Shown here: positions 1-64,000 of the stretch, piece after piece | Layout of the letters: each line of letters opens with the position of its first letter | Numbering within the stretch: the first letter of the stretch is position 1 | NCBI GenBank assembly: GCA_031269345.1 | Contig: JAISZH010000031.1 | Location: 370-64,369, forward strand | Length of the DNA stretch: 64,000 nt | Direction of reading: 5' to 3' | Source: Desulfovibrio sp. | Lineage (GTDB): Bacteria > Desulfobacterota > Desulfovibrionia > Desulfovibrionales > Desulfovibrionaceae | Position numbers and translations under genes: made by a program | The notes under the pieces: model-generated | Database searches by the model: none | The model's input: only the letters and a program-made list of their open reading frames with translations | Told to the model about the DNA's origin: nothing

Positions 1-3
1 CCA

Positions 4-25
4 TTTTTGCAATCGATTGCAAAAA
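4..25. repeat. Perfect 22-bp palindrome TTTTTGCAATCGATTGCAAAAA
   Basis: Read directly. It is self-complementary over its full length and lies upstream of the integrase fragment. Confidence 0.9.
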
Positions 26-191
26 TAGCTTTCCGGATTTTTTCTGCCCGCCGATTTGTGATATATTGGCTTTCTAAACGATTTTTCGTATGGAGGCCGA
101 TATATGGCGATATTGCGTACCTTCAGATTCACCGGCGGGGTTACGAACTTTTCCTCTGCCGCGCAGGTTAAATTTCTGCTGTTCTTGGTGA

Positions 192-431
192 ACGGCGGAA
201 AGGAAGTCTCGCTGCCACGCTTTTGCTGCCTATGCCTTGGACGCCGGTGCCGACATCAAAACAGTTGCCGAGATGATGAACCACTCGGACCCGGCGATGA
301 TTTTGCGTAACTATCAGCATACATCCGCCTCAGCCAGACAGAATGTTGTCGCTTCGCTGTCTGGTTTTGCCTGTCTTGACATGTCTGTCTCAAAAAGAGA
401 AGGGGCAGACAAGTTGTCTGACCCCTTGTAA
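192..431 (+). pseudogene. C-terminal fragment of a tyrosine recombinase/phage integrase (truncated or frameshifted)
   Basis: The frame reads ..RCHAFAAYALDAGADIKTVAEMMNHSDPAMILRNYQH.., which resembles the integrase H-x-x-R...LGHS...Y catalytic tail. The frame is closed by a stop at 189-191 and no intact N-terminal part is present. It ends 4 nt from a tRNA gene. Confidence 0.6.
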
Positions 432-435
432 TTTC

Positions 436-512
436 TGGTCGGGATGAGAGGATTTGAACCTCCGGCCCCAGCGTCCCGAACGCTGTGCTCTACCAGACTG
501 AGCCACATCCCG
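436..512 (-). tRNA. tRNA-Pro (anticodon CGG)
   Basis: The reverse complement folds as a 77-nt cloverleaf: acceptor CGGGATG/CATCCCG, D arm GCTC..GAGC, anticodon stem CAGCG/CGCTG with loop TTCGGGA, T arm GGAGG-TTCAAAT-CCTCT, and an encoded CCA. Confidence 0.9.
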
Positions 513-551
513 CCGCGCAGGTATGTATAAGCCAAGCCGCCTTATCCGGCA

Positions 552-586
552 AGAAAAAAACGTGCTATCGACAGAAAAAAACGTGC
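552..586 (+). repeat. Two identical 14-bp direct repeats AGAAAAAAACGTGC spaced 21 bp start-to-start
   Basis: Read directly at 552-565 and 573-586, between tRNA-Pro and the che operon. Confidence 0.85.
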
Positions 587-813
587 GTGTTGCGACAACT
601 CGGGAAACTTGCGGCGACAGACGCCAATGCTTTGAGAAATTTGAAAAATATCCGGAGATATTGCCCGATTTGCAATTTCATGCCATGAGTGATAACATGA
701 AAGTGTGAGCAGGGTCTGCGCGCGCCGCAGCGTTTGAGGAAACCACGTTTCCCAGGCGACGAAGGTCGCGGAGTTTCGTCAGGTTCTGTGGAGTTTAAAT
801 CACAAGGAGCTGT

Positions 814-1947
814 TTGGTGGTAAAAGTTTTGGTCGTCGATGATTCTGCCTTTGTAAGGCGCTCCCTTGTAACTATCCTTGAGAGAGACCCGGAAATCCAG
901 GTGGCCGGGACGGCGGCTAACGGTGAGGAGGCCATTGCCAAAGCCGCCCAGATTGACCCGGACGTGATCACCATGGATGTGGAGATGCCCAAGATGAACG
1001 GCCTGGTCGCCCTTGAGCGCATAATGGCCGAGAATCCGCTCCCGGTGATCATGGTGAGCTCCATCACCGGAGAGGGCGCTGCCACCACACTGCGCGCCAT
1101 GGAATTGGGCGCGCTTGATTATATATGCAAACCCGGTTCGGATCGTGTGCATGAAGTGCAACATATGGAGAAAGACATCTGCCCCAAAGTCAAAGCTCTG
1201 GCCAGACGCAAGGCCTTCCTGCGCCTTAAGTACAAGACCGGCGCCATGAAAGCCTCCCAATCCGCCGGCGCGTCCCTCGGCCGGACCGGTTTTTCCTCCT
1301 CGGCGGCGACGGGTTCCACCCCCCCGGCATCGGCGCATGCGCCTTTGCATACGCGCGTCGCTGCGGAATCCTTCGAGATCGTGGCCATCGGGGTATCCAC
1401 CGGCGGCCCGCCCGCGGTGCAGACAGTGCTTTCCGGCCTGCCCTCGAATTTTCCCGTCCCGATACTCATAGCCCAACATATGCCGTCCACCTTTACCGGC
1501 CCCTTTGCCGAGCGTCTTAACAGTCAGTGCGCTATAGCCGTCAAGGAAGCCGAGCCGGTGGAACGGATCAAGGCGGGCGTGGTCTATATCTGTCCTGGAG
1601 GCAGGCATCTGCGTCTGGAAAACAGGGGCGGCTCCCTGATGGCAGTGGTCACGGAGGAGCCGAAAGAGGCTTTGTACAAACCTTCGGCAAACGTGCTCAT
1701 GGAAACCGTGGGTCTGGCTCTTGGGCACAGGGCTTTGGGAGTAACCATGACCGGCATGGGGTCCGATGGAGTGGAGGGGACCAGGGTCTTGAAACAGAAA
1801 GGTGGCTGGGCCATTGCCCAAAATGAGGAATCCTGCGTGGTCTACGGTATGCCCAAGGCTGTGGTAGACGCCGGGCTGGCTGACGAGGTGGTTGACCTCA
1901 AGCATATGTCTGCGGCTATTCTGGCCCATTTCCACGGCAGGGTGTAG
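814..1947 (+). CDS. cheB: Chemotaxis response regulator protein-glutamate methylesterase CheB
   Basis: Receiver domain (VLVVDDSAFVRR..DVITMDVEMPKMNG) fused to a methylesterase domain (GVSTGGP..GMGSDG..ESCVVYGMP). AAGGAG RBS and TTG start. Confidence 0.95.
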   Translation: MVVKVLVVDDSAFVRRSLVTILERDPEIQVAGTAANGEEAIAKAAQIDPDVITMDVEMPKMNGLVALERIMAENPLPVIMVSSITGEGAATTLRAMELGALDYICKPGSDRVHEVQHMEKDICPKVKALARRKAFLRLKYKTGAMKASQSAGASLGRTGFSSSAATGSTPPASAHAPLHTRVAAESFEIVAIGVSTGGPPAVQTVLSGLPSNFPVPILIAQHMPSTFTGPFAERLNSQCAIAVKEAEPVERIKAGVVYICPGGRHLRLENRGGSLMAVVTEEPKEALYKPSANVLMETVGLALGHRALGVTMTGMGSDGVEGTRVLKQKGGWAIAQNEESCVVYGMPKAVVDAGLADEVVDLKHMSAAILAHFHGRV

Positions 1948-2013
1948 GTTGCCGCCCGGTCCGGTACGCGGTTGTAATTGTAATTTACGACAAGCAATTC
2001 ACGGAGAACGATA

Positions 2014-3939
2014 ATGCCTGAACCGACTGATATCTTGGAACTTCTTCGCCAAGACGATCCGGAGCAGATCAGGGAAGGGGCTAAACTGGCAAGAGCGGAG
2101 CGGATGACCGGGGCCATTCCCGACTTGGTCCGCCACATCGCCAGTCCAAATATAGGCGTGCAGGAGGCGGTGGACAGGGCTTTGCGCAAAATCGGCGGTC
2201 CGGCCGTAGTGCATGCCGTAATCCCCCTGCTTCGTTCGGATGATGCGCCGGAGCGCAATATAGCCATGGATCTTCTGCGCGTGCTCGGCAATAGTGATCT
2301 TCCGGCCGTTCAGGAACTTTTGCGCGACGAGGATGCGGACGTGCGCATTTTCGCATCCGACATCCTGGGCTCGACCGGCTCGGCTCTGGCTGTGCCGGCG
2401 CTTTGCCACGCGCTCCTGAACGATCCGGAAGTCAATGTGCGTTATCAGGCGGCCGTAAGTCTCGGGCAACTGGCTTTCCCCGAGGCCGCCCCCTGCCTGA
2501 ACAGCGCCTTGGACGACGAAGAATGGGTGCAATTTTCCGTTATCGAGTCCCTGACCAAGATCAAGGATGCGTCCTCCATAGGAGCTATGGTCAAAGCGCT
2601 TGGAAAGTCCTCGGAACTTGTCGCCTCAAGCATTGTGGACGCCTTGGGGGAGATGGGCAACATAAAGGCTGTGCCCTTGCTGCTTAAAGGCCTGGACAAT
2701 TCGCCATCCCCTCTGTGCAACAAGATCGTCCGGGCAGTGCTCAACATAGTCGGCGGGCGCTCCTTGACTCTTCTGGGCACCAAGGATTGCCGCCGCCTTG
2801 CCGGTTATCTGCCCTCGGCGCTGGAGGATGAGGACAAAGACATCCAGGATGCGGCCATACGGGGTTTCGCCGCCCTTGGAGGAGAGGGCGCCACTACCTG
2901 CGTGCTCAGGCACCTGACCCGCCTTGACCCGGAAAATGACGCGCAACGCGTTGCCGAGGCCGTGGACGCGCTGGTGAAAATAGGCAAAACTCCGGAGCTT
3001 TACGAAGCTTTGCGCGGCGGCGACGACCACCTGGCCGCTATAGCCATGGAAGTCATGCTGCGGGTGGACGAAGAGGGCACCATCCCTTTGCTGATAGCCA
3101 TTTTCCCGGAGCGCGGGCGCGACATGCAGCGCCAGATAATCCAGCAACTGGCTACGCGGGCGGGACGCGAACACCAGGCCTTTTTCCTCGGCGTCCTTGA
3201 GAACTGCAAAGACGGCAACATAGTGCGCGAGGCCTTGCACTTTCTGGGGCGGAAGGGAGACCCGGCCCCGGTGCTGGACAAGATACTGCCCTTTCTTTCC
3301 CACCCGTACAATGACGTCAAGGATGCGGCGCTTGAGGCCTGTATCGCCCTGCACACCCCTGAGGTGGAGGAAATCTTCCGCTCCTTGGCCAAAAACGCGG
3401 ATGCCCTGCAGCGCATGATCGGCGTCTACGGTCTGGGTTTTTTCGACATCGGCAATTCCTTGGAACTGCTGCGCGACGCCCTTGATGATCCTTCTGCTGA
3501 GGTACGCAAGGTGGCGGTGGAGGCTTTCGGGAGATGCTCCTCGCTTGAGGGCGAGTGCAGGGGCCTCATAGAAAATATGCTGCATGACGAAAGCCGCGAC
3601 GTACGTCTTGCCGTCTACGATACCCTGCGTCTTAATCCGGACGAGAGGTTTTTCCAGTCCCTGATCAACGGCCTTGAGGATGATGACGCCTGGGTGCGCA
3701 TACGTTGTGCCGAACGGCTCGGGGAATTCAAGGTCGACGAGGCCATTGGGCCTCTTGTCGGCATGCTGGCCGACGAAAACCCGCTCATTGTGGTGAAGAT
3801 CGTCTCCGTACTCGCCTCGCTTGGCGGAGAAACCGCTTTCCGGGCGCTTATGCCCCTGCTCGATCATCCGGACGGGGACGTGCGGGAAGCCGTGGAGGCT
3901 GCGATCAACGCGATCCACAAGCAGGCCGGGGGGGAGTAA
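2014..3939 (+). CDS. HEAT/PBS-lyase-type repeat protein embedded in the che operon
   Basis: 641-aa ORF built of many ~30-aa helical repeats (..D..VR..AA.ALG..). It is tightly packed between cheB and cheR. Confidence 0.8.
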   Translation: MPEPTDILELLRQDDPEQIREGAKLARAERMTGAIPDLVRHIASPNIGVQEAVDRALRKIGGPAVVHAVIPLLRSDDAPERNIAMDLLRVLGNSDLPAVQELLRDEDADVRIFASDILGSTGSALAVPALCHALLNDPEVNVRYQAAVSLGQLAFPEAAPCLNSALDDEEWVQFSVIESLTKIKDASSIGAMVKALGKSSELVASSIVDALGEMGNIKAVPLLLKGLDNSPSPLCNKIVRAVLNIVGGRSLTLLGTKDCRRLAGYLPSALEDEDKDIQDAAIRGFAALGGEGATTCVLRHLTRLDPENDAQRVAEAVDALVKIGKTPELYEALRGGDDHLAAIAMEVMLRVDEEGTIPLLIAIFPERGRDMQRQIIQQLATRAGREHQAFFLGVLENCKDGNIVREALHFLGRKGDPAPVLDKILPFLSHPYNDVKDAALEACIALHTPEVEEIFRSLAKNADALQRMIGVYGLGFFDIGNSLELLRDALDDPSAEVRKVAVEAFGRCSSLEGECRGLIENMLHDESRDVRLAVYDTLRLNPDERFFQSLINGLEDDDAWVRIRCAERLGEFKVDEAIGPLVGMLADENPLIVVKIVSVLASLGGETAFRALMPLLDHPDGDVREAVEAAINAIHKQAGGE

Positions 3940-3942
3940 GTC

Positions 3943-4836
3943 ATGGCCCTTTTTCAAAGCGTCCCGCCGCCGTCCGCTCAAAGCCCTTTGGGCTCAAAGG
4001 TAAAGGTCACGAACGACGAGTTCACGCAACTGCGGGATTTCATTTATCAGCAAAGCGGCATATTCATTGCCGAGGCCCGCAAATACCTTATAGAAAACAG
4101 GCTGAACAACCGCATCCGGGAGCTCAATCTCAAGAATTTCGGCGAATATTACTACTATTTGCGTTTTGATCCCAACCGACGCAACGAACTTACCAAGCTT
4201 TTCGAGGTCATTACCACCAACGAGACGAGTTTTTGGAGAAACCCTCCCCAGCTTGAGGTTTTTCAGAACAAGGTGCTGGCGGCGGAAATAGACAAGATCC
4301 GCGCAAACCGCAGCAAAAAATTGCGTATCTGGTCGGCCGGCTGCTCAACTGGAGAAGAGCCGTACACCTTGGCCATAATTTTGCATGAGGTGCTGAAAAA
4401 CGAAATAGGCGCGTGGGACATCAGGATTACGGCCAACGATCTGTCCGAGGCCGTACTTGCGGCGGCGCGCAGGGGGATGTACACCGACTATGCCCTGCGT
4501 ACCACTCCCAAGGCCATCATCGACCGCTATTTCGTCAAGGACGGCGCGAATTACCAGGTGGCCCCGAAATTGAAAACCCTGATAAGCTTCGGGCCGATCA
4601 ACTTAAGCGACAGGTTGATGCTGAAGCGCGTGGAGCGTTCGAACATCATATTCTGCCGCAACGTCATCATTTATTTTGACGACGAGATGAAGCGGCAGGT
4701 GATAGAGTCTTTTTACGACAACCTGTTGCCCGGCGGCTGTATGCTTATCGGGCATTCGGAATCCCTGCACAACATTTCAAGGGCCTTCAAGCCGGAATAC
4801 CATACAGGCACAATAGTATATCGCAAGGAAGCGTAG
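3943..4836 (+). CDS. cheR: Chemotaxis protein methyltransferase CheR
   Basis: CheR N-terminal helical region plus SAM-methyltransferase motifs (LRIWSAGCSTGEEPYTLA, IFCRNVIIYFD). Confidence 0.93.
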   Translation: MALFQSVPPPSAQSPLGSKVKVTNDEFTQLRDFIYQQSGIFIAEARKYLIENRLNNRIRELNLKNFGEYYYYLRFDPNRRNELTKLFEVITTNETSFWRNPPQLEVFQNKVLAAEIDKIRANRSKKLRIWSAGCSTGEEPYTLAIILHEVLKNEIGAWDIRITANDLSEAVLAAARRGMYTDYALRTTPKAIIDRYFVKDGANYQVAPKLKTLISFGPINLSDRLMLKRVERSNIIFCRNVIIYFDDEMKRQVIESFYDNLLPGGCMLIGHSESLHNISRAFKPEYHTGTIVYRKEA

Positions 4837-4843
4837 AAGGGCG

Positions 4844-5659
4844 ATGAACGGTTCTTCGACGGCGATTGCGATGGTTAGAAAGGCTAAGGTTCTGACCATT
4901 GCCAATCAGAAGGGAGGGGTCGGCAAAACCACCACCAGCGTGACGCTTGCCTCCGCCTTGACCAGACAGGGCAAGAAAGTGCTGATCGTGGATTTGGACC
5001 CGCATGCCTGCGCCTCCGTGCATTTGCGCTATTACCCGGACGAGATGCAAAGCTCGGTCAACGACATCTTTGCCAAACACAGCGCGGATCCGGCCTATAT
5101 GGAGGAGATGTGGGACAGGATCAGGCAGCATCACGCGGGGCTTGAACTGGATGTTGTGCCGGCAAATATCCGCCTTGCGGAGCTTGAGGTGGATCTGCGC
5201 CACCGCAAGGGGAAAGGCGCCATTTTGCAGCAGTCTCTGGAGCATGTGCGGCAGGAATATGATTTTATTGTTCTGGACTGTCCGCCGCACGTAGGCATAT
5301 TATTGGTGAATGCCCTGGTGGCTTCGGATTTGCTTGTTATACCGATCCAGACGGACTTTCTCGCCCTGCACGGATTGAAGCTGCTTTTTGACACTGTAAA
5401 GGTGCTGAACAAGGTGTTGCCGAGGCCAATCTGCTACCGGATCCTGCCCACCTTGTACGACCGCAGGGCCAGAGCCTGCGCCAGGGTGCTGGAGCTTTTG
5501 GCGCTCAAGATGAGAGACAGCATGTTCAACACGGTCATCGGCATGGATACGCGCTTTCGCGAGGCCAGCGCCCAGGGGCGCGTCATATACGAGATAGCCC
5601 CGGAAAGCCGGGGAGCGCGCGAATACGAAGAACTAGCAAAAGAGATAATCGCCCTATGA
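4844..5659 (+). CDS. ParA/MinD-family ATPase, chemotaxis-cluster associated (ParC/PpfA-like)
   Basis: Deviant Walker A NQKGGVGKTT and ParA-fold motifs. It starts 7 nt after cheR and overlaps the next gene by 4 nt. Confidence 0.85.
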   Translation: MNGSSTAIAMVRKAKVLTIANQKGGVGKTTTSVTLASALTRQGKKVLIVDLDPHACASVHLRYYPDEMQSSVNDIFAKHSADPAYMEEMWDRIRQHHAGLELDVVPANIRLAELEVDLRHRKGKGAILQQSLEHVRQEYDFIVLDCPPHVGILLVNALVASDLLVIPIQTDFLALHGLKLLFDTVKVLNKVLPRPICYRILPTLYDRRARACARVLELLALKMRDSMFNTVIGMDTRFREASAQGRVIYEIAPESRGAREYEELAKEIIAL

Positions 5660-6318
5660 ACAAAAGCCCTGAAGAATATTTCAAGGAACAGAATTTTGAG
5701 GCCGTACACTCCGGCAACACCGGACTCACTCCGGCGGAACAGGCTTTTATGGACAAATATGTCGGCGTCGACGGCCGGGCGGTAATTGACAAGCTGGGCC
5801 TCGATGCGCCGGCGCGGCAGGCGCCTGACGCTGACGTGCACAAAGAAATGGATTCTGAGGTTCCGCTTGACGAAATGCTGCGCAGTTCGCCTGAACTGCT
5901 CATGGTGGGTTTTTTTATAGGCGGACAGGAGTTCACCATTCCCACGGTCGCCGTACAGGAGGTCATCCGCTACGAGCCGGTGGCCAAACTGCCTTCCGCG
6001 CCGCAATTCGTGGCCGGGGTCATAAATTTGCGCGGCCGGGTCACTCCTTTGCTCCATCTGCGCGATGTACTGGAAGTATCCTCGCCGCGCCAGGATATCG
6101 ACAAATTTATAATCGTTTGCAGGCGCAAAGGCATTCAGATAGGCATGATTATCGAGAAAGTGCATACGATGTACAGGGTGATACAGTCTGATATAGATTG
6201 GAGCATAGAAGCCCATATCGGGGCGAACGTGGATTTTGTGGCTGGCCTTTTAAAGGTGCGGGATCAACTGGTGGGCATTGTCTCTGTTGATCGGGTAATT
6301 GCCAGCATATTAAAGTGA
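5656..6318 (+). CDS. CheW-domain protein with an N-terminal extension (ParP-like coupling protein)
   Basis: C-terminal CheW domain (FFIGGQEFTIPTVAVQEVI..GVINLRGRVTPLL) preceded by an unrelated acidic N-terminus of ~85 aa. Translationally coupled to the ParA-like gene. Confidence 0.85.
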   Translation: MNKSPEEYFKEQNFEAVHSGNTGLTPAEQAFMDKYVGVDGRAVIDKLGLDAPARQAPDADVHKEMDSEVPLDEMLRSSPELLMVGFFIGGQEFTIPTVAVQEVIRYEPVAKLPSAPQFVAGVINLRGRVTPLLHLRDVLEVSSPRQDIDKFIIVCRRKGIQIGMIIEKVHTMYRVIQSDIDWSIEAHIGANVDFVAGLLKVRDQLVGIVSVDRVIASILK

Positions 6319-6331
6319 GTGGGGATATTGT

Positions 6332-6700
6332 ATGTCAAAGCACATCCTGATTGTGGACGATTCGAAGACGATTCGCAACTTGGTCGCCTTTATAATGAAA
6401 AAGGAAGGCTTCAAGGTCACGATGGCCGAGGACGGTATTGACGGCCTTGAGAAGCTGTATTCCGCGGACGGCATTGATTTGATCATCTCCGACATCAATA
6501 TGCCGCGCATGGACGGGTTCACCTTCATAAAAACCGTGCGCGAGCAGGAAGCCTACCGTGATGTGCCCATAGTCGTCTTGTCCACTGAGGGCAAGGAACA
6601 GGATATCCAGCAGGGCATACAGCTTGGAGCCAATCTGTACATGGTCAAGCCCGCTCAGCCTGACAAGATGATGAAAAATATACGCATGTTGCTCGGCTAG
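6332..6700 (+). CDS. cheY: Single-domain response regulator CheY
   Basis: 122-aa receiver domain (ILIVDDS..DLIISDINMPRMDG..VVLSTEG..YMVKP). Confidence 0.9.
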   Translation: MSKHILIVDDSKTIRNLVAFIMKKEGFKVTMAEDGIDGLEKLYSADGIDLIISDINMPRMDGFTFIKTVREQEAYRDVPIVVLSTEGKEQDIQQGIQLGANLYMVKPAQPDKMMKNIRMLLG

Positions 6701-6780
6701 CCGGACAAAGCGCCTGAAGCCAGACGGGACTGGCGCGGCTCTGGTTGTGTTTTCGCGGGCAACGCGGCAAAGGATGGAAA

Positions 6781-9765
6781 ATGAGTCAGGAATTCATGGA
6801 TCCGGAAATATTGGCGGATTTCATTATTGAGTCCAAGGAACATCTTGAGACTATCGAGCCAAATCTCCTTGAACTGGAGAAAGCCCCGGACAATTTATCC
6901 TTGCTCAATGAAATTTTCCGGCCCATGCACTCGCTTAAGGGAGCATCCGGATTTCTCGGTCTGAACAAGATAAACGGTCTCGCCCACAAGGCCGAGAGCG
7001 TGATGGACGAACTGCGCAAAGGCGCGACGGTCGTGACTTCCGAGATCATGGACGTCATTTTGGCCACCACGGATTTGCTAAGGCGCATGATAGAGAATTT
7101 GGAGACCGAAAACAGCGAGGGGGAGGTCGACACCTCGGAAGCGATAGCGGCCCTGGAGGCCATCTTGGCCGGAGAAAGTATTTCCTTGCAGGCAGGGCGC
7201 GGTGCGGAGGAGGCTTCCGCAACGGCGGCTTTATCCGCTGCGGATTCTGCCGATGAGGCCCCTGCCGGGGCGGAGGACGGCGTGACGCAAGCGGATGCGG
7301 CCGCGCAGGTTTTTCCGGCCCCGGACGGGAACGATGCCGGACAAACCTCCGCCGAGCGCAAACGGATAGATACCGAAACTTGGCTGGAATCCAGGGAGAA
7401 GCTTCCCGCTTACCCCCTGACCTCGTTTGGCGAACCGCATCTGCGCGACTTCATAGAAGAGGCCAAGGAAAATGTGTCCAGTCTTTCGGACGCCTTGCTG
7501 GATCTGGAAAAACACCCGGGAGGAGAAGCGGATCTTGTAAACGACATCTTTCGCTATTTCCACAATCTCAAGGGCAACAGCGGGATTATCGCGTACCAGG
7601 AACTGAACAGCCTGACCCACGAGGCGGAAACCCTGCTGAACTCCCTGCGCAACAATGAACGTGAGGTTTCCGCCCCTCTGGTGGACCTTTTGCTTTTGTC
7701 CGTGGACGTGATTGAAGCCCTGATTTTCTGCATAGACCCGGTTGCCGGCGCGGCTGCGCCTTTCGATATAAGCGAGGTTCTGGAAAAATTGCGTGCGGCT
7801 GTGGCCGATGAGGGCATATCCCTGCCCGACAGCCTCTTTGCGTCAGCGCCAAAGGAGGGCGTTGCGCTGGCTGCGGTCTCCGCCGCAACGGCGGCTCCGG
7901 CCGGGTCCCAGTCCCCTGTGGACAGCGAGGATGTGAAGATATTTAAAAGCACGGTCGGGCAGCAGTTCGCCCATATTACAGAGGCCGTCAAGGGCATGCG
8001 CGCAGACGGGAGCAACAGGGATTACGCCGACGCCATGTTCCGTTCTCTGGTCACCATCCAGAATTGCGCCGGCTTCATGGGGCTTGAGGAGATAAAGGTC
8101 TATGCCGCGCGCACGGCCGGGATAGTGGACAAAGGACGGGCCGCGGGCTTGGACTTTTCCATGATGGCGGACCTTCTGGAACAGGAATGCTTTATCCTGC
8201 GCGATTTGATATCCCCGGCTATTGATGCCATGTCCGGGAAAATTGATGTTTCGGCCGGGGCTACGGCGCCGGGCAGCGCGCCGGATACGGCCAAGAGCGC
8301 GGCTGGGGGACAAAAAACGGCGCAGCCAGGGGAAAAGAAACCGGAAGCGGCCAAAGAACCAGTCGCACCCAAACCTGTTGAAGCCGCGGCCTTGGCGGTC
8401 TCTGCCAAGTCCGCTGTGTCCGGCGCGCAGGGCGGCGCAAAGTCCGCCGTTCCCTCCGCAAAGCCCGCCGCCCCGGCGGTCTCTGCCGCAAAGCCGGCCG
8501 CCGCCAAAGCCGCCGCCGCTCCCCCGGCCAAACCCGCGGGCGCTGGTGAGGCCTCAGCCAAGGTTTCCTCCACTATTCGCGTGGATCATGAAAAGCTCGA
8601 TCACCTTATGAATCTCATTGGAGAGCTGATCATCAACCGCAACCGCTACTCCATGCTGGCCCGCCAGCTTGAGGAGACGGGCGCGAGCGTGGATGTCTCC
8701 ACGATTGCGCAAAATCTCACCGAGACCACGTATTCCATGGCGCGTATCTCCGATGATTTGCAGGATACGATCATGAAGGTGCGTATGGTGCCGGTGGCCT
8801 CGGTGTTTTCCCGTTTTCCGCGTCTGGTGCGCGACTTGTCGCGCAAAAGCGGCAAGGAAGTGGAATTGATCGTGGAAGGGGAGGACACGGAGCTGGACAA
8901 GAGCGTTGTTGAGGTCATAGGCGATCCCCTGGTGCATCTGATCCGCAATTCCGTCGATCACGGCATAGAGCCGGAAGAGGTCCGGGCCGAATTGGGCAAG
9001 CCCCTGCAGGGCAGCGTGTGGCTGCGGGCCTTCTATAAAGGCAACTCGGTGGCCATAGAAATCGAAGACGACGGCAAAGGCATCGATCCCGAGGCCATGC
9101 GTCAGGTAGGCGTGCGCAAGGGCATCATCACCCCGGATGAGGCCAAGAGCCTGGACGACCGGGAGGCCATCGAGCTTATCTTCGCCCCGGGATTTTCCTC
9201 CGCTGCGGTCATCACCGACATTTCCGGCCGCGGCGTCGGCATGGATGTGGTGCGCACCAATATAAAAAACCTCAAGGGGAGCATCAACACCGTCTCGGAG
9301 GTGGGAAAGGGCACCAAGTTCACGCTTTCCCTTCCCCTGACCCTGGCAATTATCGACGCGCTTATGGTCAATGTGGACGATGAAACCTTCGCCATACCCC
9401 TGGATGCCGTATCCGAGACCGTGAAGATAGAGGCGGAAAGGCTGACGGACGTCAAAGGCCGCAAGGCCGTCACTTTGCGCGGAGATGTTCTGGGGATCAT
9501 CAGTCTGGCGGAATTTCTCGGCCTGCCTTCGCACATGGACGAGGACAGCCTGTTGAACGTGGTGGTCATTCACGACAACGAGCGCCGCCTCGGTCTGGTC
9601 GTGGACCGTCTGCTGGAACGGCAGGAAGTGGTGATCAAGCCTCTGGGCGCGTATCTCGGGGACATCAAGGGGATTTCAGGGGCGACGATAATGGGCGACG
9701 GTTCGGTGATTCTCATCCTTGATCCGCACGAAATCTACACTCTCGCCACTTCCAAGGCCGTATAA
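6781..9765 (+). CDS. cheA: Chemotaxis histidine kinase CheA with two intact Hpt domains and one degenerate Hpt-like domain
   Basis: Hpt1 has PMHSLKGASGFLG and Hpt2 has YFHNLKGNSGII. The third Hpt-like unit reads LVTIQNCAGFMG and has no His. These are followed by an Ala/Pro/Lys-rich linker, a dimerisation segment (TIRVDHEKLDHLMNLIGELI), an HATPase domain (DDGKGID..GRGVGMDVV) and a CheW-like P5 domain. The start was moved to the ATG at 6781, which lies behind a GGATGGA RBS. Confidence 0.95.
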   Translation: MSQEFMDPEILADFIIESKEHLETIEPNLLELEKAPDNLSLLNEIFRPMHSLKGASGFLGLNKINGLAHKAESVMDELRKGATVVTSEIMDVILATTDLLRRMIENLETENSEGEVDTSEAIAALEAILAGESISLQAGRGAEEASATAALSAADSADEAPAGAEDGVTQADAAAQVFPAPDGNDAGQTSAERKRIDTETWLESREKLPAYPLTSFGEPHLRDFIEEAKENVSSLSDALLDLEKHPGGEADLVNDIFRYFHNLKGNSGIIAYQELNSLTHEAETLLNSLRNNEREVSAPLVDLLLLSVDVIEALIFCIDPVAGAAAPFDISEVLEKLRAAVADEGISLPDSLFASAPKEGVALAAVSAATAAPAGSQSPVDSEDVKIFKSTVGQQFAHITEAVKGMRADGSNRDYADAMFRSLVTIQNCAGFMGLEEIKVYAARTAGIVDKGRAAGLDFSMMADLLEQECFILRDLISPAIDAMSGKIDVSAGATAPGSAPDTAKSAAGGQKTAQPGEKKPEAAKEPVAPKPVEAAALAVSAKSAVSGAQGGAKSAVPSAKPAAPAVSAAKPAAAKAAAAPPAKPAGAGEASAKVSSTIRVDHEKLDHLMNLIGELIINRNRYSMLARQLEETGASVDVSTIAQNLTETTYSMARISDDLQDTIMKVRMVPVASVFSRFPRLVRDLSRKSGKEVELIVEGEDTELDKSVVEVIGDPLVHLIRNSVDHGIEPEEVRAELGKPLQGSVWLRAFYKGNSVAIEIEDDGKGIDPEAMRQVGVRKGIITPDEAKSLDDREAIELIFAPGFSSAAVITDISGRGVGMDVVRTNIKNLKGSINTVSEVGKGTKFTLSLPLTLAIIDALMVNVDDETFAIPLDAVSETVKIEAERLTDVKGRKAVTLRGDVLGIISLAEFLGLPSHMDEDSLLNVVVIHDNERRLGLVVDRLLERQEVVIKPLGAYLGDIKGISGATIMGDGSVILILDPHEIYTLATSKAV

Positions 9766-9780
9766 TAAAAAATCGGTAAA

Positions 9781-9799
9781 CCCCAGGCTTTGCCTGGGG
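9781..9799 (+). terminator. GC-rich hairpin CCCCAGG-ctttg-CCTGGGG downstream of cheA (possible terminator, no U-tract)
   Basis: 7-bp stem read directly, 16 nt after the cheA stop. No T-run follows it. Confidence 0.3.
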
Positions 9800-9824
9800 A
9801 CTCACAAAGTTTGACTCGAATTTC

Positions 9825-9856
9825 GAATCAAAACCGTAGCCATGCGGTTTTGATTC
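9825..9856. repeat. 12-bp-stem hairpin GAATCAAAACCG-tagccatg-CGGTTTTGATTC
   Basis: Perfect inverted repeat read directly. It is part of a run of hairpins at 9781-9900. Confidence 0.8.
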
Positions 9857-10001
9857 GGCGGCTGCGGCGAAAGCGCTGTTTCGCCTTGCCGATCGAGATG
9901 CTTCGCATTTCGACGTGACACACTGTCATGCTTTCCATTTCAAGATCAGCGACAGAGCGTTCCACGCCCCGTTCTTCACCGAGGCGTCATAGGCTGGTAT
10001 T

Positions 10002-11465
10002 CTATGACAACATGTCAAGAGCTTCGCGCAGTTCCAGGCGCAGGCGGTTGCGTACCGCCGCCCGGACCTCCGAGGACGAGGAGGAGAACTGGCCGGCCCG
10101 GATGTTGTATATCTGGGTTATAAGCTTGCGGCCCTCAGTCTGATCCGTGCGGCCGTTCTTGTCTTTTCCGTTTATCAGCCGTTCCTTGTTCACCGACCGC
10201 GCCGCCTGGCTGATGATGCGCGCGGCCCCTGCCGGGCCATGCTGGACGGCGGTGCTGAAGAGCACTTCCCTGAAAGCCTGCGGCAACTTCCGGAAGTTTA
10301 TGCCTGTGGCCTGAGATATGGCCTCTGTAGCCGGTTCGACATGTGTGGCGCGGATAAAGTCGCTTTGCAGACGTTCAAACAGGGCCGGGGTTTCATCGGC
10401 GATTTTTCTCCATTCGGCGGGCATACGTCCGGATTTCCCGCCGGTGTCGGCCGGTCCGGCGGTTAAGAGGCGTTTCGCCATCTCCGGGGCTTTTTCCTTG
10501 AGATAACTCAGGAAACCGCGCATTGTGCCGGGACGCGAGGCAATCTGGAATTTTCCGTAGGATGTGCCGCCTGTCCCGTCATAGCCTACGGCGGCGACGC
10601 CGTCCTCGCCGGATTCGAATTTTGCGGCCAGCGCGCCCTCGTCTTGCCCGCTTCGGGCATCGGACACAAAACGGCCGTCCTTTTCTGGAAAACTTTGCCG
10701 GCGTTGCGGCGTTGCCGGCCCTTGCGCGGCGGTTTCCGCAAAACGTTCGTTTCCGGCTTTTTTTCCGCGCGCGAAATCCGGCGCGGCCTCAAACAGGGAT
10801 ATTTCGCGCGCTCCAGCTTTGTCGCCTACAGGATCAAGCAGGGTCGCCCTTGTCTCAATACCTCGATTTTCGCCTGCCCTGTAGCCCAGATCACGCAGAG
10901 CAAGCTCGGCGTTTTTCGAGGCGAAGCCGCGTGCCAGAAAACTGTTTGAGTCGCCGGAAAGCGGGCCTCCGCGTAAGTTCAACCTGGAAAGGTCATTTGT
11001 CCGCCCGGTCACGAAGCTCGGCTGGGCCGGTTGCCCGTCCCGTTGTGTGCCCTGGGCGGGGTTTTGGCTGTCGGCTGGAATTTTGCGCGTATCCACCATA
11101 CCTATATCGCCTCTGCCGGTTATGGGCTGCTCTGCGGGAATGCGCCGGACAAGCCCGGAGGGGCGCTTGAACGCAGAATTGCCGGGCCTGGTATTCCGGA
11201 TGATCTGTCCTGTCTTTCCCTGGGCGGAATTGGCGGCCGGATAGGCCGCCTGGGGCACGGGAAAAACACCAGCCGCCTGCGCCGGATTCAGACCGGGAAC
11301 GCGGGCGCTGTTCCACTGGTTCTTGTCTGCCCGGCTCAGCTCTCCGGGCAGAAAAGCGGCGAAAGTTTCTTCCCGTCGCTTTGCCTGAACGGATTTTCGT
11401 TTCAAATCCGCGAGGTCAGGGTTTGTCGAACCTTGAAATCCCAAAACCGGCCTGTTGGTCACCAT
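10002..11465 (-). CDS. Hypothetical protein: low-complexity N-terminal two-thirds and a possible lysozyme/lytic-transglycosylase-like C-terminal domain
   Basis: Start chosen at the ATG at 11465, behind a GGGAGG RBS. The C-terminal segment FESGEDGVAAVGYDGTGGTSYGKFQIAS loosely resembles the ES...G(L)MQ signature of lytic transglycosylases. No confident family call is possible by eye. Confidence 0.55.
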   Translation of the reverse strand: MVTNRPVLGFQGSTNPDLADLKRKSVQAKRREETFAAFLPGELSRADKNQWNSARVPGLNPAQAAGVFPVPQAAYPAANSAQGKTGQIIRNTRPGNSAFKRPSGLVRRIPAEQPITGRGDIGMVDTRKIPADSQNPAQGTQRDGQPAQPSFVTGRTNDLSRLNLRGGPLSGDSNSFLARGFASKNAELALRDLGYRAGENRGIETRATLLDPVGDKAGAREISLFEAAPDFARGKKAGNERFAETAAQGPATPQRRQSFPEKDGRFVSDARSGQDEGALAAKFESGEDGVAAVGYDGTGGTSYGKFQIASRPGTMRGFLSYLKEKAPEMAKRLLTAGPADTGGKSGRMPAEWRKIADETPALFERLQSDFIRATHVEPATEAISQATGINFRKLPQAFREVLFSTAVQHGPAGAARIISQAARSVNKERLINGKDKNGRTDQTEGRKLITQIYNIRAGQFSSSSSEVRAAVRNRLRLELREALDMLS

Positions 11466-11551
11466 GTTGCCTCCCGCGCCGCTTTTGCAGCTTTTTGCGG
11501 AACATTTCAAGTGTGTAACGCTCTAAGGGGAAAGGGGCGCGCAAGGCTTTA

Positions 11552-11567
11552 AGCAAAGGCCGTGCCT
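11552..11567 (-). promoter_or_regulatory. Candidate sigma-54 (-24/-12) promoter AGGCAC-GGCCT-TTGCT
   Basis: The reverse complement reads aGGCACggcctTTGCT, against the consensus TGGCAC-N5-TTGCW with correct spacing. It lies ~87-100 nt upstream of the ATG at 11465. Confidence 0.5.
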
Positions 11568-11781
11568 GAGTTTATTTGTCAAGCATGATCAAGGTATTAA
11601 AGAAAATTTAGACTTTTTTTCCGTCCACGCCTCTGAAAGGAGTCAGGATTTTGAATACGGCGGTGGCCTGTCAGGCGGTTGAATTTCCGAATTGTTTTCC
11701 GGTCTGCCTGCCGGCGCCGAATTGACTTCACAGGCACGGGCTTGATAGAAACGTCAGAATCAGTCAACGGAGAGCTTCCCC

Positions 11782-13431
11782 ATGCCCAAAATCGCCGGCG
11801 GGCGCGCGGCGCGCGGCCCTTGTTTTTTGTTCCTTTTTTTTGTTCTGGCGTTTTTTTGCCGGCCCGGACGCATCGCGGCCGAAGAAACAGGCGCCGGGCA
11901 GACCCCTGCGTACGGCGACACGAGAATCAGCGCCATGATCGGGGAACCTTCAAACCTTATCCCCTATCTTTCCTCCGACAGCTCCTCCAGCGAGGTCGCC
12001 GGACATTTCTACATCGCCCCCCTCAAATACGATCGGGATTTGCAGGTTATCCCCTATGCCGCGGAAAGCTTTTCGCTCTTGGAAGAAGGCAGGCGTCTGC
12101 GCTTTACCCTTAAAAAAGGCATATTCTGGAGGGACGGGGTGGAAGTGACTGCGGACGACGCGGAATTCACCTACAGAATGATGACCGACCCCCGCACCCC
12201 CACCGCTTATGCCGGGGATTTCATGATCATCAGGGAATTCAGGAAACTGGACCGCTACAGCTTCGAAGCTGTCTACGAAAAGCCGTTTCCACGTTCCCTG
12301 AATACCTGGATGGGCGCGCTTCTGCCCAAACACGCCCTTGAAGGACAGGATTTGCGCAACACCTCCCTGATCCGCAGTCCTCTGAGTTGCGGTCCCTACG
12401 TCTTAAGCGAATGGGAGCCCGGAGCCAAGTTGACCTTGAACGTCAACCCGGATTATTTCCTGGGCCGCCCCTATATCGATCGCCTGATCTACCGCATCAT
12501 TCCGGATGTGACCACGATGTTTCTGGAGCTTAAAGCGGGAAAGCTGGACGTGATGGGTTCGCTTACCGGTTTGCAGTACAGCCGGCAGGCCACGGAAGCG
12601 GCCTTTCAAAAAGAATTCGCCACCTACCGCACCTTGGCTTCGGCCTATACCTATCTGGGCTACAACCTGAAAAGCCCGCTCTTTTCCGATGCGCGCGTGC
12701 GCAGGGCCATCGCCCACGCCATAAACAAGGCGGACATCATAAAGATGGCTCTTCTGGGCCAGGGCGAGCCGACCATCGGCCCTTACAAACCGGACGCCTG
12801 GGCGTACAACCACGAGATAAGCGACTATGCCCACGACCCGGAGAAAGCCTTGTCCCTGTTCGCGGAGGCCGGCTGGAAGCCGGGCCGGGCCGGTCTTTTG
12901 GAAAAGGACGGGCTGCCTTTTTCCTTCACCTTGCTCACCAACCAGGGCAACGAGCAACGCGTGAAAACCGCGATCATCATCCAAAGCCAGTTGAAAGCCG
13001 TGGGCGTTGAGGTCAAAATCCGCACCGTGGAATGGGCCGCTTTTCTCAAACAGTTCGTGATGCCCGGTTATTTCGACGCGATCATTCTCGGCTGGACGTT
13101 GCCTCAGGATCCTGACGGCTACGACGTGTGGCATTCGTCACGCCGCGAGGGCGGGCTCAATTTTATCGGCTACGCGGACGCCGAGGCCGACGCCTGCCTT
13201 GAGGCAGCCCGTTCCACACTGGATCAGTCCGTGCGCAAAAAATATTATGACCGTTTTCAGGAGATACTGCACAGGGATCAGCCCTATTGTTTCCTTTACG
13301 TCCCCTACGACATTTCAGCCGTGCAAAGGCGCTTTCGCGGCATTGACCCCGCCCCGGCCGGTATCTTCCATAACACCGAGCAATGGTGGGCGCCGCTTGA
13401 TGAGCAGCGATACAGGATAAGCGCGGGATGA
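11782..13431 (+). CDS. ABC transporter substrate-binding protein, family 5 (peptide/nickel/opine type)
   Basis: Signal peptide followed by a typical SBP_bac_5 layout (..NVNPDYFLGRPYIDRLIYRIIPD..LLTNQGNEQR..ILGW..). No cognate permease or ATPase genes are adjacent. Confidence 0.85.
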   Translation: MPKIAGGRAARGPCFLFLFFVLAFFCRPGRIAAEETGAGQTPAYGDTRISAMIGEPSNLIPYLSSDSSSSEVAGHFYIAPLKYDRDLQVIPYAAESFSLLEEGRRLRFTLKKGIFWRDGVEVTADDAEFTYRMMTDPRTPTAYAGDFMIIREFRKLDRYSFEAVYEKPFPRSLNTWMGALLPKHALEGQDLRNTSLIRSPLSCGPYVLSEWEPGAKLTLNVNPDYFLGRPYIDRLIYRIIPDVTTMFLELKAGKLDVMGSLTGLQYSRQATEAAFQKEFATYRTLASAYTYLGYNLKSPLFSDARVRRAIAHAINKADIIKMALLGQGEPTIGPYKPDAWAYNHEISDYAHDPEKALSLFAEAGWKPGRAGLLEKDGLPFSFTLLTNQGNEQRVKTAIIIQSQLKAVGVEVKIRTVEWAAFLKQFVMPGYFDAIILGWTLPQDPDGYDVWHSSRREGGLNFIGYADAEADACLEAARSTLDQSVRKKYYDRFQEILHRDQPYCFLYVPYDISAVQRRFRGIDPAPAGIFHNTEQWWAPLDEQRYRISAG

Positions 13432-15596
13432 TCCGCATTCAGAACATATTGGACAAAGTGGGCGAATACCACAGTCCGGAGCAGGTCGATCTGGTGCGCA
13501 AGGCATATGTCTATGCCGCTGCCGCCCATGCCGGGCAGGTGCGCCTTTCCGGTGAACCCTATCTTTCGCATCCGCTGGCCGTCGCCAACACACTGGCCTC
13601 CATGCGCATGGACGGCTCCACAGTGGCCGCGGGCTTTCTGCACGACACTGTCGAGGACACAAAGGTCAGCAGCGCGGACATCAGGGAGAACTTCGGGGAG
13701 GACGTGGCCTCCCTGGTGGACGGAGTAACCAAGATCAGCCTGCTCAATTTCGACAGCAAGGAGGCGCAGCAGGCGGAAAACATACGCAAGATGCTCCTGG
13801 CCATGAACGAGGACCTGCGCGTGATTTTCATCAAGCTCGCGGACCGTCTGCACAACATGCGCACCCTGGAATACATGAAGCCGGACAAGCAGCGACGCAT
13901 CTCCCAGGAGACGATGGACATCTACGCCTCGCTCGCCAATCGCCTGGGGTTGCACCGGATCAAGCTGGAACTTGAGGACTTGAGCTTCCGTTACCTGCAT
14001 CCGGATTCGTACGGCCATATCGCGGACTGGATCGAAAGGCACCGGGCGGACGACGCCGAGTATATTGAGGAGGTGATCCGCATCTTTCAGGACGTCCTTA
14101 AGCGCAACCGGTTAAAAGCGCGCGTCAAGGGCCGGATCAAGCAGATATACAGCATATTCCGCAAAATGACCGCCCAGAATATTTCCCTGGACGAAATGCA
14201 CGATATCATCGCCTTCAGGGCTATTGTGCCGGAAACCAAGGATTGCTACGCGGTTCTGGGGCTGGCGCACGCCACATGGAAACCCGTGCCCGGCCGCTTC
14301 AAGGACTATATATCCATGCCCAAGGCCAACATGTATCAGAGCCTGCACACGACAGTCATAGGGCCCAAGGGAGAGCGCATGGAGATCCAGATCCGCAGTG
14401 AGGAGATGAACAACCTGGCTGAGAACGGAGTGGCCTCGCACTGGCTCTACAAGGAAGGGGGGCGCATCAAGGCCAGGGATGTAAAAGAATTTAACTGGCT
14501 CAGGGAGATGCTGGACTGGAGCAGGCTTGAGGATAATTCACGGGAATTTATGCGCTCTCTGCGCTTCGGCCTGTTCAAGGAGGAAATCTATGTCTTCACT
14601 CCGCGCGGACGGGTGATGGAATTGCCGGAAAATGCCACACCGGTTGACTTTGCCTATCAGGTGCACACGGAGATCGGCGACCACTGCGCCGGGGCAAAGG
14701 TCAACGGACGGCTCGTGCCCCTGTCCGCCCTCCTTAAAAGCGGGGATACGATAGAGATCATTGCCGCCCAAAATCACCACCCCAGCAGGGACTGGCTGAA
14801 ATTCGTCAAGACCGCCAAAGCGCGAACGCGCATACAGAATTATATCCGTACAGAGGAAAGGGCGCGCAGCATTTCCCTTGGCAGGGAGATGCTGGAAAAA
14901 CAGGGGCGCAGGCTGGGCGTGAACGTCTTGAAGGCCGTAAAGGACGGCTCCTTGTTAAAATGCGCGTTGGGTCTGAATTACAAGGATGTCGATTCCCTGC
15001 TTTCGGCCGTGGGCTATGCCAGAATCACCCCGCGCCGCGCCCTGCATCTGCTTTTGCCCAAAACAGCGGAGCCGCAAAAGGAAGAGGAGAAGGCCGAAAC
15101 CAGACCGTCCGCCAGACCTGGAGGCGGCAAGGCCGACAGCGTGGTCATCAAGGGCATAGACGACATGCTGGTGCGTTTTGCCAAGTGTTGCAACCCGGTG
15201 CCGGGAGACGCCATCATCGGCTACATCAGCCGGGGTCGGGGCGTGGCCGTGCATACCGCCGACTGCCCCACCATAAGCCAGATGGAGCCGGAACGCCTTT
15301 TGTCCGTTTATTGGGAAGGAGGGGACGAGGTTCAGCCTTTCCCCGCCCGCATCCGCATCCTCTGTAAAAACGAACGGGGTGCCCTGGCCAGGATCGCCGC
15401 TGTTTTGGAAGCCGCCGGGGTAAACATCGATTCCGGATCGTTCCGTTCCGGCATAGACGGGCGCACGGAAATCGAAATGCTGATCGAGGTCGCCGATATA
15501 GCCCAGCTTCTTTTGACTTTGGATCGCCTGCACAAGATTGACGTCGTGCTTGAGGTCTCGCGCATGACGGCGGCGGGCGCGGGCGAGACAAGATAA
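13428..15596 (+). CDS. rel: Bifunctional (p)ppGpp synthetase/hydrolase (RelA/SpoT homolog)
   Basis: HD hydrolase motifs (HPLAVA..LHDTVEDT), a RelA_SpoT synthetase domain (YQSLHTTV), a TGS domain (VFTPRGRVMELP..DFAY) and a C-terminal ACT-like domain. It overlaps the upstream gene by 4 nt. Confidence 0.93.
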   Translation: MIRIQNILDKVGEYHSPEQVDLVRKAYVYAAAAHAGQVRLSGEPYLSHPLAVANTLASMRMDGSTVAAGFLHDTVEDTKVSSADIRENFGEDVASLVDGVTKISLLNFDSKEAQQAENIRKMLLAMNEDLRVIFIKLADRLHNMRTLEYMKPDKQRRISQETMDIYASLANRLGLHRIKLELEDLSFRYLHPDSYGHIADWIERHRADDAEYIEEVIRIFQDVLKRNRLKARVKGRIKQIYSIFRKMTAQNISLDEMHDIIAFRAIVPETKDCYAVLGLAHATWKPVPGRFKDYISMPKANMYQSLHTTVIGPKGERMEIQIRSEEMNNLAENGVASHWLYKEGGRIKARDVKEFNWLREMLDWSRLEDNSREFMRSLRFGLFKEEIYVFTPRGRVMELPENATPVDFAYQVHTEIGDHCAGAKVNGRLVPLSALLKSGDTIEIIAAQNHHPSRDWLKFVKTAKARTRIQNYIRTEERARSISLGREMLEKQGRRLGVNVLKAVKDGSLLKCALGLNYKDVDSLLSAVGYARITPRRALHLLLPKTAEPQKEEEKAETRPSARPGGGKADSVVIKGIDDMLVRFAKCCNPVPGDAIIGYISRGRGVAVHTADCPTISQMEPERLLSVYWEGGDEVQPFPARIRILCKNERGALARIAAVLEAAGVNIDSGSFRSGIDGRTEIEMLIEVADIAQLLLTLDRLHKIDVVLEVSRMTAAGAGETR

Positions 15597-15602
15597 CACC
15601 GG

Positions 15603-15642
15603 GTACGCTGTAACATTTAAAAATGCGTATCAAACAGCGTGC
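15603..15642 (+). repeat. Repeat family C, copy C2 (hairpin GTACGCTGT...ACAGCGTGC)
   Basis: Near-identical to 36415-36454 and to the reverse complement of 20642-20681. The flanking CCGCCGGGCGGACAA is also shared with 20618-20638 in inverted orientation. Confidence 0.85.
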
Positions 15643-15687
15643 TATCCGCCGGGCGGACAAGCGCGACGCGATGTCTCGCGCCGTTGC

Positions 15688-15718
15688 GGTTCCAGGCGCA
15701 AATTTCGCGCCTGGAACC
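15688..15718. terminator. 12-bp perfect hairpin GGTTCCAGGCGC-aaatttc-GCGCCTGGAACC between convergent rel and hsp20
   Basis: Read directly. Its position between two convergent stops suggests a bidirectional terminator, but it lacks a clear U-tract. Confidence 0.45.
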
Positions 15719-15731
15719 GGGAGAGGGGAGA

Positions 15732-16262
15732 TTATTTCTTGTTCACGGTGATGGTGCGCGCGGCCGCCTTTTCAGGTTCCCGGCGCGGCAGGACAATGGT
15801 CAGAACCCCGTTTTTGTGCTCGGCGCTCACAGCGTCTTCATCCGCGTCTTCCGGCACGGACAGGGTGCGGGTGAAGCTCCCGTACAGGCGCTCCGTATAG
15901 TAGCTGCGCGTATGCTCCTCGTCTTCGGCCTCCCGGGCCTTTCTTTCCTCGCGTTTTTCTCCGCTTATCACCAGTTCGTTGTCTTTTATTTCCACTGTGA
16001 TGTCGTTTTCATCAATCCCGGCCAGTTCAATATTGATGATATATTTGTCTTTTTCCCTTTGAATATCGAGCGCGGGACGGAATGCTCCCCTTACCTGGGT
16101 CTGCACATTGGTATTATGCAGGGATAAGCCGTCCATGAGCACGTCAAAAAGCCGATCCAAACCGGTAAAGCGCGAAAAATCCGGGATATTTGAAACGGCT
16201 GACGGCGTCACGAAACCGTTTGTCCAAACTCTGTTGGGCGAAGTAATGGCTATGGTTTTCAT
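15732..16262 (-). CDS. Hsp20/alpha-crystallin family small heat-shock protein
   Basis: Alpha-crystallin domain (PALDIQREKDKYIINIELAGIDENDITVEIKDNELVISGEK..F.R..SVPEDADEDAVSAEHKNGVLTIVLPR). The ATG at 16262 sits behind an AGGAGG RBS. Confidence 0.9.
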   Translation of the reverse strand: MKTIAITSPNRVWTNGFVTPSAVSNIPDFSRFTGLDRLFDVLMDGLSLHNTNVQTQVRGAFRPALDIQREKDKYIINIELAGIDENDITVEIKDNELVISGEKREERKAREAEDEEHTRSYYTERLYGSFTRTLSVPEDADEDAVSAEHKNGVLTIVLPRREPEKAAARTITVNKK

Positions 16263-16401
16263 ATTTAACCCTCCTTTGTGCTTGTTGCACAAAAGATAAA
16301 TTCTGGTTCGCCATAGTCAAGAGGTAAAGGTGAAAATTTTGGCGGCTTACGCCGCCCGCAAGGTCGGCGCGCCTGTTCTGTCATTTCAAGCGTGAACTGC
16401 T

Positions 16402-17565
16402 CTAATCGGCAAAATTTCCGCTCTCCTTTTTCACTCCCAGAGCCATCTTCCACAGCAGGGACAACACCAGAGCGCCGACGGCGCACACGCCGAGCGCGAT
16501 GGTTATTTCTCTGCCTGTCGGCGTATACGGGGTGATGTCGTCGAACATGTTGGGCGTGAAGCCGCCGATCAAAAGGCCCAATCCCTTGTCGATCCAGGTC
16601 GCCGCCACCAGCATGACGAGCGCTACGGGCAAAAGCGTCCGATGTTCACGCAGGGAAGGAGGGAGCAGAAGTGCCAGAGAAAGGATGGCCATAGCCGCTG
16701 CGGCCCACATCCAGCGGCTTGCCCAATGTCCTCCGTGCCCGGCAAAGAGGAAGTCTATGGGCTCCCTGTGTCCGGGGATGCCGCTGTAAAAGGCTGTGAA
16801 CAGCTCCAGCAGATAGAAGAAAACATTGACGCACATGGCATAGACAATGATTGTGGTCAGTGTTTTTACGGCTTCGCGTCCGGGGTCGAAACCTGTCAGA
16901 CGCCGCACGAGGAAGAGCAGCAAGAGCAGCAACGCAGGGCCTGAGCAGAAGGCCGAGGAGAGGAAGCGGGCGGCCATGATGGCGGTAAGCCAGTAATGGC
17001 GTCCGGGGATGCCGGCGTAAAGGAAGGCCGTGACTGTGTGGATGGAAAAGGCCCAGAGTATGGAAAGATAGACAAGCGGCTTTATCCATTTCGGGGGTTC
17101 GGTTTCCAGTCGCTCGGCCTCCAGAGTCGCCCAGCCGATAATTACGTTTAACGCGAGATAACCGGTGAGCACCAGCATGTCATAGAACATGACGGAAGAC
17201 GGCGCGGGGTGGAGCATGACGTTCAGCATGCGTTGCGGCTGTCCCAGGTCCACCACAATGAACAGGGCGCACATGACGACTGCCGCCACGGCCATGAATT
17301 CGCCGAAAATGATTATGCGCCTGAATTTTTTGTAGTGGTGGAAATAGGCCGGCAGCACCAGCATGACCGCCGATGCCGCGACCCCGACAAAATAGGTGAA
17401 CTGCGAGATATACAGACCCCACGATACGTCCCGGCTCATACCGGTGAGGGAAAGCCCCTCCCGCAGCTGCTGCAGGTAGACCAGACCGCAGCCGGTGATG
17501 AGGCAGAGCAGAAAGACAAGCCAGATATAGTAGGTCTTTGGACCGGAAAGCAGTTTTTCGAGCAT
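16402..17565 (-). CDS. dsrP: NrfD/PsrC-family integral membrane protein, DsrP-like
   Basis: 387-aa polytopic membrane protein in last position of a K-J-O-P gene order. Confidence 0.8.
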   Translation of the reverse strand: MLEKLLSGPKTYYIWLVFLLCLITGCGLVYLQQLREGLSLTGMSRDVSWGLYISQFTYFVGVAASAVMLVLPAYFHHYKKFRRIIIFGEFMAVAAVVMCALFIVVDLGQPQRMLNVMLHPAPSSVMFYDMLVLTGYLALNVIIGWATLEAERLETEPPKWIKPLVYLSILWAFSIHTVTAFLYAGIPGRHYWLTAIMAARFLSSAFCSGPALLLLLLFLVRRLTGFDPGREAVKTLTTIIVYAMCVNVFFYLLELFTAFYSGIPGHREPIDFLFAGHGGHWASRWMWAAAAMAILSLALLLPPSLREHRTLLPVALVMLVAATWIDKGLGLLIGGFTPNMFDDITPYTPTGREITIALGVCAVGALVLSLLWKMALGVKKESGNFAD

Positions 17566-17576
17566 GGTCCGGCCTC

Positions 17577-18350
17577 CTAGATGATGTAATAAACGCCGGG
17601 CCGGGTGCCGAGAGACGGCTTGCGGCGTATGCTGTAGTTTTCGGCCAGCGCCCGGCGCGGCGTAGATTCCGGGTCTTCCAGGTCTCCGAAGAGGATGCGG
17701 CCGTTCGAGGCTTCAACGCAGGCCGGCATCCGGCCGACGGCCAGGCGTTCCGCGCAGAAGTTGCACTTTTCCACCACCCCGATCATGCGCGTGGGAAAGG
17801 CCGGGTTCGGAGGCGGATCCGGCAGGAACAGGCGGGGATCTTTGAAATTGAAGGATCGCGCCCCGTAAGGACAGCCGGCCATGCAGAAGCGGCAGCCTAT
17901 GCAGCGATGGTAGTCTATCGCCACAATGCCGTCTTCGGTTTTGTAGGTGGCCCCGGTTGGGCAGACGCGCACGCAGGGCGGGTTGTCACAATGGTTGCAC
18001 AGCAGGGGAAACACGGAGGAGCGCGTGCGCTCGTCCGGGCGGTCGTTCACGGCATCGGGAAAGACGCGCGCGAAGGTGTCGTGCCAAAACCATTTGACGT
18101 TCCGGGGGCCGTCTATGCGCGGCACATTGTGCTCTTTGCGGCAGACCTCAGCAAGCAGGGCATAGTCTTCCGGTCCGCCGAATTCGCGCGTTTTGACGAC
18201 CATGCCCCAGCGCTTGGCGCGCAGGGATTTTTCGTTCCTGCCGTACCGTCCGGGCGCGACACCGGCCAAAGCTTCGCCAGACAGGGCCGTGCCGCCGATC
18301 ATGGTGAAGGCCGACAGCCAGGCCGTTTTTATAAAGCCGCGTCTGTTCAT
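17577..18350 (-). CDS. dsrO: Tat-exported 4Fe-4S ferredoxin-type protein, DsrO-like
   Basis: Twin-arginine leader MNRRGFIKTAW and several CxxCxxCxxxCP clusters (CNHCDNPPCVRVCP, CIGCRFCMAGCP, CNFC..). ATGA overlap with dsrJ. Confidence 0.85.
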   Translation of the reverse strand: MNRRGFIKTAWLSAFTMIGGTALSGEALAGVAPGRYGRNEKSLRAKRWGMVVKTREFGGPEDYALLAEVCRKEHNVPRIDGPRNVKWFWHDTFARVFPDAVNDRPDERTRSSVFPLLCNHCDNPPCVRVCPTGATYKTEDGIVAIDYHRCIGCRFCMAGCPYGARSFNFKDPRLFLPDPPPNPAFPTRMIGVVEKCNFCAERLAVGRMPACVEASNGRILFGDLEDPESTPRRALAENYSIRRKPSLGTRPGVYYII

Positions 18351-18730
18351 TTTCTGTTCTCCACGGGTAGGACATGGCAGGTCCAGCAATAGGGGTAGAC
18401 GCTGCTGGCCTCATGGCATCGCTCACAGAATTCGCGGTAGTTCGCGTGGCAGCTCAGGCAGGTATTCTGCAGGCTTACAGCCCATGTTCTGCCGTCAGCG
18501 GCGGTGTAGGAGCGGTTTTCTCCGCGCAGCGCCTCGTCTCTCCACTCGTTGAGCAGTTGCATGTGCCGGGAGCGCATGAGTCCCGTGTCCTCAATACAGT
18601 TTTTTTCATCTTTCGGCGGCACGATGCCGGTGTCTTTGTAGTCGCGCCCCAGCACTCCAGCCCAGAAAGGGGCGCTGAACAGGATCACGACTATTGCTAT
18701 CCCGGCGAGCACCGGTCTGGCGTTGTACAT
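18347..18730 (-). CDS. dsrJ: Membrane-anchored triheme cytochrome c, DsrJ-like
   Basis: N-terminal anchor plus three CxxCH motifs (CLSCH, CERCH, CWTCH) in 127 aa. Confidence 0.85.
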   Translation of the reverse strand: MYNARPVLAGIAIVVILFSAPFWAGVLGRDYKDTGIVPPKDEKNCIEDTGLMRSRHMQLLNEWRDEALRGENRSYTAADGRTWAVSLQNTCLSCHANYREFCERCHEASSVYPYCWTCHVLPVENRK

Positions 18731-20365
18731 TTATCCGTCCTCCCCCTGTTCTTCGGTCTCGTCGTCTACACCGGGCAGGTCCTCCTGGCGCAGGTCCGTG
18801 GTGCGTCTGCCCTCGCCCTTCATAATTAGGGCGTTGCCCACCAGTTCGTGCAGGCCGCTTACGCTCACCCCCGGCGCCCAGTAGTCCGCGAGAGGCGGCA
18901 GTGTGGCGCGGTCCAGGGCGCAGATGCAGGCCATATGGTTGACGCCGAATTTTTGCTGTACATGGCGCAGGGCGTTGCCGCGCGGCATGCCGGCGCGCAT
19001 ACGCAGTTCCATGATTTCTTCCGTGTTCAGGCCCGAGCCGGCCCCGCAGCAGAAGGTCTGTTCGCGGATGGTGTTTTCCGGCATTTCCACGAAATTGTTG
19101 CAGACGGCCCTCAGCACATGGCGCGGCTCGTCAAGAATCCCCATGCTGCGCGCGGGATTGCAGGAATCATGGAAGGTGACGATCAGATGGTCGTTACGGC
19201 TCGGATCCAAGTTGAGCTTGTTGTGGTGGATGAGATCGGCGGTGAATTCGGCGATGTGCACCATCCTGGTCGAAGCCGCGTTTTTGAAGACCGTGCCGGT
19301 CAGCGGCGAAACCGGAAGCGTCGTGTTGGCCGGGGCCGGTCCGTTGTAAGTGTCCATGTACTGGTTGATCACCCGCCACATGTGCCCGCATTCTCCGCCC
19401 AACAACCATTTTACGTTCAGGCGTTTGGCCTCGGCGTACATTTTGGCGTTAAGTTTTTTCGCCATGTCGAAGCTGACGAAAGAGCCGAAATTCCCCCCTT
19501 CCGAAGCGTAGGTGGAAAGGGTGTAGTCAAGGTCCAGTTCGTGGAAGAGCAGCAGGTAGCCCATGAAGGTATAGATGCCGGGGTCCGCGAACACGTCGCC
19601 TGAAGGGGTGATGAAGAGTATTTCGGCATTCTTTTTGTTGAATGGCGTCTTGGGGCGGATGCCGGTGACCGTTTCACAGTCGTCGGCCAGCATTTCCACT
19701 ATTTCCACGAAGGAATGGGGTTGGATGCCCAGATGGTTGCCGGTGAAGCTGCAATTCTTTACCGGATCCATGATCCAGTGTGTGCCCAGCCCCACCTCGT
19801 GCAGCAACTCACGCACGATCATGGTGATTTCCGCCGTGTCCACCCCGTACGGACAGAACAGGGAACAGCGGCGGCATTCCGTACACTGGTAGGCGTAATA
19901 GAAGAGTTCCTTGACGATGTCTTTGTCCCAGGAGCGCGCGCCCGCCGCTTTGCCGAGCAGTCTGCCGGGCAGGCTGTGGGTGCGGCGGTAGAGCGAACGC
20001 AGAAGCTCGGCCCGCAGGACGGGCATGTTTTTGGGGTCGTTGGTGCCGAGAAAAAAATGGCATTTGTCGGCGCAGGCCCCGCAACGCACGCAGATGTCCA
20101 TAAAGAGCTTGAGAGAGCGGTGTTTCTTAAGCCTTTCGGCAAAGGCGTCGCAGAGAACGCGCTCCCAGTCGTCAGGCAGTCCCCACTCGTCCGCCGCCGG
20201 ATCCCACTCGTGGGGATTGGGCATGTGCAGCGTTTCCATGGTTTCTTTTTTCGCGGGGTAACAGAAGTTCCCCGGAGCGAACTTTGGTCTTACGTCGAAC
20301 CATGACTCATCCGGAAAAGGCGGCCGGCCGGCAATGAGGGTATGGGGCGGCGGTAGTTTCGCCAT
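18731..20365 (-). CDS. dsrK: HdrD-like CCG-domain iron-sulfur protein, DsrK-like
   Basis: CxxCxxCxxxC ferredoxin motifs (CVRCGACADKC, CTECRRCSLFC) and C-terminal cysteine-rich CCG-type segments (FHDSCNP, FCCGAG). The ATG at 20365 sits behind an AGGAGA RBS. It directly abuts dsrJ. Confidence 0.85.
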   Translation of the reverse strand: MAKLPPPHTLIAGRPPFPDESWFDVRPKFAPGNFCYPAKKETMETLHMPNPHEWDPAADEWGLPDDWERVLCDAFAERLKKHRSLKLFMDICVRCGACADKCHFFLGTNDPKNMPVLRAELLRSLYRRTHSLPGRLLGKAAGARSWDKDIVKELFYYAYQCTECRRCSLFCPYGVDTAEITMIVRELLHEVGLGTHWIMDPVKNCSFTGNHLGIQPHSFVEIVEMLADDCETVTGIRPKTPFNKKNAEILFITPSGDVFADPGIYTFMGYLLLFHELDLDYTLSTYASEGGNFGSFVSFDMAKKLNAKMYAEAKRLNVKWLLGGECGHMWRVINQYMDTYNGPAPANTTLPVSPLTGTVFKNAASTRMVHIAEFTADLIHHNKLNLDPSRNDHLIVTFHDSCNPARSMGILDEPRHVLRAVCNNFVEMPENTIREQTFCCGAGSGLNTEEIMELRMRAGMPRGNALRHVQQKFGVNHMACICALDRATLPPLADYWAPGVSVSGLHELVGNALIMKGEGRRTTDLRQEDLPGVDDETEEQGEDG

Positions 20366-20510
20366 GTTGATGTCTCCTTTACCATTTCCGTATGAAAAAC
20401 CGCGTCCACCGATTTTTACGGGCATCCGCGTTGAGAGGTAAACGTGCAACGCGTGGGTCGCAGGCTGGATTGCGCGGTTTCCGGGTACAACTTATGGAAG
20501 TTCGCACTTA

Positions 20511-20605
20511 GTACCATGTATCGCTTAAAGCTGCGCGTTCGCTTCGTTTTAAGCGACAGGATCGCACGGCCATAAAACGCGGTTTTTCGCCGTGCTCACG
20601 CCGCC
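20511..20605 (+). repeat. Repeat family B, copy B1 (two hairpins: TCGCTTAAA..TTTAAGCGA and CACGGC..AAAACGCGGTTTTT..GCCGTG)
   Basis: Aligns by eye over ~95 bp with 40228-40321. Its 3' half also recurs at 37882-37941. Confidence 0.85.
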
Positions 20606-20641
20606 TGTGGCGGCGCGCCGGGTTTGTCCGCCCGGCGGCTG

Positions 20642-20681
20642 GTACGCTGTTCGATATGCATTTTTAAGCATTACAGCGTAC
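20642..20681 (-). repeat. Repeat family C, copy C1 (inverted relative to C2/C3)
   Basis: GTACGCTGT-tcgatatgcatttttaagcatt-ACAGCGTAC. Its reverse complement matches 15603-15642 and 36415-36454. Confidence 0.85.
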
Positions 20682-20801
20682 TAGATGGTGTCGTCACTAC
20701 ATCTATGACACGCTGAAAATATTTGAATATTGTCTAGTTTTGCGAGACAAAGATCTTCAAATAATTTCACATCATTATCAATCATATGACGACACCATCT
20801 A
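20682..20801. repeat. 120-bp AT-rich element bounded by perfect 15-bp inverted repeats (TAGATGGTGTCGTCA ... TGACGACACCATCTA)
   Basis: Arms read directly at 20682-20696 and 20787-20801. The 90-bp interior is much more AT-rich than its surroundings. It lies ~100 bp upstream of ilvC. Confidence 0.85.
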
Positions 20802-20883
20802 AATGCAAATTTTCCGAAATTCGTGCCTGGAGACGGAATTGCGCGAAAGTATGCCGCGTAGAATGCCCCCTTTTCCGGCATAA

Positions 20884-21897
<1,014 letters not shown>

Positions 21898-22011
21898 TCT
21901 CTCTCCCGTAAACTCACTGCCGAAACAAATTGCGTCCGGCAATTTGTTTCGGCAGCCTTCGTAAATCCGTCCTATTGAATTTCTTACACTGAAAACCGGG
22001 GCTGAACCAGG

Positions 22012-22617
22012 ATGATCGCCAGTATTGAAGGACAGTTGGGCGAAATAACGGAAAATTCCTGTCTTGTCATAACCTCCGGAGGCGCCGGATATGAAGTCGG
22101 CATAAGTTCATCGCTTCTCGCGCGTCTGCCGGAAAAAGGCGAAAATGTGCATTTTTTCACGGTCACCGTGGTCCGAGAAGACGCACTTGAATTGTTCGGC
22201 TTTGAAACCTGGGACGAGCGTGAAACTTTTCTGGCGCTGATTTCCATATCCAGGGTAGGGCCGCGCACCGCCTTGTCCATTCTTTCGACGTTTTCGCCGG
22301 ATGACTTGCGTCGCCTTGTGGCGGAAGACGACCCCATCTCTCTTACCCGGGTGTCCGGCATAGGCAAAAAGACAGGCCAGCAAATTTTTCTGGAACTCAA
22401 GTACAAGCTGAAGGGCGAGGTCACGCCCGGCCTGACGCGGTACGCTTCACGCCCTGGAGGCGTGTTGCAGGATGCGACGGCCGGTCTTGTCAACCTGGGA
22501 TATGCGGAGAATGAGGCTTTAGCCGCGGTAAAGACCGTGCTGGAGAAAGAAAAGGGATTGGATGTGGGCGAGGTTCTGAAAGCGGCTCTGAAAATCCTGG
22601 CGCGGAGCAGAGCATGA
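22012..22617 (+). CDS. ruvA: Holliday junction DNA helicase subunit RuvA
   Basis: [20 protein letters not shown] start, HhH motifs ([25 protein letters not shown]) and a C-terminal domain III. Confidence 0.95.
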
Positions 22618-23576
22618 GTGAAGACGCGCTTCCGGATGAACAACTCAGACCGGGAACACTGGATGAATTCATCGGGCACCAGACTCTGCGCGGCAACCTG
22701 AAAGTTTATCTCCAGGCGGCGAAAGAACGCGGGCAGGCCTTGGATCATGTGCTTTTCTACGGCAACCCCGGCCTCGGCAAAACCACCCTGGCGCAGATTA
22801 TGGCCGGAGAACTGGGGGTGAACATGGTTTCCAGTTCCGGGCCGGTGCTTGAGCGTAGCGGAGACCTTGCAGCCATACTGACCAGCCTTTCCCGTAACGA
22901 TATTCTTTTTATTGACGAGATCCACCGGATGCCTGTCGTGGTGGAGGAGGTCATGTACCCGGCGCTTGAAGACTTCAGGCTGGACTTGGTCATAGGCCAG
23001 GGGCCGGGAGCGCGGACGGTCAAAATACCGGTCGAGCCCTTTACTCTCGTCGGGGCGACGACGCGCATCGGGCTTTTATCCTCGCCGTTGCGCGACAGAT
23101 TCGGAGTTATTCTTCACCTTGACTTCTATTCTCCGGAAGAGCTGGCGCGTATTGTAAAACGCACTGCACGCATTCTCGGCGTGTCCATAACGGATGCCGG
23201 GGCGTTCGAAATTGGCAGGCGCTCCCGCGGTACGCCGCGCATCGCCAACCGTTATTTGCGGAGGGTTCGCGATTTTTCCACGGTAAACGGCTCGGAATTG
23301 ATAGGAAAAGAAGAGGCGGCAAACGCTTTGGCGCGGATGGACGTTGATGAAAACGGCCTGGATCAGATGGACAGAAAATTGCTGTCCGTTCTGATCGAAA
23401 ATTACGGAGGCGGACCAGTCGGACTGAAAACTCTGGCGGTAGCCTGCAGCGAAGATGTGCGCACCCTTGAGGACATTTACGAGCCCTACCTTGTCCAAAG
23501 CGGCTTTTTGAAACTAACCCGCCGGGGCCGGGTGGCTACGCTTAAGGCCTATGAACACATAAAGCTGTTTGGGTGA
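22614..23576 (+). CDS. ruvB: Holliday junction ATP-dependent DNA helicase RuvB
   Basis: [11 protein letters not shown], Walker [12 protein letters not shown], Walker [10 protein letters not shown] and a RuvB C-terminal winged helix. Overlaps ruvA by 4 nt. Confidence 0.97.
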
Positions 23577-23587
23577 GAGCGAAGCTG

Positions 23588-23637
23588 TTCAGATTTCCAT
23601 GGGGAAATCTGTATTTGGAATCCCAATGAGATATCCG
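23588..23637 (-). repeat. Repeat family D, short inverted copy D3
   Basis: The reverse complement (CGGATATCTCATTGGGATTCCAAATACAGATTTCCCCATGGAAATCTGAAC) matches the 5' part of D1 (28329-28382). Confidence 0.7.
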
Positions 23638-23639
23638 CC

Positions 23640-23992
23640 GGAACCCGCAAATTTTATTAACAATATAAATATATCATATAGATATATTAAAAGTCCGAGA
23701 TATTTCCATTTAAATTTTCAAATTTCTTCTGCCGTGAGATAATGCGATTTAGGTGATATTTTGAGATATTTTGTAAAAATCAACGAAAATTTTATTTTAC
23801 CCTGTTAATTTTTTTCATGTCCACTGTGATTTGCCCGGAGATGTTTCGCCGTATCGTCTGGAAGAATAGGGTTTTACGCCTTTGAAAACAGGTCACGCTT
23901 CAAAAAAATCTTCATTTATATCAATATAATATACTCAAAAAATAATGTGAAAGCCTTTTTTTAAGCGAGGATGTCAAGGGATAATTTCCGCC
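23640..23992. other. Pronounced AT-rich intergenic region upstream of dnaA; candidate replication origin/unwinding region
   Basis: By eye it is far more AT-rich than the rest of the window. GAGAT(A/G)(T/A) motifs recur at 23628, 23697, 23736, 23763 and 23838, with a GTGATAT variant at 23753. The 8-mer TGTCCACT occurs twice (23818 and 23994); TTGTCCACT matches 7/9 of the DnaA box TTATCCACA. Confidence 0.4.
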
Positions 23993-24028
23993 TTGTCCAC
24001 TTCCCTACCCCTGCCGTATATACGAGCC

Positions 24029-25582
24029 ATGCAAAAAAAATGGGCAAAAATTCTTAAAATTCTTGATAAAAGCATCGCTCCGGCACAACTCAAAGTCTGG
24101 TTGCAGCCGCTGATCCCGGCGCGGGACGAGGGCGGCCTGGTATTGTCGGCTAAAACGGAATTTGTCTGCGCCCATGTCAACACATGGTTTATCTCCGCCC
24201 TGAAAAGCGCGGCAACGGAAGTTTTCGGCTTCGATTGTCCTGTGCGGGTTGAATGCCGGCCCGGTTTGCCTTTGCCGTTCAACGACCCGGAAAAGCCGGA
24301 GAAATCGCTGCCGATCGACGAAACTTCGCCTGTTGCGGCGTCGGACGACGAAGAAAACCGGCAGCCGGGAAGTCCGGAACCCTGTGCGGGCTTTTTAGCG
24401 GCTCCGCCTTCCAGCCCCCTGCCGGCGGTCAGACAAGTTCATCTTCCTTATGATCCGCGGCCGAAACGCGAAGACTCACATAAGGAACGGCAGTGGCGTT
24501 TTTCCTTTGACGATTTCGTGGTCGGCCCCTGCAACCGGCTGGCGCACGCAGCGTCCCTGAGCATGTGCGATACGGGAAAAAACGCGGCCGTTCTTTTTTT
24601 AAGTTCTCCGCCCGGCCTTGGGAAAACGCATCTCATGCAGGCTGTGGGGAAGCTGCTGTGCGAAACGTGCAACCGCCGGCGTCCAAAGGTGGAATACCTG
24701 ACGGCCGAAGAATTCGCCTCGCATTTTATCTATGCTTTGAAAGGCACGGGCAACGACATGCTCGCATTCAAAGCCAGATACCGGGAACTGGACCTGCTAC
24801 TGCTTGACGACGTACACTTCCTGCAAAGCAAGGTTAAGACCCAGAACGAATTGCTCTATATTTTGCAAAGCCTCGCCGCCAACGGCGGAAAAACGGTGTT
24901 CTCCAGCTCGTTTGCCCCTCATGATTTTAAAAACATGGACGAGCAGCTTTTTTCACGCATGTCGGCCGGGCTTTTATCCTTTATCGAACACCCGGATGAG
25001 GATACAAGGAGGGGGATATTGCGACGCAAGGCCTCTTTACATCAGATCCGTCTTCCGAAAGAGGTCGAGGACATTCTGGCCGGTCCCGCTTTTGACGATG
25101 TGCGCAAAATTGAAAGCTGCCTGCACACGCTTATCCACAAAGCGCGGCTCATGAACTCCATGCTGACGCCAGAGCTGGCCATGGAGGCCATAGGGCAATA
25201 TTCCGAATATCGCGCTCCGAGGGACATTGAGAGTATTATCGCCGTCATTTGCAAACTGTATGGGCTTACAAGGGAACAACTGTCGTCCGGCAGCCGCAGG
25301 CAGGAATACGTTTCCGCGCGCAATACGGCTTTTTATCTTGCCAGAAAATATACCGACCTGTCTCTGGAGGCGATCGGCAGACGATTCAACCGGCGGCATT
25401 CAACGGTAATCAAGGGCATAACCTGGCTTGAACGCGAACTCTCCCGCCGAAGTCCGCTAGGACTTCAACTGTCCAACTCCATCAGTATAATTGAAAAAAA
25501 CGCCCGCATCTCCTCTCCCGGCGCCCCTATGCACGCTAATGACGCCGCGCGCCCGTGCTTAAATCCTGTGGTGACAACCTAA
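24029..25582 (+). CDS. dnaA: Chromosomal replication initiator DnaA-family protein
   Basis: AAA+ domain III (FLSSPPGLGKTHLMQA, DLLLLDDVHFL) and domain IV (SRRQEYVSARNTAFYLARKYTDLSLEAIGRRFNRRHSTVIKG). The start is uncertain (ATG at 24029 or TTG at 23993). No dnaN follows. Confidence 0.85.
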   Translation: MQKKWAKILKILDKSIAPAQLKVWLQPLIPARDEGGLVLSAKTEFVCAHVNTWFISALKSAATEVFGFDCPVRVECRPGLPLPFNDPEKPEKSLPIDETSPVAASDDEENRQPGSPEPCAGFLAAPPSSPLPAVRQVHLPYDPRPKREDSHKERQWRFSFDDFVVGPCNRLAHAASLSMCDTGKNAAVLFLSSPPGLGKTHLMQAVGKLLCETCNRRRPKVEYLTAEEFASHFIYALKGTGNDMLAFKARYRELDLLLLDDVHFLQSKVKTQNELLYILQSLAANGGKTVFSSSFAPHDFKNMDEQLFSRMSAGLLSFIEHPDEDTRRGILRRKASLHQIRLPKEVEDILAGPAFDDVRKIESCLHTLIHKARLMNSMLTPELAMEAIGQYSEYRAPRDIESIIAVICKLYGLTREQLSSGSRRQEYVSARNTAFYLARKYTDLSLEAIGRRFNRRHSTVIKGITWLERELSRRSPLGLQLSNSISIIEKNARISSPGAPMHANDAARPCLNPVVTT

Positions 25583-27136
25583 GTCATTGGTATTGCGCAG
25601 CGCGGCCTGGGTAATCAGGTAAGCGGTCTGGCAGCCGTGGAAAAGTTCCACCACCGGACGGGACAAGGTCGCGCTACGGTAAAATTCGTGGATATGGCGG
25701 GACAGGTCGCGAAGCTCCTCAAAGGCTCTGGTCAGGCGCGCCCCGGTTCGGGTGATCCCCACATAGTTCCACATGGTATTGCGGATAGTGGCCCAATCCT
25801 GGGCAATCAGGGCCGGATCGTCATTGCGTTCGTCGCCCAGCGCTTTCCAGTCCTCAATCTCCCCATACAGGCGCAGGCAGGGATCAAGTCCGCTTTTTAT
25901 CGTGGCGCTTATGTCGTCGCCCGCCGCCTTGCCCCAGAGCAGGGCTTCAAGCAGCGAGGTGCTGGCAAGGCGGTTCGCGCCGTGCACGCCGGTGCAGGCA
26001 CATTCCCCAACGCAATAGAGGCGGTTAAGACTTGTGCGCCCCCTGAGGTCCACCAGCACGCCGCCGCAGAAATAATGGGCGGCCGGCACGACCGGGATCG
26101 GCTCTGAACGGATATCGATCCCGCGTTCCAGGCAGCTTTGCAGGATCGTGGGGAAGCGCGCCGCCAAGTCTTGCTTCACCCCGCCAAGATCAAGAAAAAC
26201 GCAAGGTTCCCCGCTGGTCAGCAGCACATCGACTATGGCACGCGACACTATGTCGCGCGGAGCCAAATCGCCGCGGCTGTCGTATCTCTCCATGAAATAA
26301 TCGCCGCCGCCGGCAAACAGACGCGCGCCCTCGCCACGCAGGGCCTCGGTGATTAAAAACCTCTGCATTTCAACGTAAAAAAGTGTGGTGGGGTGGAATT
26401 GCACGAATTCAATATTCATAAGGCGGGCAAACGCCCTTCCGGCCATGCTGATCCCCGCCCCTACGGCGCTTCTGGAATTGGACGAATGCAGATAGACCTG
26501 TCCCGCCCCCCCGGTAGCCAGCACCGTAACGTCAGCCAGCATGGTTTCCACCTCGCCCGTGGTCTCGTTCAGGACATAGGCCCCGCAGCACTGGTCCTCA
26601 AGCTGATAGCGGTAGGTCATACCCCGGCTGTGGTGGTGCGAGGTCAGAAGATCCACAGCCACGCAGCCCTCGCAGACAGAGATGCAGGGATTGCTGCGCA
26701 CGGCGGCGTAAACGCATTCCATTATGGCGTTTCCGGTGTGGTCCGCGCAGTGCAGGATGCGGTAAGATGAATGCCCGGCCTCGCGCGTCAGGTCCCAATG
26801 CGTTTTGTTCTTGCGATCAAAGGGGACCTCAAGACGCTCGATCAGGATTTCATCCACCGCGCGCGGCCCTTCCTCGGCCAGGAATTTCACCGCCGGAGCG
26901 TGGTTGATGTTGTGCCCGGCGGTCATTATGTCCTCTTCAAGCCGTCTTGCGTCATCCTTATCGTAAGCACGGTAGATGATCCCGCCTTGGGCCAGCGCGG
27001 AATTGGAGCCGCGCTCCACAGCCGGGGCCAGCAATTTGACGTCTATGCCCTGTTCGGCAATGCGCAACGCCGTGACGCAACCTGCCAATCCCGTCCCGAT
27101 CACAAGTACGGCGCTGTGGTTTCGCTGTGCTGCCAT
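25559..27136 (-). CDS. nadB: L-aspartate oxidase
   Basis: FAD-binding start VLVIGTGLAGC, flavoprotein motifs of the succinate dehydrogenase/fumarate reductase family, and nadA/nadC as neighbours. Confidence 0.92.
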   Translation of the reverse strand: MAAQRNHSAVLVIGTGLAGCVTALRIAEQGIDVKLLAPAVERGSNSALAQGGIIYRAYDKDDARRLEEDIMTAGHNINHAPAVKFLAEEGPRAVDEILIERLEVPFDRKNKTHWDLTREAGHSSYRILHCADHTGNAIMECVYAAVRSNPCISVCEGCVAVDLLTSHHHSRGMTYRYQLEDQCCGAYVLNETTGEVETMLADVTVLATGGAGQVYLHSSNSRSAVGAGISMAGRAFARLMNIEFVQFHPTTLFYVEMQRFLITEALRGEGARLFAGGGDYFMERYDSRGDLAPRDIVSRAIVDVLLTSGEPCVFLDLGGVKQDLAARFPTILQSCLERGIDIRSEPIPVVPAAHYFCGGVLVDLRGRTSLNRLYCVGECACTGVHGANRLASTSLLEALLWGKAAGDDISATIKSGLDPCLRLYGEIEDWKALGDERNDDPALIAQDWATIRNTMWNYVGITRTGARLTRAFEELRDLSRHIHEFYRSATLSRPVVELFHGCQTAYLITQAALRNTNDLGCHHRI

Positions 27137-27154
27137 GAATAACTCCGCAAAACT

Positions 27155-28213
27155 TCAGCGGCAAATGTCCAGCATCCGCTCCAGGGCTTCCCTTGCGGGC
27201 GCTTTTTGCTCCATGCCTATGCTGACCTGATAAGGCGAAACATCTCCGGTTTGCTCGGCCTCGGCCAGGGATTCAAGAGCGGAACAAAGGCTTTCTTCCG
27301 TAGTCTGGGCCATGTGCGTGCAGGCGCTTTCCACCAGCGGCAGGATCGTGAGACGTCCGGCATGCTCGGCGGCCAGACGTTCCACGAGATTTATCTCCGT
27401 GCCTATGGCCAGTGTCGACCCGGCCGGCGCATCTCCGACATAGCGGATGATAAAGGAGGTGGACCCGGCCGCATCCGCCGCTCTCACCACCTCTGGAAAG
27501 CATTCCGGATGCACGACGACTTTTACTCCGGGATGTTCCGAGCGCACACGCTGGATCTGACGCGTGTGAAAACGCGTATGGATGGAGCAGAACCCAGGCC
27601 AGAGCAAAAGCCGCGCCTTGTCCGCCGCCTCAACATCAAGTTCCTCCGCTTCCCTGCGCAGGCGCACCTCATGCCGATCCTCAAGCGGGATGCCGAGAAG
27701 ATCGCCGGTATTGTGTCCCAAATTCTTGTCGGGCAGAAAAAGCACCGCATCCGCCTTGTCCAGAGCCCATTCCAGCATGATGCGGGCGTTGGCCGAGGTG
27801 CATACGGCGCCGCCCATGGCGCCGACCGTCGCCTTAACCTCCAGGGTTGAATTCACGTACGCCAGGGGGATGACCTTGCGCCCTTCACGGGTGAGCAGTT
27901 CCATGACCCGGCGCACAAGCCTGGATGGAGACATGAGGGCCATGCTGCATTCAGCGGAGGGCTCGGGAAGAAATACCCGCACGTCCGGCCCGGCAAGAAG
28001 CGCGGCGGACTCCGCCATAAAATATACGCCGCAAAATACGATATAGCGGGAATCCGCCACCGCGCACCTGCGGGCCAGCTCCAGAGAATCACCGCGCAGA
28101 TCACAGTGGGCGATCACCTCATCGGCCTGATAATGGTGCCCCACAATCTTGAGGTCAGCGTCGAAGCGTTCGCGCAGCCTTTCTATCGTTTCGTACTGTT
28201 CTGAATTTGGCAT
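27155..28213 (-). CDS. nadA: Quinolinate synthase
   Basis: NadA family layout (HHYQ..EV, VYFMAES, HPEC.PEV..ADAAGSTS) immediately upstream of nadB. Confidence 0.92.
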   Translation of the reverse strand: MPNSEQYETIERLRERFDADLKIVGHHYQADEVIAHCDLRGDSLELARRCAVADSRYIVFCGVYFMAESAALLAGPDVRVFLPEPSAECSMALMSPSRLVRRVMELLTREGRKVIPLAYVNSTLEVKATVGAMGGAVCTSANARIMLEWALDKADAVLFLPDKNLGHNTGDLLGIPLEDRHEVRLRREAEELDVEAADKARLLLWPGFCSIHTRFHTRQIQRVRSEHPGVKVVVHPECFPEVVRAADAAGSTSFIIRYVGDAPAGSTLAIGTEINLVERLAAEHAGRLTILPLVESACTHMAQTTEESLCSALESLAEAEQTGDVSPYQVSIGMEQKAPAREALERMLDICR

Positions 28214-28328
28214 AATCCGGCATTATGGAACGCGATGCAAGCGCGTCCACAGGTACAGGTGAAGAACATTTCGCACTTGAAAGCGCCTCTCAAGCTGTCC
28301 GTTCCAGACTGAACGCAATATCACTCAT

Positions 28329-28495
28329 TCGGATTCCAAATAAAATATGCCATTTTACAGATTCCCGCATGGAAATCTGAACAGCCGCCCGGCGGCCGCT
28401 GTCGCCGCGAAGCGGCGCAACTCAGCCGAAAACCGCGTTTTCGGCTGACGATCCTCAGCATTGAAAATTTTATTTTTCAATGCGGATATCAATAG
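28329..28495 (+). repeat. Repeat family D, copy D1 (~165 bp, several hairpins)
   Basis: Aligns by eye with 49937-50100. Shared blocks include GGAAATCTGAAC, CGCGAAGCGGCGCAA, GCCGAAAA(C/T)CGCGTTTTCGGC and TTTCAAT(G/A)CGGATATCA. Confidence 0.85.
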
Positions 28496-28582
28496 TTTGG
28501 TAAGCCGCAGGCAGGCAAAGCCCGCCTGCTCCTTGAAAACCCCACGGTTTTGGCGCCTGCAAGGGCAGGCGCAATTCCAATT

Positions 28583-28611
28583 CCGGATAAAATTGGAGCG
28601 ATTTTATCCGG
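28583..28611. repeat. 11-bp perfect hairpin CCGGATAAAAT-tggagcg-ATTTTATCCGG overlapping the nadC stop codon
   Basis: Read directly. It belongs to a chain of hairpins at 28496-28611, for example GCGCCTGC-aagg-GCAGGCGC. Confidence 0.8.
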
Positions 28612-29509
28612 AATGCGCATCAGACCGGCCAATGCTCATGCTGAAATCCGCCACAGGGGCCGAATGGGTAATGCGGCCCACCGAGATGAAGTCGGCTTTG
28701 CGCCTGTCGCCCAAGGCAGCCAATGCTCTGATGTTTTCCAGGCGGACTTGGCCGCTTATTTCAACTTCTATTGATTTTGGCACTAAATTCAAGGTATTAT
28801 GTATAAGATCCGGAGTCATGTTGTCAAGCATTATTCGCGAGACCCCGCAAGCCGAGGCTTCTGCCGCTTCTTCCGGAGTCCCGCACTCCACTTCTATGGG
28901 CAGCCCGGAAGGACAGGCGGCGCGCAAGCGGCTTACCGCCGCCGTGATGCTCCCCAGCGCCTGGATGTGGTTGTCCTTGAGCAGAAGCATTTCCGCTAGA
29001 TTTTTGCGATGATTCGTCCCTCCGCCCACCAGGACAGCGTATTTGTCCGGATAACGCAGACCCGGTGCGGTCTTGCGCGTATCCAGCAAGCGCACGCCAC
29101 TGCCTTCAAGCTCACTGACGTATTTCCGCGTGAGGTTGGCTATCCCGGACAAGCGGCAGATAAAATTCAAGATCACGCGTTCCGCCCGCATCAGCAGGCA
29201 GGCGCCGCCCGTGACAGCGGCCACACAAGTGCCCGCCCGCACCGTTTCGCCTTCCTCGGCGTATTTTGCGATCCGCCGTTCTCCAGGTTCAAGGGCGGAC
29301 GTCTGCTCAAGGATCATATCTATCAGGGGCAGCCCGGCCAGCAAGGTATCTTCTTTGGCTCTTATTTCCGCTGTGAGCGTGTCTTGCGCGGAAAACACCC
29401 CCCGACTCGTCAGATCCGGACCATCCTCAAGCAAGGCCGCGCGGATCGCCCGTTCAAGGTGAACCAGAGCCTCGCCTTCAAAGAAATTGTCAAAAGAAAT
29501 TTGCGGCAT
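28604..29509 (-). CDS. nadC: Nicotinate-nucleotide pyrophosphorylase (carboxylating)
   Basis: QPRTase motifs (LLDTRKTAPGLR, KYAVLVGGGTNHR, LLKDNH, IEVE..MLDNM). Start placed at the ATG at 29509. Confidence 0.9.
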   Translation of the reverse strand: MPQISFDNFFEGEALVHLERAIRAALLEDGPDLTSRGVFSAQDTLTAEIRAKEDTLLAGLPLIDMILEQTSALEPGERRIAKYAEEGETVRAGTCVAAVTGGACLLMRAERVILNFICRLSGIANLTRKYVSELEGSGVRLLDTRKTAPGLRYPDKYAVLVGGGTNHRKNLAEMLLLKDNHIQALGSITAAVSRLRAACPSGLPIEVECGTPEEAAEASACGVSRIMLDNMTPDLIHNTLNLVPKSIEVEISGQVRLENIRALAALGDRRKADFISVGRITHSAPVADFSMSIGRSDAHSG

Positions 29510-29571
29510 GGATTGTGCCCGGGCACCGTAAATGATAGTGGTATCCAAGTAATAGCGATTTATTCTGCTCT

Positions 29572-31005
29572 ATGGAGCCTGTTTCGTCAACCCTTGCTTT
29601 TCCTGTTTCCCCCGGACCGCTGCGCATGGACGAAAAAACTCCCGTTTCGTCTTTCCCGCCTGAAGACCCTGCCGCAAAGGGAATAAAATCAGGACTGGAA
29701 AACGACCCCATCCCGGCCGCTCTTCCAGGCCAGCCTGCGCCGGATTCGCACCATCCTGCGGACGTGGCGGAGCGGCTTGAGCTTCTGAGCCTGAAAGAGC
29801 AAGTCGATTTGGTCACGGCCCTGCCTCTGGATCAGGCCGCCGAAGCCGTTGCCGAACTCGACGAGCACACCAGGGTTGAGCTGCTTGAAAGCTTGGACCC
29901 CGATACCGCCGCAGGCATAGTGGGCGAGATGTCGCCCGACGATGCGGCCGATGTTCTGGACGAACTGGACGAAGACCACAGCGACGCGCTTTTAAGTAAA
30001 CTGCACCTGGAAGACGCCGAAGAAATCCGCAACCTCATGGCCTTTGACCCGGAAACCGCGGGCGGGGTTATGAATACGGAAATAATCATCCTCTCCCAGG
30101 ACCTGAGCGCGGACGAGGCCATACGCCAGATCCGCTCCGGAATCGAAGACAAGGAAATCCCTTACTATGCTTATGTGGTGGACCAGAACGAAGTGCTTGT
30201 CGGCGTGCTCTCGCTTCGTGACATTATGCTCTGCCCGCCCCGTACGCCCCTGAAGGACGCTCTCAAAAACCACGAACTGATAAGCGTTGTCTTCGACACG
30301 GACAAGGAGGAGGTGGCGCGTGTAATCGGACGCTACAATTTCATGGCTCTGCCTGTGGTAGACCATGAAGGCCGTCTTTTGGGCGTCGTATCCCACGACG
30401 ACGTCATCGACATCATCCAGGAACTGGCCAGCGAGGATATGCTGGGCATGGTCGGGGCCGGCCCTGGCGAAACTACGGACACTCCCTGGTTTGATTCCGT
30501 AAAGATGCGTCTGCCCTGGCTTTTGGTCAACATGCTGAATTCAGCCCTGGCCGCCGCTGTGGTCAATCTGTTCGACGGCAGCATCGCCCAGATGGCGATT
30601 CTCGCGGTATTCATGCCCATGGTGGCCAATCAGGCCGGCAATACCGGGCAACAGGCCCTGGCGGTCATGATCCGTCAACTGGCCATGGAAAAATTTTCCC
30701 GGCGCAAAGCCTGGTGGGCCGTCGTGCGCGAAGGGAAAATCGGACTGGCCAACGGGATTATCCTTGGCCTGCTGGTGTGGACGGCGGTATTCCTTTTTAC
30801 CGGGAAAGCAGACCTGGCTCTGGTCATGGTGACGGCCCTGCTGACGGACATGGTGCTCGGAGCCTTCGCCGGGGCTTCAATTCCGCTCCTGCTCAAAGAA
30901 ATGGGCAGGGACCCCGCGCAGGCCTCAAGCATTTTCCTCACCGCCATCACCGACGGGGCCGGGTTCTTCCTTTTTCTCGGTCTTGCCACCCTGGTGCTGT
31001 TGTAG
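29572..31005 (+). CDS. mgtE: Magnesium transporter MgtE
   Basis: MgtE N-domain, tandem CBS pair (VMNTEIIILS.., VVDHEGRLLGVVSHDDVIDI) and a C-terminal MgtE membrane domain. The start is uncertain (29572 or 29626). Confidence 0.9.
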   Translation: MEPVSSTLAFPVSPGPLRMDEKTPVSSFPPEDPAAKGIKSGLENDPIPAALPGQPAPDSHHPADVAERLELLSLKEQVDLVTALPLDQAAEAVAELDEHTRVELLESLDPDTAAGIVGEMSPDDAADVLDELDEDHSDALLSKLHLEDAEEIRNLMAFDPETAGGVMNTEIIILSQDLSADEAIRQIRSGIEDKEIPYYAYVVDQNEVLVGVLSLRDIMLCPPRTPLKDALKNHELISVVFDTDKEEVARVIGRYNFMALPVVDHEGRLLGVVSHDDVIDIIQELASEDMLGMVGAGPGETTDTPWFDSVKMRLPWLLVNMLNSALAAAVVNLFDGSIAQMAILAVFMPMVANQAGNTGQQALAVMIRQLAMEKFSRRKAWWAVVREGKIGLANGIILGLLVWTAVFLFTGKADLALVMVTALLTDMVLGAFAGASIPLLLKEMGRDPAQASSIFLTAITDGAGFFLFLGLATLVLL

Positions 31006-31011
31006 TACGCC

Positions 31012-32103
31012 TCAATAACGCGCGACCCTGCTCAGCCAGCCATCCGGCGCCGGCGCCTTGCCTGTCTGGATCGCTGTATACATCTCATAAAGCTTTCTGG
31101 AGTGTTCGCCGATTCCACCATTGCCAACGACCAGTTCCGTGCCGTCCTCAAAAATATAGCCGCCGACCGGGCTGACCACACAGGCCGTACCGAAGCCTCC
31201 GGCCTCGATAATCTCACGGGATTGCACGTCCGCTATGAACTTGTCCAGATAGACGACTTCCTGCCTGGCTTTGATCTTCCCGGTTGCCGCCAGTTCCAGC
31301 ACGGAAACGGAGGTGATGGAACGCAGGATGGAATCCCCGAATTCCGGGATGACAAAAGTTCCGTCCTTGAGCACATGATAGTGATTCATGGTGCCCACTT
31401 CCTCAATACTGGTATTGTCCGCGCTGAGATAAAGCACCTGTTCCACACCCAGGCTCTGCGCGTAGCTGTGCGGCCTCAGGGAGGAAGCGTAGTTTCCGGC
31501 CGCCTTGGCCGTTCCCGTTCCCCCGGATACCGCCCGGTGAAACTTCTTGCTGATCAGAAGCCGCACCACATTGTTGAACCCACCTTTGTAATAGGCGCCG
31601 CTCGGCGAAAGCATGATGCAGTATAAAAGCGTCTTGCTGGGTTTTACGCCCAGCTCGTCCTGGGTGGCGAACATAAAGGGGCGGATGTAGAGGGAAGACT
31701 CGGGTTCCGAGGGACACCAATCCCTCTCCACGTCAACCAGCCGGTGCATGGCCTCCAGTTGAACCTCCACCGGGATGGACGGCATGCACAGCACCTCGGC
31801 GGAATGATTCTGACGCGCGGCGTTCTGATCCGGACGAAAGATGTATATTTCTCCATCCGCGTGTTTGAAGGCCTTTATACCCTCAAAAAGACACTGCCCA
31901 TAGTGAAAACACATGGCCCCCGGCATAAGCGTAATGGGGCCGTAGGGCACTATGCGCGGATTGAACCATTCGCCGTCCGCGTAATCCATCACGAACATAT
32001 GATTGGTGCGCAGTATCCCGAAAGGCAGGTCCGTCCCCTCCGGCGGAGGGTTTTTGCGCTCGTTTCCCGGCAGCAGTTTATATTCAATGCGCATGGAGGA
32101 CAC
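31012..32103 (-). CDS. ilvE: Branched-chain amino acid aminotransferase (class IV)
   Basis: Long-form BCAT features (FHYGQCLFEGIKAF, YIRPFMF, AKAAGNYASSL, GTACVVSPV). Confidence 0.9.
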   Translation of the reverse strand: MSSMRIEYKLLPGNERKNPPPEGTDLPFGILRTNHMFVMDYADGEWFNPRIVPYGPITLMPGAMCFHYGQCLFEGIKAFKHADGEIYIFRPDQNAARQNHSAEVLCMPSIPVEVQLEAMHRLVDVERDWCPSEPESSLYIRPFMFATQDELGVKPSKTLLYCIMLSPSGAYYKGGFNNVVRLLISKKFHRAVSGGTGTAKAAGNYASSLRPHSYAQSLGVEQVLYLSADNTSIEEVGTMNHYHVLKDGTFVIPEFGDSILRSITSVSVLELAATGKIKARQEVVYLDKFIADVQSREIIEAGGFGTACVVSPVGGYIFEDGTELVVGNGGIGEHSRKLYEMYTAIQTGKAPAPDGWLSRVARY

Positions 32104-32625
32104 CTAAACCCGGATATTGAGGATTGAACCCGTCATTTCGTCCCAGGCGCGAATCATGGCTGCATTGGCGCTGTACGCGTTTTCCGTAGCAATCATCCGC
32201 GTGAACTCCCGCGCCAAATCCGTATTGGATCCCTCCACAATGCCATGTATCTGGTCCCGCGCCACCTGTCCATCCCGGTAGTCTTCCACCGCCCAGGCGT
32301 CATTGGTGTTGCCCTGCTGGATACGGTCCAGGTCCTGGGCAACGGCCGTGTCGTAATTTTCCTGGGTATTGCGCATGCCTCTGGCCGCCACGTCATTGGC
32401 GACGCGCACATCGTTCTCCGCCAGATGGTTGATCACGGCCGGGCCGGGACTCATGTCCCTGAAGGTGCCCCCTATACGCACACCCTCATCCATCGGCCCG
32501 GTTTCCAGGGCCACATAGCGGGCCTTGAAGCCGTCCGTATTCACATTGGCTATATTGTTGGCCGTGGTCTGCATGACCACATCCAAAGAGGTCAGGGCGG
32601 AAAGAGGCGGAGAATAATTCGGCAT
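32104..32625 (-). CDS. Small flagellar basal-body rod-family protein (orphan, FlgB/C/G-like termini)
   Basis: N-terminal rod motif TTANNIANVNTDGFKA and a C-terminal rod/hook motif SNTDLAREFTRMIATENAYSANAAMIRAWDEM. AAGGAG RBS at the 32625 start. Its stop abuts the ilvE start. Confidence 0.75.
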   Translation of the reverse strand: MPNYSPPLSALTSLDVVMQTTANNIANVNTDGFKARYVALETGPMDEGVRIGGTFRDMSPGPAVINHLAENDVRVANDVAARGMRNTQENYDTAVAQDLDRIQQGNTNDAWAVEDYRDGQVARDQIHGIVEGSNTDLAREFTRMIATENAYSANAAMIRAWDEMTGSILNIRV

Positions 32626-32722
32626 GACCGGTCTCCTTTGAATGCACGTGCCCAAAAATTTACAACGCTTCACGCAACCTTGCGACGAAAACGCGCCAGA
32701 TCATACTTGGGTCCTTGATACT

Positions 32723-34741
32723 TCAATCCCCATACACGGATTGAGCCGCCGCCTCAAGCTGTCCGGGCGTGACCATGTCCCGCAGCACCACGGGCCGTCT
32801 GGCGCCCTCTCCCTTGGGGAACAAGGCCAATACAGGGATGCTCGCGCTTTGCAACGCATGCAGCAAATCCCTGCCCGTATCCGCATCGCGGGTGAGATCC
32901 ACCTTTATTGTACGCACCTTGTAGCGATTACGCAAGTCTTCCATGCGACTTTTACGTAAAGTGGTATATTCCATGGCCTTGCAGCTCGGACACCAATCCG
33001 CTGTAAAATCCAGCAGCAGTGGTTCCTTGCCTAGGACGGAAAAAAAAAGCTCCGGCTCAAAGCGTTCCCAGTTCTGATCCCGGCCGCTCGAACCAAAAGC
33101 GAAAAAAACCGCCAGGGCCAGCACACTCAAGGCGCAGACGCGCGCTGCGACTCTTCTCGCCCGGTCCGCCCCCGGATGTCCAATCTGGCCCCAGAGCCAG
33201 GCCGCCAGGGCCAAGGCGAACAGGCAGACCAAAAAAGCGGGACCCCAGTCCTCCGGCAGCAGGCTTCCGAGATAAACCACGCTGCCCATAAGGAAAAAAC
33301 CGGTCAACTGTTCAAGACGCAAGGTCCAGGCCCCAGGACGGGGGAAAAGATGCGCAAGGCGCGGATGCGCGGCTATGAGCAGATAAGGCGAAGCCATGCC
33401 CAGGCCCACGCTCGCTACGGAAAGCAGCAGCGACGGCAAAGGCTGGCGCACGGCAAAGGCCAGCACTCCCCCCAGCAGTGGGCCGCTGCATGGCGTGGCC
33501 AGCAAGGTGGCCAAAAGCCCACCGGTAAAAGATCGCCAATGGGTATGGCTCCCGCTCCTCACCCGCAGATCAAAAACCGGCAGATGAAAAACCCCGAACA
33601 GGCTCAAGCCCAGGACGAAAAGCGTCAGGGCGAGGATAGCGATGACCAGGGGCTGTTGAAATATCTCTCCCCAGGCCCATCCGGCAACCCCCAGAAGCAG
33701 GGCCAGAACCCCGAACCAAGCCATGATGCCGGCGGCGAAAAAGAGGCAGTCAACTCGAAAGGCCCTTGCCTGCGCTTTTCTGTCCGTCATTGAAAAAATC
33801 GCAAGCAAGGCGCCAAATTTCAAACTGACCACCGGAAGCACACAGGGCATGAGGTTGAGCATCATCCCGGCCAGGAGCCCGAAAAGCAACGCCTCTCCCA
33901 AAAAACCTATTTCCTGCTCCGGATGAAAAAAAACCGGCTCCAGACCGGAAAAGACAGGGGCATCCCGCCTTACTCCAATATCTGGCGATGCGGCCGTTAA
34001 ACCTGAAATATCGCTCCCGCCGGAAAAGAACGCCTCGGGAGCCGGGCGATCTTTTTGTGAGGCGTCTCTCTCTCTGATTCCGGTCAGGACAAGAACGTCC
34101 ACGCCCCGCTTGTAGTCAGCCCACCAGCCCTGCGCCGCGGCCACGGGCAAAGCCTCAGCGTCCTTTGCGGAAAAAAGCAGGGAGAGGGAATCGGAAACGG
34201 GCATACAGTTTCGCTCCGAGCACAAAAGTCCGGAAAACTCCGCCCTGACAGCCACGCCGGCAAGCCCGGCCGGGGCTGGGAACTCCGTCCAGAACGTGAC
34301 CGGACCCGGATAAAGAGGCGGATTTGTCGCGGAAAGACCCGGTAGCGCCACAGAAGCGAAGGGGGTGTCTTTTTTGGGTGTGGCGGCCGGGGCGCGCATC
34401 GGCAAAGGCAAAGCATCCCTGTCCATTCCGACGAAGGCAGAAGCCTCTTCCATGGGCATGGCCCCAAGATGCCTGAAGCGCGCCTTGACTGAAGTGGGAA
34501 TACCTTCGACGCTCTCCGGGCCATAGAGATAGCTTCCCTTCGGAACGCCGATGGTCAGGGCCAGCAGAACCTTTGGTCCTGCCTCGGCAAAGGCGCGGGG
34601 ATCGGGTGGCGAGGATTGCGAAGTCCCGTCCGGGGAAACGGAGTAAGCGCTCCAGGCTATCTTGCAGTCCGCATAGGATTGCGCACCGACAGCGCTCACG
34701 CCGGCAAAGACAAGCAAGAGAGCTGACAGGATAAGGCGCAT
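32723..34741 (-). CDS. DsbD-family thiol:disulfide interchange protein (CcdA-type membrane core plus C-terminal thioredoxin domain)
   Basis: Signal peptide, periplasmic N-domain, multi-pass core with conserved LMPCVLPV and ATPCSGP motifs, and a C-terminal LLDFTADWCPSCK thioredoxin motif. Confidence 0.85.
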   Translation of the reverse strand: MRLILSALLLVFAGVSAVGAQSYADCKIAWSAYSVSPDGTSQSSPPDPRAFAEAGPKVLLALTIGVPKGSYLYGPESVEGIPTSVKARFRHLGAMPMEEASAFVGMDRDALPLPMRAPAATPKKDTPFASVALPGLSATNPPLYPGPVTFWTEFPAPAGLAGVAVRAEFSGLLCSERNCMPVSDSLSLLFSAKDAEALPVAAAQGWWADYKRGVDVLVLTGIRERDASQKDRPAPEAFFSGGSDISGLTAASPDIGVRRDAPVFSGLEPVFFHPEQEIGFLGEALLFGLLAGMMLNLMPCVLPVVSLKFGALLAIFSMTDRKAQARAFRVDCLFFAAGIMAWFGVLALLLGVAGWAWGEIFQQPLVIAILALTLFVLGLSLFGVFHLPVFDLRVRSGSHTHWRSFTGGLLATLLATPCSGPLLGGVLAFAVRQPLPSLLLSVASVGLGMASPYLLIAAHPRLAHLFPRPGAWTLRLEQLTGFFLMGSVVYLGSLLPEDWGPAFLVCLFALALAAWLWGQIGHPGADRARRVAARVCALSVLALAVFFAFGSSGRDQNWERFEPELFFSVLGKEPLLLDFTADWCPSCKAMEYTTLRKSRMEDLRNRYKVRTIKVDLTRDADTGRDLLHALQSASIPVLALFPKGEGARRPVVLRDMVTPGQLEAAAQSVYGD

Positions 34742-34748
34742 GGGATTT

Positions 34749-36365
34749 CTATGCTTTTACGTCAATGCGCGGGAAAAGGTTAGAGGTTCCGGCCAGACCG
34801 GTTCCGGCTTCCAAGGTTCCAAAACTTTCCGCCTCTACGGGCAAAATGCCTCTGATTCCGGAAAAATCCACTCCTTCCAAGACCGGGCAGGCGCAGCCGA
34901 GCTGGGCCAGCATGCGCGCAGACGCGTCCGGCATAACCGGCCACAGGTGCAGGGCCGTTTTGCGCATGCACTCCAGAAGCGTATAGAGCACCGTCCCCAA
35001 AGTTTCGCTGTCCCCCGTCCGCGCCAGCGCCCAGGGGGCCGCCTTGTCCACATATCTGTTCAGGGCGCGCACCAGGTCCCAGAGTCTTTCCAGGGCAAAG
35101 GAAAACTGAGCCTGGCCGAACAAATTCTGAAAATCAGCAAGACTGTCCAAGGCCAAAATTTTTATCTCCCTTTCCCTGTCCTTATCTGGTCCGGGGACCG
35201 GAACTCTGCCCGCGCAGAACTTTTCCGCCATGACCAGCACGCGTGAAAAAAGATTGCCCAGATCATTGGCCAAGTCCGCGTTAAAGCGCGAAATGAGCGC
35301 TTCCTCGGAAAAATCGGCGTCAGACCCGAACTGCATTTCCCGCAGCAGAAAATAGCGAAATCCGTCCAGACCGTAGAGCACAGCCGTATCCAGAGGGGAA
35401 ACAACATTGCCTATAGTTTTTGACATCTTGACAGCCGTATCCAGAGGGGAAACATCATTGCCTATAGTTTTTGACGTCTTGGCGGCCCGTGACAACCAGT
35501 AGCCGTGTACGTTCAGATGCCGGTAGAGAGGAAGGCCGGCGGCCATGAGCATTGTCGGCCAGAAAACCGCATGCGGCTTCAGGATGTCTTTGGCCACAAG
35601 ATGTTCCGCATGAGGCCAGAACTTGTTGAAAGCGGAGCTTCCCGGCCCGCCCAATGCGGTCACATAGGCAAGCAGGGCATCAAACCAGACATAGCAGACG
35701 TAATTGCTGTCAAAGGGAAGCTCTATCCCCCAACTCAGACGCGCCTTCGGACGCGAAATGCACAGATCGTCCAAAACTTCGCCATCCAAAAGAGCAAGGG
35801 CTTCGGCGCGATAACGCGCCGGACGGATAAAATCAGGGTTGTCGCGGATATGCTTTTTCAACCGTTCCTGGTAAGCGGACATGCGGAAAAAATAATTCTT
35901 TTCGCTTATGTATTCCGCCGGGGTCAGATGCTGCGGACATACCCCGTTCTCAAGCTCCTTTTCCGTGTAGAAACGCTCACAGCCGTAGCAGTAGTAGCCC
36001 CCGTACCCGCCGAAATATATGTCCCCGGCGTCATATATCTTTTGCAGAAAAGCACGCACCACTGCCTTGTGTTCTTCACTCGTGGTACGCACAAAATGCG
36101 CTGGATACACCTGAAGTTCCGGCCAGAGCGCCCTGAATTCCCCACTTACCCTGTCCGTCAACTCCCATACCGGACAACCGGCCTGTTCCGCTGCTTTTAC
36201 TATCTTGTCTCCATGCTCATCCGTTCCGGTGATGAACATAGCCTCGCGGCCCATAAGCGCGGCGAAGCGGGTCATGGCGTCTGCGACGATCGTCGTGTAG
36301 GCGTGGCCGAGGTGAGGCTTGGCGTTTACATAATAGATCGGGGTCGTCAGGTAATAGGGCGTCAT
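34749..36365 (-). CDS. metG: Methionine--tRNA ligase (short form) carrying a 17-aa tandem duplication of the KMSKS loop
   Basis: HIGH region (YYVNAKPHLGHAYT), a Zn knuckle region (CYGCERFY..CPQH), and KTSKTIGNDVSPLDTAV followed directly by KMSKTIGNVVSPLDTAV. Confidence 0.95.
   Translation of the reverse strand: MTPYYLTTPIYYVNAKPHLGHAYTTIVADAMTRFAALMGREAMFITGTDEHGDKIVKAAEQAGCPVWELTDRVSGEFRALWPELQVYPAHFVRTTSEEHKAVVRAFLQKIYDAGDIYFGGYGGYYCYGCERFYTEKELENGVCPQHLTPAEYISEKNYFFRMSAYQERLKKHIRDNPDFIRPARYRAEALALLDGEVLDDLCISRPKARLSWGIELPFDSNYVCYVWFDALLAYVTALGGPGSSAFNKFWPHAEHLVAKDILKPHAVFWPTMLMAAGLPLYRHLNVHGYWLSRAAKTSKTIGNDVSPLDTAVKMSKTIGNVVSPLDTAVLYGLDGFRYFLLREMQFGSDADFSEEALISRFNADLANDLGNLFSRVLVMAEKFCAGRVPVPGPDKDREREIKILALDSLADFQNLFGQAQFSFALERLWDLVRALNRYVDKAAPWALARTGDSETLGTVLYTLLECMRKTALHLWPVMPDASARMLAQLGCACPVLEGVDFSGIRGILPVEAESFGTLEAGTGLAGTSNLFPRIDVKA
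35382..35483. repeat. Tandem 51-bp duplication (48/51 identical) inside metG
   Basis: Copies at 35382-35432 and 35433-35483 were read and compared base by base. They differ at 3 positions and are in frame. Confidence 0.95.
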
Positions 36366-36414
36366 CGGTGTTCCGGCGTAAAGATGTTTTCAGGGGAAAA
36401 ACAACAAACAATTA

Positions 36415-36454
36415 GTCGCTGTAAATATTTAAAAATGCGTATCGAACAGCGTAC
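36415..36454 (+). repeat. Repeat family C, copy C3
   Basis: GTCGCTGTAAATATTTAAAAATGCGTATCGAACAGCGTAC matches C2 (15603-15642). Confidence 0.85.
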
Positions 36455-36458
36455 CAGA

Positions 36459-36603
36459 GCATTTTATCTTTGAGGTGACGCACCCGGCCCTCTCAGCCTA
36501 CGTCCGCTCCGGCATTTAACAGCGCAAATAAGTTGCGCTTACGCTTTCGCGGCGGGCGTCCGCTCTCGCGGCAGCCAGAGCAGTTTCAAAGTGAAATTGC
36601 TCT
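36459..36603 (+). repeat. Repeat family A, copy A1 (~145 bp)
   Basis: Aligns by eye with 40081-40226 and 43131-43266. Shared blocks are TTTGAG..CCCTCTC..CGC(T/C)TC(C)GGCGTTTAACAGCGCAAA..TTGCGCTTACGCC..GGCGTCCGCTCT.GCGG..CAATTTCAAAGTGAAA. It contains the stop codon of the PSP1-like gene. Confidence 0.88.
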
Positions 36604-37717
36604 AATGCTTGCGCCTGCGTTTTGCTTTTTCCGGTTTACGGTCTCTGGCCAAGCCCTCGACTGGAAAATCAAGTTCGTCATCCTGCAACAAGCCTTCCTC
36701 GCCTTCGAGGGTCGCGTTTTCATTGGCAAAAGCCGCGGCTTCACCGCCCGTTGCGGCCGCGTGGTCATTGTCCTGTGAAATGTTTTCCATCCGGCGCGCA
36801 TCCAACTCTTCCCATTCGTCAAGGCTGAATTCGACTTCCTCGCCATTGTCCTTAAGCGCCGATATGGTGCGGCTGAACATGTTGGTGCGCACAATACGCA
36901 CTATCCCAAGGCGTGTACCGTATCTTTTTCCCGGTTTCGGACAGCTTTTGTTAAAGCTTTCATAACTTTCCTGCTCAAAAGAAAGACAGCAGAGCAAGCG
37001 TCCGCACATACCGGAGAGTTTCACTGGGTTGAGGAACAGATTCTGCTCCTTGGCCATGCGGATAGTCACCGGGGCGAACTTGCGCAGATAGCGGTGGCAG
37101 CAGCAAACCATACCGCAGTTTCCAAGCGCGCCGACCATCTGGGTTTCATGACGCACGCCAATCTGGCGCAATTCAATGCGCGTGCGATAGTTGCGCACCA
37201 AATCCTTCACCAGTTCCCGGAAATCTATACGGGCCGGAGCAGTAAAATAAAAAATAATCTTGCTGCGATCGTGCAGCACTTCCACATCGACCAGCTTCAT
37301 ATCCAGACCGCGGTGTCTGATACAGGTCTTGCAGAAGGCAACGGCTTCCGCCGCCAGTATGGCGTTTTCCGCCCTGCGCGCCACATCTGCGGCAGTTGCC
37401 AGAGAAAGTTCGGCGTTTGGAATGGTTTTCCCCGGAGCGATCCCGGCTGTGTCCCCATAGCTGACGCTTTCAATCTCGCCCAAGGCCTGCCCCTGTTCAA
37501 AAGTCAGCAAAACCCAGCTACCGATGCGCGCTTCCAGCTCTTCGTCGTGAAAGAAAAAAACCTGTCCGCCTCTGCGCAGGCGAATACCCAGAATGCGTTT
37601 GCCCCTGCCCTGCCCCTTGGTCAAAGACAAAGAAAATTCCACCGTTTCTTCCGCAAGAAAAGGCGGCGGCTCAATTTCCACGCGCATTTCCTCATCCGGC
37701 GTCTGACATTTATCCAT
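36602..37717 (-). CDS. PSP1 C-terminal domain protein (RicT/YaaT-like)
   Basis: Conserved PSP1 core (IIFYFTAPARIDFRELVKDLVRNYRTRIELRQIGVRHE..GNCGMVCCCHRYL..GMCGRLLCCLSFE). The start is uncertain (37717 chosen; the ORF is open to 37864). Confidence 0.85.
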   Translation of the reverse strand: MDKCQTPDEEMRVEIEPPPFLAEETVEFSLSLTKGQGRGKRILGIRLRRGGQVFFFHDEELEARIGSWVLLTFEQGQALGEIESVSYGDTAGIAPGKTIPNAELSLATAADVARRAENAILAAEAVAFCKTCIRHRGLDMKLVDVEVLHDRSKIIFYFTAPARIDFRELVKDLVRNYRTRIELRQIGVRHETQMVGALGNCGMVCCCHRYLRKFAPVTIRMAKEQNLFLNPVKLSGMCGRLLCCLSFEQESYESFNKSCPKPGKRYGTRLGIVRIVRTNMFSRTISALKDNGEEVEFSLDEWEELDARRMENISQDNDHAAATGGEAAAFANENATLEGEEGLLQDDELDFPVEGLARDRKPEKAKRRRKH

Positions 37718-37881
37718 AAACGCGCACTTCCACCTTCTCTTTCCCTTTGCCCGCATATCTGCCAATGCGGGAAAAAATCGCCGCAATCCGTCACGGCTTT
37801 GAGGGTATAGATCAGTCTGGTTCCGCTCACCCGGCCCCAAGAAAACTTGCGCCTCATTTGACACGCGCCTCCCGGCGCACA

Positions 37882-37941
37882 GACCGGCACGGCAAAACGC
37901 GGTTTTTGCCGTGTTCGCGCCCCCTTCGACGGCGTGCCGGG
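37882..37941 (+). repeat. Partial copy of repeat family B (3' hairpin module)
   Basis: GACCGGCACGGCAAAACGCGGTTTTTGCCGTGTTCGCGCC.. matches the 3' half of B1 and B2. Confidence 0.75.
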
Positions 37942-37943
37942 AT

Positions 37944-38549
37944 TCAGTCGGGCTTGCCTATGGGATGTACGATTCGAATCTCATAGCCGGCGGAAAGCGT
38001 AAGATCATTTTTAAGAATATCAACCCCGGTGGCCTTGACCACATTGGCGAGACCGGCAGAAGCGCAATAAAGGCCGACATTCTGGTAAACCGAGCCTACA
38101 TGCATGGCGTCGTGCAACCCGCCGGGGGCGGCATAGATCAGGGTCAGGGGGGCGCCGAAGTCTTTGGAGGCATCGCGATCCAGCACTTTCGTCAGGGTAT
38201 GTTTTACCCCGTCATAGCGCCAGACACCCGTACCCATCGCCGCATAGACCTCCACCTGTTGCGAATTCCTGGCCGTGGGCGCGGTGCGCCGCCCGTCCGA
38301 ACGGTTGACGCCGAAAGCCGCCCAGAGCAGATTGCTCAGATCCTTCTGCGCTATGGCCTCATCTTTGAAACCGCGACGGCTTTTGCGTTCGTTCAGGGCC
38401 TTCATCAGCGGCATGCCGCCGGTTTTATCCGGGGGAGGCAGGGCGATGACATCACCTGTGGCCGCTTTTGCGGCATCGGGCAGAGACAGGGCCGGAAACA
38501 AAAATAAAGCCGCCGCCAGAGCCATGACTATAGTCATGTGCATTTTCAT
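37944..38549 (-). CDS. Nitroreductase-fold protein with an N-terminal signal peptide
   Basis: Hydrophobic leader MKMHMTIVMALAAALFLFPALSLPDAAKA, then nitroreductase-family motifs (RKSRRGF, LLWAAFGVNR, RTAPTARN, IYAA). Confidence 0.75.
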   Translation of the reverse strand: MKMHMTIVMALAAALFLFPALSLPDAAKAATGDVIALPPPDKTGGMPLMKALNERKSRRGFKDEAIAQKDLSNLLWAAFGVNRSDGRRTAPTARNSQQVEVYAAMGTGVWRYDGVKHTLTKVLDRDASKDFGAPLTLIYAAPGGLHDAMHVGSVYQNVGLYCASAGLANVVKATGVDILKNDLTLSAGYEIRIVHPIGKPD

Positions 38550-38760
38550 AATCTTTCTCGCTTTTTGTCCATTCGGGGAAATGCCCCGCCCGACAGTTTA
38601 CCAGGAGAGCTGATGGTGTCAACCGGCAGGACATGTGTACGTCCGCCCTCGCTCAACTGCGTCCCTCGATCCGTCACGCTGAAAAGAAAACCTTGTTGTG
38701 TTTGTAAAAACAGGCAGACAATATGAATTTACGAAGACCGTTCCACCAAGAAGGCAGCAT

Positions 38761-38914
38761 GGCCCTTCAGGCCCATGCGTCTTGCGCCTGGGCTGGGTTT
38801 GGACCCCGTCCAGGCTTCCGCCCGCCGCCCGTACGGATACCCCGCCCTTCAGGGCAAGGTCGGGCTATCCGGCCTGAAGGCCGGGGTCTCAAACCGTAAA
38901 GGAAGCTCAGATGA
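38761..38914 (+). repeat. Repeat family E, copy E1 (~155 bp)
   Basis: Roughly 85% identical by eye to 50501-50647, with one 6-nt indel, in the same orientation. Confidence 0.88.
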
Positions 38915-39106
38915 GGTTGAAGAAGTATACACCAATTTCCGCTTCCTTTCAAATACAAAGAAGAGATTGAGATGTGCAAAATCAAACGGTGAAAAGTTAT
39001 ACACCTGTTGAAAAGCCGAGGATGTGAAGACGGGCGCTCGTATCGGCCATATCCTGGTAAGCGCGGCAGGTCAAAATTTGAAGTTGCACATCTGGCCTGA
39101 TCCTAC

Positions 39107-40033
39107 TTACGCCCGGGTCCGGTCAACTATGTGCTGGAAGGTCTCAGCCGCGCCCTGCCCCAGGCTTATGTCTCCCAATGGATAGTCCAGGCCGAGAAAG
39201 GCGTATTTTTGTGTGCCCAGACGGTGATAGGGCAAGGCTTCAAAACCTGCGTTGGCGTGCCTCGCCAGAAAAGCGCCCAAGGCTTTGGCGTTTTCTTCGG
39301 AATCGTTGAAGCCGGGTATGACGGGAGTGCGCACCAGCACAGGCAGATTTGGAAACTTGCAGAGCAGTTTGTTCAGGTTTTCGAGGATGCTTTCGTTGCC
39401 GACCCCGGTGCCTTCCTTGTGCTTCGCGCTGTCCATGTGCTTGACATCGTAAAGGATGGAAGACAGAAGACCTGCCGCTTCGTTCAGGATTTCCCAAGGA
39501 ACGTGACCGCATGTCTCAAGGGCCGTCCGGATTCTTCTTTTCCCGGCCTCGCGCAGCAGCGCCAAGGCAAATGACGGTTGGGCCAGGGGTTCTCCGCCGG
39601 AAAGGGTCATGCCGCCTCCGGACCGACTGTAGAAAACGGAATCCTGCTCCACGGATTCAATGATTTCAGCAACATTTTTCGTCTGGCCGTAAGTGATTAT
39701 CCCCTGCGAAGGGCAGACTGAAGCGCAGACTTGGGTCTCGCAGAACTTGCAGACGTTTCTGTCTATGAAAACACTTTTATCGGGGCCGGGCGAAACGGCA
39801 CTTTTGGGGCAGATGTCGAGGCAGCGCCGACATTTGTCCAAACCGAGGCAGCGGCCCTTGTTATACGCGGGTTGCGGCTTTGCCGATCTGGATTCCGGAT
39901 TGCTGCACCACAGACAGGACAAAGGACAGCCTTTGAGAAAGACTATGGTGCGGATGCCCGGACCGTCATGCACCGAATATTTCTGAACATTGAAAATAAC
40001 GCCGTTTGTCTTTCTGTCTTCAAACGAAGCCAT
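39107..40033 (-). CDS. islB: Glycyl-radical enzyme activating protein (radical SAM), probable IslB/IseH-type
   Basis: CPLSCLWCSNPE radical SAM cluster motif, an auxiliary ferredoxin-like Cys-rich insert (CLGLDKCRRCLDICP, CKFCETQVCASVCP) and a GGEP motif. It lies downstream of the GRE gene. Confidence 0.9.
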   Translation of the reverse strand: MASFEDRKTNGVIFNVQKYSVHDGPGIRTIVFLKGCPLSCLWCSNPESRSAKPQPAYNKGRCLGLDKCRRCLDICPKSAVSPGPDKSVFIDRNVCKFCETQVCASVCPSQGIITYGQTKNVAEIIESVEQDSVFYSRSGGGMTLSGGEPLAQPSFALALLREAGKRRIRTALETCGHVPWEILNEAAGLLSSILYDVKHMDSAKHKEGTGVGNESILENLNKLLCKFPNLPVLVRTPVIPGFNDSEENAKALGAFLARHANAGFEALPYHRLGTQKYAFLGLDYPLGDISLGQGAAETFQHIVDRTRA

Positions 40034-40080
40034 GAATCTTCCTTGGAAAGTAGGGAGGAAAACGGCGCTCTCCCCCTATA

Positions 40081-40226
40081 GCATTTTACTTTTGAGACGA
40101 TGCACCCTGCCCTCTCCAGCTTACGCCCGCTTCGGCGTTTAACAGCGCAAACAAATTGCGCTTACGCCTTCGCGGCGGGCGTCCGCTCTCGCGGCCTCCA
40201 GGGCAATTTCAAAGTGAAATTGTCCT
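40081..40226 (+). repeat. Repeat family A, copy A2
   Basis: See A1. Its terminal hairpin is CCAGGGCAATTTC-aaagt-GAAATTGTCCTGG. Confidence 0.88.
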
Positions 40227-40227
40227 G

Positions 40228-40321
40228 GTGCCATGTATCGCTTAAAACTATGCATCAGCTTTGTTTCAAGCGATAAGATCGCACGGCAATAACCACGGTT
40301 TTTTGCCGTACTCGCGCCGCC
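40228..40321 (+). repeat. Repeat family B, copy B2
   Basis: Matches B1 (20511-20605) and directly abuts A2. Confidence 0.85.
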
Positions 40322-40424
40322 GCGCCCGGGCACAGGAAACCGCATGGACGCAGTTTCCTGCGCAAATTCGAATTACAGCGTGCCGGTCCCCACGGCGGGC
40401 AGATCCCGCCTGCGACTGTTCGGC

Positions 40425-40452
40425 GGCGGGGATTTGCAGGCAAATCCCCGCC
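40425..40452. repeat. 13-bp perfect hairpin GGCGGGGATTTGC-ag-GCAAATCCCCGCC just downstream of the GRE stop
   Basis: Read directly, 24 nt from the GRE stop codon. No U-tract follows on the minus strand. Confidence 0.8.
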
Positions 40453-40475
40453 GGGCGTTTCAAGTGCGAAATGTC

Positions 40476-42974
40476 CTACATGGTTGCATGTCCCGTGCGT
40501 GCGATGAGGTCATTTTGCAGATCCGGGGAAAGATCTACGAAATAGGCGCTGTAGCCGGCTATGCGCACGATCAGGTTGCGGTATCTTTGGGGGTCCTTCT
40601 GCGCTTTGAGCAGGGTTTCCTTGTTGATGACATTGAATTGGATATGCCAGAGTTTCAAATCGCAGTATGTGCGGATGAATGAGACCAGTTTCTCCGTGCC
40701 CGCATCGCCCTCAAGGCATTTTGGCGTGAATTTGATGTTCAGCATGCGGGCCGCCCGATCACGGTAGCCGTAATTCTTCGTCTGGTAGTTGGACAGCAGA
40801 ATTGCGGTAGGGCCGTTGATGTCCGCGCCGTGCGAAGCTGAAGAGCCGTCAGAAAGCGGAAACCAGGACGTGCGCCCGTTAGGGGTCGCGGAAACAACCT
40901 TGCCGAAAGGTACGTGGGAGGTGAAGGGCACATAGCGCAAGTCGTTGTGGATGCCCAGTTCCGCGCTGTATTTTTTGGAGAACTCAAGAGATACGTGGTC
41001 CAGCTCATGGGCCACGGCATCGGAATAGGGGTCGTTGTTCCCGTAGCAGGGGGCGGAGCGCAGGATCTGCTGCACGTCCTCGTAGCCCTCGAAATTGTGC
41101 TCCAGCGCGTCCATGACCTGATCCATGGTCAATTTTTTGCTTTCAAAAACGATTTTTTTGAGGGCTGCAAGGGAATCAGTCACCGTCCCGTAGCCCATGA
41201 ACTCAAAGTAGCCCAGGTTGATGCCCTCGGGGATATGCTCCTGATGCAGGTCTATGCAGTGTTTCATGCACAGGTCGTGCATGGCCGAACCCATGGGCTG
41301 GGCGAAATGCCGGGCGCGTGTCTTGTTGACTATGTACTGCTGGGTGAAGGCGGCGCGCAGGAAAAGCAAATGCTGTTGCAGATAGGCGTTCCAGAGTTCC
41401 TCCCAGGTTTTGAATTGCCTGGCGTCGCCCGTGCGCAGGCCGAGCTGCGTATCGCCGTATTTTTTCATCTTGCCGTCGTAAAGCGCCATTTCCAGGGCCG
41501 CGGCGAAATTGATGTAGGCTCCGCCGGAGGTGTAGGTATCACGGTTGGGCATGCGCGCCTCCGTGCAGCCGGAAACGGCGTAGTCCAGAGCCTCTTCAAA
41601 AGTCGCGCCTTTGGAAACATAGAGCGGCACTACTTCCTCGTCATTGCAGAGTTTTGGAAAACCTGAGCCGTATTTGATGGTTTCGGCGACATCCCAGAGG
41701 AAGCGGTCAGGGGAACGGGAATGGATGCGTGCCGCCAGATCCGGGTAATGCAGCGGAAACTCGCGTTTGGATTTCAGGAAGAGGAGGGTCAGGTCATTGG
41801 TGGCGTCGCGCCCGTCCGGGGTTTGCCCGCCGACGGTTACGGCCTCCCAGTGGGCGTACCCTTCGTTAAAAGCGCCGCCGGCCGGGGAAATATACATGTC
41901 TATGAATTCTGCCATTCCCACCCACATGCATTCCAGCAGCTCCAGTGCCTTTTCCTCGGTGATGCGGCCTTCCTCCAGGTCTTTGGCATAGAAGGGGTAA
42001 AAATATTGGTCCATGCGGCCGTTGGAGATGGTGGTTCCGGTTTTCTGCTCCATGCGGGAGAACATCTGTGTGAACCACTGCGATTGCACGGCCTCATAGA
42101 AGGTGCGCGCCGGGTTGCCGGGCACATATTCGGCGTTTTCCGCCATAAGCAGCAGCTCGGCTTTGCGCGCCGGGTCTTTTTCCTTTGCGGCCGCCTTGCG
42201 GGCCGCCTGCGCGTGACGGCGGGCCCAGAGCACAACGGCCTCGCATACAAGGACCACCGCCTCCAGGAAGGGACGTTTGTCCACCTGATCGACGGGACTT
42301 GCGGGATCAAGAGCCGCGAGCTTTTCTTCCGCTTCTTTCCTGATGCCGTTAAAGCCGCGTTTCAATATCTTTTCGTAGTCGTGCACCCATTGGATGGAAG
42401 AGCGGAAACTGGACGTTTCGTTGACGATGAAACGGGAGATAAGCCCTTCCGGGTCATCGTACGTCAGCTTGTGCACTTCCGGCGGCAGGGCCGCATTGAG
42501 CGCTTCATGGTAGGTCTTGCCCTTCCAGAAGGGGGCGATGCGCCTGATAACGGTTTTCGCGTCTTCCGTGGTGATGGTTGCGGGCGAAGTAGTGCGTGTC
42601 GGCATATCTTCTACGGCCCTGTCCAGAAAGTCCCCATCCAGTTCCGGATAGAGGATGCCGTAGCGTCCGATGCAACCCGCGCGGCCGAGCAGCAACTGGT
42701 CGTCCTGCACGTAAACCGTGATGTTTTTCGCTATGTGCATCATGGCCTTGGCCCAGCGCAGCACCAGGGGCTGGCCCACTGTCTTTTCCATGGACTGGGT
42801 GAAATAAAGAGCCCGCTCAACGTCAATACGGGGTTTTTGTCCCTCAAAGCGTTCCACAAGCCTGAAAACCCGGCTGTGTTCGACGCGGAAGCGGTCTTCA
42901 ACTCCCGCCATCTGGTCCGTAAGACGCTTTTCCTGTGGGGAAAGGCATTCGCATTCGGTAAATTGCAATCTCAT
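40476..42974 (-). CDS. islA: Glycyl radical enzyme of the PFL2/1,2-eliminase clade, probable isethionate sulfite-lyase (IslA/IseG-like)
   Basis: C-terminal glycyl radical motif RIAGYSAYF, a thiyl loop SGCTEA (Cys-x-Glu), and PFL2-type blocks ([48 protein letters not shown]). The ATG at 42974 lies 6 nt behind GGAGG, giving 832 aa. The Arg191/Gln195/Cys470/Glu472/Arg680/Gly807 pattern is discussed in the findings. Confidence 0.85.
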
Positions 42975-43130
42975 CTTCATCCTCCGATCATTTTCCCCAG
43001 CCGCGCCAAACGCGGACGGAAGGTTACAGATATTTTTATGCAATCCGCTGAGCAACTCCCATGCCAGTTTCATTTATCCCACATATTCCGCGCGGTTTTC
43101 CGCCATGAAACGGCTTTCGGGGCATGTCAA

Positions 43131-43266
43131 CTTTGAGATTACAGCCTGGCTTTCTCCGTTCTGCGCCCGCTCCGGCGTTCAACAGCACAAATAAATTGCG
43201 CTTGCGCCTTCCCGGCTGGCGTCCGCTCTAGCGGCCGCCGGAGCAATTTCAAAGTGAAAGTGCCAG
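43131..43266 (+). repeat. Repeat family A, copy A3 (more diverged)
   Basis: See A1. It lies between the TSUP gene stop and the GRE start. Confidence 0.8.
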
Positions 43267-43346
43267 GAGAAACAATTTTTGCATCGACAAACCGCGTATG
43301 TCTTTCGACTTTTCCCGTGTTGCATTTTTGCATCGCTTGACGGCCT

Positions 43347-44093
43347 CTACTCCAGGACGCCCCGCGCGGCAATGAGCAGGCCGATGACGAGGCAGAACCA
43401 GGTCACATATTTTTTCAGGCTGTCCAAAGGAAGGTTGTGCGCAACGCGCACCCCCAGCGCTACCCCGACCAGTTCGCAGACCGTCACCCACCAGACCAGG
43501 GGAAAGACGATGAAGCCGTTGCTGTAGTTGCTCAGCGAGCCCGCGGCCGAGACAAAGGATTGCAAGACCTGGGCGGTGCCTATGCAGGGCAGGACGGCGT
43601 ACCCGAAAAGCAGCATGACCGGGGTCGAGACAATGCCGCCGCCAGCCCCGGTCATGCCGCAGAGAAAGCCGGTGAACAGGCCGATACACATGAGCAGGAG
43701 AAAATTTCCCCGCGCGTCCAATCTGTCCGCAAAGCGCGCGCCTTTTGCCGGACGCAGGGAATAGAGGCTTGAGAGGATGACTATGCCTGCGAGCAACAGG
43801 GAAAGGGCCGGTGAGGAGAGGCGTGCGTTCACGGACGCCCCGGCATAGCTGCTTGCCAGACTTCCGACCAGTACCGGGACGGTCGTTTTCCAGTGGATGC
43901 TGCCATAGCGCTGGAAGATATAAGTGGCGATTATGCCGGTGAAAAAAAAGCTGAACAGGGCGGTGGCCATGGCCTGGTGCGTGGAAAGACCGCCAAAGAA
44001 CATGAGTGCGGGAATAAGCAGCACACCGCCGACTCCGCCGGCCCCGATGATGAAGCCTATGAACAGGGAGGACAGGGCCAGCGGCATGTACAT
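43347..44093 (-). CDS. TSUP-family membrane protein (TauE/SafE-type, putative sulfite/sulfonate anion exporter)
   Basis: 248-aa protein with ~8 TM helices, an internal two-fold repeat and Gly-rich motifs (GAGGVGGVLLIPAL, GMTGAGGGIVSTPVML). Confidence 0.8.
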   Translation of the reverse strand: MYMPLALSSLFIGFIIGAGGVGGVLLIPALMFFGGLSTHQAMATALFSFFFTGIIATYIFQRYGSIHWKTTVPVLVGSLASSYAGASVNARLSSPALSLLLAGIVILSSLYSLRPAKGARFADRLDARGNFLLLMCIGLFTGFLCGMTGAGGGIVSTPVMLLFGYAVLPCIGTAQVLQSFVSAAGSLSNYSNGFIVFPLVWWVTVCELVGVALGVRVAHNLPLDSLKKYVTWFCLVIGLLIAARGVLE

Positions 44094-44159
44094 GAGTTTT
44101 CCCGGCGTTTTTTCGGAGCGTTGTTTGCTGACGTTTCCCCGGGCGTTTGTCTTGTCCGC

Positions 44160-45071
44160 TCATTGGAACGAACGGACATAAGGCACAAAGGGCAGAGGCG
44201 TTCCGATTACGGAAGAGTGCGGCTTGGCCGCGCGTGTTGCGGATTTGTCCAATATGCGGGCGGCGTTTTCGTACATGACCTTGCGCCGCACCGTGTCCGT
44301 CAGGTTCATCTTGTTGTAGATATCAATGGCTTCGGCCTGTTCCACAAAGGGATGCGCGCTGGCGAAGACGACCTTGTCGCTGATGGCGGTATTGAGCGCC
44401 TGCACGTAAAGCTCGCCCATGGGAGCAAGCTCGTACTCGGAGAGGTCCATGTAGACATTGGCGTTGCGCATGCAGGCAAAAATGGCTTCGTTCACGAACG
44501 GATAGCCGCCGTGGCTCATGATGATGGTCAGTTCCGGAAAATCCCTGGCCACTATGTCCACATGGCGCGGATCAACGTAGTCAATGACGGCGCGCGGCAC
44601 CTGAGGCGGCGGGGCCATGGTGATGAACACCGGCACGCCCAGTTCCGCGCATTTGGTATACACCGGATAGTAGCGCGCCTCATGCGGCGGGATATGGGCA
44701 AGGTAGGGGTCGGTGGCGATGCCGCGCATGCCGAATTTTTCCACAACGCGGTTGATCTCGTATACGGCCTTCATACCCTTGTGCGGATCTATGCCCCAGA
44801 AGCCCACGAAAATATCCGGGCGGGCGCGTGCGAATTCCAGCACACTGTCGTTGTTTGACGGGAAACAATAGGTGGTTTCGCAGTCGCGTCCGGTGATCAC
44901 CGCAAGTTCCACACCGCGTTTTTTCAAGCCTTCCACCACCTCAGGCAGAGATTGGGGGATTCGCCTGTCGAAATTGATGGCTTCGCAGGTGGCTTTGAAC
45001 ATGGAACTATTCTTGATGCCGTTAATTATTTCCGGGGTGTGGGGCCGGAAACGGAAATCAATGATTTTCAT
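44160..45071 (-). CDS. Amidohydrolase-2 (PF04909-like TIM barrel) fold protein lacking the N-terminal HxH metal motif
   Basis: MKIIDFRFRP.. occupies the position where this family normally has IDxHxH. Later blocks are typical (VFITMAPP, IIMSHGGYP, YENAARIL). It overlaps the upstream ATPase gene by 14 nt. Confidence 0.7.
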   Translation of the reverse strand: MKIIDFRFRPHTPEIINGIKNSSMFKATCEAINFDRRIPQSLPEVVEGLKKRGVELAVITGRDCETTYCFPSNNDSVLEFARARPDIFVGFWGIDPHKGMKAVYEINRVVEKFGMRGIATDPYLAHIPPHEARYYPVYTKCAELGVPVFITMAPPPQVPRAVIDYVDPRHVDIVARDFPELTIIMSHGGYPFVNEAIFACMRNANVYMDLSEYELAPMGELYVQALNTAISDKVVFASAHPFVEQAEAIDIYNKMNLTDTVRRKVMYENAARILDKSATRAAKPHSSVIGTPLPFVPYVRSFQ

Positions 45072-46002
45072 ATGCGCTCCCGGTGCGGGTCACTCTCTGT
45101 CCCTCCCCATCATCTTTGCCGGCCTTGGGTCTTGCCTGTTCCTCGCCCATTTTGGAGTATGCCTCCAGAAAGTCAGCCGCGTTGACAGCTCCGGCGGCGA
45201 AAGATTTCATGGCTTCCTCGTGCAGGAGTTCCAATGCCTCGCGTTTGATGTCCAGGTATTCCGGCGAGCCCATAACGGAAAATTCGCGCGGCCTGGGCAG
45301 GTCTACGTCCATGATTTTTTTGACGCGGCACGGATGATTGGTCAGGATTACCAAGCGATCGGCCAGGAATATTCCTTCTTCCAGTTCCGAGGTAACAAAC
45401 AGGTTTGTACCGCGATGCTCTTCAAAGAGGCGCACATAGTATTCCTGCATAAGCGAACGGGTCATGGCGTCCAGTCCTCTGAAGGGCTCGTCCATAAGCA
45501 TGACCTTGGGATGATTGATCATAGCCCGTACCAATTCCGCTCTGCGCTGCATGCCTCCAGAGAGCTGGGAGGGATATTTGCCCGCGAAGTCTTCAAGTCC
45601 CACCATTTTCAGCAACTGCATGGTGGTATCGGCCAGTTCCCTTCCGGACAATTCCTTGCGCACCCTTGGACCGTAACTGACGTTTTCGAAAGTGGTCATC
45701 CAGGGGAAAAGGGCTGTTTCCTGAAACACCACCAGACGGTCCGGCCCCGGACCGGTGACGGGTTCGCCGTCCAAGGAAACGCGTCCGGAAGTCGGTTTTT
45801 CATAGCCCGCCAGCACGTTGATCAGCGTACTTTTGCCGCAGCCGGACGGACCCACCAGCACGGTAAGCCTGCCCTTTTCCAGCGTAAAGGAGCAATCTTT
45901 GAGGACTTCCTTGGTCAGAACGTCTGCGCCGTAAGTTTTACAGACATTTTCCATGCTCATTTCGCCGGCGCGCTGTCCGGGGGTGAGTGTCGTCTTCATC
46001 AT
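45058..46002 (-). CDS. ABC transporter ATP-binding protein, NitT/TauT (SsuB/TauB-like) family, copy 2
   Basis: Walker A GPSGCGKST, signature LSGGMQRR, Walker B VMLMDEPF. The start could be 46002 or 45960. Confidence 0.9.
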   Translation of the reverse strand: MMKTTLTPGQRAGEMSMENVCKTYGADVLTKEVLKDCSFTLEKGRLTVLVGPSGCGKSTLINVLAGYEKPTSGRVSLDGEPVTGPGPDRLVVFQETALFPWMTTFENVSYGPRVRKELSGRELADTTMQLLKMVGLEDFAGKYPSQLSGGMQRRAELVRAMINHPKVMLMDEPFRGLDAMTRSLMQEYYVRLFEEHRGTNLFVTSELEEGIFLADRLVILTNHPCRVKKIMDVDLPRPREFSVMGSPEYLDIKREALELLHEEAMKSFAAGAVNAADFLEAYSKMGEEQARPKAGKDDGEGQRVTRTGSAYENH

Positions 46003-46049
46003 GCGTTTATTCCGTAAAAGTACATTTTACCGATGTATGCTTCTGACGA

Positions 46050-46850
46050 TCAGCGGGTCTTCAGCCAGGGGGTGAAACGGCTGCCTACCAAACGGATCAG
46101 TGCCGATGAAAAATATCCGGCGATCCCGATGCTCATCATGCCAACTACTATAAGGGGAAATTCGCCTGCCACGTAACCGCGCCAAGTCAGATAGCCAAGG
46201 CCCGTCTTGCTGGCGACCATTTCGGCCGCCACCACCACGGCCCAGGTGATGCCCATGCCCACGGTCATGCCCACCACAACGCTGGGCAGGCTGGCGGGAA
46301 GCAGAACTCGCCAAAAAATGTCACTCCGGCTGGAACCGAGCGAGTGTGCCGCCCTGATGTAACGCACGTCAATACTGGTGATGCCTTCCACAATGTTCAG
46401 CACCACGGTAAAGAAAGCGCCCAGAAAGGTCACGAAGATCATGCTCATTTCCGCCGAAGGCCAGAAAATGACGGATACAGGAACCCAGGCCAGCGGCGGC
46501 ACCGGCCGCATGATCTCGAAAATCGGGAAAAGAACTTCCCTTGCCCGGTCGTTGGCGCCCAGAAAAAGTCCCAGCGGCACTCCAATGATCTGGGCGATGA
46601 TGAAGCCGGTGAAAATCCGGATCATGCTGTCCTTCCAAGAGAGCCAATAATAGGTATTATGGAGTTGGACGGCCAGGGTGGACACGACTTCCGAGGGAGC
46701 GGGCACATTGCCGATGATCGGCGCCTTCAGATACGTACACAATTCCCAGAGCAAGGTGAAGACCGTCAAAGAAAATATGCCGCGCCAGAAGGTCCGGGAA
46801 CGCGTCCTATTTTTTATTCCGGCAAGCGCCCGGGATATCCTGTCGTTCAC
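46050..46850 (-). CDS. ABC transporter permease, NitT/TauT (SsuC/TauC-like) family, copy 2
   Basis: BPD-type permease with the EAA-like loop IRAAHSLGSSRSDIFWRVLLP. The GTG at 46850 sits behind a GGAGAT RBS. The longer ORF would overlap the upstream ATPase gene. Confidence 0.85.
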   Translation of the reverse strand: MNDRISRALAGIKNRTRSRTFWRGIFSLTVFTLLWELCTYLKAPIIGNVPAPSEVVSTLAVQLHNTYYWLSWKDSMIRIFTGFIIAQIIGVPLGLFLGANDRAREVLFPIFEIMRPVPPLAWVPVSVIFWPSAEMSMIFVTFLGAFFTVVLNIVEGITSIDVRYIRAAHSLGSSRSDIFWRVLLPASLPSVVVGMTVGMGITWAVVVAAEMVASKTGLGYLTWRGYVAGEFPLIVVGMMSIGIAGYFSSALIRLVGSRFTPWLKTR

Positions 46851-46860
46851 TTTATATCTC

Positions 46861-47715
46861 CTACATTTCCCGCTCGCCGGCTTTGAAGGCTTTGACCGCT
46901 TCCTCGTGTACCGCCGCAATGCATTCGGTTCTAAGCCTCTGGTAGGCCGTAGACGCCAGGACGCGAAAATCACGCGGGCGGGGGATGTCAACGGAGAGCA
47001 CCTTTTTTATGGTGGCGGGTCTGGTGGTCATTATATAGACCTTGCTTCCGAGGAAAATTGCCTCGTCGAGATCGTGCGTGATGAAGAACACCGTTGTTTT
47101 GTTCCTGTCGTAAACGTCAAGCAAAAACTGATGCACCACGGTCTTTGTAAGCGCGTCCATGGCCCTGAAGGGCTCGTCGAGCAAAAGCACGCGCGGGTCG
47201 TTCATCATGGCCCTGGCGATTTCCACCCGGCGGCGCATGCCCGAGGAAATCTCGCTCGGATAGTTGTGGGCTATGCCTTTAAGACCCATCTGGCCCATCA
47301 TGTGCAAGGCCTTTTCTTCCGCATCTTTTTTGGATGCGGCCCCCTGCATCACCGGGCCGAAGGTTATGTTCTCAAGCACCGTGAACCAGGGAAAGAGCGC
47401 TCCGTTTTGAAAGACCACGATACGATCCGAGCCGGGCTTGGGCACCTGGGAACTGTTGCAGAGCAGTTCACCATCAAGATGAATTTCGCCCGCGCTGATG
47501 CCGTGGAATCCGGCAATGGCGTTAAGAAGCGTGGTTTTGCCGCAGCCTGAGGGGCCGACTATAACACAGAATTCGCCCGCCTCAATTTCCATGGAACAGT
47601 CGTCCACGGCAAGCACCCGCGCCCCGTCAGGGTCGTATATCTTGCTGACGGCGCGTATGCTTATGGCTCCACGGGGCGTTTTCCCCCCGCCGTTTTCAAC
47701 AGACACAGCGCTCAT
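46861..47715 (-). CDS. ABC transporter ATP-binding protein, NitT/TauT family, copy 1
   Basis: Walker A GPSGCGKTT, signature ISSGMRRR, Walker B VLLLDEPF. Confidence 0.9.
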   Translation of the reverse strand: MSAVSVENGGGKTPRGAISIRAVSKIYDPDGARVLAVDDCSMEIEAGEFCVIVGPSGCGKTTLLNAIAGFHGISAGEIHLDGELLCNSSQVPKPGSDRIVVFQNGALFPWFTVLENITFGPVMQGAASKKDAEEKALHMMGQMGLKGIAHNYPSEISSGMRRRVEIARAMMNDPRVLLLDEPFRAMDALTKTVVHQFLLDVYDRNKTTVFFITHDLDEAIFLGSKVYIMTTRPATIKKVLSVDIPRPRDFRVLASTAYQRLRTECIAAVHEEAVKAFKAGEREM

Positions 47716-48614
47716 TATGCGACCTCCCTAACCTTCCACTGCATGAGTTTGTCCCCGACCAGCCGGATAATGAGGCTGCTCAGAGAACCTATCACGCCCA
47801 GGGTGATCATGGCGATGATGATGACCGGATATTGCACCAGTGTGTAAGAGTTCCAGATAAGGTAGCCGAGGCCGAATTCCCCGGCCAGCATTTCGCCGGC
47901 CACGAGGGAAAACCATGCGTAGCCCATGCTTATTTGCAGACCTGTGAAGATGAAGGGAAGCGAGCCGGGGACGATGACCTTATAAAAAATTTGTTTCTCC
48001 GAGGCGCCAAGGGACGCAGCCGCCCTAAAATACGCCTCGTCTATGGATTCGACGCCCAGAAGCGTGTTTAAGACAGTAGCGAAGAAGGAGCCGAGGAAGG
48101 TCAGGAAAATGATGGAGGCCTCGCGCCCCGGCCACATGAGGATGGACAGCGGCACCCACGCGAGCATGGGGATGGGGCGCAGAACTTCAAGAAGGGGGAA
48201 AGTGTAATCCTTGAAGGTCGCTTTCCAGCCCATGAACAGCCCGATCGGAACTCCCAGAGCCGTAGCCAGCATAAAGGCCTGGAAAACACGCCAGGTACTT
48301 ATGCCGATGTGCTGGTAATATTCCATGGTGTAGAAGGAAATGCCGTAGAGCGGGTCGGCAGAGAGCCATTCGGTGAAAGTGGCTTTTGGACCGGGGAGTT
48401 TGTTGAAGAGCGGCAGGTTGAAAACCTCGGTTGTGACGTACCAGACCGCTACGAAACCGCATAGTCCGAGCAGGTTCAGGTAGGGCGAGGGGCTTCCAAG
48501 CCAGTGCTTCATCCTGGTCCAGGTCTGGGCGACTGAACTTAACTGTGTGCCGGGATTGTCCGGAGTCTCGAAGGGCACGCTGTTCTCCTTGCCGGATGAG
48601 TAGACGTCAGGCAT
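47715..48614 (-). CDS. ABC transporter permease, NitT/TauT family, copy 1
   Basis: BPD-type permease with the EAA-like loop FRAAASLGASEKQIFYKVIVP. Its stop overlaps the next gene's start by 1 nt. Confidence 0.88.
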   Translation of the reverse strand: MPDVYSSGKENSVPFETPDNPGTQLSSVAQTWTRMKHWLGSPSPYLNLLGLCGFVAVWYVTTEVFNLPLFNKLPGPKATFTEWLSADPLYGISFYTMEYYQHIGISTWRVFQAFMLATALGVPIGLFMGWKATFKDYTFPLLEVLRPIPMLAWVPLSILMWPGREASIIFLTFLGSFFATVLNTLLGVESIDEAYFRAAASLGASEKQIFYKVIVPGSLPFIFTGLQISMGYAWFSLVAGEMLAGEFGLGYLIWNSYTLVQYPVIIIAMITLGVIGSLSSLIIRLVGDKLMQWKVREVA

Positions 48615-48665
48615 GGGCGAGCCAGGATCATCCGCGCGGACGATCCTGGCTTTTATCTGGAACCG

Positions 48666-49784
48666 TTAATCGCTGAAGGGGCACTGCGCCGGGAGCATTC
48701 CCTTGATATAGCCGAGCGTGGCCTTTTCGTCCACCGGCGTGTAGCCGGCTTCCTTGAATATCGCGCGGGCCAGGCTGTCGTCCACCACCCAGTCTTTCAG
48801 GGCGGGAACGGCGATGACTTTTTCCTGGTGCAGGAAGGGAGCGACGGCTTTGATGTTGTCCAGTTCGCGTTTGTTGAAATAATATGATTTCCACTCACGC
48901 ACGGGATCAGCGCTGGTGGACGGCACCTTGCCGTAAATGGAGTACCAGAGCACGCGCTTGGAAATGCCGGAAGCGTGCTTTGCCACCATCTCCACCACCT
49001 GCTTCTGGTTGGCCGGATCGAGCAGGAAGCGCTGGGCTTCCAGTTCCGAACGGAGGTAGGCTTTGGCGGCATCCGGGTTGTCTTTGATGAAGTCGTTGCG
49101 CATGACCAGGATGCCGAGGTCCGGGTTGTCGCAGGCGCTTCCATCCGCCACGATGCGTACGCTGCCGTCGCCAACATCTGTTGCTATGCGCGAGACTGTG
49201 GGCTCCCAGGCGGAAGCCGCGTCAAGTTTGCCGCTGCGGAAGTTGGTGGCAATGACCTCAATGGATTGATTCAGATATTCTTTGGGTTTTACCTGATAGC
49301 GCTCGAAAAAACGGCGCAGGTACTGGTCGGAGGCGCTGCCTTTGGGTGCGGCTATGACCTTGTTGTTAAGCCATTTCGCGACATCCTCGTTGCTTTTGAA
49401 TTCGGGCGCGTCTTTACGCACCAGGACCAAAGAACAACGCGTGCCTTCGGACATGCCGAGCGAGGCCACCATTTTGATCTCCGCCTGTTGATCCTTGGAG
49501 CAGAGTATCGTCGCGGGCATCACGCTCATATAACCAGCGACCGCTTTGCCGGCGAGCATGTTGTTGGCCACGATAGTGCCTTGTAAGGCGGGCGCGAATT
49601 CAAATTCCACATCCTTGGGCGCGTATTTCTTCCAGAGACCGAGTTCAGCGTTGACGATCACCTGATAGGAAATCGTGTCGTAGGGCTGGTAGCCGATGGT
49701 GAAGGTGCGGGCGGCGTTGGCTCCTGTCGCCGCGCTCATGACGAAAATGAAAAGCGCGCAAAAAATGCTGCAAAAACCTTTCAT
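48666..49784 (-). CDS. Periplasmic substrate-binding protein, NMT1/SsuA/TauA-like
   Basis: The ATG at 49784 lies 8 nt behind GGAGG, followed by the signal peptide MKGFCSIFCALFIFVMSAATGANA and a TauA/SsuA-type fold (FTIGYQPYD.., AAPKGSASD.., AASAWEP). Confidence 0.85.
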   Translation of the reverse strand: MKGFCSIFCALFIFVMSAATGANAARTFTIGYQPYDTISYQVIVNAELGLWKKYAPKDVEFEFAPALQGTIVANNMLAGKAVAGYMSVMPATILCSKDQQAEIKMVASLGMSEGTRCSLVLVRKDAPEFKSNEDVAKWLNNKVIAAPKGSASDQYLRRFFERYQVKPKEYLNQSIEVIATNFRSGKLDAASAWEPTVSRIATDVGDGSVRIVADGSACDNPDLGILVMRNDFIKDNPDAAKAYLRSELEAQRFLLDPANQKQVVEMVAKHASGISKRVLWYSIYGKVPSTSADPVREWKSYYFNKRELDNIKAVAPFLHQEKVIAVPALKDWVVDDSLARAIFKEAGYTPVDEKATLGYIKGMLPAQCPFSD

Positions 49785-49936
49785 ACGATAACCTCCATAT
49801 GTTGTGGTGCCGGACATGGCAGAAAACGCTTTCGCGACGTCTCTATTTCCGCATTCGTCGTTCCGGTTGGGAAGGCCGGGTTGAGAACACTCCGCCTTTC
49901 TTATTACAAAATTTTGCTCGAAGTAAAATAATTTTT

Positions 49937-50100
49937 CCGGATAACCATATAAAAGTTGAAGATACGGACTTCCGCACGGAAATCTGAACGGCAGCCGCCA
50001 GACCGCTGCCGGCGCGAAGCGGCGCAAGTCGGCCGAAAATCGCGTTTTCGGCCGACGACCTCCGCAAGGAAAAGTTTACTTTTCAATACGGATATCAGTG
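49937..50100 (+). repeat. Repeat family D, copy D2
   Basis: See D1. Same orientation as D1. Confidence 0.85.
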
Positions 50101-50500
50101 ATTGTTGTGTTCGCCTCCGGGAAGATGAAAGGCCGGGTTTTGCCCGACGCCGTGCGCATCCAGATCAGAAGGGCCACTTAAACCCGACGAGCAAGTTGCA
50201 TACCAGCAGGAAAAAAACATGACCATGCCAAGCAGGAAACCGTGATGAGCGGGGCTTTGCAGGCACAGGCAGGACCGATGGACAGCTTCTTTCGCCGGAA
50301 GAGCCGGGGCATTGTACGGTGCATATTTGCATCATCAGGGCTACAAATTCTTAATGAAATTTTTTTACCCCGGGAATAACAAGCTTTTTAATGGTGTATT
50401 TTTGCATCAAATACCCACAGCGCGAAGGTTGCTGCCCCCCTCCCCCCAATGACTGCGGTCGCAATCGTTCCAAGGCTGGCACAGGGGCAAGTGAAAGGCA

Positions 50501-50673
50501 GGGGCTTCAGGCCCCTGCGTCCTGCGCTTGGGCGGAATTTGGATCCCGCCCAAGCTTCCGCCCGTACGGAGACCTCGCCCTTCAGGGTGGGGTCGGGCTA
50601 TCCGGCCTGAAGGCCGGGGTCCCAAACCGTAAAGGAAGCTCAGATGAAAAAGAAGGAAGCTCAGATGAAAAAG
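50501..50673 (+). repeat. Repeat family E, copy E2, ending in a 21-bp tandem duplication (AAGGAAGCTCAGATGAAAAAG x2 at 50632-50673)
   Basis: See E1. The tandem duplication was read base by base. Confidence 0.88.
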
Positions 50674-50687
50674 AACGAACGGCCTTT

Positions 50688-51167
50688 TCACCGCCGCTGT
50701 TCAACAGGCACACCAGTGGAGCACTTCCTGCACCTGCCCTGTATTTCAATACAGTTGTCGCGCAGGGACATACCCAGTTCGTCGAATCTGGCCCGCATGG
50801 ATTCGTATAGAACGGGGTCTTCCAGTTCTTCTACCCGTCGGCATTCCGAACAGACGAACATGAGCAGCGCATGTTCGTCATGACTGCCGGTACACGGCAC
50901 GAAGGCATTCAAAGAATTGATGCGGTGCGCCATTCCGTATCGCAGCAAAAAATCCAGTGTCCGGTAAATGGTCGCCGGGGTGAGCCGTTCTCCTTTGTCT
51001 CGCATCCGTTCAATAAGATCATAGGCCTTGACGGGACCGTCCGCCGACAAAAGGAGTTCAAGAATCCCCCGACGCAACCTGGTCAGTCGCAGGCCGTTCC
51101 TCGCGCAGATTTCTTCGGCTTCACGCAGGCTACGCACGGCGCTTTCGGAACATTCCTTCACTACCAT
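50688..51167 (-). CDS. zur: Fur-family metalloregulator, probable Zur
   Basis: Winged-helix N-domain (RLTRLRRGILELL..PVKAYDL..ATIYRTLDFL) and two CxxC pairs (CSECRRVEE.., GRCRKC). It overlaps the last gene of the zinc uptake operon by 7 nt. Confidence 0.75.
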   Translation of the reverse strand: MVVKECSESAVRSLREAEEICARNGLRLTRLRRGILELLLSADGPVKAYDLIERMRDKGERLTPATIYRTLDFLLRYGMAHRINSLNAFVPCTGSHDEHALLMFVCSECRRVEELEDPVLYESMRARFDELGMSLRDNCIEIQGRCRKCSTGVPVEQRR

Positions 51168-51718
51168 TGATATGGCTCCGCCTTATCTAGCGCCATGCTG
51201 TACCCGGAGGCTCCCATGCTCCCGGAGTCATGTCGTTCAACGGAAATAGTCCCATAAACCCATGCCGCGTCCATAGACCGCAACCCCTTGAGAGGCTTTT
51301 GCGTCTTTACATGGATGATCTGATTCGCGGGCGGCGGCGGCAAATGGATACAGGCGCCGAAGTACGGGACAAGCAGAAATTCTTTCAGTTCCGCATCGTT
51401 CTCCCAATCCAGCGGGGCGATGAAGCCGGATATTTTTATGCGCTGCCCGCTTATCTTTTCATTCGCGGGAGCTTTCGCCCACTCCTCCATAAAGGCTTCA
51501 TACGCCTTTTCCACACGCGGGTTGTAATCGTCCTCGGGAAGGCTGTCCAAATCAAGCCCCTCAAAGGCTTTTTCCGGATTCCACGATTCCGGCACGAGTT
51601 CATCCCATTGGACTTCTTTGTACGAGTCAGCCGTGGCGCTTTCCCCGACCAGGGACGTATTATGCAAAAAAACGCAGCACATGGCAAAGCACAGCGCCGG
51701 CTTGACATATGCTTTCAT
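51161..51718 (-). CDS. zrgD: DUF3299-type periplasmic protein (ZrgD-like)
   Basis: Signal peptide and the hallmark FLLVPYFGACIHLPPPPANQIIHV motif. The ATG at 51718 sits behind GGAGG. An alternative coupled start is at 51769. Confidence 0.75.
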   Translation of the reverse strand: MKAYVKPALCFAMCCVFLHNTSLVGESATADSYKEVQWDELVPESWNPEKAFEGLDLDSLPEDDYNPRVEKAYEAFMEEWAKAPANEKISGQRIKISGFIAPLDWENDAELKEFLLVPYFGACIHLPPPPANQIIHVKTQKPLKGLRSMDAAWVYGTISVERHDSGSMGASGYSMALDKAEPYQW

Positions 51719-51765
51719 GACGCCTCCGACAGAAAAATAACGAAACAGGGATGGAATATTTTTTT

Positions 51766-53037
51766 TCATATGGATACGGTGAGCCCGTCCGACAAACTCA
51801 TGCGATAGGCACGCAATGCCGGGAAAAGGCTGGCGGCAAGTCCGGCAAGGCAGATGCATCCCAAAAGAGCCCACTCGCCAGCCGCCGGAGGCGAAAGGTA
51901 GACGAATATCCCGTAGTTGTCGGCCAAAATCGGGCTGATGGCCGCCACCAGCACAAACAAGGCCGAAAGGCCGCAGATGACGCCCGAAATGACAATCAGG
52001 CCCCCTTCGCAGGCCGTCAGTATCAGAATGTCCAGCGGACGCGCGCCGGCGGATCGCAAAATCGCCAGCTCCCGCCTCCGCTCGCCCAAGCCCGCGAGTA
52101 TGGCTGCGGCCAGTCCGGCCAGACCCGTCGCCGTGACCAGGGCGGAAATCAGCAGCAGCGCCTGTTCTCCGGTATTGACCATGCTCCACATCTGGTCCAT
52201 GACAACGCCGGGCATGACGCCCATAAGCGGTTCGGACTTCCATTCATTGACCTCGCGCTGGAAAGCGAAAACATGGCTGCGTTTTTTCAGGCCGACCAGC
52301 ATTGCCGTGATGGTTCTCGGCTCAAGGTTGAACCTCGTCACCTGTTCGGCAGTGATGCGCAGACCAGGGATTGGGGCGCCGCCCCGCCAGTCGACGTGGA
52401 TCGCTTCCATGGCGGCAAGGCCGATATACAGCGAACGGTCGACCGGGGTGCCAGTTGACGCGAGGATGCCGGAAACAGTGAAGGGTTTGTCGGTATGTTC
52501 TACAAGACGCGCCCCGCTGCCCCCATGGCTCAACGCTATTTTCTGCCTCGGGGAATAGCCGAGTTTCCTGGCGGTTTCAGCGCCTATAACCACGTCAAAA
52601 AGCGTCTCGATCCATTTACCTTCCGCCAGTTCCAGCCGCTTGTCACTCCGGAAGCGGTAGTGTTCAAAAAAAGCGCCGGTTGTCGCCACAACGGGATAAC
52701 CTTTGTGGGAATCCCCCAAGGAAATCGGAATGGTCCAGGCGACCTCGTCTTTTTCGGCGATTTTCCGGGCGCTGTCCCACCCCATATTGTTTGTCGCGCC
52801 GCCAAGATGAAAAACGGCGTACAACATAAGCTGCATACTGCCGCCCCGGGCGCCGACGATCAGATCGGTCCCGGAGACGGACTGCACAAAACTCTCCCTG
52901 ATTTGCGTCCGGAGCTTTTCGATGCCCAGCAGCAGCGTAGTCGAAAGAGCGATGGAAAACACGATAATGCCCAGTGTGCCCCGGCGGTTCCAGGCGCTTT
53001 TTCCGGCAAGGCGCAACAGGTAGGAAAACCGCCTCAT
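51766..53037 (-). CDS. zrgC: FtsX-family ABC transporter permease (ZrgC-like)
   Basis: MacB/FtsX topology: an N-terminal TM helix, a large periplasmic domain and a C-terminal FtsX 3-TM bundle. Confidence 0.82.
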   Translation of the reverse strand: MRRFSYLLRLAGKSAWNRRGTLGIIVFSIALSTTLLLGIEKLRTQIRESFVQSVSGTDLIVGARGGSMQLMLYAVFHLGGATNNMGWDSARKIAEKDEVAWTIPISLGDSHKGYPVVATTGAFFEHYRFRSDKRLELAEGKWIETLFDVVIGAETARKLGYSPRQKIALSHGGSGARLVEHTDKPFTVSGILASTGTPVDRSLYIGLAAMEAIHVDWRGGAPIPGLRITAEQVTRFNLEPRTITAMLVGLKKRSHVFAFQREVNEWKSEPLMGVMPGVVMDQMWSMVNTGEQALLLISALVTATGLAGLAAAILAGLGERRRELAILRSAGARPLDILILTACEGGLIVISGVICGLSALFVLVAAISPILADNYGIFVYLSPPAAGEWALLGCICLAGLAASLFPALRAYRMSLSDGLTVSI

Positions 53038-53915
53038 GATGCCTCCTCCCCGCCTGCCCGGTTCAATTCCGGCAAATGCGCCACAACCGAAAAGTCTTCC
53101 GCAAGGCTCTGATCATGGCTGACAAAAAGCAGGGCGGCTTGCGTCGAACGGCATTCTCCAAGCAGAAGTCGCAGAAAGACTTTGCGCCTGTCGGCATCAA
53201 GAGAGGAAGTAGGCTCGTCCGCGATGAGTATGGAGGGTCTTCCCACCAGGGCGCGGGCGGCGGCGACCCGTTGTTGCTGCCCGACAGAAAGCCGGTTGAC
53301 CGGCCTGCCCCATAGCGATGGGGACAGGTCCAGACGTTCCAGCAACATTCTCGCTTCAGCAGCCGCGCTTCCAGACAGAGCGCGGGCACGTTCAAGGCGT
53401 AAGGGAGAAAAGCGGCATGGCAGAAGAACATTCTCCAGAATGGACAGGTAGGGGATCAAATTGAATTGCTGGAAAATAAAACCGATGCAATCTCCTCTGA
53501 ACATGTCGCGCTTCGCGCTGCCGAGCTCGTTCAGGCACACGCCGTTGACAAAAACCGTACCGGAGGCGGGCGAAAAAATTCCCGCGACAAGCCCGAGCAA
53601 GGTGCTTTTCCCGCTGCCGCTCGGGCCGGAAATGAAAACGTGCTCGCCGGGAGATACGGAAAAGATGGGAATGTCCAGCGTGGGCCGCTGTTGCCCCGGC
53701 CACTTGAAGACCACGTTTTTCAAAAAAACGGCGAAAGCGGCTGGATTTTCTCCCGTCTCTCCGCCGGAGCATCCCACGCTTGAAATGCCCTGCGGGGATT
53801 TGCCTGCGGAACCTTGCCGCCGAATGGCCGCAGGCGAGTTTTGCTCGCCGCGAGGACTATTTGAAGCGTTAATTGCCTGAGGAGCCTTGAAACCGCACAA
53901 CCCCACGGCTACCAC
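53034..53915 (-). CDS. zrgB: ABC transporter ATP-binding protein (ZrgB-like); start codon uncertain
   Basis: Walker A GPSGSGKST, signature LSVGQQQR, Walker B ILIADEPTS. Candidate GTG starts are at 53915, 53906 and 53777. The longer ORF to 54056 overlaps the upstream gene. Confidence 0.8.
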   Translation of the reverse strand: MVAVGLCGFKAPQAINASNSPRGEQNSPAAIRRQGSAGKSPQGISSVGCSGGETGENPAAFAVFLKNVVFKWPGQQRPTLDIPIFSVSPGEHVFISGPSGSGKSTLLGLVAGIFSPASGTVFVNGVCLNELGSAKRDMFRGDCIGFIFQQFNLIPYLSILENVLLPCRFSPLRLERARALSGSAAAEARMLLERLDLSPSLWGRPVNRLSVGQQQRVAAARALVGRPSILIADEPTSSLDADRRKVFLRLLLGECRSTQAALLFVSHDQSLAEDFSVVAHLPELNRAGGEEAS

Positions 53916-54475
53916 CGGATTACGCTGGCCTCGGGGCTGAGTTCCGCCGCGTTCTGCCCTTTGGGGGTGACCATCTGAACTTCCATCCGGCGCAGATTCG
54001 GGAAAACGCTGAACATGTTCACAGTGACGCTGTTCAATTTTTCCTGGTTGAGGCATATGAACGATATCTCCGCGTCAAGGTCTCCGTGGTCTTCATGGGA
54101 TTTCCCGCCATGATCGTGCGCCTCGCGTTGCCGTGAACCTTCCGGCGCGAGCAGGGACTGCCCGAGGACTTCCGAATCCAGGGACACCTTCTCCGGCCGG
54201 CATCGGGCTTCAGCGGGGAAAACGAACAGGGCTCCGGCGTTGCGCATTAGCGCGGCCATATTGCGGACTTCCTGCCTTTGCGCGTCAGTTTCCGGTTTGT
54301 GCTCGAAAGAAAGGAAATTGTCGAGCGCACCTGTTATCTCTATTTCCACTTTTTTTTCTTCCACAACCATATTCATATGGGCAAGGCCGTGCTCATGGGC
54401 TTCATGGGCTGAAGCAAAACTGTCAAGGCCCCAAAAGATTCCAATTACCGCGCAAAGCACCAGAATTTTTTTCAT
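53909..54475 (-). CDS. zrgA: DUF2796-type His-rich periplasmic metal-binding protein (ZrgA-like)
   Basis: Signal peptide, AHEAHEHGLAHMN.. and HDHGGKSHEDHGD His clusters, and a FEHKP motif. First gene of the operon. Confidence 0.75.
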   Translation of the reverse strand: MKKILVLCAVIGIFWGLDSFASAHEAHEHGLAHMNMVVEEKKVEIEITGALDNFLSFEHKPETDAQRQEVRNMAALMRNAGALFVFPAEARCRPEKVSLDSEVLGQSLLAPEGSRQREAHDHGGKSHEDHGDLDAEISFICLNQEKLNSVTVNMFSVFPNLRRMEVQMVTPKGQNAAELSPEASVIRW

Positions 54476-54664
54476 AGCCTTTCCTTTTAGGTTCGTGTTT
54501 CTGGCCCTCAGGCGACTATGCCCCGGAGGCCTTGATATCAGTCCGCAGCGGACGCCCTGACCGGGTCCGCGTACCCGGGCCAGGGCCTGGAACGCATGGC
54601 CCTGGCCGGTCGTATTGCCTCATTGGTTCTTCTTCGGCAGTCGGTCTGGACTGTGCCGAAAAAT

Positions 54665-54687
54665 GAAATGATATAGTATTGCATTTA
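54665..54687. promoter_or_regulatory. Candidate Zur box GAAATGATATAGTATTGCATTTA
   Basis: Matches 18/23 positions of the proteobacterial Zur consensus GAAATGTTATAWTATAACATTTC as I recall it. It is an imperfect palindrome lying between the argC stop and the zrgA start. Confidence 0.55.
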
Positions 54688-54789
54688 TGTCAAGTCAAAT
54701 TCCGGCCGGACATACGGGTATGGAGAACTTGTTGTCTTCGCCGCTTACCACGCGGAAAATAAGGTAGCCTTCAAGGAAGTACCCTGGTG

Positions 54790-55860
54790 TCAGGGCGTCA
54801 GGGCGGGCATAAACAGGCCGGTGCCCAACTCAAGGCCCAGCATCAAATTGGCGTTGGCCACCGCCTGTCCGGATGCGCCCCGGCACAGGTTGTCGATGCA
54901 CGCGACCAGCAGAAGCCGGCCCGCGCGCTGATCCACGACCACGCCTATGTCACAGAACATTGTGCCCCGCACGTTGCGCATCTCCGGCAACTCACCGGCA
55001 GGCAGCACACGCACGAAAGGATGCCCGGCGTAAACCTCGGAGTAAACCTCAAGCGCCTGCTCCAAGGTGAGGCGCTTATCCTTGAGGCTTGCATAGATTG
55101 TAGCCAGGATTCCCCTGTTCACGGGCAAAAGATGCGGAGTAAAGGTGACCGCCAGCTTCTTTGCGGCGATCGACGAAAGCTCCTGCTCAATTTCCGGAGT
55201 ATGCCGATGGACAACAGGACTGTAGGCCTTGAAGCCGCCGCTGATCTCACAGAAAAGCGAACCGGGTTTCAATTCGCGCCCGGCACCGCTTACCCCGGAT
55301 TTTGCGTCTATAATCAGCCCGTCTTCTTCCACCAGATTGCGCTGCAAAGCCGGGTAAATCCCCAAGATGGAGGCAGTGGGGTAACAGCCGGGGTTTGCCG
55401 TCAGGCGGGCGGCCGCGATACGCGGCCCATAGAGTTCTGGCAGACCGTAAACGGCTTCGACCAACAATTCAGGCGCCTTATGCCCGGTTCCATACCAGGA
55501 CTCGTAAACCGAAGCCTCGCGCAGGCGGAAATCAGCGGACAAATCCACTACCTTGCAACCCCTGCGCAGCAAATCCGCTCCAAGGGTCATGGCGGTTCCG
55601 TGCGGAACGGCAAGAAAGACAAGCTCACAGGCCGAAGCCAGATCTTCGGGGTCCGGAGGAGAAATTACCAGTTCTCCGCAGGCAAAACCCCGCAAAAATG
55701 GATGAAGGCCGCCAAGCTTCCGCTTTTCCTCCTTGCGCGAGGTGACGCGGACAAGGCGCATGGCAGGATGCACGGATAAAAGGCGCGCAAGTTCCATGCC
55801 CGTGTAGCCGGTAACGCCCACCAGTCCTACCGTGAATTTTTTTTTCTGTTCAGCCGCCAT
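54790..55860 (-). CDS. argC: N-acetyl-gamma-glutamyl-phosphate reductase
   Basis: VGLVGVTGYTGMEL NAD-binding start, catalytic-Cys region ANPGCYPT, and an AGPR C-terminal domain. The start may be 55872 or 55860. Confidence 0.93.
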   Translation of the reverse strand: MAAEQKKKFTVGLVGVTGYTGMELARLLSVHPAMRLVRVTSRKEEKRKLGGLHPFLRGFACGELVISPPDPEDLASACELVFLAVPHGTAMTLGADLLRRGCKVVDLSADFRLREASVYESWYGTGHKAPELLVEAVYGLPELYGPRIAAARLTANPGCYPTASILGIYPALQRNLVEEDGLIIDAKSGVSGAGRELKPGSLFCEISGGFKAYSPVVHRHTPEIEQELSSIAAKKLAVTFTPHLLPVNRGILATIYASLKDKRLTLEQALEVYSEVYAGHPFVRVLPAGELPEMRNVRGTMFCDIGVVVDQRAGRLLLVACIDNLCRGASGQAVANANLMLGLELGTGLFMPALTP

Positions 55861-55879
55861 ATCCGTTCCCAAAGCGCAG

Positions 55880-56149
55880 CTATTTCTTTTTGATTACGAA
55901 TTTCATGCGCAATTCGTAAAGCAGTCCGTCAAGCAGACGTTTTTCCTCTTCATCCAGGCCGCTCTCAGTTTTTAGCTTGAGCATTGACAACGTGTCAATG
56001 CTGTGCCGCGCAAGTTCAATATCCTCGTGGGTCTCGCCGCTTGCCGGGTCCGGAACCTCACCGAGCTGCACCATGGCGGCAGAGGCCAGGGATAGCACAA
56101 AGGTGGAAAAGGTGGGCACAGGCATGCGCCCTTGCGGGTTGTCGCTCAT
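55880..56149 (-). CDS. DUF1844-like small protein
   Basis: 89 aa with the pattern FSTFVLSLASAAMVQLGEVPDP.. ..DLELARHSIDTLSMLKLKT.G.L...E..LL..LLYELRM, typical of that family as I recall it. Confidence 0.6.
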   Translation of the reverse strand: MSDNPQGRMPVPTFSTFVLSLASAAMVQLGEVPDPASGETHEDIELARHSIDTLSMLKLKTESGLDEEEKRLLDGLLYELRMKFVIKKK

Positions 56150-57342
56150 AAGACGTTCCGGGGCTGAATTTTCATGGTTTCCGGCACTCCCTCGTCCAAA
56201 GCGTGCCAGTAAGCGTCCAAGGCCTGCTCAAGATAGTTGCGGCAGCCAAGATAGCCTCCGCAGGCATGAAAGGAACGCACAAAAGCGTGCAATCCCGCGG
56301 CAAGGTCCGCATAATCCACATATCCCATGTGGCCGATGCGCACAATGCGCGATTTGAAAGCCCCACCCTGTCCGGCGGCCATGATCACCCCGCACTTATC
56401 CGCCGCCACCGCCAGGAGGCTGGCGGCGTCCATCCCGTCCGGCAACAGCACGGAAGTCAGCCCCCAAGCGTAGGCGTCCCTGGCAAAAAGCTCAAGGCCG
56501 AGGGCCGAGATGCCGGTTCTGGCCATTTGCGCAAGCGCCCACTGTTTGCGGTAGATATTGTCAAGGCCCGAAGAAAGCAGAAGACGCAAAGATTCGCGCA
56601 AACCCAGGATCAAACTTACGGGAGAAGTGAAATTGGTCTGATTCTTCCCGTTTTCCTCCCGTTCCTTCAGCAGGTTGAAATAATAATTTCCCGGAGGGAC
56701 GCTCTCCGCTTTCTCCCAGGCGCGTTTTGACAGGGAGATGAAGGAAAGCCCGGGGGGCAGCATCAAACCCTTTTGCGAACCGGTAAGCAGGCAGTCAACG
56801 CCCCAGGCGTCCATGGGGCAGGGAACGACGGACACCGCCGAGATGCCGTCGACAACCAGGAGGACGCCACGGCGACGCGCAAGCGCGGCCAGCTCCCGCA
56901 CCGGGTGCAGGGCGCCGGTGGAGGTTTCCGAATACTGCACCAGCACTCCGCTGATTTCCGCGTCTTTGTCCAGGGCGGCATCTACGTCTTCAACGGACAC
57001 GGCCTCGCCCCACTTCACACTGATCGGCAGGGGAACGATTTTATGCGTCCGGCAGATCTGCGTCCAGCGTTCGCCGAACACACCCCCCTCCACCACCAGC
57101 ACCTTCTCTCCCGGAGCGAAAAGCGCGCAGACCGCAGCGACCATGGCTCCGGTTCCGGAGGCGCTCAGGGGCAGCACCGGCATGGAAGTTCCGAAGAGCT
57201 CGCCTAATCCTGCGCGCACTTCTGCCATAACTTCCTTGAAAGCGGCCTTGCGGTGGTGGATCATGTCAACGGCCATAGCCAGACGCACCTGTTCCGGCAT
57301 GGGCGTGGGACCTGGAGTGAGAAGGCGCCGCCTGTTCAGCAT
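56146..57342 (-). CDS. Class V pyridoxal-phosphate aminotransferase (serine-pyruvate/AGXT/SerC-like)
   Basis: LLTPGPTPMP start and a GSQKGLMLPPG PLP-lysine motif. Confidence 0.85.
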   Translation of the reverse strand: MLNRRRLLTPGPTPMPEQVRLAMAVDMIHHRKAAFKEVMAEVRAGLGELFGTSMPVLPLSASGTGAMVAAVCALFAPGEKVLVVEGGVFGERWTQICRTHKIVPLPISVKWGEAVSVEDVDAALDKDAEISGVLVQYSETSTGALHPVRELAALARRRGVLLVVDGISAVSVVPCPMDAWGVDCLLTGSQKGLMLPPGLSFISLSKRAWEKAESVPPGNYYFNLLKEREENGKNQTNFTSPVSLILGLRESLRLLLSSGLDNIYRKQWALAQMARTGISALGLELFARDAYAWGLTSVLLPDGMDAASLLAVAADKCGVIMAAGQGGAFKSRIVRIGHMGYVDYADLAAGLHAFVRSFHACGGYLGCRNYLEQALDAYWHALDEGVPETMKIQPRNVL

Positions 57343-57348
57343 GGCCTT

Positions 57349-58398
57349 TTACCTGTTCCAGGGATCAGGTCCGCCAAAGTCATCGTCCTGCCCGTCAATA
57401 TCCGGCGGCAAATCATGATGGCCCGCTTTTTCCTGGCTCCGCCCGGGATAAATGACGACCCGTCGCTGCATACCGTCGCCCTTGCTGCGCGTAAGCACCT
57501 CCGCGTCGTTTTCCAGAGCCAGATGCACGATGCGCCGCTGGTAAGCATTCAAAGGCCGGGTGGAAGCGGGACGCCCTCCGGATTTGACGCGCCCGGCCAA
57601 AGACAGGGCCAGTTCACGAAGCTTCTCGTCACGCCGTTCCAGATAGTGATCGGCGTCGACATGCAGACGCACAAAACCCCCGACCGCGCGGCTGACTATG
57701 CGACCGGCCAGGTATTGCAAAGCGGTCATGGTCTGGCCCTCCCGCCCGACCAAAAGTCCCGCGTCATCGCCGCATTCCAGACAGACGCGCACCCTGCGAT
57801 CCGCAATTTCCACGCGGCAATCCAACTGCCCGACAATCGGCTCCGCAAGACGCATGACCACGGATTTTACCAAAGCCACGAGTTCCTTGTCATCCGCCCC
57901 GGCGAGGTCAAATTCGACCATATCCTCGGCTGCGCCCGCCTCAAGCGGGGCATGCCCGCGCACGGTGGAGTCTTCGCCTGCGCCGGGGCGCAGCCGTTGG
58001 CTCTGCTCACGGGTTTCCACGCACGCAGGCGTTTCGGCGGACGATGCCTCGCCTGCCCCGGAGCTTTTCTCAACCCGTCGTTTTCCCCCGGGTACCGCGT
58101 TTCCCGGCTCAGCCGCCTCCGCTTTCGCCACAGGGGCGGACATTTGTTTTTCCTTTGTCGTCGCGGGCGCTTGCGCCTTTTTGCCGTCTTCAAGCAGGGC
58201 GCTCACCGTCTCCTGAAGCAGAAGGGCGCGGGCGGCGCGAATTTCCGCCTTCTTCGCACCCACAAGGCCGAAAATGCCGGTTTTGGCGTCATTGAGTATC
58301 TCTATTTCCAGCTTTTCCCTGGGCACCCCGTAATACCGGCAGGCCTCCAAAATGGCTTCGTCAAGCGTTTTTCCCTGAAATTCCTTATAGTTGGTCAT
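57349..58398 (-). CDS. jag: Jag/KhpB-type RNA-binding protein (Jag_N, KH and R3H domains)
   Basis: Jag_N start (YKEFQGKTLDEAILEACRYYGVPREKLEIEIL), an Ala/Glu-rich linker, a KH-like region and a C-terminal R3H (LNAYQRRIVHLAL). Located downstream of yidC. Confidence 0.85.
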   Translation of the reverse strand: MTNYKEFQGKTLDEAILEACRYYGVPREKLEIEILNDAKTGIFGLVGAKKAEIRAARALLLQETVSALLEDGKKAQAPATTKEKQMSAPVAKAEAAEPGNAVPGGKRRVEKSSGAGEASSAETPACVETREQSQRLRPGAGEDSTVRGHAPLEAGAAEDMVEFDLAGADDKELVALVKSVVMRLAEPIVGQLDCRVEIADRRVRVCLECGDDAGLLVGREGQTMTALQYLAGRIVSRAVGGFVRLHVDADHYLERRDEKLRELALSLAGRVKSGGRPASTRPLNAYQRRIVHLALENDAEVLTRSKGDGMQRRVVIYPGRSQEKAGHHDLPPDIDGQDDDFGGPDPWNR

Positions 58399-58656
58399 TT
58401 GATCCTCGGGAAGATTTTTGCTGAACGGTTCAGGTATTCCTCCAGATATCTTCCGTAACCGGCCTGTCTGCGGCCGGACCGGAAAAAACCGCGCCATGTC
58501 CCATTTTCAAGACAAAATTGTTTGCCGCGATTTTGCCCCGACAGCTACGGCAAAACTGCGCCACCACCGTGAAATGCTTCGCATTCCAAAACTATATCCT
58601 GTCGTACCGGTCCGCTTCCATCAGCAAATGACAGAAATTTCCGTCTGGAAACGGAA

Positions 58657-60351
58657 TCAGGCCCGGCGCAGCTGCCACCACTGCTGAGCTATGGAAATCA
58701 GGTTGTTCACCAGCCAGTACACCACCAGACCGGAGGGGAAACTGAGGAACAGCACGGTGAATATCAGGGGCATCAACATCATTATCCTGGCCTGGGTGGG
58801 ATCCCCGGAGGCCGGGGTCATTTTTTGCTGCAAAAACATGCTCGCGCCCATGACCAGCGGCGTAATCAAATAGGGATCGGCAGAGGCGAGGTCCGCAAGC
58901 CAAGGCAAATCGGTAAAGGGCAAGGTAGCAATAAAAGGCGCGTGCCGCAACTCTATCGCATTGAGCAGACCTTGATAAAGACCAAAAAATACTGGTATTT
59001 GCACGACAATGGGCAGACAGCCGCCGGCCGGGTTGACCTTGTAGGTTTTATAAAGCTGCATGACCTCACGGTTCATGGCCTCTTTGTCGTCTTTGTGTTT
59101 TTCCCGTATTTTTGTCATCATGGGCTGAAGTTGCTTGAGCTTGTTCATGGAGCGGTAGCTTTTCTGCGACAGGGGCCAGAAAAGCGCCTTGATCACAATG
59201 GTCAGAAGGATGATCGCCAGCCCGTAGTTGCTGGTGAACCCGTAAAAAAAGCCCAGCAACTGCACCAGAGGCCGCGCGATTACAGAGAAAAATCCGTAAT
59301 CAAGGGCGCTGGACAGGTTGTTCGGAGTATTCTGAAGCTGTCCGGTTTCCTTGGGGCCGATGAAGTACACGCTGTTCAATTCAGTGCGGACATCGGGCGC
59401 AAGCTCCACGCCAGTCCTGCCCACCAGCACATGGTACACCCCGCCGAGCATGCGTCCCTTGGCCCCGGCGGCGGCGCCATCCATGCTCACGGCCCCCATG
59501 AAATAGTTGTTCATCACGCCCATCCAGGAAACATTGCTCTGGATGAGAACGCCTTTGGCCAGATCCGCCGCCGATGTCTCTTCATCAAATTTGCCGTTTT
59601 CAAACCAAGCCACGCGGGTCGGGTTATACTGGCTCTCTTCCGGCTCGGGCGCCTGGCCGCCCATCACGGCGTAGCGCAGCGTGGAGAAAATTGACGTTTT
59701 GCGATCCGTGTCCAAGGCAGCCGCGCCAAAGGTAAAAGCCACGTTTACGGCCCTTTGCCGGACCGAGGAAAGAAACAGCCGCTCCCCGATGGCATAGCTT
59801 TTTCCGGAAAAGGTCAGTTCCCGGATTATGTCGATCCCGTCGACTTCGGCATGAAAACGCAAAATACCTTCATCAGTTTCCCCAAGGAGCAGGTCTCCGC
59901 CTTCAAAGCTCCATTTCGGCCCGGACCAGGTGGAAAGCCCGTCCAGAATAAGGCCCAGAGGCGCCTGTCCGGCGGCCTGTTCGTTCACCAGATCGACCAG
60001 TGGAGAATCCGCGGCTATGCTCGTGCGGTATCTCATCAGGGAGAAGCTGCGCAACACGCCCCCGCCGCTGTGGAAAACAGCCTTGTAGAGCGGGGTCTGC
60101 ACCCGGATGAAGCGGCCTTCTTCTTCAATTCCCGGCTTCACTGCCGGCTCGGCCCTAACGGAAGACGGAGCGGCTCCCTGCCCGGGATCCGGAGGCGGTC
60201 CTTCAGCCGGGGACTTTCCCGCCGTGGGGCCGGGAGCGTCACCAGCGGGCGGCGCCTTCGCCACCCAGCCCATTTCCTGGGAGAGGTATCCCCAGCCGAG
60301 AAAGATTGCGATGGTAAGAGCAAAGGCCAAAGCCAGACGTTTGTTGTCCAT
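58657..60351 (-). CDS. yidC: Membrane protein insertase YidC
   Basis: N-terminal TM helix, a large periplasmic domain and a conserved 60-kDa IMP core (LAIILLTIVIKALFWPL..NPAGGCLPIVVQIPVFFGLY). Confidence 0.95.
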   Translation of the reverse strand: MDNKRLALAFALTIAIFLGWGYLSQEMGWVAKAPPAGDAPGPTAGKSPAEGPPPDPGQGAAPSSVRAEPAVKPGIEEEGRFIRVQTPLYKAVFHSGGGVLRSFSLMRYRTSIAADSPLVDLVNEQAAGQAPLGLILDGLSTWSGPKWSFEGGDLLLGETDEGILRFHAEVDGIDIIRELTFSGKSYAIGERLFLSSVRQRAVNVAFTFGAAALDTDRKTSIFSTLRYAVMGGQAPEPEESQYNPTRVAWFENGKFDEETSAADLAKGVLIQSNVSWMGVMNNYFMGAVSMDGAAAGAKGRMLGGVYHVLVGRTGVELAPDVRTELNSVYFIGPKETGQLQNTPNNLSSALDYGFFSVIARPLVQLLGFFYGFTSNYGLAIILLTIVIKALFWPLSQKSYRSMNKLKQLQPMMTKIREKHKDDKEAMNREVMQLYKTYKVNPAGGCLPIVVQIPVFFGLYQGLLNAIELRHAPFIATLPFTDLPWLADLASADPYLITPLVMGASMFLQQKMTPASGDPTQARIMMLMPLIFTVLFLSFPSGLVVYWLVNNLISIAQQWWQLRRA

Positions 60352-60353
60352 AA

Positions 60354-60629
60354 TTATTTCTGCATCAGTTGCTGTGGGTTTGGCGGCACAGGGTCATAGC
60401 CGCCTTTGGCCAAAGGGCTGCAACGCAAAATGCGCCATGCCGCCAGCATCCCTCCTCTGACCGGTCCGTGACGCAAAACCGCTTCCTCGGCGTACTCCGA
60501 ACAGGAAGGATAAAAGCGGCAGCAGGGCGGTAGAAGAGGCGAGACAAAAAGCCTGTAGAGCCGGATGGGGGAAAGGATGACCGCGCTTGCCGCGCTGGCG
60601 GCCATGCGGATAAAACCGGCTCTGTCCAT
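60354..60629 (-). CDS. yidD: Membrane protein insertion efficiency factor YidD
   Basis: [34 protein letters not shown] motif. The start may lie internally at 60605. Confidence 0.9.
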
Positions 60630-60632
60630 AAA

Positions 60633-60989
60633 TTATCCTGCGGCGGAAGCGCGAAGGCCGAGCAAAGGGAGAAGCTCATCGCGCACCGCGCAGAGCGCAA
60701 GCGCTCGCGGCACAAGACAACGCTTCGGGACTACGACGTAATCGCGTCCCGGACAGATGCCGGACTGCTCCAGGCGAAAAAATTCCCGTATCAGTCTGCG
60801 CGTCCTGTTGCGCCAAACAGCGGAGCCGCTTTTTTTGGTAACGGCCATACCCAGACGCCACGGCAGATCCGGCTTTTCTCTGCGTAGCGCAAAAACGACA
60901 AAAGAACGGGAAAAGATGCGTCTGCCGGAAGCATAACAACGCAAAAATTCTTTCCGCTCAGTCAGGCGGCGTTCCGGAGCGAATTTCAA
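60633..60989 (-). CDS. rnpA: Ribonuclease P protein component
   Basis: Basic ~118-aa protein (..[25 protein letters not shown]..) lying between rpmH and yidD. TTG start overlapping the rpmH stop. Confidence 0.88.
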
Positions 60990-61120
60990 ACCGTTAATTT
61001 TTTACGCCCCTTGGCGCGCCTGCGCCTTAAAATATCCCGGCCCGCGGCCGTACTCATGCGCGCGCGAAAGCCATGTGTCCGCTTGCGCTTGATGCGGCTC
61101 GGCTGATATGTTCTCTTCAT
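60986..61120 (-). CDS. rpmH: 50S ribosomal protein L34
   Basis: Hand translation gives [55 protein letters not shown]. It is too short for the supplied ORF track. Confidence 0.95.
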
Positions 61121-61292
61121 GGTCCGTCTCCTTCATAAACTCTGGCATAACGGTAAAATATAAGCTGTCGCTTTTATCTGTTTCACAAACGCCAGTCAAG
61201 TTTTTTCCCGGAGCCTGCCGTCGGCAGGCAAAAGCGGACTGGACTTGAACTCAACTGTAATGTATATGTATGCATACAGTAAGGAGTGTTTG

Positions 61293-61826
61293 GTGTACAG
61301 CCCTGAACAATTCATCGTTTACCCCGCCCAGGGCGTGGGTGTGATCGAAGGCCTTGAACGACGCGAAATATGCGGACAGGAGACGGAATTTTACATCATC
61401 CGCATTTTCGCCAACAATATCCGTATGATGGTCCCGGTAAAAAACGCCGCTTCCCTGGGTCTGCGCAAGCCGTGCAGCCCGGAGGAGGCGGACGAGGTGC
61501 TGGCAGCGCTCCAGGATCGCAGCACCTTCGTCGGTTATTCGGGACAGAACTGGAACCGGCGCTACCGCGAATATTCGGAACGCATCAAGAGCCGCTCCCT
61601 TCTGGACGTGTGTTTTGTGCTGAAGGAACTGATCCTGATCAGCGCAGGCAAGGAACTCTCCTTCGGCGAACGCAGGCTGCTGGAACAGGCCATGGGCATA
61701 GTCACCTCGGAACTGTCCTTCGTCCTGAACAAAAAAAACGCCGAAATGAAAACTTTTATCGAAAATTTTTTCGCGGATATCCTTTTTAAAGAAAAAAAAC
61801 CCGCCGGACCCCTTGCCAGGGATTGA
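61293..61826 (+). CDS. carD: CarD/CdnL-family RNA polymerase-binding transcription factor
   Basis: CarD_TRCF N-domain (VYPAQGVGVIEGLERREI.GQ...FYIIRI) and a C-terminal helical domain (NWNRRYREY). The GTG at 61293 lies 6 nt behind AAGGAG. Confidence 0.87.
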   Translation: MYSPEQFIVYPAQGVGVIEGLERREICGQETEFYIIRIFANNIRMMVPVKNAASLGLRKPCSPEEADEVLAALQDRSTFVGYSGQNWNRRYREYSERIKSRSLLDVCFVLKELILISAGKELSFGERRLLEQAMGIVTSELSFVLNKKNAEMKTFIENFFADILFKEKKPAGPLARD

Positions 61827-62133
61827 AACTTGCGCTACATTTCCCGCGTTCATTGCAGCGGAACATCCATTACGGTCTTTCCGCCGATCCGCCCCTGTCT
61901 TGTCGCCGGCGCGCAAAACGCGCGGGCTTGAGTTTCCCCGACAGTTCGTTCATTTTTGTATATTATGCCGAACTCCTGCATTTCCCTGAGTCTGTATCCG
62001 GGCCACTGCCGGGTTACGCACTCGACATCCATTGCGGAAAAATCCGGAACGCGGCAGACAAAAAAGGCCGCGAGCGACCGGGTCACGGAAAAAATACCAG
62101 CCACTCCTACCACCATCTCTTTCTGAGGAACGC

Positions 62134-63384
62134 ATGAATTTATCAGAACTTAAGGTCAAGTCCATGCCGGAACTTATGACCCTGGCGGAAACCTTCAATG
62201 TGGAAAACGCCAGTTCCATGCGCAAGCAGGAACTGATCTTCTCCCTCCTGCAGAACTGTTCATCACAAAACGGCGCCATATACGGTGACGGGGTGCTGGA
62301 GATTCTTCCGGACGGGTTCGGCTTTCTGCGTTCCCCCCTGTGCAGCTATATGCCGGGTCCGGACGATATCTACGTTTCTCCATCTCAGATACGACGTTTC
62401 GGCTTGAGAAAAGGCGACATCGTATCCGGGCAGATCCGTCCCCCCAAGGAAGGCGAGCGCTATTTCGCCCTGCTCAAGGTCAACGAAATCGGCATGGAAC
62501 CGCCGGCCAACGCCAAAAACCTCGTCCTTTTCGACAACCTGACCCCACTTTTCCCGGATCGCAAGCTGCGCATGGAAAACGGGGAAACGGCATACTCCGG
62601 CCGGGTCTTAGACCTGATGTCGCCGGTGGGCTGCGGACAGCGCGGCATTATCGTCGCCCCGCCCCGCACCGGCAAAACCATCCTCCTGCAGTCGCTCGCC
62701 AACGCCATCAACGCCAACAATCCGCAAATCTACCTGATCGTGCTGCTGATAGACGAACGCCCGGAAGAAGTGACGGACATGGAGCGCACGGTCAAAAACG
62801 CCGAAGTCATATCCTCCACCTTTGACGAGCCGCCCCAACGGCACGTGCAGGTCTGTGAAATGGTTCTGGAAAAAGCCAAACGTCTGGTGGAACGCAAGCT
62901 CGACGTGGTTATCCTTCTGGATTCCCTTACCCGCCTGGGCCGCGCTTACAACGCCGTCACCCCTTCCTCCGGCCGCGTCCTGACCGGCGGGCTTGACGCC
63001 AACGCCCTGCAACGCCCGAAACGCTTTTTCGGAGCGGCGCGCAACATAGAAGAAGGCGGCAGCCTGACCATAATCGCCACCGCGCTCATCGACACCGGAT
63101 CACGCATGGATGAGGTGATTTTTGAAGAGTTCAAAGGAACCGGCAATATGGAGATCTACCTTGACCGGCATCTGGCGGAAAAACGCGTGTTCCCGGCCAT
63201 GGACATCAACCGCAGCGGCACGCGCAAAGAAGAATTGCTCTTCTCGGAGGAGGTGCTGAACCGCGTCTGGATCCTGCGCAAAATTCTCGCTCCCATGTCG
63301 CCCATCGACAGCATGGAATTTCTTCTGGACAAGATGCGGGGAACAAAAAGCAACGCGGAATTCCTTAACGTCATGAACAAATAG
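62134..63384 (+). CDS. rho: Transcription termination factor Rho
   Basis: [18 protein letters not shown].. N-terminal domain, RNA-binding OB region, Walker [18 protein letters not shown] and a RecA-like core. GAGGAA RBS. A ~300-nt leader follows carD. Confidence 0.97.
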
Positions 63385-63519
63385 GCGTCGCTGCCGGGCA
63401 GAAAGGAACGGTCAGGCGCGAATTTTTGGAGTTTCACCCCGTCCCCTCCGGGGGAACCTCCCCTTTGGATCTTCACCGCGCCATTGGCTTTTTGGCGAGA
63501 AAACCACTGATCTGGTACC

Positions 63520-63897
63520 ATGTCCGAAAAAAACGAAAAACTCTCCGCGTATATTGCCCTTTTACGGGAGAGGCACGGGGACATCCGCGCGCTTGAGGAA
63601 AAAGCCCTGGCGGCGCTGGATGAAGACGTGGAAACTTACCGCCGGCTCATGGCAGAGCGGGCGGAGCGCATCGCCGGCCTGGCTGACGCGGCGGTCGAGT
63701 TGCGCCGGGAACTGCCGGAAACGGCCCGCCTGCACGTGGAGGCGGCCCTGCGCCGCTTTTCCGCATACGCGCGCGAAGCTCTGCGCCTCAAGTCCGTCTT
63801 TTATATGTCCGCCCTGCTCTATCCGGACACGCACAGACCTGGAGGGGAGGACAACCTGCAAAAGCTGATTGCGGACCTGGAAAAGCAAACAGGATAG
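63520..63897 (+). CDS. Hypothetical helical protein (125 aa)
   Basis: ORF with coding-like composition. No recognisable motifs. Confidence 0.4.
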   Translation: MSEKNEKLSAYIALLRERHGDIRALEEKALAALDEDVETYRRLMAERAERIAGLADAAVELRRELPETARLHVEAALRRFSAYAREALRLKSVFYMSALLYPDTHRPGGEDNLQKLIADLEKQTG

Positions 63898-63905
63898 AAA
63901 ACCGA

Positions 63906-64000
63906 ATGATCCGGATCCTGCTCCTGGCCTTTTCCCTTGCCGCCTTTGTTTCTCCCCTTTCCGGCGCGGCTGCGGGCCGGGACAAGCCGTCCTCCAAAAT
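63906..64000 (+). CDS. 5' end of a gene encoding a protein with a signal peptide (MIRILLLAFSLAAFVSPLSGAAAG..), truncated by the window
   Basis: ATG at 63906. The hydrophobic leader was read by hand translation. Confidence 0.35.
   Translation, partial: MIRILLLAFSLAAFVSPLSGAAAGRDKPSSK

Follow-up and report, generated by a model that had tools for sequence, protein, structure and literature searches.

What substrate is served by a glycyl radical enzyme (GRE) resembling IslA when it lies among genes for an ABC importer and an amidohydrolase-fold protein, and what might the latter contribute? We have studied this for a nine-gene locus of a Desulfovibrio sp., contained in a window of 64 kb (the whole stretch of DNA analyzed). 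A sequence-only reading took the accessory genes to hint at a different organosulfonate, or a conjugated one, processed before C-S cleavage. That reading as a whole is borne out in part, its inference on the substrate is not. We consider that the locus probably encodes a module for respiring isethionate (2-hydroxyethanesulfonate) in a sulfite/sulfate reducer of the Desulfovibrio type, operating by the mechanism proposed below.

Table 1. Features of the locus, in order of transcription, with the basis of each assignment
Feature	Position	Strand	Basis
NitT/TauT-family periplasmic substrate-binding protein	48666..49784	-	Pfam NMT1_2 and NMT1
ABC permease 1	47715..48614	-	Pfam BPD_transp_1
ABC ATPase 1	46861..47715	-	Pfam ABC_tran
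ABC permease 2	46050..46853	-	Pfam BPD_transp_1
ABC ATPase 2	45058..46002	-	Pfam ABC_tran
Amidohydro_2-fold TIM-barrel protein, RxR for HxH	44160..45071	-	PF04909, 122 bits
TauE/SafE (TSUP) permease	43347..44093	-	Pfam TauE, 125 bits
110-nt structured intergenic repeat, copy upstream of GRE	43153..43262	-	
Sigma-54-like -24/-12 element TGGCATGGGAGTTGC	43052..43066	-	weak evidence
GRE, assigned as IslA/IseG orthologue	40476..42974	-	bit scores to 7KQ3/5YMR and pocket motifs
110-nt repeat, second copy, GRE-activase gap	40113..40222	-	
IslB, GRE-activating radical SAM enzyme	39107..40033	-	Pfam Radical_SAM and Fer4_12; TIGR02494

All nine genes lie on the same strand, as originally read, and were assigned by Pfam (Table 1). 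The two overlaps reported between them are exact: 1 nt at 47715, where the stop of permease 1 and the start of ATPase 1 share TAATG, and 14 nt at 45058-45071, between ATPase 2 and the start of the amidohydrolase-fold gene. For the GRE the most likely start is 42974 (GGAGG, 6 nt, ATG), not the ORF limit of 43073; this gives 832 amino acids, the same as in L001, a 96% relative. Permease 2 most likely starts at the GTG at 46853, giving 267 amino acids as in its L001 equivalent, with an ORF that extends to 46991. The packing had suggested a single transcription unit. This holds for the tightly packed stretch from the binding protein to TauE, which is likely to form one unit, but not for the GRE, which stands between gaps of ~370 and 442 nt, both containing a copy of a 110-nt repeat. 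A single nine-gene transcript is therefore not implied, and transcription is probably split, such that the GRE and activase would each stand behind a separate repeat-bearing gap. L001 lacks ~350 nt of the GRE-activase gap.

The GRE matched the Pfam families PFL-like (586 bits) and Gly_radical (100 bits). Direct comparison gave 1583 bits to IslA of Bilophila wadsworthia (7KQ3) and 1487 bits to IseG of D. vulgaris (5YMR), against 1198 bits to the HpsG structure 6LON, i.e. 290-385 bits lower. In alignment the contexts of R189/Q193, C468/E470 and R678/V680/F682, residues whose roles are taken from PMC13450708, are those of IslA/IseG. B. wadsworthia HpsGH belongs to the same clade of C-S-cleaving GRE eliminases and has the same sulfonate-binding Arg/Gln/Arg triad, but the HpsG pocket differs at four positions (F188Y, S191A, I192L and F682I), at all of which the window GRE has the IslA residue. 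RYVPFTSH and the other pocket motif are likewise in the IslA/IseG state, and all the sulfonate-pocket residues checked agree. The GRE, which had been called IslA-like, is thus by sequence an orthologue of the isethionate sulfite-lyase IslA/IseG. Its partner IslB scores 334 bits as a glycyl-radical activase (TIGR02494, cut-off 174), and its translation contains the cluster motif CPLSCLWC.

Both proteins are orthologous to those of the Desulfovibrio cluster islR-dctP-dctMQ-islA-islB (D. alaskensis G20 and D. desulfuricans DSM642; IseGH in D. vulgaris Hildenborough), the GRE being 76-77% identical to the Oleidesulfovibrio and Nitratidesulfovibrio proteins. Tpa, SarD, a TRAP transporter, shell genes and a regulator, earlier noted as missing from the locus and its immediate flanks, are missing from the full 64 kb as well: no gene for these or for a sigma-54 activator was found when 39 ORFs were scanned against Pfam (the nine genes of the locus plus 30 of the larger ORFs from the rest of the window) and tblastn was run with DctP, DctQM and regulator queries. 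The islR-dctP-dctMQ-islA-islB cluster likewise lacks tpa, sarD and shell genes, as Desulfovibrio isethionate clusters are described to do (PMC6386719), and their absence is normal for such loci. Unlike that cluster, the window has an ABC importer and TauE in place of TRAP, with all genes collinear, a GRE between two repeat-bearing gaps, and no IslR gene in 64 kb. An IslR-type sigma-54 protein encoded beyond the window probably serves as activator. One sigma-54-like match, TGGCATGGGAGTTGC (next base T), lies ~80-86 nt before the start of the GRE; the window contains no more such matches than chance would give, and L001 does not share the element.

The ABC importer, comprising the binding protein, two permeases (35% identical to each other) and two ATPases (41% identical), is a recurrent stand-in for the importer of TRAP type that takes up isethionate. 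In several relatives it fills the operon slot held by TRAP DctPQM in most loci, lying divergent beside GRE and activase genes in seven further loci and in Fundidesulfovibrio soli. Homologues of the binding protein with 60-100% identity are widespread across Desulfovibrionaceae, and adjoin IslA-like genes wherever the context is visible. The binding protein scores 69 bits on NCBIfam SsuA_fam, under the cut-off, and only 32 bits against E. coli TauA (6SSY), while the top NCBIfam matches of permease 1 (SaoP, TauC and NtrB) each fall under their cut-offs. Such remote likeness to TauA/SsuA does not establish the ligand by sequence; we predict isethionate or a close C2/C3 sulfonate.

We read the amidohydrolase-fold protein as a conserved core partner of IslA, and not an extra specific to this locus. 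An IslA-like gene lies within 10 kb in 26 of the 27 genomes that carry the gene with 8 kb or more of sequence to either side; in the remaining one no GRE is found within that distance. Reciprocally, the gene is present on 16 of 17 IslA-bearing metagenome contigs, the exception being a locus with an ABC importer and TauE. Across the loci compared, members of the clade are 63-96% identical to the window protein, and their neighbors include TRAP, ABC or MFS transporters (the last in D. piger and D. cuneatus), or TauE as the sole transporter detected nearby; adjacency to TauE recurs in many loci. In Desulfobotulus the adjoining TRAP binding protein has a 468-bit match to 8T9T, which binds isethionate. 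A solved homologue of this IseP type encloses isethionate, and does not bind taurine, hypotaurine, sulfoacetaldehyde or ethylsulfonate (PMC11668362). The gene also occurs in the orthologous Nitratidesulfovibrio and Oleidesulfovibrio loci; in these lineages it is divergent next to dctP, and in Nitratidesulfovibrio it adjoins the IseG orthologue (1654 bits to 5YMR). Most commonly it directly follows the importer genes, usually as the last of their operon. This position would also suit a role on the substrate side.

The B. wadsworthia IslAB microcompartment operon (HMPREF0179_00636-00649) opens with an orthologue, HMPREF0179_00649, that is 70% identical to the window protein and is tabulated as a 'hypothetical protein, predicted amidohydrolase function' (PMC8667426, Table 1). 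The IslA of this cluster and the window GRE share 81% identity across the portion of the gene that L034 contains. In contrast to that cluster, the window lacks shell proteins, AdhE, Pta and PduS, and has importer genes instead; B. wadsworthia makes isethionate intracellularly, and the operon as tabulated has no importer gene (PMC8667426).

Does the protein have the active site of an amidohydrolase? The classical HxH/Asp metal site is lost, with RxR/Ala in its place; IIDFRFRP is read at the N-terminus and FASAHPF in strand 8. Among the relatives Asp is kept at position 239 in 9/9 HxH sequences, whereas RxR sequences never have it, carrying Ala, Gly, Ser or another non-acidic residue at that site. 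The two arginines replacing HxH are invariant. The best solved relative is the uncharacterized BB4693 of Bordetella bronchiseptica (3IRS, 3K4W; E = 5e-29 by sequence, TM-score 0.75-0.80, ~27% identity over the structural alignment), which also has IIDFRxRP in place of HxH, but Tyr in the position of His240 of the IslA-linked clade. The next folds are LigJ hydratase and the gamma-resorcylate, LigW and ACMSD decarboxylases; the top 50 structural neighbors listed include no amide hydrolase. No NCBIfam family was matched. In view of the lost metal site and invariant arginines, we take the protein to be a metal-independent enzyme or a small-anion-binding protein. The sequence-only reading found its role unexplained by known pathways, and we agree: the literature and databases searched gave no assigned function, and the literature no pathway that explains it, no experiment on it or on this ABC system, and no functional characterization of the nine-gene arrangement.

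We propose the following mechanism. The NitT/TauT-family ABC importer would bring in the sulfonate, replacing the TRAP importer; a system of the same broad sulfonate kind, SsuCAB, is required for growth of Rhodobacter capsulatus on isethionate (PMC11423573), although, in a likeness drawn from description only, that system has three genes to the five here, serves sulfur assimilation and is partnered by a nitrogenase-like reductase, not a GRE. IslA activated by IslB, with activity as expected from orthology, would split isethionate into sulfite and acetaldehyde, the sulfite passing to dissimilatory sulfite reductase and the acetaldehyde to enzymes encoded elsewhere. TauE would act as a sulfite or sulfonate permease within the module. 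The amidohydrolase-fold protein would function at or after C-S cleavage, and not as a deconjugating hydrolase. From known aldehyde-bisulfite chemistry, it might handle the stable acetaldehyde-bisulfite adduct 1-hydroxyethanesulfonate.

The protein could instead be a non-hydrolase on the substrate side, producing isethionate from another sulfonate, imported or internal, by hydration, decarboxylation or isomerization. The hydratase and non-oxidative decarboxylase folds closest to it among characterized proteins would fit, as would its typical place downstream of importer genes, and a 41% relative sits in an ABC-transporter operon beside a PF03601 membrane protein, a family that we take to include the putative sulfate exporter TauZ. 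Yet purified IslA acts directly on isethionate, and we know of no candidate precursor. Model strains, moreover, grow on isethionate alone by means of the cluster genes already published, and no such step is described for them (PMC6386719). We regard this role as rather unlikely.

It is unlikely that a conjugated sulfonate (N-acyltaurine or an isethionate ester) enters by the ABC importer and is freed in the cytoplasm by the amidohydrolase-fold protein before C-S cleavage, even though the gene overlaps the last ATPase gene and closes the importer operon in most loci, and the importer matches NaaABB'CC' (R. pomeroyi, C. necator) in having one binding protein with two permeases and two ATPases, a system that, compared by description only, is found beside the so-called amidohydrolase NaaS (PMC4334477). 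The window protein lacks the metal site that classical amidohydrolases require, amide hydrolases are missing from its listed structural neighbors, its clade tracks IslA and not taurine genes, and the window has neither tpa nor sarD. The sizes also count against the comparison, NaaS being ~61 kDa and the window protein 34 kDa. Furthermore, the same clade accompanies the IseP-type TRAP (PMC11668362) and MFS/TauE transporters, and occurs in the Bilophila operon, for which no importer gene is tabulated (PMC8667426). Since the gene belongs to canonical IslA loci (TRAP-IseP, D. piger, Bilophila), a different or conjugated substrate is unlikely. The earlier argument from the accessory genes does not stand, and isethionate is the best substrate call.

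That the GRE is HpsG (a DHPS sulfolyase or dehydratase) and the locus degrades 2,3-dihydroxypropanesulfonate is very improbable: the GRE scores 1527 bits on NF048011 ('HpsG', cut-off 1000) and NF048010 ('HpsH') reaches 432.9 bits (cut-off 430), but NF048011 gives 1581 and 1578 bits on the Nitratidesulfovibrio and Oleidesulfovibrio IseG orthologues and so cannot tell IslA from HpsG, direct comparison and the four pocket positions favor IslA/IseG, and the B. wadsworthia hpsGH locus employs the TRAP system HpsKLM in a five-gene unit, hpsGHKLM, that by its published description lacks the amidohydrolase-fold gene (PMC13335735).

With the locus read as an isethionate module, the core question raised is the role of a partner that is conserved beside IslA, including in the gut pathobiont Bilophila.

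The nine minus-strand open reading frames running from 49784 to 39107 are present as the sequence-only reading described them, with the expected Pfam domains: an NMT1-type binding protein, two BPD_transp_1 permeases, two ABC_tran ATPases, an Amidohydro_2 protein, TauE, a glycyl radical enzyme (GRE) with PFL-like and Gly_radical domains, and a radical-SAM activase. Both gene overlaps are exact in the sequence, one of 1 nt (TAATG, 47715) and the other of 14 nt (45058-45071). The GRE most likely starts at 42974, where GGAGG is followed after 6 nt by ATG, giving a product of 832 aa, the length found in its closest relative; the start of the second permease is most likely at 46853. In TauE the PF01925 domain extends over the whole protein (125 bits, residues 5-239).

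The GRE was compared with solved structures, giving scores of 1583 bits for B. wadsworthia IslA (7KQ3), 1487 bits for D. vulgaris IseG (5YMR) and 1198 bits for HpsG (6LON). CutC and other characterised GREs reached at most 559 bits, leaving IslA and IseG as the closest characterised enzymes. The Gly_radical domain scores 100 bits in Pfam. RIAGYSAYF aligns to G805 of 7KQ3 and GCTEAR to C468 and E470, and thus the RxxGY motif and the catalytic Cys-x-Glu loop are both present. Roles in sulfonate binding and catalysis have been assigned to R189, Q193, C468, E470, R678 and V680 (PMC13450708). The sulfonate-pocket motifs SSFRSSIQW and RYVPFTSH (R189, Q193, R678, V680) are identical in the window GRE, IslA and IseG, and so is the motif around C468 and E470. 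The HpsG counterparts are SSYRSALQW and RYVPITSH, and at all four positions of difference (F188Y, S191A, I192L and F682I) the window GRE has the IslA residue. The best PDB scores and the identity of the pocket motifs thus bear out the earlier description of the enzyme as IslA-like. Its assignment as an orthologue of IslA/IseG is justified by these comparisons, and its predicted reaction is the conversion of isethionate into sulfite and acetaldehyde.

The NCBIfam equivalog model NF048011 ('HpsG') also matches the window GRE, at 1527 bits with a cut-off of 1000, a label under which the locus would be one for DHPS. NF048011 and NF048010 were tested on three GREs, that of the window (40476-42980) and those of two IseG-orthologue loci (L082:3785-6259 and L083:3515-5980). 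As a control, NF048011 gave 1581 bits for the Nitratidesulfovibrio IseG orthologue, which scores 1654 bits to 5YMR, and 1578 bits for that of Oleidesulfovibrio. Since the model scores around 1580 bits on IseG orthologues, the 'HpsG' match is not diagnostic; no IslA-specific NCBIfam model was among the matches of the three GREs tested. An HpsG/HpsH identity taken from the equivalog was dropped following the PDB comparison, the analysis of pocket residues and this control. An annotation trap is exposed here: IslA and IseG proteins exceed the cut-off of the 'HpsG' model by a wide margin, and automated annotation that relies on it is likely to label isethionate sulfite-lyases wrongly, as sulfopropanediol enzymes. 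The activase, which adjoins the GRE, contains CPLSCLWC (the CxxxCxxC cluster motif) in its translation and scores 334 bits with TIGR02494 (cut-off 174). The cluster motif, a ferredoxin-like insert and adjacency to the GRE together place it among the GRE-activating radical SAM enzymes.

Pfam scans of 39 ORFs of the window, combined with tblastn for DctP, DctQM and the regulator, gave no taurine:pyruvate aminotransferase (Tpa), sulfoacetaldehyde reductase (SarD), TRAP system, shell protein or sigma-54 activator, in agreement with the earlier statement that such partners are absent from the locus and its flanks. The tblastn searches with DctP and DctQM gave no match in the 64-kb window, and thus there is no canonical TRAP system (IsePQM); similarly the sigma-54 PAS activator IslR had no match in the 64 kb, and none adjoins the locus. 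Published Desulfovibrio isethionate clusters comprise islR, dctP, dctMQ, islA and islB only, while Tpa, SarD and the microcompartment are features of Bilophila (PMC6386719; PMC8667426). As the published Desulfovibrio clusters lack these last three, their absence here is the normal state. The unusual points of the window locus are that it has no TRAP genes and no IslR.

In place of TRAP genes there is an importer of the NitT/TauT family, with an NMT1/SsuA-type binding protein, BPD_transp_1 permeases and ABC_tran ATPases. The similarity of the binding protein to TauA is remote (32 bits), and all NCBIfam equivalog scores for the importer genes (TauABC, SsuABC, NrtBCD, Sao) fall under their cut-offs. 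Binding-protein homologues of 60-100% identity are numerous in Desulfovibrionaceae. Wherever the context is visible, the five ABC genes take the DctP-DctQM slot beside GRE, activase and regulator, as in the related loci L009, L013, L021, L024, L164, L167 and L168 and in the isolate Fundidesulfovibrio soli, where microcompartment genes come after the ABC/GRE set. By its gene order the ABC set is a predicted non-orthologous replacement of the TRAP importer, and because the importer is swapped within the same slot, isethionate is the most economical predicted ligand. Growth of R. capsulatus on isethionate requires an Ssu-type ABC system (PMC11423573); no experimental characterisation of the present five-gene system was found in the literature searched. 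Predictions of sulfonate use from metagenomes are affected by this, as ABC importers commonly stand in for TRAP.

The same nine genes are found in the 96% relative L001, a Desulfovibrio MAG, with around 90-92% nucleotide identity across the block. In L001 an IslR-type gene directly follows the activase and LarA lies upstream, whereas the window has the nitroreductase gene and the zinc-uptake cluster in these places. Nucleotide similarity between the two stops at the borders of the nine-gene block (39107-49784), which suggests that either the block has moved or the flanks have been rearranged. The flanks are housekeeping, with nadBAC, mgtE, metG, a PSP1-domain gene and the nitroreductase gene on one side, and a Fur-family (probably Zur) zinc-uptake cluster, asd, yidC and rho on the other. 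Elsewhere in the window (22000-26000) the cumulative GC skew peaks at around 22-24 kb, beside a dnaA-like gene (23993-25582), and genes converge at this peak, plus-strand on the left and minus-strand on the right; an origin of replication beside dnaA would give the reverse pattern.

One transcription unit had been suggested from the tight packing of the transporter and amidohydrolase genes. Such packing holds only from the binding protein to TauE, a block that probably forms one unit; the GRE is set off by gaps of around 370 nt to TauE and 442 nt to the activase, each containing one copy of a 110-nt structured repeat, so that a single nine-gene transcript is not implied. The two copies bracketing the GRE gene are 3040 nt apart. 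A three-way alignment of the repeat has a mean column identity of around 85%; it begins TTTCACTTTGAAATTGC, and GC-rich hairpins follow. The repeat was not found in any of the 88 related loci compared, the 96% relative included, and Rfam gave no match for it, nor anywhere in the locus. A sigma-54-like element lies upstream of the GRE, and in Bilophila loci TGGCACGGC[AC]CTTGCT is found around 110 nt upstream of islA. Sigma-54-like matches are no more frequent in the window than chance would give, the site upstream of the GRE is not kept in L001, and no conserved sigma-54 promoter is consistently present across loci upstream of the GRE or importer operon.

Features in and around the nine-gene locus
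Feature	Position	Strand	Components, location or basis
Zinc-uptake-type cluster, directly upstream of locus	50688-54475	minus	Fur-family regulator, DUF3299, MacB/FtsX-type ABC pair, ZrgA
Structured repeat of ~110 nt, 3 copies	40113-40222, 43153-43262, ~36490-36600	all minus	intergenic
Sigma-54-like -24/-12 element TGGCATGGGAGTTGC (next base T)	43052-43066	minus	~80-86 nt upstream of GRE start
Amidohydrolase-fold gene	44160-45071	minus	

Relatives of the amidohydrolase-fold gene were found in 267 genomes in a scan of one genome per species. In 26 of the 27 loci with full flanks (at least 8 kb either side), a gene for an IslA-like protein, i.e., more than 70% identical to the window GRE, lies within 10 kb. 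Over the 54 loci that yielded both genes, the median distance to the GRE is 3.6 kb. The reciprocal test, starting from a GRE search, found the amidohydrolase-fold gene in 16/17 IslA metagenome contigs with full flanks. There are two exceptions. In D. cuneatus the gene has an MFS transporter gene as its neighbour and a sigma-54 activator gene upstream, with no GRE nearby. In the metagenome contig L091 (Ga0082212_10001619) the GRE (83% identical) is accompanied by the ABC importer and then directly TauE, with no amidohydrolase-fold gene within 10 kb; this is a natural 'deletion' variant, useful for comparison. The partner transporter varies, being TRAP in most loci, ABC, MFS (D. piger and D. cuneatus) or TauE alone. 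The position of the gene also varies: at the end of the importer operon, divergent from dctP (Nitratidesulfovibrio and Oleidesulfovibrio), between GRE and activase (L039, L040 and L042) or downstream of the activase (Mailhella). The B. wadsworthia copy (HMPREF0179_00649) heads the IslAB microcompartment operon; on its function, the main texts and supplements examined of PMC8667426 and PMC6386719 hold nothing beyond a table entry, and the literature searched gave no function for the protein. The amidohydrolase-fold protein is a near-universal partner of IslA. As the accessory set is common among relatives, the locus is less exotic than earlier proposed; it is a transporter-swapped version of a known locus type.

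The protein has around 300 residues and is highly conserved, with 63-96% identity to that of the window over two Desulfobacterota orders. Pairs of its sequences diverge by 26% on average, close to the 19% of IslA. Pairwise distances of the two proteins correlate (r = 0.73, Mantel p = 0.001) in the way that linked genes should, which does not discriminate between functions. The IslA-linked clade appears to form essentially one group at 50% clustering, the next full-length relatives being at most 46% identical; relatives of 38-46% are mostly on contigs too short to show gene context. A 41% relative occurs as a tandem pair (L086:8001-9771). Before the pair come a LysR regulator gene, two SBP_bac_5 binding proteins and two permeases of the Opp/Dpp type, and after it a PF03601 (YeiH-type) membrane protein.

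The fold is a TIM barrel, with PF04909 at 122 bits. Using a structure model of moderate quality (pLDDT 75), Foldseek gave BB4693 (3IRS) as the best solved relative, followed by LigJ hydratase, the gamma-resorcylate, LigW and ACMSD decarboxylases, and LigY; no amide hydrolase was among the top 50 structural matches listed. The metal ligands are missing, R7 and R9 replacing the HxH of strand 1 and A239 the Asp of strand 8. These positions co-vary among 97 more distant relatives, with Asp in 9/9 HxH sequences, and Ala, Gly, Ser or another non-acidic residue, never Asp, in the RxR sequences. D5, N74, D95, Y135, H187 and N205 are invariant family-wide; W92, E212, E214, H240 and E244 are so in the IslA-linked clade only. 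The protein is thus not a canonical metallo-hydrolase, and two arginines at the would-be metal position suggest an anionic ligand. It is cytoplasmic and has no leader. At the C-terminus (window 44160-44240) the longer forms of many Desulfovibrionaceae, including Bilophila, have a tail of around 25 residues with predicted disorder, in which the motif P-[LMV]-P-[FY]-x-P-[FY] is conserved; the forms of 276-282 aa in the alignment, including Desulfobotulus, have no tail, and its presence is not linked to a microcompartment.

What might such a protein do? It is conceivable, although on balance unlikely, that the RxR protein is a previously unrecognised, metal-independent enzyme needed for isethionate/taurine respiration at or after the IslA step. 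Sulfite and acetaldehyde, the products of IslA, combine into a stable adduct, 1-hydroxyethanesulfonate, by established aldehyde-bisulfite chemistry. One example of such an enzyme would be a lyase returning 1-hydroxyethanesulfonate to sulfite and acetaldehyde; faster dissociation of the adduct would feed sulfite reductase and aldehyde oxidation. This adduct-lyase role is one chemically motivated possibility. It is also possible that the protein acts on the substrate side in a non-hydrolytic manner.

The earlier interpretation, of which the IslA-like GRE and the absent partners stand, had the locus possibly processing a different or conjugated organosulfonate before C-S cleavage. Read as hydrolysis of a conjugate by this protein, it fits in part, given the operon position and a transporter make-up that resembles NaaABB'CC' (PMC4334477). 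However, the same protein is found with an isethionate-specific TRAP system (in Desulfobotulus the TRAP binding protein adjoining the gene matches 8T9T, which binds isethionate, at 468 bits), and in lineages whose characterised members use isethionate and not taurine. Moreover, in the Bilophila operon isethionate is made intracellularly and no importer gene is listed, and the HxH/Asp metal site is missing. These misfits point to a probable role at or after cleavage. Identity with the metal-dependent bile salt hydrolase of Bilophila was dropped, as that family is defined by Amidohydro_3, PF07969 (PMC13081988), and the Bilophila enzymes are secreted (PMC13081902), while the window protein is PF04909 and its barrel begins at once (MKIIDFRFRP) with no N-terminal extension.

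In the human gut, IslA-dependent respiration of isethionate and taurine is one of the main ways in which hydrogen sulfide is formed, and to our knowledge published accounts treat the IslA pathway as enzymatically complete. The analysis points to a real gap, a conserved protein that accompanies islA almost without exception and yet stands outside the published pathway, and an odd accessory set becomes a specific question that is genetically testable where tools exist (D. alaskensis G20 and B. wadsworthia). If the protein does act at or after the IslA step, the amidohydrolase-fold enzyme would fill a vacant place in the pathway by which Bilophila and Desulfovibrio form H2S.

Follow-up and report, generated by a model that had tools for sequence, protein, structure and literature searches.

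A probable isethionate sulfite-lyase gene and its Amidohydro_2 neighbor in a repeat-bounded Desulfovibrio module

The islA locus and its genes

We have analyzed a glycyl radical enzyme (GRE) gene and its surroundings in a 64-kb stretch of Desulfovibrio DNA, the whole of which we call the window. The gene, islA, lies on the minus strand at 40476..42974 and translates into 832 codons plus a stop. A GGAGG sequence is found 6 nt 5′ of the ATG at 42974, and alignments with homologs begin at residues 1-8. A longer reading frame could open at ATG 43073 (865 aa), but this would enclose a sigma-54-type promoter match at 43051-43066. ATG 42974 is therefore the sensible start. A previous reading of the DNA, made from the sequence alone, had given 832 aa from this ATG, and on translation every residue was found at the position it had named. 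The Cys loop SGCTEA occupies residues 468-473 (C470, E472), the glycyl radical motif RIAGYSAYF residues 804-812 (G807), FRSSIQW residues 190-196 (R191, Q195) and NDLRYVPF residues 677-684 (R680, V682, F684); W376 is a further residue of interest.

Downstream of islA on the same strand is islB (39107..40033), encoding a radical-SAM activating enzyme of 308 aa that scores 334 bits against TIGR02494 (cut-off 174). It has the cysteine pattern C36-x3-C40-x2-C43 and eight further cysteines, for two auxiliary clusters. In nearly all related loci, too, islA is followed by islB. The spacer between the two genes is 442 nt long, and contains a perfect 12-bp hairpin with no T-run (40425..40452, minus strand) beginning 24 nt past the islA stop. 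A search of positions 37000-51500 against Rfam gave no match at E ≤ 1.

The genes upstream of islA are also on the minus strand. The nearest (43347..44093) encodes a TauE/SafE-family anion permease of 248 aa (PF01925, 124.6 bits), and probably moves a sulfur anion. An Arg-rich 304-aa reading frame at 43249-44163 was rejected as a gene; it matches no family and no PDB entry, and is overlapped by the clear TauE/SafE frame. Beyond this lies a gene for an uncharacterized Amidohydro_2 (PF04909) protein of 303 aa (44160..45071), and then the components of an ABC transporter, comprising ATPase 1, of the NitT/TauT type (45058..46002), permease 1 (46050..46991), ATPase 2 (46861..47715), permease 2 (47715..48614) and a periplasmic substrate-binding protein resembling NMT1, SsuA and TauA (48666..49784). 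The TTG listed as the start of permease 1 would make this gene overlap the one before it, so translation probably begins further downstream. The binding protein starts at ATG 49784, which has a ribosome binding site and is followed by a signal peptide; for this reason TTG 50027 was discarded as its start. Exact-sequence look-ups returned no identical record for IslA, with either start, or for the Amidohydro_2 protein.

This ABC importer takes the place of the importers described for isethionate enzymes. Published IseG neighborhoods contain TRAP or MFS importers. Here neither a TRAP (IseKLM) nor an MFS (IseU) importer is present beside islA, and genes for microcompartments and acetaldehyde dehydrogenase are likewise missing.

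Two sigma-54-type −24/−12 promoter matches were found, both on the minus strand. One, TGGCATGGGAGTTGCT (43051..43066), is 77 nt upstream of the islA ATG, and the other, TGGTATGCAACTTGCT (50190..50205), is upstream of the transporter genes. They are the only such matches in 64 kb, where 0.19 would be expected, and transcription probably starts from them.

The whole module is flanked by direct repeats of about 150 nt, the left copy at 38765..38914 and the right copy, 85-93% identical to it, at 50505..50647. The module measures 11.6 kb between these repeats, and is without the usual adjacent sigma-54 activator. Insertion of the module is suggested. In a search for more copies of the flanking repeat or an unoccupied site, a 25-mer from it had no exact match in genome contigs, there was no plasmid match, and relatives of the flanking nitroreductase lie in a different gene order.

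Correspondence with characterized glycyl radical enzymes

The query protein carries both domains of the enzyme family (PF02901, PFL-like, 585.6 bits; PF01228, Gly_radical, 100 bits), and its sequence R804-I-A-G807-Y-S conforms to the glycine radical motif R-[IV]-x-G-[YF]. Searching the PDB with phmmer gave 1583 bits for Bilophila wadsworthia IslA (7KQ3), 1487 bits for IseG (5YMR), 1198 bits for HpsG (6LON) and about 559 bits for CutC. Since the match to 7KQ3 has E = 0, chance similarity is of no concern. Pairwise alignment gave 80.0% identity to IslA (7KQ3/7KQ4; Peck et al., 2019, PMC6386719; Dawson et al., 2021, PMC8473560) over 824 residues with a single one-residue indel, and 75.9% to IseG of Desulfovibrio (Nitratidesulfovibrio) vulgaris Hildenborough (5YMR; Xing et al., 2019, PMC6453916). 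These two characterized enzymes share only 73.1% identity. Desulfovibrio, Bilophila, Mailhella and Desulfomicrobium all have relatives of 75-96% identity, with homologous activases adjoining.

The published residues of IslA are Arg189, Gln193, Cys468, Glu470, Arg678 and Gly805 (PMC8473560), exactly as the sequence-only reading had given them, and all six pair one to one with the query at the constant offset of +2 that it had proposed. The offset starts at +3 at the N terminus; a one-residue gap near query residue 101 reduces it to +2, and from there to residue 831 no further indel occurs. With 80% identity, the sequence alignment therefore fixes the correspondence of residues. That reading went astray in treating IslA and IseG as sharing one numbering. 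The IseG residues are Arg187/Gln191/Cys466/Glu468/Arg676 (PMC6453916; PMC13450708), two lower than those of IslA, so that the offset of the query to IseG is +4.

R191, Q195 and R680 each align with a sulfonate ligand of the isethionate-bound structures, and are invariant in 157 aligned sequences. C470-T-E472 aligns with C468-I-E470 of IslA, giving the C-x-E motif of GRE 1,2-eliminases. W376, V682, F684 and I194 align with IslA Trp374, Val680, Phe682 and Ile192; Trp374 and Val680, which lie close to the Cys and Gly loops, have roles described in PMC8473560. All the IslA residues with published roles (R189/Q193/R678, C468/E470, G805, W374, V680, F682, I192 and T312) are kept in the query. The sulfonate triad of IseG (Arg187/Gln191/Arg676) and its van der Waals contacts Phe680, Ile190 and Thr310 are likewise the same. 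By alignment, then, every residue predicted to act in catalysis or to contact the substrate is conserved.

The Thr after the catalytic Cys and the Ala after the Glu had been thought less common. In fact C-T-E-A is the commonest form among IslA-type sequences (56 of 108) and is that of D. vulgaris IseG, whose Cys loop matches the query's throughout, while the C-I-E-I of Bilophila IslA is a minority form (7 of 108). None of the 108 has Val or Pro at those two positions.

CutC, HypD and the glycerol and propanediol dehydratases, which are other GREs, resemble the query in their PFL-like barrel and glycyl radical domain, and in the CxE motif and overall logic of radical elimination. Their similarity is nevertheless far lower. 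CutC and other GRE 1,2-eliminases reach about 430-560 bits, compared with about 1500-1580, the glycerol/diol dehydratases and HypD giving 430-460 bits with phmmer against the PDB. The query falls below the curated cut-offs of the NCBIfam equivalog models for CutC (TIGR04394, 528 bits against 1050) and HypD (NF043068, 525 against 1100). All of these other eliminases lack the Arg/Gln/Arg triad; at the position of the Gln, CutC has Asp216 and HypD His160 (PMC8473560). With IslA and IseG as the best PDB matches and the triad aligned, the proposal of a sulfonate pocket and C-S lyase chemistry, as opposed to choline, hydroxyproline or diol chemistry, is well supported by the comparison.

Isethionate or dihydroxypropanesulfonate as the substrate

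The sequence-only reading had pointed to the spacing of the active-site residues, and the intervals of 4, 279, 210 and 127 residues are indeed identical to those of IslA. However, 4, 279 and 210 occur equally in the (S)-2,3-dihydroxypropanesulfonate (DHPS) sulfolyase HpsG of Bilophila wadsworthia (Arg183/Gln187/Cys462/Arg672), in which R183, Q187 and R672 are the counterparts of the query triad. The spacing therefore identifies a sulfonate C-S lyase, but not specificity for isethionate.

Could the query be an HpsG-type sulfolyase, making hydroxyacetone and sulfite from (S)-DHPS? The two proteins have in common the fold, the Arg/Gln/Arg triad, the CxE and Gly loops and the Trp, and the spacing of the Arg/Gln/Cys/Glu/Arg/Gly set is identical. 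Moreover, the only curated NCBIfam model that the query passes is NF048011, for HpsG, under the name '(2S)-3-sulfopropanediol dehydratase' (1527 bits, cut-off 1000). Yet this model does not separate the two activities, scoring the crystallized IslA, IseG and HpsG at 1504, 1559 and 1510 bits, and we set the product name aside as uninformative. Identity to HpsG is only 60.7%, short of the 80% and 76% shared with IslA and IseG. In an alignment of 157 sequences (108 IslA-type and 49 HpsG-type) the two types are divided in 30 of 30 neighbor-joining bootstraps, the query grouping with IslA and IseG. Thr314 and Phe684 are present in all 108 IslA-type sequences, where all 49 of the HpsG type have Ala or Gly, and Ile; at Ser193 and Ile194 the 49 have Ala or Gly, and Leu. 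The query thus falls outside the HpsG clade and departs from the Ala/Leu/Ala/Ile signature (Ala185/Leu186/Ala306/Ile676 in HpsG) at every position. We regard an HpsG-type activity as exceedingly improbable.

Aligned sequences indicate that Thr314 and Phe684 can tell isethionate lyases from DHPS sulfolyases, which have Ala and Ile there, where residue spacing cannot. Together with the contacts described in PMC6453916 and PMC8473560, the alignment suggests that Thr312, Phe682, Ser191 and Ile192 (IslA numbering) set specificity. For HpsG, the pocket roles are based on the alignment and a 2026 review.

The inability of NCBIfam to separate IslA from HpsG has a practical side, in that IslA-like genes would be labeled as a DHPS enzyme by the name of NF048011.

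Isethionate is favored as the substrate by the identities (80% and 76% against 61%), the 30/30 clade split and the presence of Thr314 and Phe684. Orthology with the isethionate enzymes and the presence of the activase are direct observations, and the reading frame at 40476-42974 very probably encodes an isethionate sulfite-lyase (IslA, also called IseG), a glycyl radical 1,2-eliminase. Such enzymes are oxygen sensitive, and in Bilophila and Desulfovibrio they convert taurine-derived isethionate into sulfite, and hence H2S.

By analogy with the characterized enzymes, IslB (39107-40033) would place the radical on Gly807, from where it would pass to Cys470. With the sulfonate of isethionate held by Arg191, Gln195 and Arg680, the Cys470 thiyl would take a hydrogen atom from the hydroxyl-bearing carbon. 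Glu472 would deprotonate the hydroxyl, and the ketyl radical would then expel sulfite. Re-abstraction of hydrogen from Cys470 would precede release of acetaldehyde, and the sulfite would serve as electron acceptor for dissimilatory reduction to H2S.

The enzyme is one that is already characterized, and this is an ordinary Desulfovibrio copy with nothing new about it. One more orthologue brings no conceptual gain. A further practical point that may be of use is the conserved, uncharacterized Amidohydro_2 gene beside islA in most genomes.

Regulation, substrate supply and the Amidohydro_2 gene

A dedicated activase adjoins islA in both the query locus and that of Bilophila. The present locus differs in that genes for a microcompartment shell, AdhE and Pta are missing nearby, in the ABC importer and TauE genes directly upstream, and in lacking the adjacent PAS/sigma-54 regulator.

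The last of these differences raises the question of whether the gene is expressed. In 57 of 80 related loci, among them L001 (96% identical), the gene after islB encodes a sigma-54 PAS activator, whereas the 64-kb window contains no sigma-54 activator homolog. An intact islA might be a recently acquired and poorly expressed passenger, silent for want of the cognate activator of its sigma-54 promoters, the gene for which normally comes after islB. The similarity of the DNA to L001 ends at the edges of the module, bounded by the direct repeats, as recent acquisition would have it. But the genes of the module are all full length with intact motifs, its GC content is that of the surroundings, and the activator may sit elsewhere in the genome, beyond the window. 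On this evidence we think a silent passenger highly unlikely, if a little less so than an HpsG-type activity.

A different question is where the substrate comes from. The adjacent ABC importer probably supplies it. Rather than being imported, however, the isethionate might be made inside the cell from some other compound taken up by the NitT/TauT-type ABC transporter, for instance taurine or an N-acyl or other conjugate; the chemistry of the GRE would still be cleavage of isethionate. With its single binding protein and its pairs of permeases and ATPases, the transporter has the architecture annotated for the N-acetyltaurine importer NaaABB'CC' (PMC4334477), although the likeness is one of architecture alone. 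Among solved structures the binding protein comes closest to the taurine-binding TauA, if weakly (E = 6e-7), and a gene of amidohydrolase fold lies between the transporter genes and islA. Against this, taurine:pyruvate aminotransferase and sulfoacetaldehyde reductase were not found in the 64 kb, the Amidohydro_2 gene is found with islA in most genomes whatever the type of transporter, and its structural neighbors are decarboxylases and hydratases, not amide hydrolases. We therefore consider intracellular formation of the sulfonate unlikely, while giving it more weight than silence of the gene.

Returning to IslA as an isethionate lyase served by its neighbors, the linkage of the Amidohydro_2 gene to islA extends across the Desulfovibrionaceae, the two occurring together in about 86-94% of loci having enough flanking sequence. 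We make the tentative suggestion, which we judge possible but hardly probable, that the Amidohydro_2 protein performs a previously unassigned step of glycyl-radical isethionate respiration, in a transporter-amidohydrolase-TauE-islAB block that is bounded by the 150-nt repeats and moves horizontally. That step might be the handling of the acetaldehyde and sulfite product pair, or the processing of a precursor. We rejected the newly described Bilophila metallo bile-salt hydrolase as an identity for the protein, since that enzyme is secreted, having a signal peptide, and is encoded beside a type II secretion system (PMC13081902). An N-acetyltaurine amidohydrolase is a further possible identity, for or against which neither the public names nor the fold neighbors of the protein decide.

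The protein belongs to a BB4693-like branch. It has R-x-R in place of the H-x-H metal ligands of the superfamily, and Ala at the position of the usual strand-8 Asp. Its closest neighbor in fold is BB4693, itself uncharacterized, followed by aromatic-acid decarboxylases and the LigJ hydratase. In public records the protein goes only by the names 'amidohydrolase family protein' or 'TIM-barrel metal-dependent hydrolase'.

Catalytic residues and family assignment

The islA ORF at 40476-42974 on the minus strand translates into 832 codons plus a stop. In the ORF list the frame runs on to an ATG at 43073, giving a protein of 865 aa. We prefer ATG 42974 because GGAGG lies 6 nt 5′ of it, the 33 additional codons of the longer frame overlap a sigma-54-type promoter match, and alignments to homologues begin at residues 1-8; the start at ATG 43073 was thus rejected. 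Motifs were placed on the translation by script, locating FRSSIQW at residues 190-196, SGCTEA at 468-473, NDLRYVPF at 677-684 and RIAGYSAYF at 804-812. The residues R191, Q195, C470, E472, R680 and G807, proposed as catalytic in the sequence-only reading, lie exactly as stated there.

The query was aligned using MAFFT with the deposited sequences of Bilophila wadsworthia IslA (7KQ3), Desulfovibrio vulgaris IseG (5YMR) and the DHPS sulfolyase HpsG of B. wadsworthia (6LON). The IslA residue numbers cited in the sequence-only reading are correct (Arg189, Gln193, Cys468, Glu470, Arg678 and Gly805; Dawson et al. 2021, PMC8473560), and each pairs with a query residue numbered two higher. The supposedly constant offset of +2 holds at all six catalytic residues, but not at the N-terminus, where alignment by HMMER gives +3. 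The change occurs at a gap of one residue close to query residue 101, after which there is no second indel up to residue 831. IseG is numbered differently (Arg187/Gln191/Cys466/Glu468/Arg676; PMC6453916, PMC13450708), with a query offset of +4, and therefore what had been taken as one IslA/IseG numbering is in fact two.

The spacings of 4, 279, 210 and 127 residues had been noted to match those of isethionate sulfite-lyase. They are found likewise in HpsG (Arg183/Gln187/Cys462/Glu464/Arg672/Gly799; PMC13450708 and the MAFFT alignment), and the spacing is therefore diagnostic of those glycyl radical enzymes (GREs) that are sulfonate C-S lyases, without telling isethionate enzymes from DHPS enzymes. 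The exclusion of CutC, HypD and the diol dehydratases stands, since these are without the Arg/Gln/Arg triad (PMC8473560, PMC6453916), and the query falls below the cut-offs of the NCBIfam equivalog models for CutC and HypD by a wide margin. Its Pfam domains are PFL-like and Gly_radical. The sole NCBIfam model that it passes is NF048011 ('SfplDhtHpsGDes, (2S)-3-sulfopropanediol dehydratase'), with a score of 1527 bits (cut-off 1000). However named, this model scores the crystallised enzymes alike (IslA 1504, IseG 1559 and HpsG 1510 bits); it therefore encompasses the C-S lyase group in its entirety, and the product name is no substrate call. An isethionate lyase annotated by that name would pass for a DHPS enzyme.

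Separation of isethionate-type and DHPS-type enzymes

In the MAFFT alignment the query is 80.0% identical to IslA, 75.9% to IseG and 60.7% to HpsG, with 73.1% identity between IslA and IseG. For a wider comparison, contigs representing one genome per species were searched with the query and with HpsG, and 80 loci were taken for each. These yielded 153 full-length GREs, to which the query, IslA, IseG and HpsG were added for alignment. The resulting set comprises 108 IslA-type and 49 HpsG-type sequences, which neighbour-joining split in 30 of 30 bootstrap replicates, placing the query on the IslA/IseG side.

The same division is seen in individual residues. Position 314 of the query is Thr in all 108 IslA-type sequences and Ala or Gly in all 49 of the HpsG type, while position 684 is Phe in 108/108 and Ile in 49/49, respectively. 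Position 193 is Ser or Cys in the IslA type and Ala or Gly in the HpsG type, and position 194 is Ile (100 sequences) or Leu (8) as against Leu in all 49. The query carries Thr, Phe, Ser and Ile at 314, 684, 193 and 194. In IseG, Thr310, Phe680 and Ile190 make van der Waals contacts with isethionate (PMC6453916). The counterparts of IslA Phe682, Ile192, Val680 and Trp374, which were targets of mutagenesis (PMC8473560), are all kept in the query.

The Cys loop C-T-E-A had been thought uncommon, yet it is the commonest form, present in 56 of the 108 IslA-type sequences and in D. vulgaris IseG. The loop of Bilophila IslA, C-I-E-I, differs from that of the query and is a minority form (7/108); Val or Pro at the positions following the Cys and the Glu occurs in none of the 108. 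The original identification is correct, and ordinary. The query is orthologous to an enzyme whose biochemistry and structure have been characterised, and it comes from a bacterial family in which that enzyme is known to be widespread.

Genes and expression signals around islA

The minus-strand gene order is binding protein, permease, ATPase, permease, ATPase, Amidohydro_2, TauE/SafE, islA and islB. Together, the first five genes (45058-49784) encode an ABC importer of the NitT/TauT type. The true start of the binding protein is ATG 49784, with a signal peptide, and the listed TTG 50027 was rejected. Published IslA and IseG neighbourhoods contain TRAP or MFS importers, in place of which an ABC importer is found here, and that of Bilophila IslA is a microcompartment operon. 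The ABC importer also adjoins islA in six of the related loci (L001, L032, L062, L066, L067 and L069). The N-acetyltaurine importer NaaABB′CC′, as annotated, likewise combines a single binding protein with two permeases and two ATPases, a likeness of layout only. The TauE/SafE-family permease (248 aa; 43347-44093, minus strand; PF01925, 124.6 bits) overlaps a spurious Arg-rich ORF of 304 aa (43249-44163, minus strand), the longest there.

The Amidohydro_2 gene (44160-45071, minus strand; 303 aa; PF04909) is tightly linked to islA across Desulfovibrionaceae. Of the 28 IslA-seeded loci with full flanks, 24 have a homologue of at least 60% identity no more than 10 kb from islA; of the 35 amidohydrolase-seeded loci that reach 15 kb or more, 33 contain an IslA-type GRE. 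Within 3 kb, Amidohydro_2 is found in 23/62 IslA-type loci compared with 2/20 of the HpsG type. Public names are generic among 844 relatives, and the B. wadsworthia counterpart HMPREF0179_00649 is listed as 'hypothetical, predicted amidohydrolase function'. In this family the motif D5-F-R7-F-R9-P (R-x-R) replaces the superfamily H-x-H metal motif, and A239-H240 stand at the usual place of the strand-8 Asp. The predicted model (mean pLDDT 79.7) best matches the uncharacterised structure BB4693 (3IRS; TM 0.75-0.81), followed by the gamma-resorcylate, LigW and ACMSD decarboxylases and the LigJ hydratase. Identity with the recently reported Bilophila metallo bile-salt hydrolase was ruled out, the latter being secreted.

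The GRE activase gene islB (39107-40033, minus strand; TIGR02494, 334 bits) encodes C36-x3-C40-x2-C43 and eight more cysteines. The islA-islB spacer (40034-40475, minus strand) is unusually long at 442 nt. It opens with a perfect 12-bp hairpin lacking a T-run (40425-40452, minus strand) and also holds one copy of a 110-nt repeat. The ratio of islA to islB expression may be set by this spacer. The sigma-54 -24/-12-type pattern TGGYAYR-N4-TTGCW has only two matches in the 64 kb (0.19 expected). Both lie on the minus strand, one at 43051-43066, 77 nt before the islA ATG, and the other at 50190-50205, upstream of the transporter genes. Among 72 related loci, 10 carry the pattern in the 350 nt preceding islA, the background being 0.005 per 350 nt. 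In 57 of 80 related loci, among them the closest, L001, islB is followed by a PAS/sigma-54 activator; the entire 64-kb window holds no homologue of it.

Neither tpa nor sarD is present in the window, and its remaining genes are housekeeping (cheA, relA/spoT, nadABC, metG, yidC, rho and asd). A 502-aa ORF (10002-11510, minus strand) has a T6SS VgrG3-like C-terminal domain (PF21277), with no neighbouring secretion genes among those annotated, and a DnaA-family protein of 529 aa is encoded downstream of ruvB (23993-25582, plus strand).

Repeats and possible mobility of the module

At the DNA level, the window matches L001 at 89-92% over the interval 39112-50427 and nowhere else, though L001 runs approximately 9 kb past islB and 2.6 kb past the transporter end of the match. 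The interval lies between two direct repeats of approximately 150 nt (38765-38914 and 50505-50647; 85-93% identical) that bracket the 11.6-kb module. For the flanking genes, the nearest relatives (62-74% identity) come from termite-gut Desulfovibrio MAGs, where the gene order is different. The GC content of the module does not stand out, and neither a plasmid match nor an empty site was found. Taken together, this is suggestive of a horizontally acquired cassette, but is not proof of one.

The flanking repeat has no further copies in the window, and a search of the genome collection for its 25-mer core gave no exact match. The genome also carries the dispersed intergenic repeat of 110 nt, in three copies of the same orientation (36494-36599, 40113-40222 and 43153-43262; 85-90% identical), so that the flanking pair, too, could be a repeat of this kind. 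The 110-nt repeat gave no Rfam match over 37000-51500, which spans two of the three copies. It is GC-rich and strongly structured, with a consensus fold of -45 kcal/mol, and a 76%-identical copy is found in another Desulfovibrio MAG (L021/L234).

Follow-up and report, generated by a model that had tools for sequence, protein, structure and literature searches.

The window, i.e., the whole stretch of 64,000 nucleotides analysed here, harbors nine genes on the same strand in the order NMT1-type binding protein, permease, ATPase, permease, ATPase, AH2, TauE, GRE, and activase. The sixth of them, for which we use the label AH2 (gene and protein alike), encodes a PF04909 barrel devoid of the metal site and is present as a single copy in the genome of the window. 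The genes are located as follows:

48666-50027, minus strand: NMT1-type binding protein of the ABC importer, upstream of AH2
47715-48614, minus strand: ABC permease, upstream of AH2
46861-47715, minus strand: ABC ATPase, upstream of AH2
46050-46991, minus strand: ABC permease, upstream of AH2
45058-46002, minus strand: ABC ATPase, directly upstream of AH2
45058-50027, minus strand: whole upstream block of ABC importer genes
44160-45071, minus strand: AH2, PF04909 barrel without metal site, 303 aa (ORF, Pfam, AlphaFold2, Foldseek)
43347-44093, minus strand: permease of the TauE/SafE (TSUP) family, directly downstream of AH2
40476-43073, minus strand: isethionate sulfite-lyase IslA (GRE), 1583 bits to 7KQ3
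39107-40033, minus strand: IslB, GRE-activating radical SAM enzyme

The start of AH2 and the stop of the preceding ABC ATPase gene share 14 nt, and the true start of IslA probably lies about 30–40 codons downstream of its first ATG. Just upstream of IslA, one sigma-54-like site was detected (TGGCAT-N5-TTGCT at 43051-43066), the only one there. A scan for sigma-54 promoters across the window resulted in three matches versus 2.9 expected and was thus not above chance, and no sigma-54 activator gene was found within the 64 kb. In the gut, Bilophila and Desulfovibrio convert taurine- and sulfoquinovose-derived sulfonates to hydrogen sulfide via the cleavage of isethionate and DHPS, catalysed by IslA and HpsG, and both enzymes are under study as drug targets. 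Transporter, GRE, activase, aldehyde dehydrogenase, and regulator are taken to make up the entire pathway; AH2 is a sixth gene, found in 45 of the 48 genomes that have the GRE.

A Pfam search assigned AH2 to PF04909 (Amidohydro_2) with an E-value of 4.9e-35 and 122 bits (cut-off 26.4). The alignment opens at profile position 65 and skips positions 1–64, so that the HxH segment of the profile remains unaligned in AH2. The AlphaFold2 model (mean pLDDT of 92) displayed eight strand/helix repeats, and Foldseek matched it to structures of the PF04909 family, so that AH2 belongs to this family by its sequence as well as by its (beta/alpha)8 barrel. Its nearest structures with an assigned function are decarboxylases and hydratases. 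Gamma-resorcylate and 2,3-dihydroxybenzoate decarboxylases, LigW, ACMSD, and the LigJ hydratase share the fold (Foldseek probability 1.0, TM about 0.6–0.67) and also the beta-6 His with AH2. A search against NCBIfam matched no model, and the ESM Atlas revealed nothing beyond "amidohydrolase family protein".

In canonical PF04909 enzymes, Zn or Mn is held by an (E/H)xH motif of beta-1, a His of beta-5, and an Asp of beta-8, whereas AH2 has R, R, T, and A at these positions. The residues concerned are the following:

45042-45059, minus strand: DFRFRP, residues 5-10, with R7 and R9 at the HxH positions after beta-1 (alignment)
44619-44621, minus strand: T151, site of the beta-5 metal-binding His (profile versus structures)
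44505-44516, minus strand: SHGG, residues 186-189; H187, the sole canonical active-site His that is kept, is invariant (alignments)
44346-44366, minus strand: FASAHPF, residues 236-242, with A239 at the position of the beta-8 metal-binding Asp (profile versus structures)

From the translated ORF, whose N-terminus reads MKIIDFRFRPH and whose residues 236-242 read FASAHPF, the initial annotation had claimed that R-x-R takes the place of HxH in a PF04909-type fold and that the beta-8 Asp is missing. Both claims held. In an alignment of AH2 with 34 relatives of 28–96% identity, the two His of P0159, a sequence with canonical ligands (IDLHVHP, FGTDYP), fell on R7 and R9, and its Asp fell on A239. 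Comparison of the profile of this alignment with solved structures placed the beta-5 His of LigW and 3NUR on T151 and the beta-8 Asp of LigW, gamma-resorcylate decarboxylase, and 3NUR on A239. The four ligand positions are therefore in register and read R, R, T, and A. Among the features of metal-dependent PF04909 members, AH2 lacks the HxH or ExH of beta-1, the His of beta-5, and the Asp of beta-8, and has retained the beta-6 His as H187.

In the same alignment, D5 and H187 were invariant, and R7, R9, and P10 were present in at least 90% of the sequences. All 63 GRE-linked AH2 copies that were compared have D5, R7, R9, P10, R62, D63, D95, H187, S238, and A239 in common, and since this set is invariant across all of them, the replacement of the ligands is not a matter of chance. 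Invariant or nearly so in these copies are also Y68, N74, H97, D121, Y138, E195, S211, and E214. Most of the highly conserved polar residues fall just past the beta-strands predicted by AlphaFold2, the usual place of the active site in barrel enzymes, which suggests, as read from the strand positions alone, that they cluster. As four canonical ligands have been lost in register, the sensible reading is an active site that is metal-independent or non-canonical. Of the two options offered by the initial annotation, a metal-independent enzyme or a non-catalytic protein, the first one is favoured, while a purely non-catalytic role appears disfavoured by the invariant polar residues that follow the predicted strands. 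Copies linked to IslA and copies linked to HpsG differ consistently at only seven positions. Two of these, I118A and A153G (from Isl to Hps), adjoin strands 4 and 5 and carry the smaller residue in the Hps-linked copies.

The textbook example of a metal-independent member of the amidohydrolase superfamily is LigI, a 2-pyrone-4,6-dicarboxylate lactonase whose anionic substrate is processed by acid/base chemistry. LigI, a member of a different branch (COG3618), retains His and Asp residues and yet binds no metal; it was absent among the sequence and fold matches listed for AH2. The best relative with a solved structure is BB4693 of Bordetella bronchiseptica (PDB 3IRS/3K4W), deposited as an "uncharacterized TIM-barrel protein", which matched AH2 over its full length (E 5e-29 with a single sequence, 2e-73 with a profile). 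Likewise, 3IRS was the best structural match of the AH2 model with a TM of 0.76–0.82 and 26% identity in the structural alignment. BB4693 starts with IIDFRLRP and shares IIDFRxRP, GR(D/N), SHG, and F-x-(S/T)-A-x-P with AH2; like AH2, it possesses neither HxH nor the beta-8 Asp (AYP at the Asp position), but unlike AH2, it has no C-terminal tail. Based on 3IRS and the 34 relatives, AH2 carries the complete signature of a BB4693-like subfamily, which has no formal name, consisting of D-x-R-x-R-P after beta-1, G-R-(D/N) after beta-2, S-H-G after beta-6, and F-x-S/T-A-x-P at beta-8. A literature search on BB4693, 3IRS, and 3K4W resulted in no paper and no function.

As a speculation, the two arginines had also been read as ligands of a sulfonate, owing to the operon in which they occur, and this idea was not sustained, as D-x-R-x-R-P turned out to be a trait of the subfamily, shared by BB4693, Bilophila paralogues, and a relative with the motif DFRVR (L171). 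At least five RxR paralogues of Bilophila adjoin TAXI-TRAP transporters, sigma-54 regulators, and OYE-type flavin reductases, the relative with DFRVR adjoins genes for a TetR regulator, an acyl-CoA ligase, and an amino-acid permease, and none of 12 relatives from other Desulfobacterota (about 28–34% identity), to which the latter belongs, revealed a GRE nearby. Since RxR occurs in loci without sulfonate or GRE genes, the arginines are not specifically sulfonate ligands; a generic anion site for a carboxylate or sulfonate is plausible. At identities lower than about 35%, HxH, RxR, RxV, and CxT all occur as the beta-1 motif. The survey of the motif thus gave a divided answer: the clade of AH2 itself is tightly tied to sulfite-releasing GREs, while the motif is also found in unrelated contexts. 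A function as amidase of taurine conjugates or bile salts was rejected, since the metallo-BSHs of Bilophila, the subject of two preprints of 2026, are secreted PF07969 proteins of about 100 kDa with intact metal sites and thus represent a different family; this type is defined by an Amidohydro_3 domain with five metal ligands and a carboxylated Lys, and Pfam detected no PF07969 match in AH2.

Orthologues of AH2 have appeared in the literature before. Kazakov et al. (2015) predicted DVU2820 of D. vulgaris Hildenborough, an "amidohydrolase family protein", as a member of the sigma-54 regulon of DVU2827, together with DVU2822-2825, which were then read as a pyruvate formate-lyase operon (PMC4641369). 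In B. wadsworthia 3.1.6, HMPREF0179_00649 was listed as a "hypothetical protein, predicted amidohydrolase" and as the last gene of the IslAB-BMC cluster (Burrichter et al. 2021, PMC8667426). Both belong to the same orthologue group as AH2, as does a copy of Bilophila ATCC 49260 with 70% identity (L030); while AH2 of the window follows an ABC importer, the type of DVU2820 and HMPREF0179_00649 is accompanied by TRAP or BMC genes. The lost metal site, the tail, and a role of the orthologues were noted in neither of the two papers, and the supplements of Burrichter et al. (2021) and Peck et al. (2019) contained nothing on HMPREF0179_00649 or the neighbour in strain G20. In D. alaskensis G20, the required components listed by Peck et al. 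are GRE, activase, transporter, and regulator; the AH2 gene is not mentioned there, nor does AH2 appear in Xing et al. (2019) or in a GRE review of 2026. Thus, the co-localisation was already known, whereas the lost metal site, the co-divergence with the GRE, and the tails described below are new as far as our literature search shows, and no paper found assigns a function to AH2.

A scan of species genomes yielded 80 loci with AH2 orthologues of 63–96% identity in Desulfovibrionaceae and Desulfobotulus, including Bilophila wadsworthia and D. piger. An IslA gene was visible in 58 of them, and several of the remainder are short contigs. The gene order varied considerably and comprised DctP-DctQM-AH2, AH2-MFS, IslA-IslB-AH2, AH2 divergent from IslA, and, as in the window, ABC-AH2. 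One fixed sample of 151 Desulfovibrionaceae genomes was searched both with an IslA-like GRE and with AH2, revealing the GRE in 48, AH2 in 46, and both in 45 genomes, i.e., in 45 of the 49 genomes with either gene; as these genomes are kin, the counts are descriptive and do not constitute a test. G436, G475, and the fragmentary G534 have the GRE but yielded no AH2, whereas G540 showed the opposite pattern. Apart from these four genomes, AH2 is present when and only when the GRE is, and judged from the gene order in the window, the 151 genomes, and 63 locus pairs, it lies beside a GRE, its activase, and a sulfonate importer.

This linkage is not restricted to IslA. Bilophila ATCC 49260 harbors at least nine full-length relatives of AH2, one of which, 50% identical to AH2 of the window, is located divergently from a GRE identical to PDB 6LON, the DHPS sulfite-lyase HpsG (PMC13450708). 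Another one is accompanied by DctPQM, a sigma-54 regulator, and an IslB-like activase. Furthermore, 20 loci encode GREs with 57–75% identity to IslA, each with an adjoining AH2, activase, transporter, and sigma-54 regulator. Across the 63 locus pairs, the identities of AH2 and GRE fall in step from 100/100 down to 40/57, and the two trees are broadly congruent (Mantel r of 0.83, reached by none of 2000 permutations), which is partly expected, as linked genes share their descent. In the tree, the GRE-linked AH2s form one clade versus the other members of the subfamily. Altogether, whole modules of GRE and AH2 have been duplicated and have diverged together, and this conclusion stands.

A further difference among the orthologues was detected at the termini. 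In the window, it comprises two features:

44163-44246, minus strand: C-terminal tail, residues 276-303, with low model confidence (AlphaFold2, comparison)
44178-44198, minus strand: PLPFVPY within this tail, a tail type found only in orthologues of BMC-bearing lineages

Of the orthologues, 40 carry a C-terminal tail of 27–38 residues and 45 lack it. The locus encodes two or more BMC markers (PduS, tandem BMC, PduO-like, Pta, or aldehyde dehydrogenase) for 31 of the 40 tailed copies and for none of the 45 tail-less ones. The nine tailed copies outside such loci comprise six on short contigs, that of the window with its 96% identical twin, and one further locus (L113). Isethionate-BMC-type genes for PduS, tandem BMC, and Pta reside on another contig of the genome of the window. 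Most tails end with P(L/M)P(F/Y)xP(F/Y), which among all ORFs of the loci occurred in 35 AH2s and one other ORF. A second tail type ends with DMVAxIVREVLARL, which is nearly identical to the N-terminal IVREVLSRL of the BMC aldehyde dehydrogenase in one of the loci (L038). Instead of a tail, a low-GC metagenome lineage possesses an N-terminal amphipathic stretch followed by an Ala/Pro/Lys linker; its AH2 lies inside a BMC locus, which it ends, with PduV, an aldehyde dehydrogenase, BMC shell genes, PduL, a match to the MreB/FtsA/Hsp70 actin-like family, and PduS. This low-GC BMC locus type is represented by the metagenome loci L135-L137 and L142, and relatives of the low-GC copy with 45–58% identity bear names from Desulfosporosinus, Desulforamulus, Desulfitispora, Clostridia, Pseudodesulfovibrio, and Desulfoplanes. 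While the extensions of the sister lineages look like canonical amphipathic ones, the tail in the window is proline-rich, unstructured in the model, and does not have the form of a canonical amphipathic encapsulation peptide. That three BMC lineages have three unrelated extensions speaks for AH2 working in or on the compartment, with the tail in the window standing as an association, and in BMC lineages the extension would most likely place the protein there. The proteomics text on the compartments of Bilophila and its supplements do not mention HMPREF0179_00649 (Burrichter et al. 2021).

Taken together, we are highly confident that AH2 is a (beta/alpha)8 barrel of the BB4693 branch without a metal site and a dedicated accessory of sulfite-releasing GRE modules (here IslA/IslB, ABC importer, and TauE), which has co-diverged with the GRE and, where a BMC is present, carries a terminal extension most likely placing it in or on the compartment. 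Each characterised partner GRE releases sulfite and a carbonyl compound (PMC13450708), namely acetaldehyde in the case of IslA and hydroxyacetone in the case of HpsG, and aldehyde-bisulfite adducts are stable enough to serve as a storage form of sulfoacetaldehyde (PMC6453916). We tentatively propose that AH2 may be a metal-free lyase that splits the bisulfite adduct of the two products of IslA. The barrel would then act as a general acid/base enzyme, in which a cluster of R7, R9, and R62 would hold the sulfonate group, while H187 with the surrounding acidic residues D5, D63, D95, and D121 would deprotonate the hydroxyl. The substrate that we consider most likely is an alpha-hydroxysulfonate that forms spontaneously from the IslA products, namely the bisulfite adduct of acetaldehyde, 1-hydroxyethanesulfonate, which is isomeric with isethionate. 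Its cleavage to acetaldehyde and sulfite would free both an electron acceptor and carbon, and would also take away a likely look-alike inhibitor of IslA.

Breakdown of the adduct would be the simplest fitting reaction because of the sulfite and carbonyl products, the packaging with the GRE, the divergence by GRE subclass, and the presence of arginines together with a His/Asp set but no metal. Catalysis as such is favoured by the polar residues after the strands and by I118A and A153G, where the residues are smaller when substrate and product of the GRE are larger. On the other hand, AH2 is not indispensable for catalysis by the GRE, since in vitro assays of IslA and IseG gave acetaldehyde and sulfite without it (PMC6386719, PMC6453916) and three GRE loci do without it. 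With HpsG, the need for an adduct lyase is less obvious, as ketone-bisulfite adducts, such as that of hydroxyacetone, are much weaker than those of aldehydes. Somewhat more doubtful is the wider reading that AH2 might represent a new kind of enzyme, a metal-free lyase for alpha-hydroxysulfonates (carbonyl-bisulfite adducts) in general, co-evolved and packaged with sulfite-releasing GREs and preventing the mutual capture of their products in the form of a substrate isomer. Should AH2 clear a product adduct or condition the reaction in some other way, flux in vivo as well as inhibitor design would depend on it. If true, the proposal would also provide a function for the BB4693 branch of PF04909, the structure of which has been solved since 2009, and would clearly exemplify an amidohydrolase barrel that has been remodelled to use arginines instead of a metal.

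The position of AH2, most often directly after importer genes (TRAP, MFS, or ABC), its co-divergence with the substrate class of the GRE, and the transporters next to distant paralogues as well might instead point to a role on the substrate side. AH2 could bind or condition imported isethionate or, in the HpsG-linked copies, DHPS and deliver it to the GRE or the compartment once the transporter has taken it up, or it could turn a precursor that has escaped recognition into the substrate of the GRE. We regard this as unlikely, as the isethionate TRAP binding protein binds isethionate itself (Kd of 0.5 uM; PMC6453916) and it is not obvious why a carrier would require an invariant His/Asp set. 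IslA takes isethionate directly, so that no conversion step is missing; a missing step before IslA had been rejected as a candidate function on these grounds, given the ligand of the binding protein and the fact that IslA needs no conversion of a precursor.

About equally unlikely, in our view, is a role in which AH2 binds the GRE and contributes hardly any or no catalysis of its own, either as an adaptor recruiting IslA to the shell or to stabilise or protect the radical enzyme. The co-divergence of AH2 and GRE, the loss of the metal site, and three different terminal extensions exactly in BMC lineages would fit such a role. However, tail-less AH2 is equally conserved in many lineages without BMC genes, so that its core function is not encapsulation, and it is the positions of catalytic type that are the most conserved ones. 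Moreover, AH2 was found in the fetched IslA and HpsG loci, whereas the GRE review (PMC13450708) describes no such accessory for other GRE classes.

Handling of sulfite, in which AH2 would bind free sulfite and hand it to DsrAB or TauE or move it out of the compartment, or would shield cofactors from this nucleophile, agrees with the restriction of the clade to sulfite-releasing GRE modules, with the TauE-family genes that often adjoin AH2, and with an arginine cluster suited to a small oxyanion. The RxR motif, though, predates the association with sulfonates, and as sulfite is the same for IslA and HpsG, neither a co-divergence by subclass nor I118A and A153G would be expected; we thus consider this role improbable. 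It is still harder to credit that AH2 is a metal-dependent PF04909 hydrolase or decarboxylase acting on a carboxylated or esterified sulfonate with a metal bound via other residues. H187 and acidic residues do remain and the closest functional structures are decarboxylases and hydratases, but no member of the clade departs from R, R, T, and A at the four ligand positions, and no hydrolysis or decarboxylation step is known between uptake and IslA (PMC6386719, PMC6453916). Finally, that the gene is a passenger with no part in the pathway, as the published reconstitutions that do without AH2 might suggest, is very unlikely on the comparative data, since both genes occur in nearly all genomes with either, their linkage survives many rearrangements, paralogous modules each retain their own AH2, and a common regulon with the GRE operon has been predicted.

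Orthologues of the isethionate sulfite-lyase IslA, a glycyl radical enzyme (GRE), align to the window ORF (40476–43073, minus strand) only from about residue 33–40, so that the true start probably lies later than that of the longest ORF and IslA probably has a sigma-54 promoter of its own, for which the sequence offers the following candidate:

43051–43066, minus strand: sigma-54-like TGGCAT-N5-TTGCT, within the opening codons of IslA when the longest ORF is taken

While most related loci have a gene for a sigma-54 activator, none is present anywhere in the 64-kb window. The importer of the window (45058–49784) comprises one binding protein gene followed by two permease and two ATPase genes, each pair having diverged (about 35% and 41% identity, respectively), and this layout is common to the relatives L005, L009, L017, L020, L117, and L118.

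Genes for bacterial microcompartments (BMC) were identified at two loci in the window's own genome, and a further pair of genes was found in another locus:

L130, contig C88, 7321–11323: PduS, tandem BMC, and Pta genes
L129, contig C103: a further BMC locus, containing genes for shell proteins and for an aldehyde dehydrogenase
L136, 11686–14778, minus strand: MFS transporter and 553-aa PF07969 amidohydrolase, adjoining the low-GC BMC locus of a metagenome lineage

The genes of L130 resemble those that follow the gene for AH2, the PF04909 barrel protein lacking the metal site, in L005 and L009, but they lie on a contig other than that of the window, and C88 terminates at PduS. Thus, either isethionate and BMC genes are unclustered in this lineage or the assembly is broken there. 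Metal-dependent bile salt hydrolases have recently been described, and the 553-aa protein of L136 shares the family and size class of their short homologues in Bilophila.

In L121 (G436:C26), from a genome of the same genus as the window, a GRE 63% identical to IslA is accompanied by a sigma-54 regulator and three further proteins (amino-acid permease, SDR, and class-III aminotransferase). This locus, one of the few GRE loci in which AH2 is absent, may encode a pathway for an amino-sulfonate outside the known ones. Two single contigs, L104 (G175:C32) and L119 (G461:C27), each carry two to four distinct IslA-family GREs (75, 58, 46, and 37% identity), for which there are separate activase genes.

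Bilophila wadsworthia ATCC 49260 harbors five further AH2 paralogues of the RxR type, with arginines replacing the HxH motif (L095, L096, and L097). These are clustered with genes for TAXI-TRAP transporters, sigma-54 regulators, an MFS protein, and 650–680-aa flavin reductases (OYE plus pyridine-nucleotide-disulfide). Two AH2 copies appear to be broken, one (L112, 3153–4096, G484) being split into ORFs of 235 and 80 aa and the other (G478:C10:55475–56368) containing two in-frame TAA codons next to an intact GRE gene.
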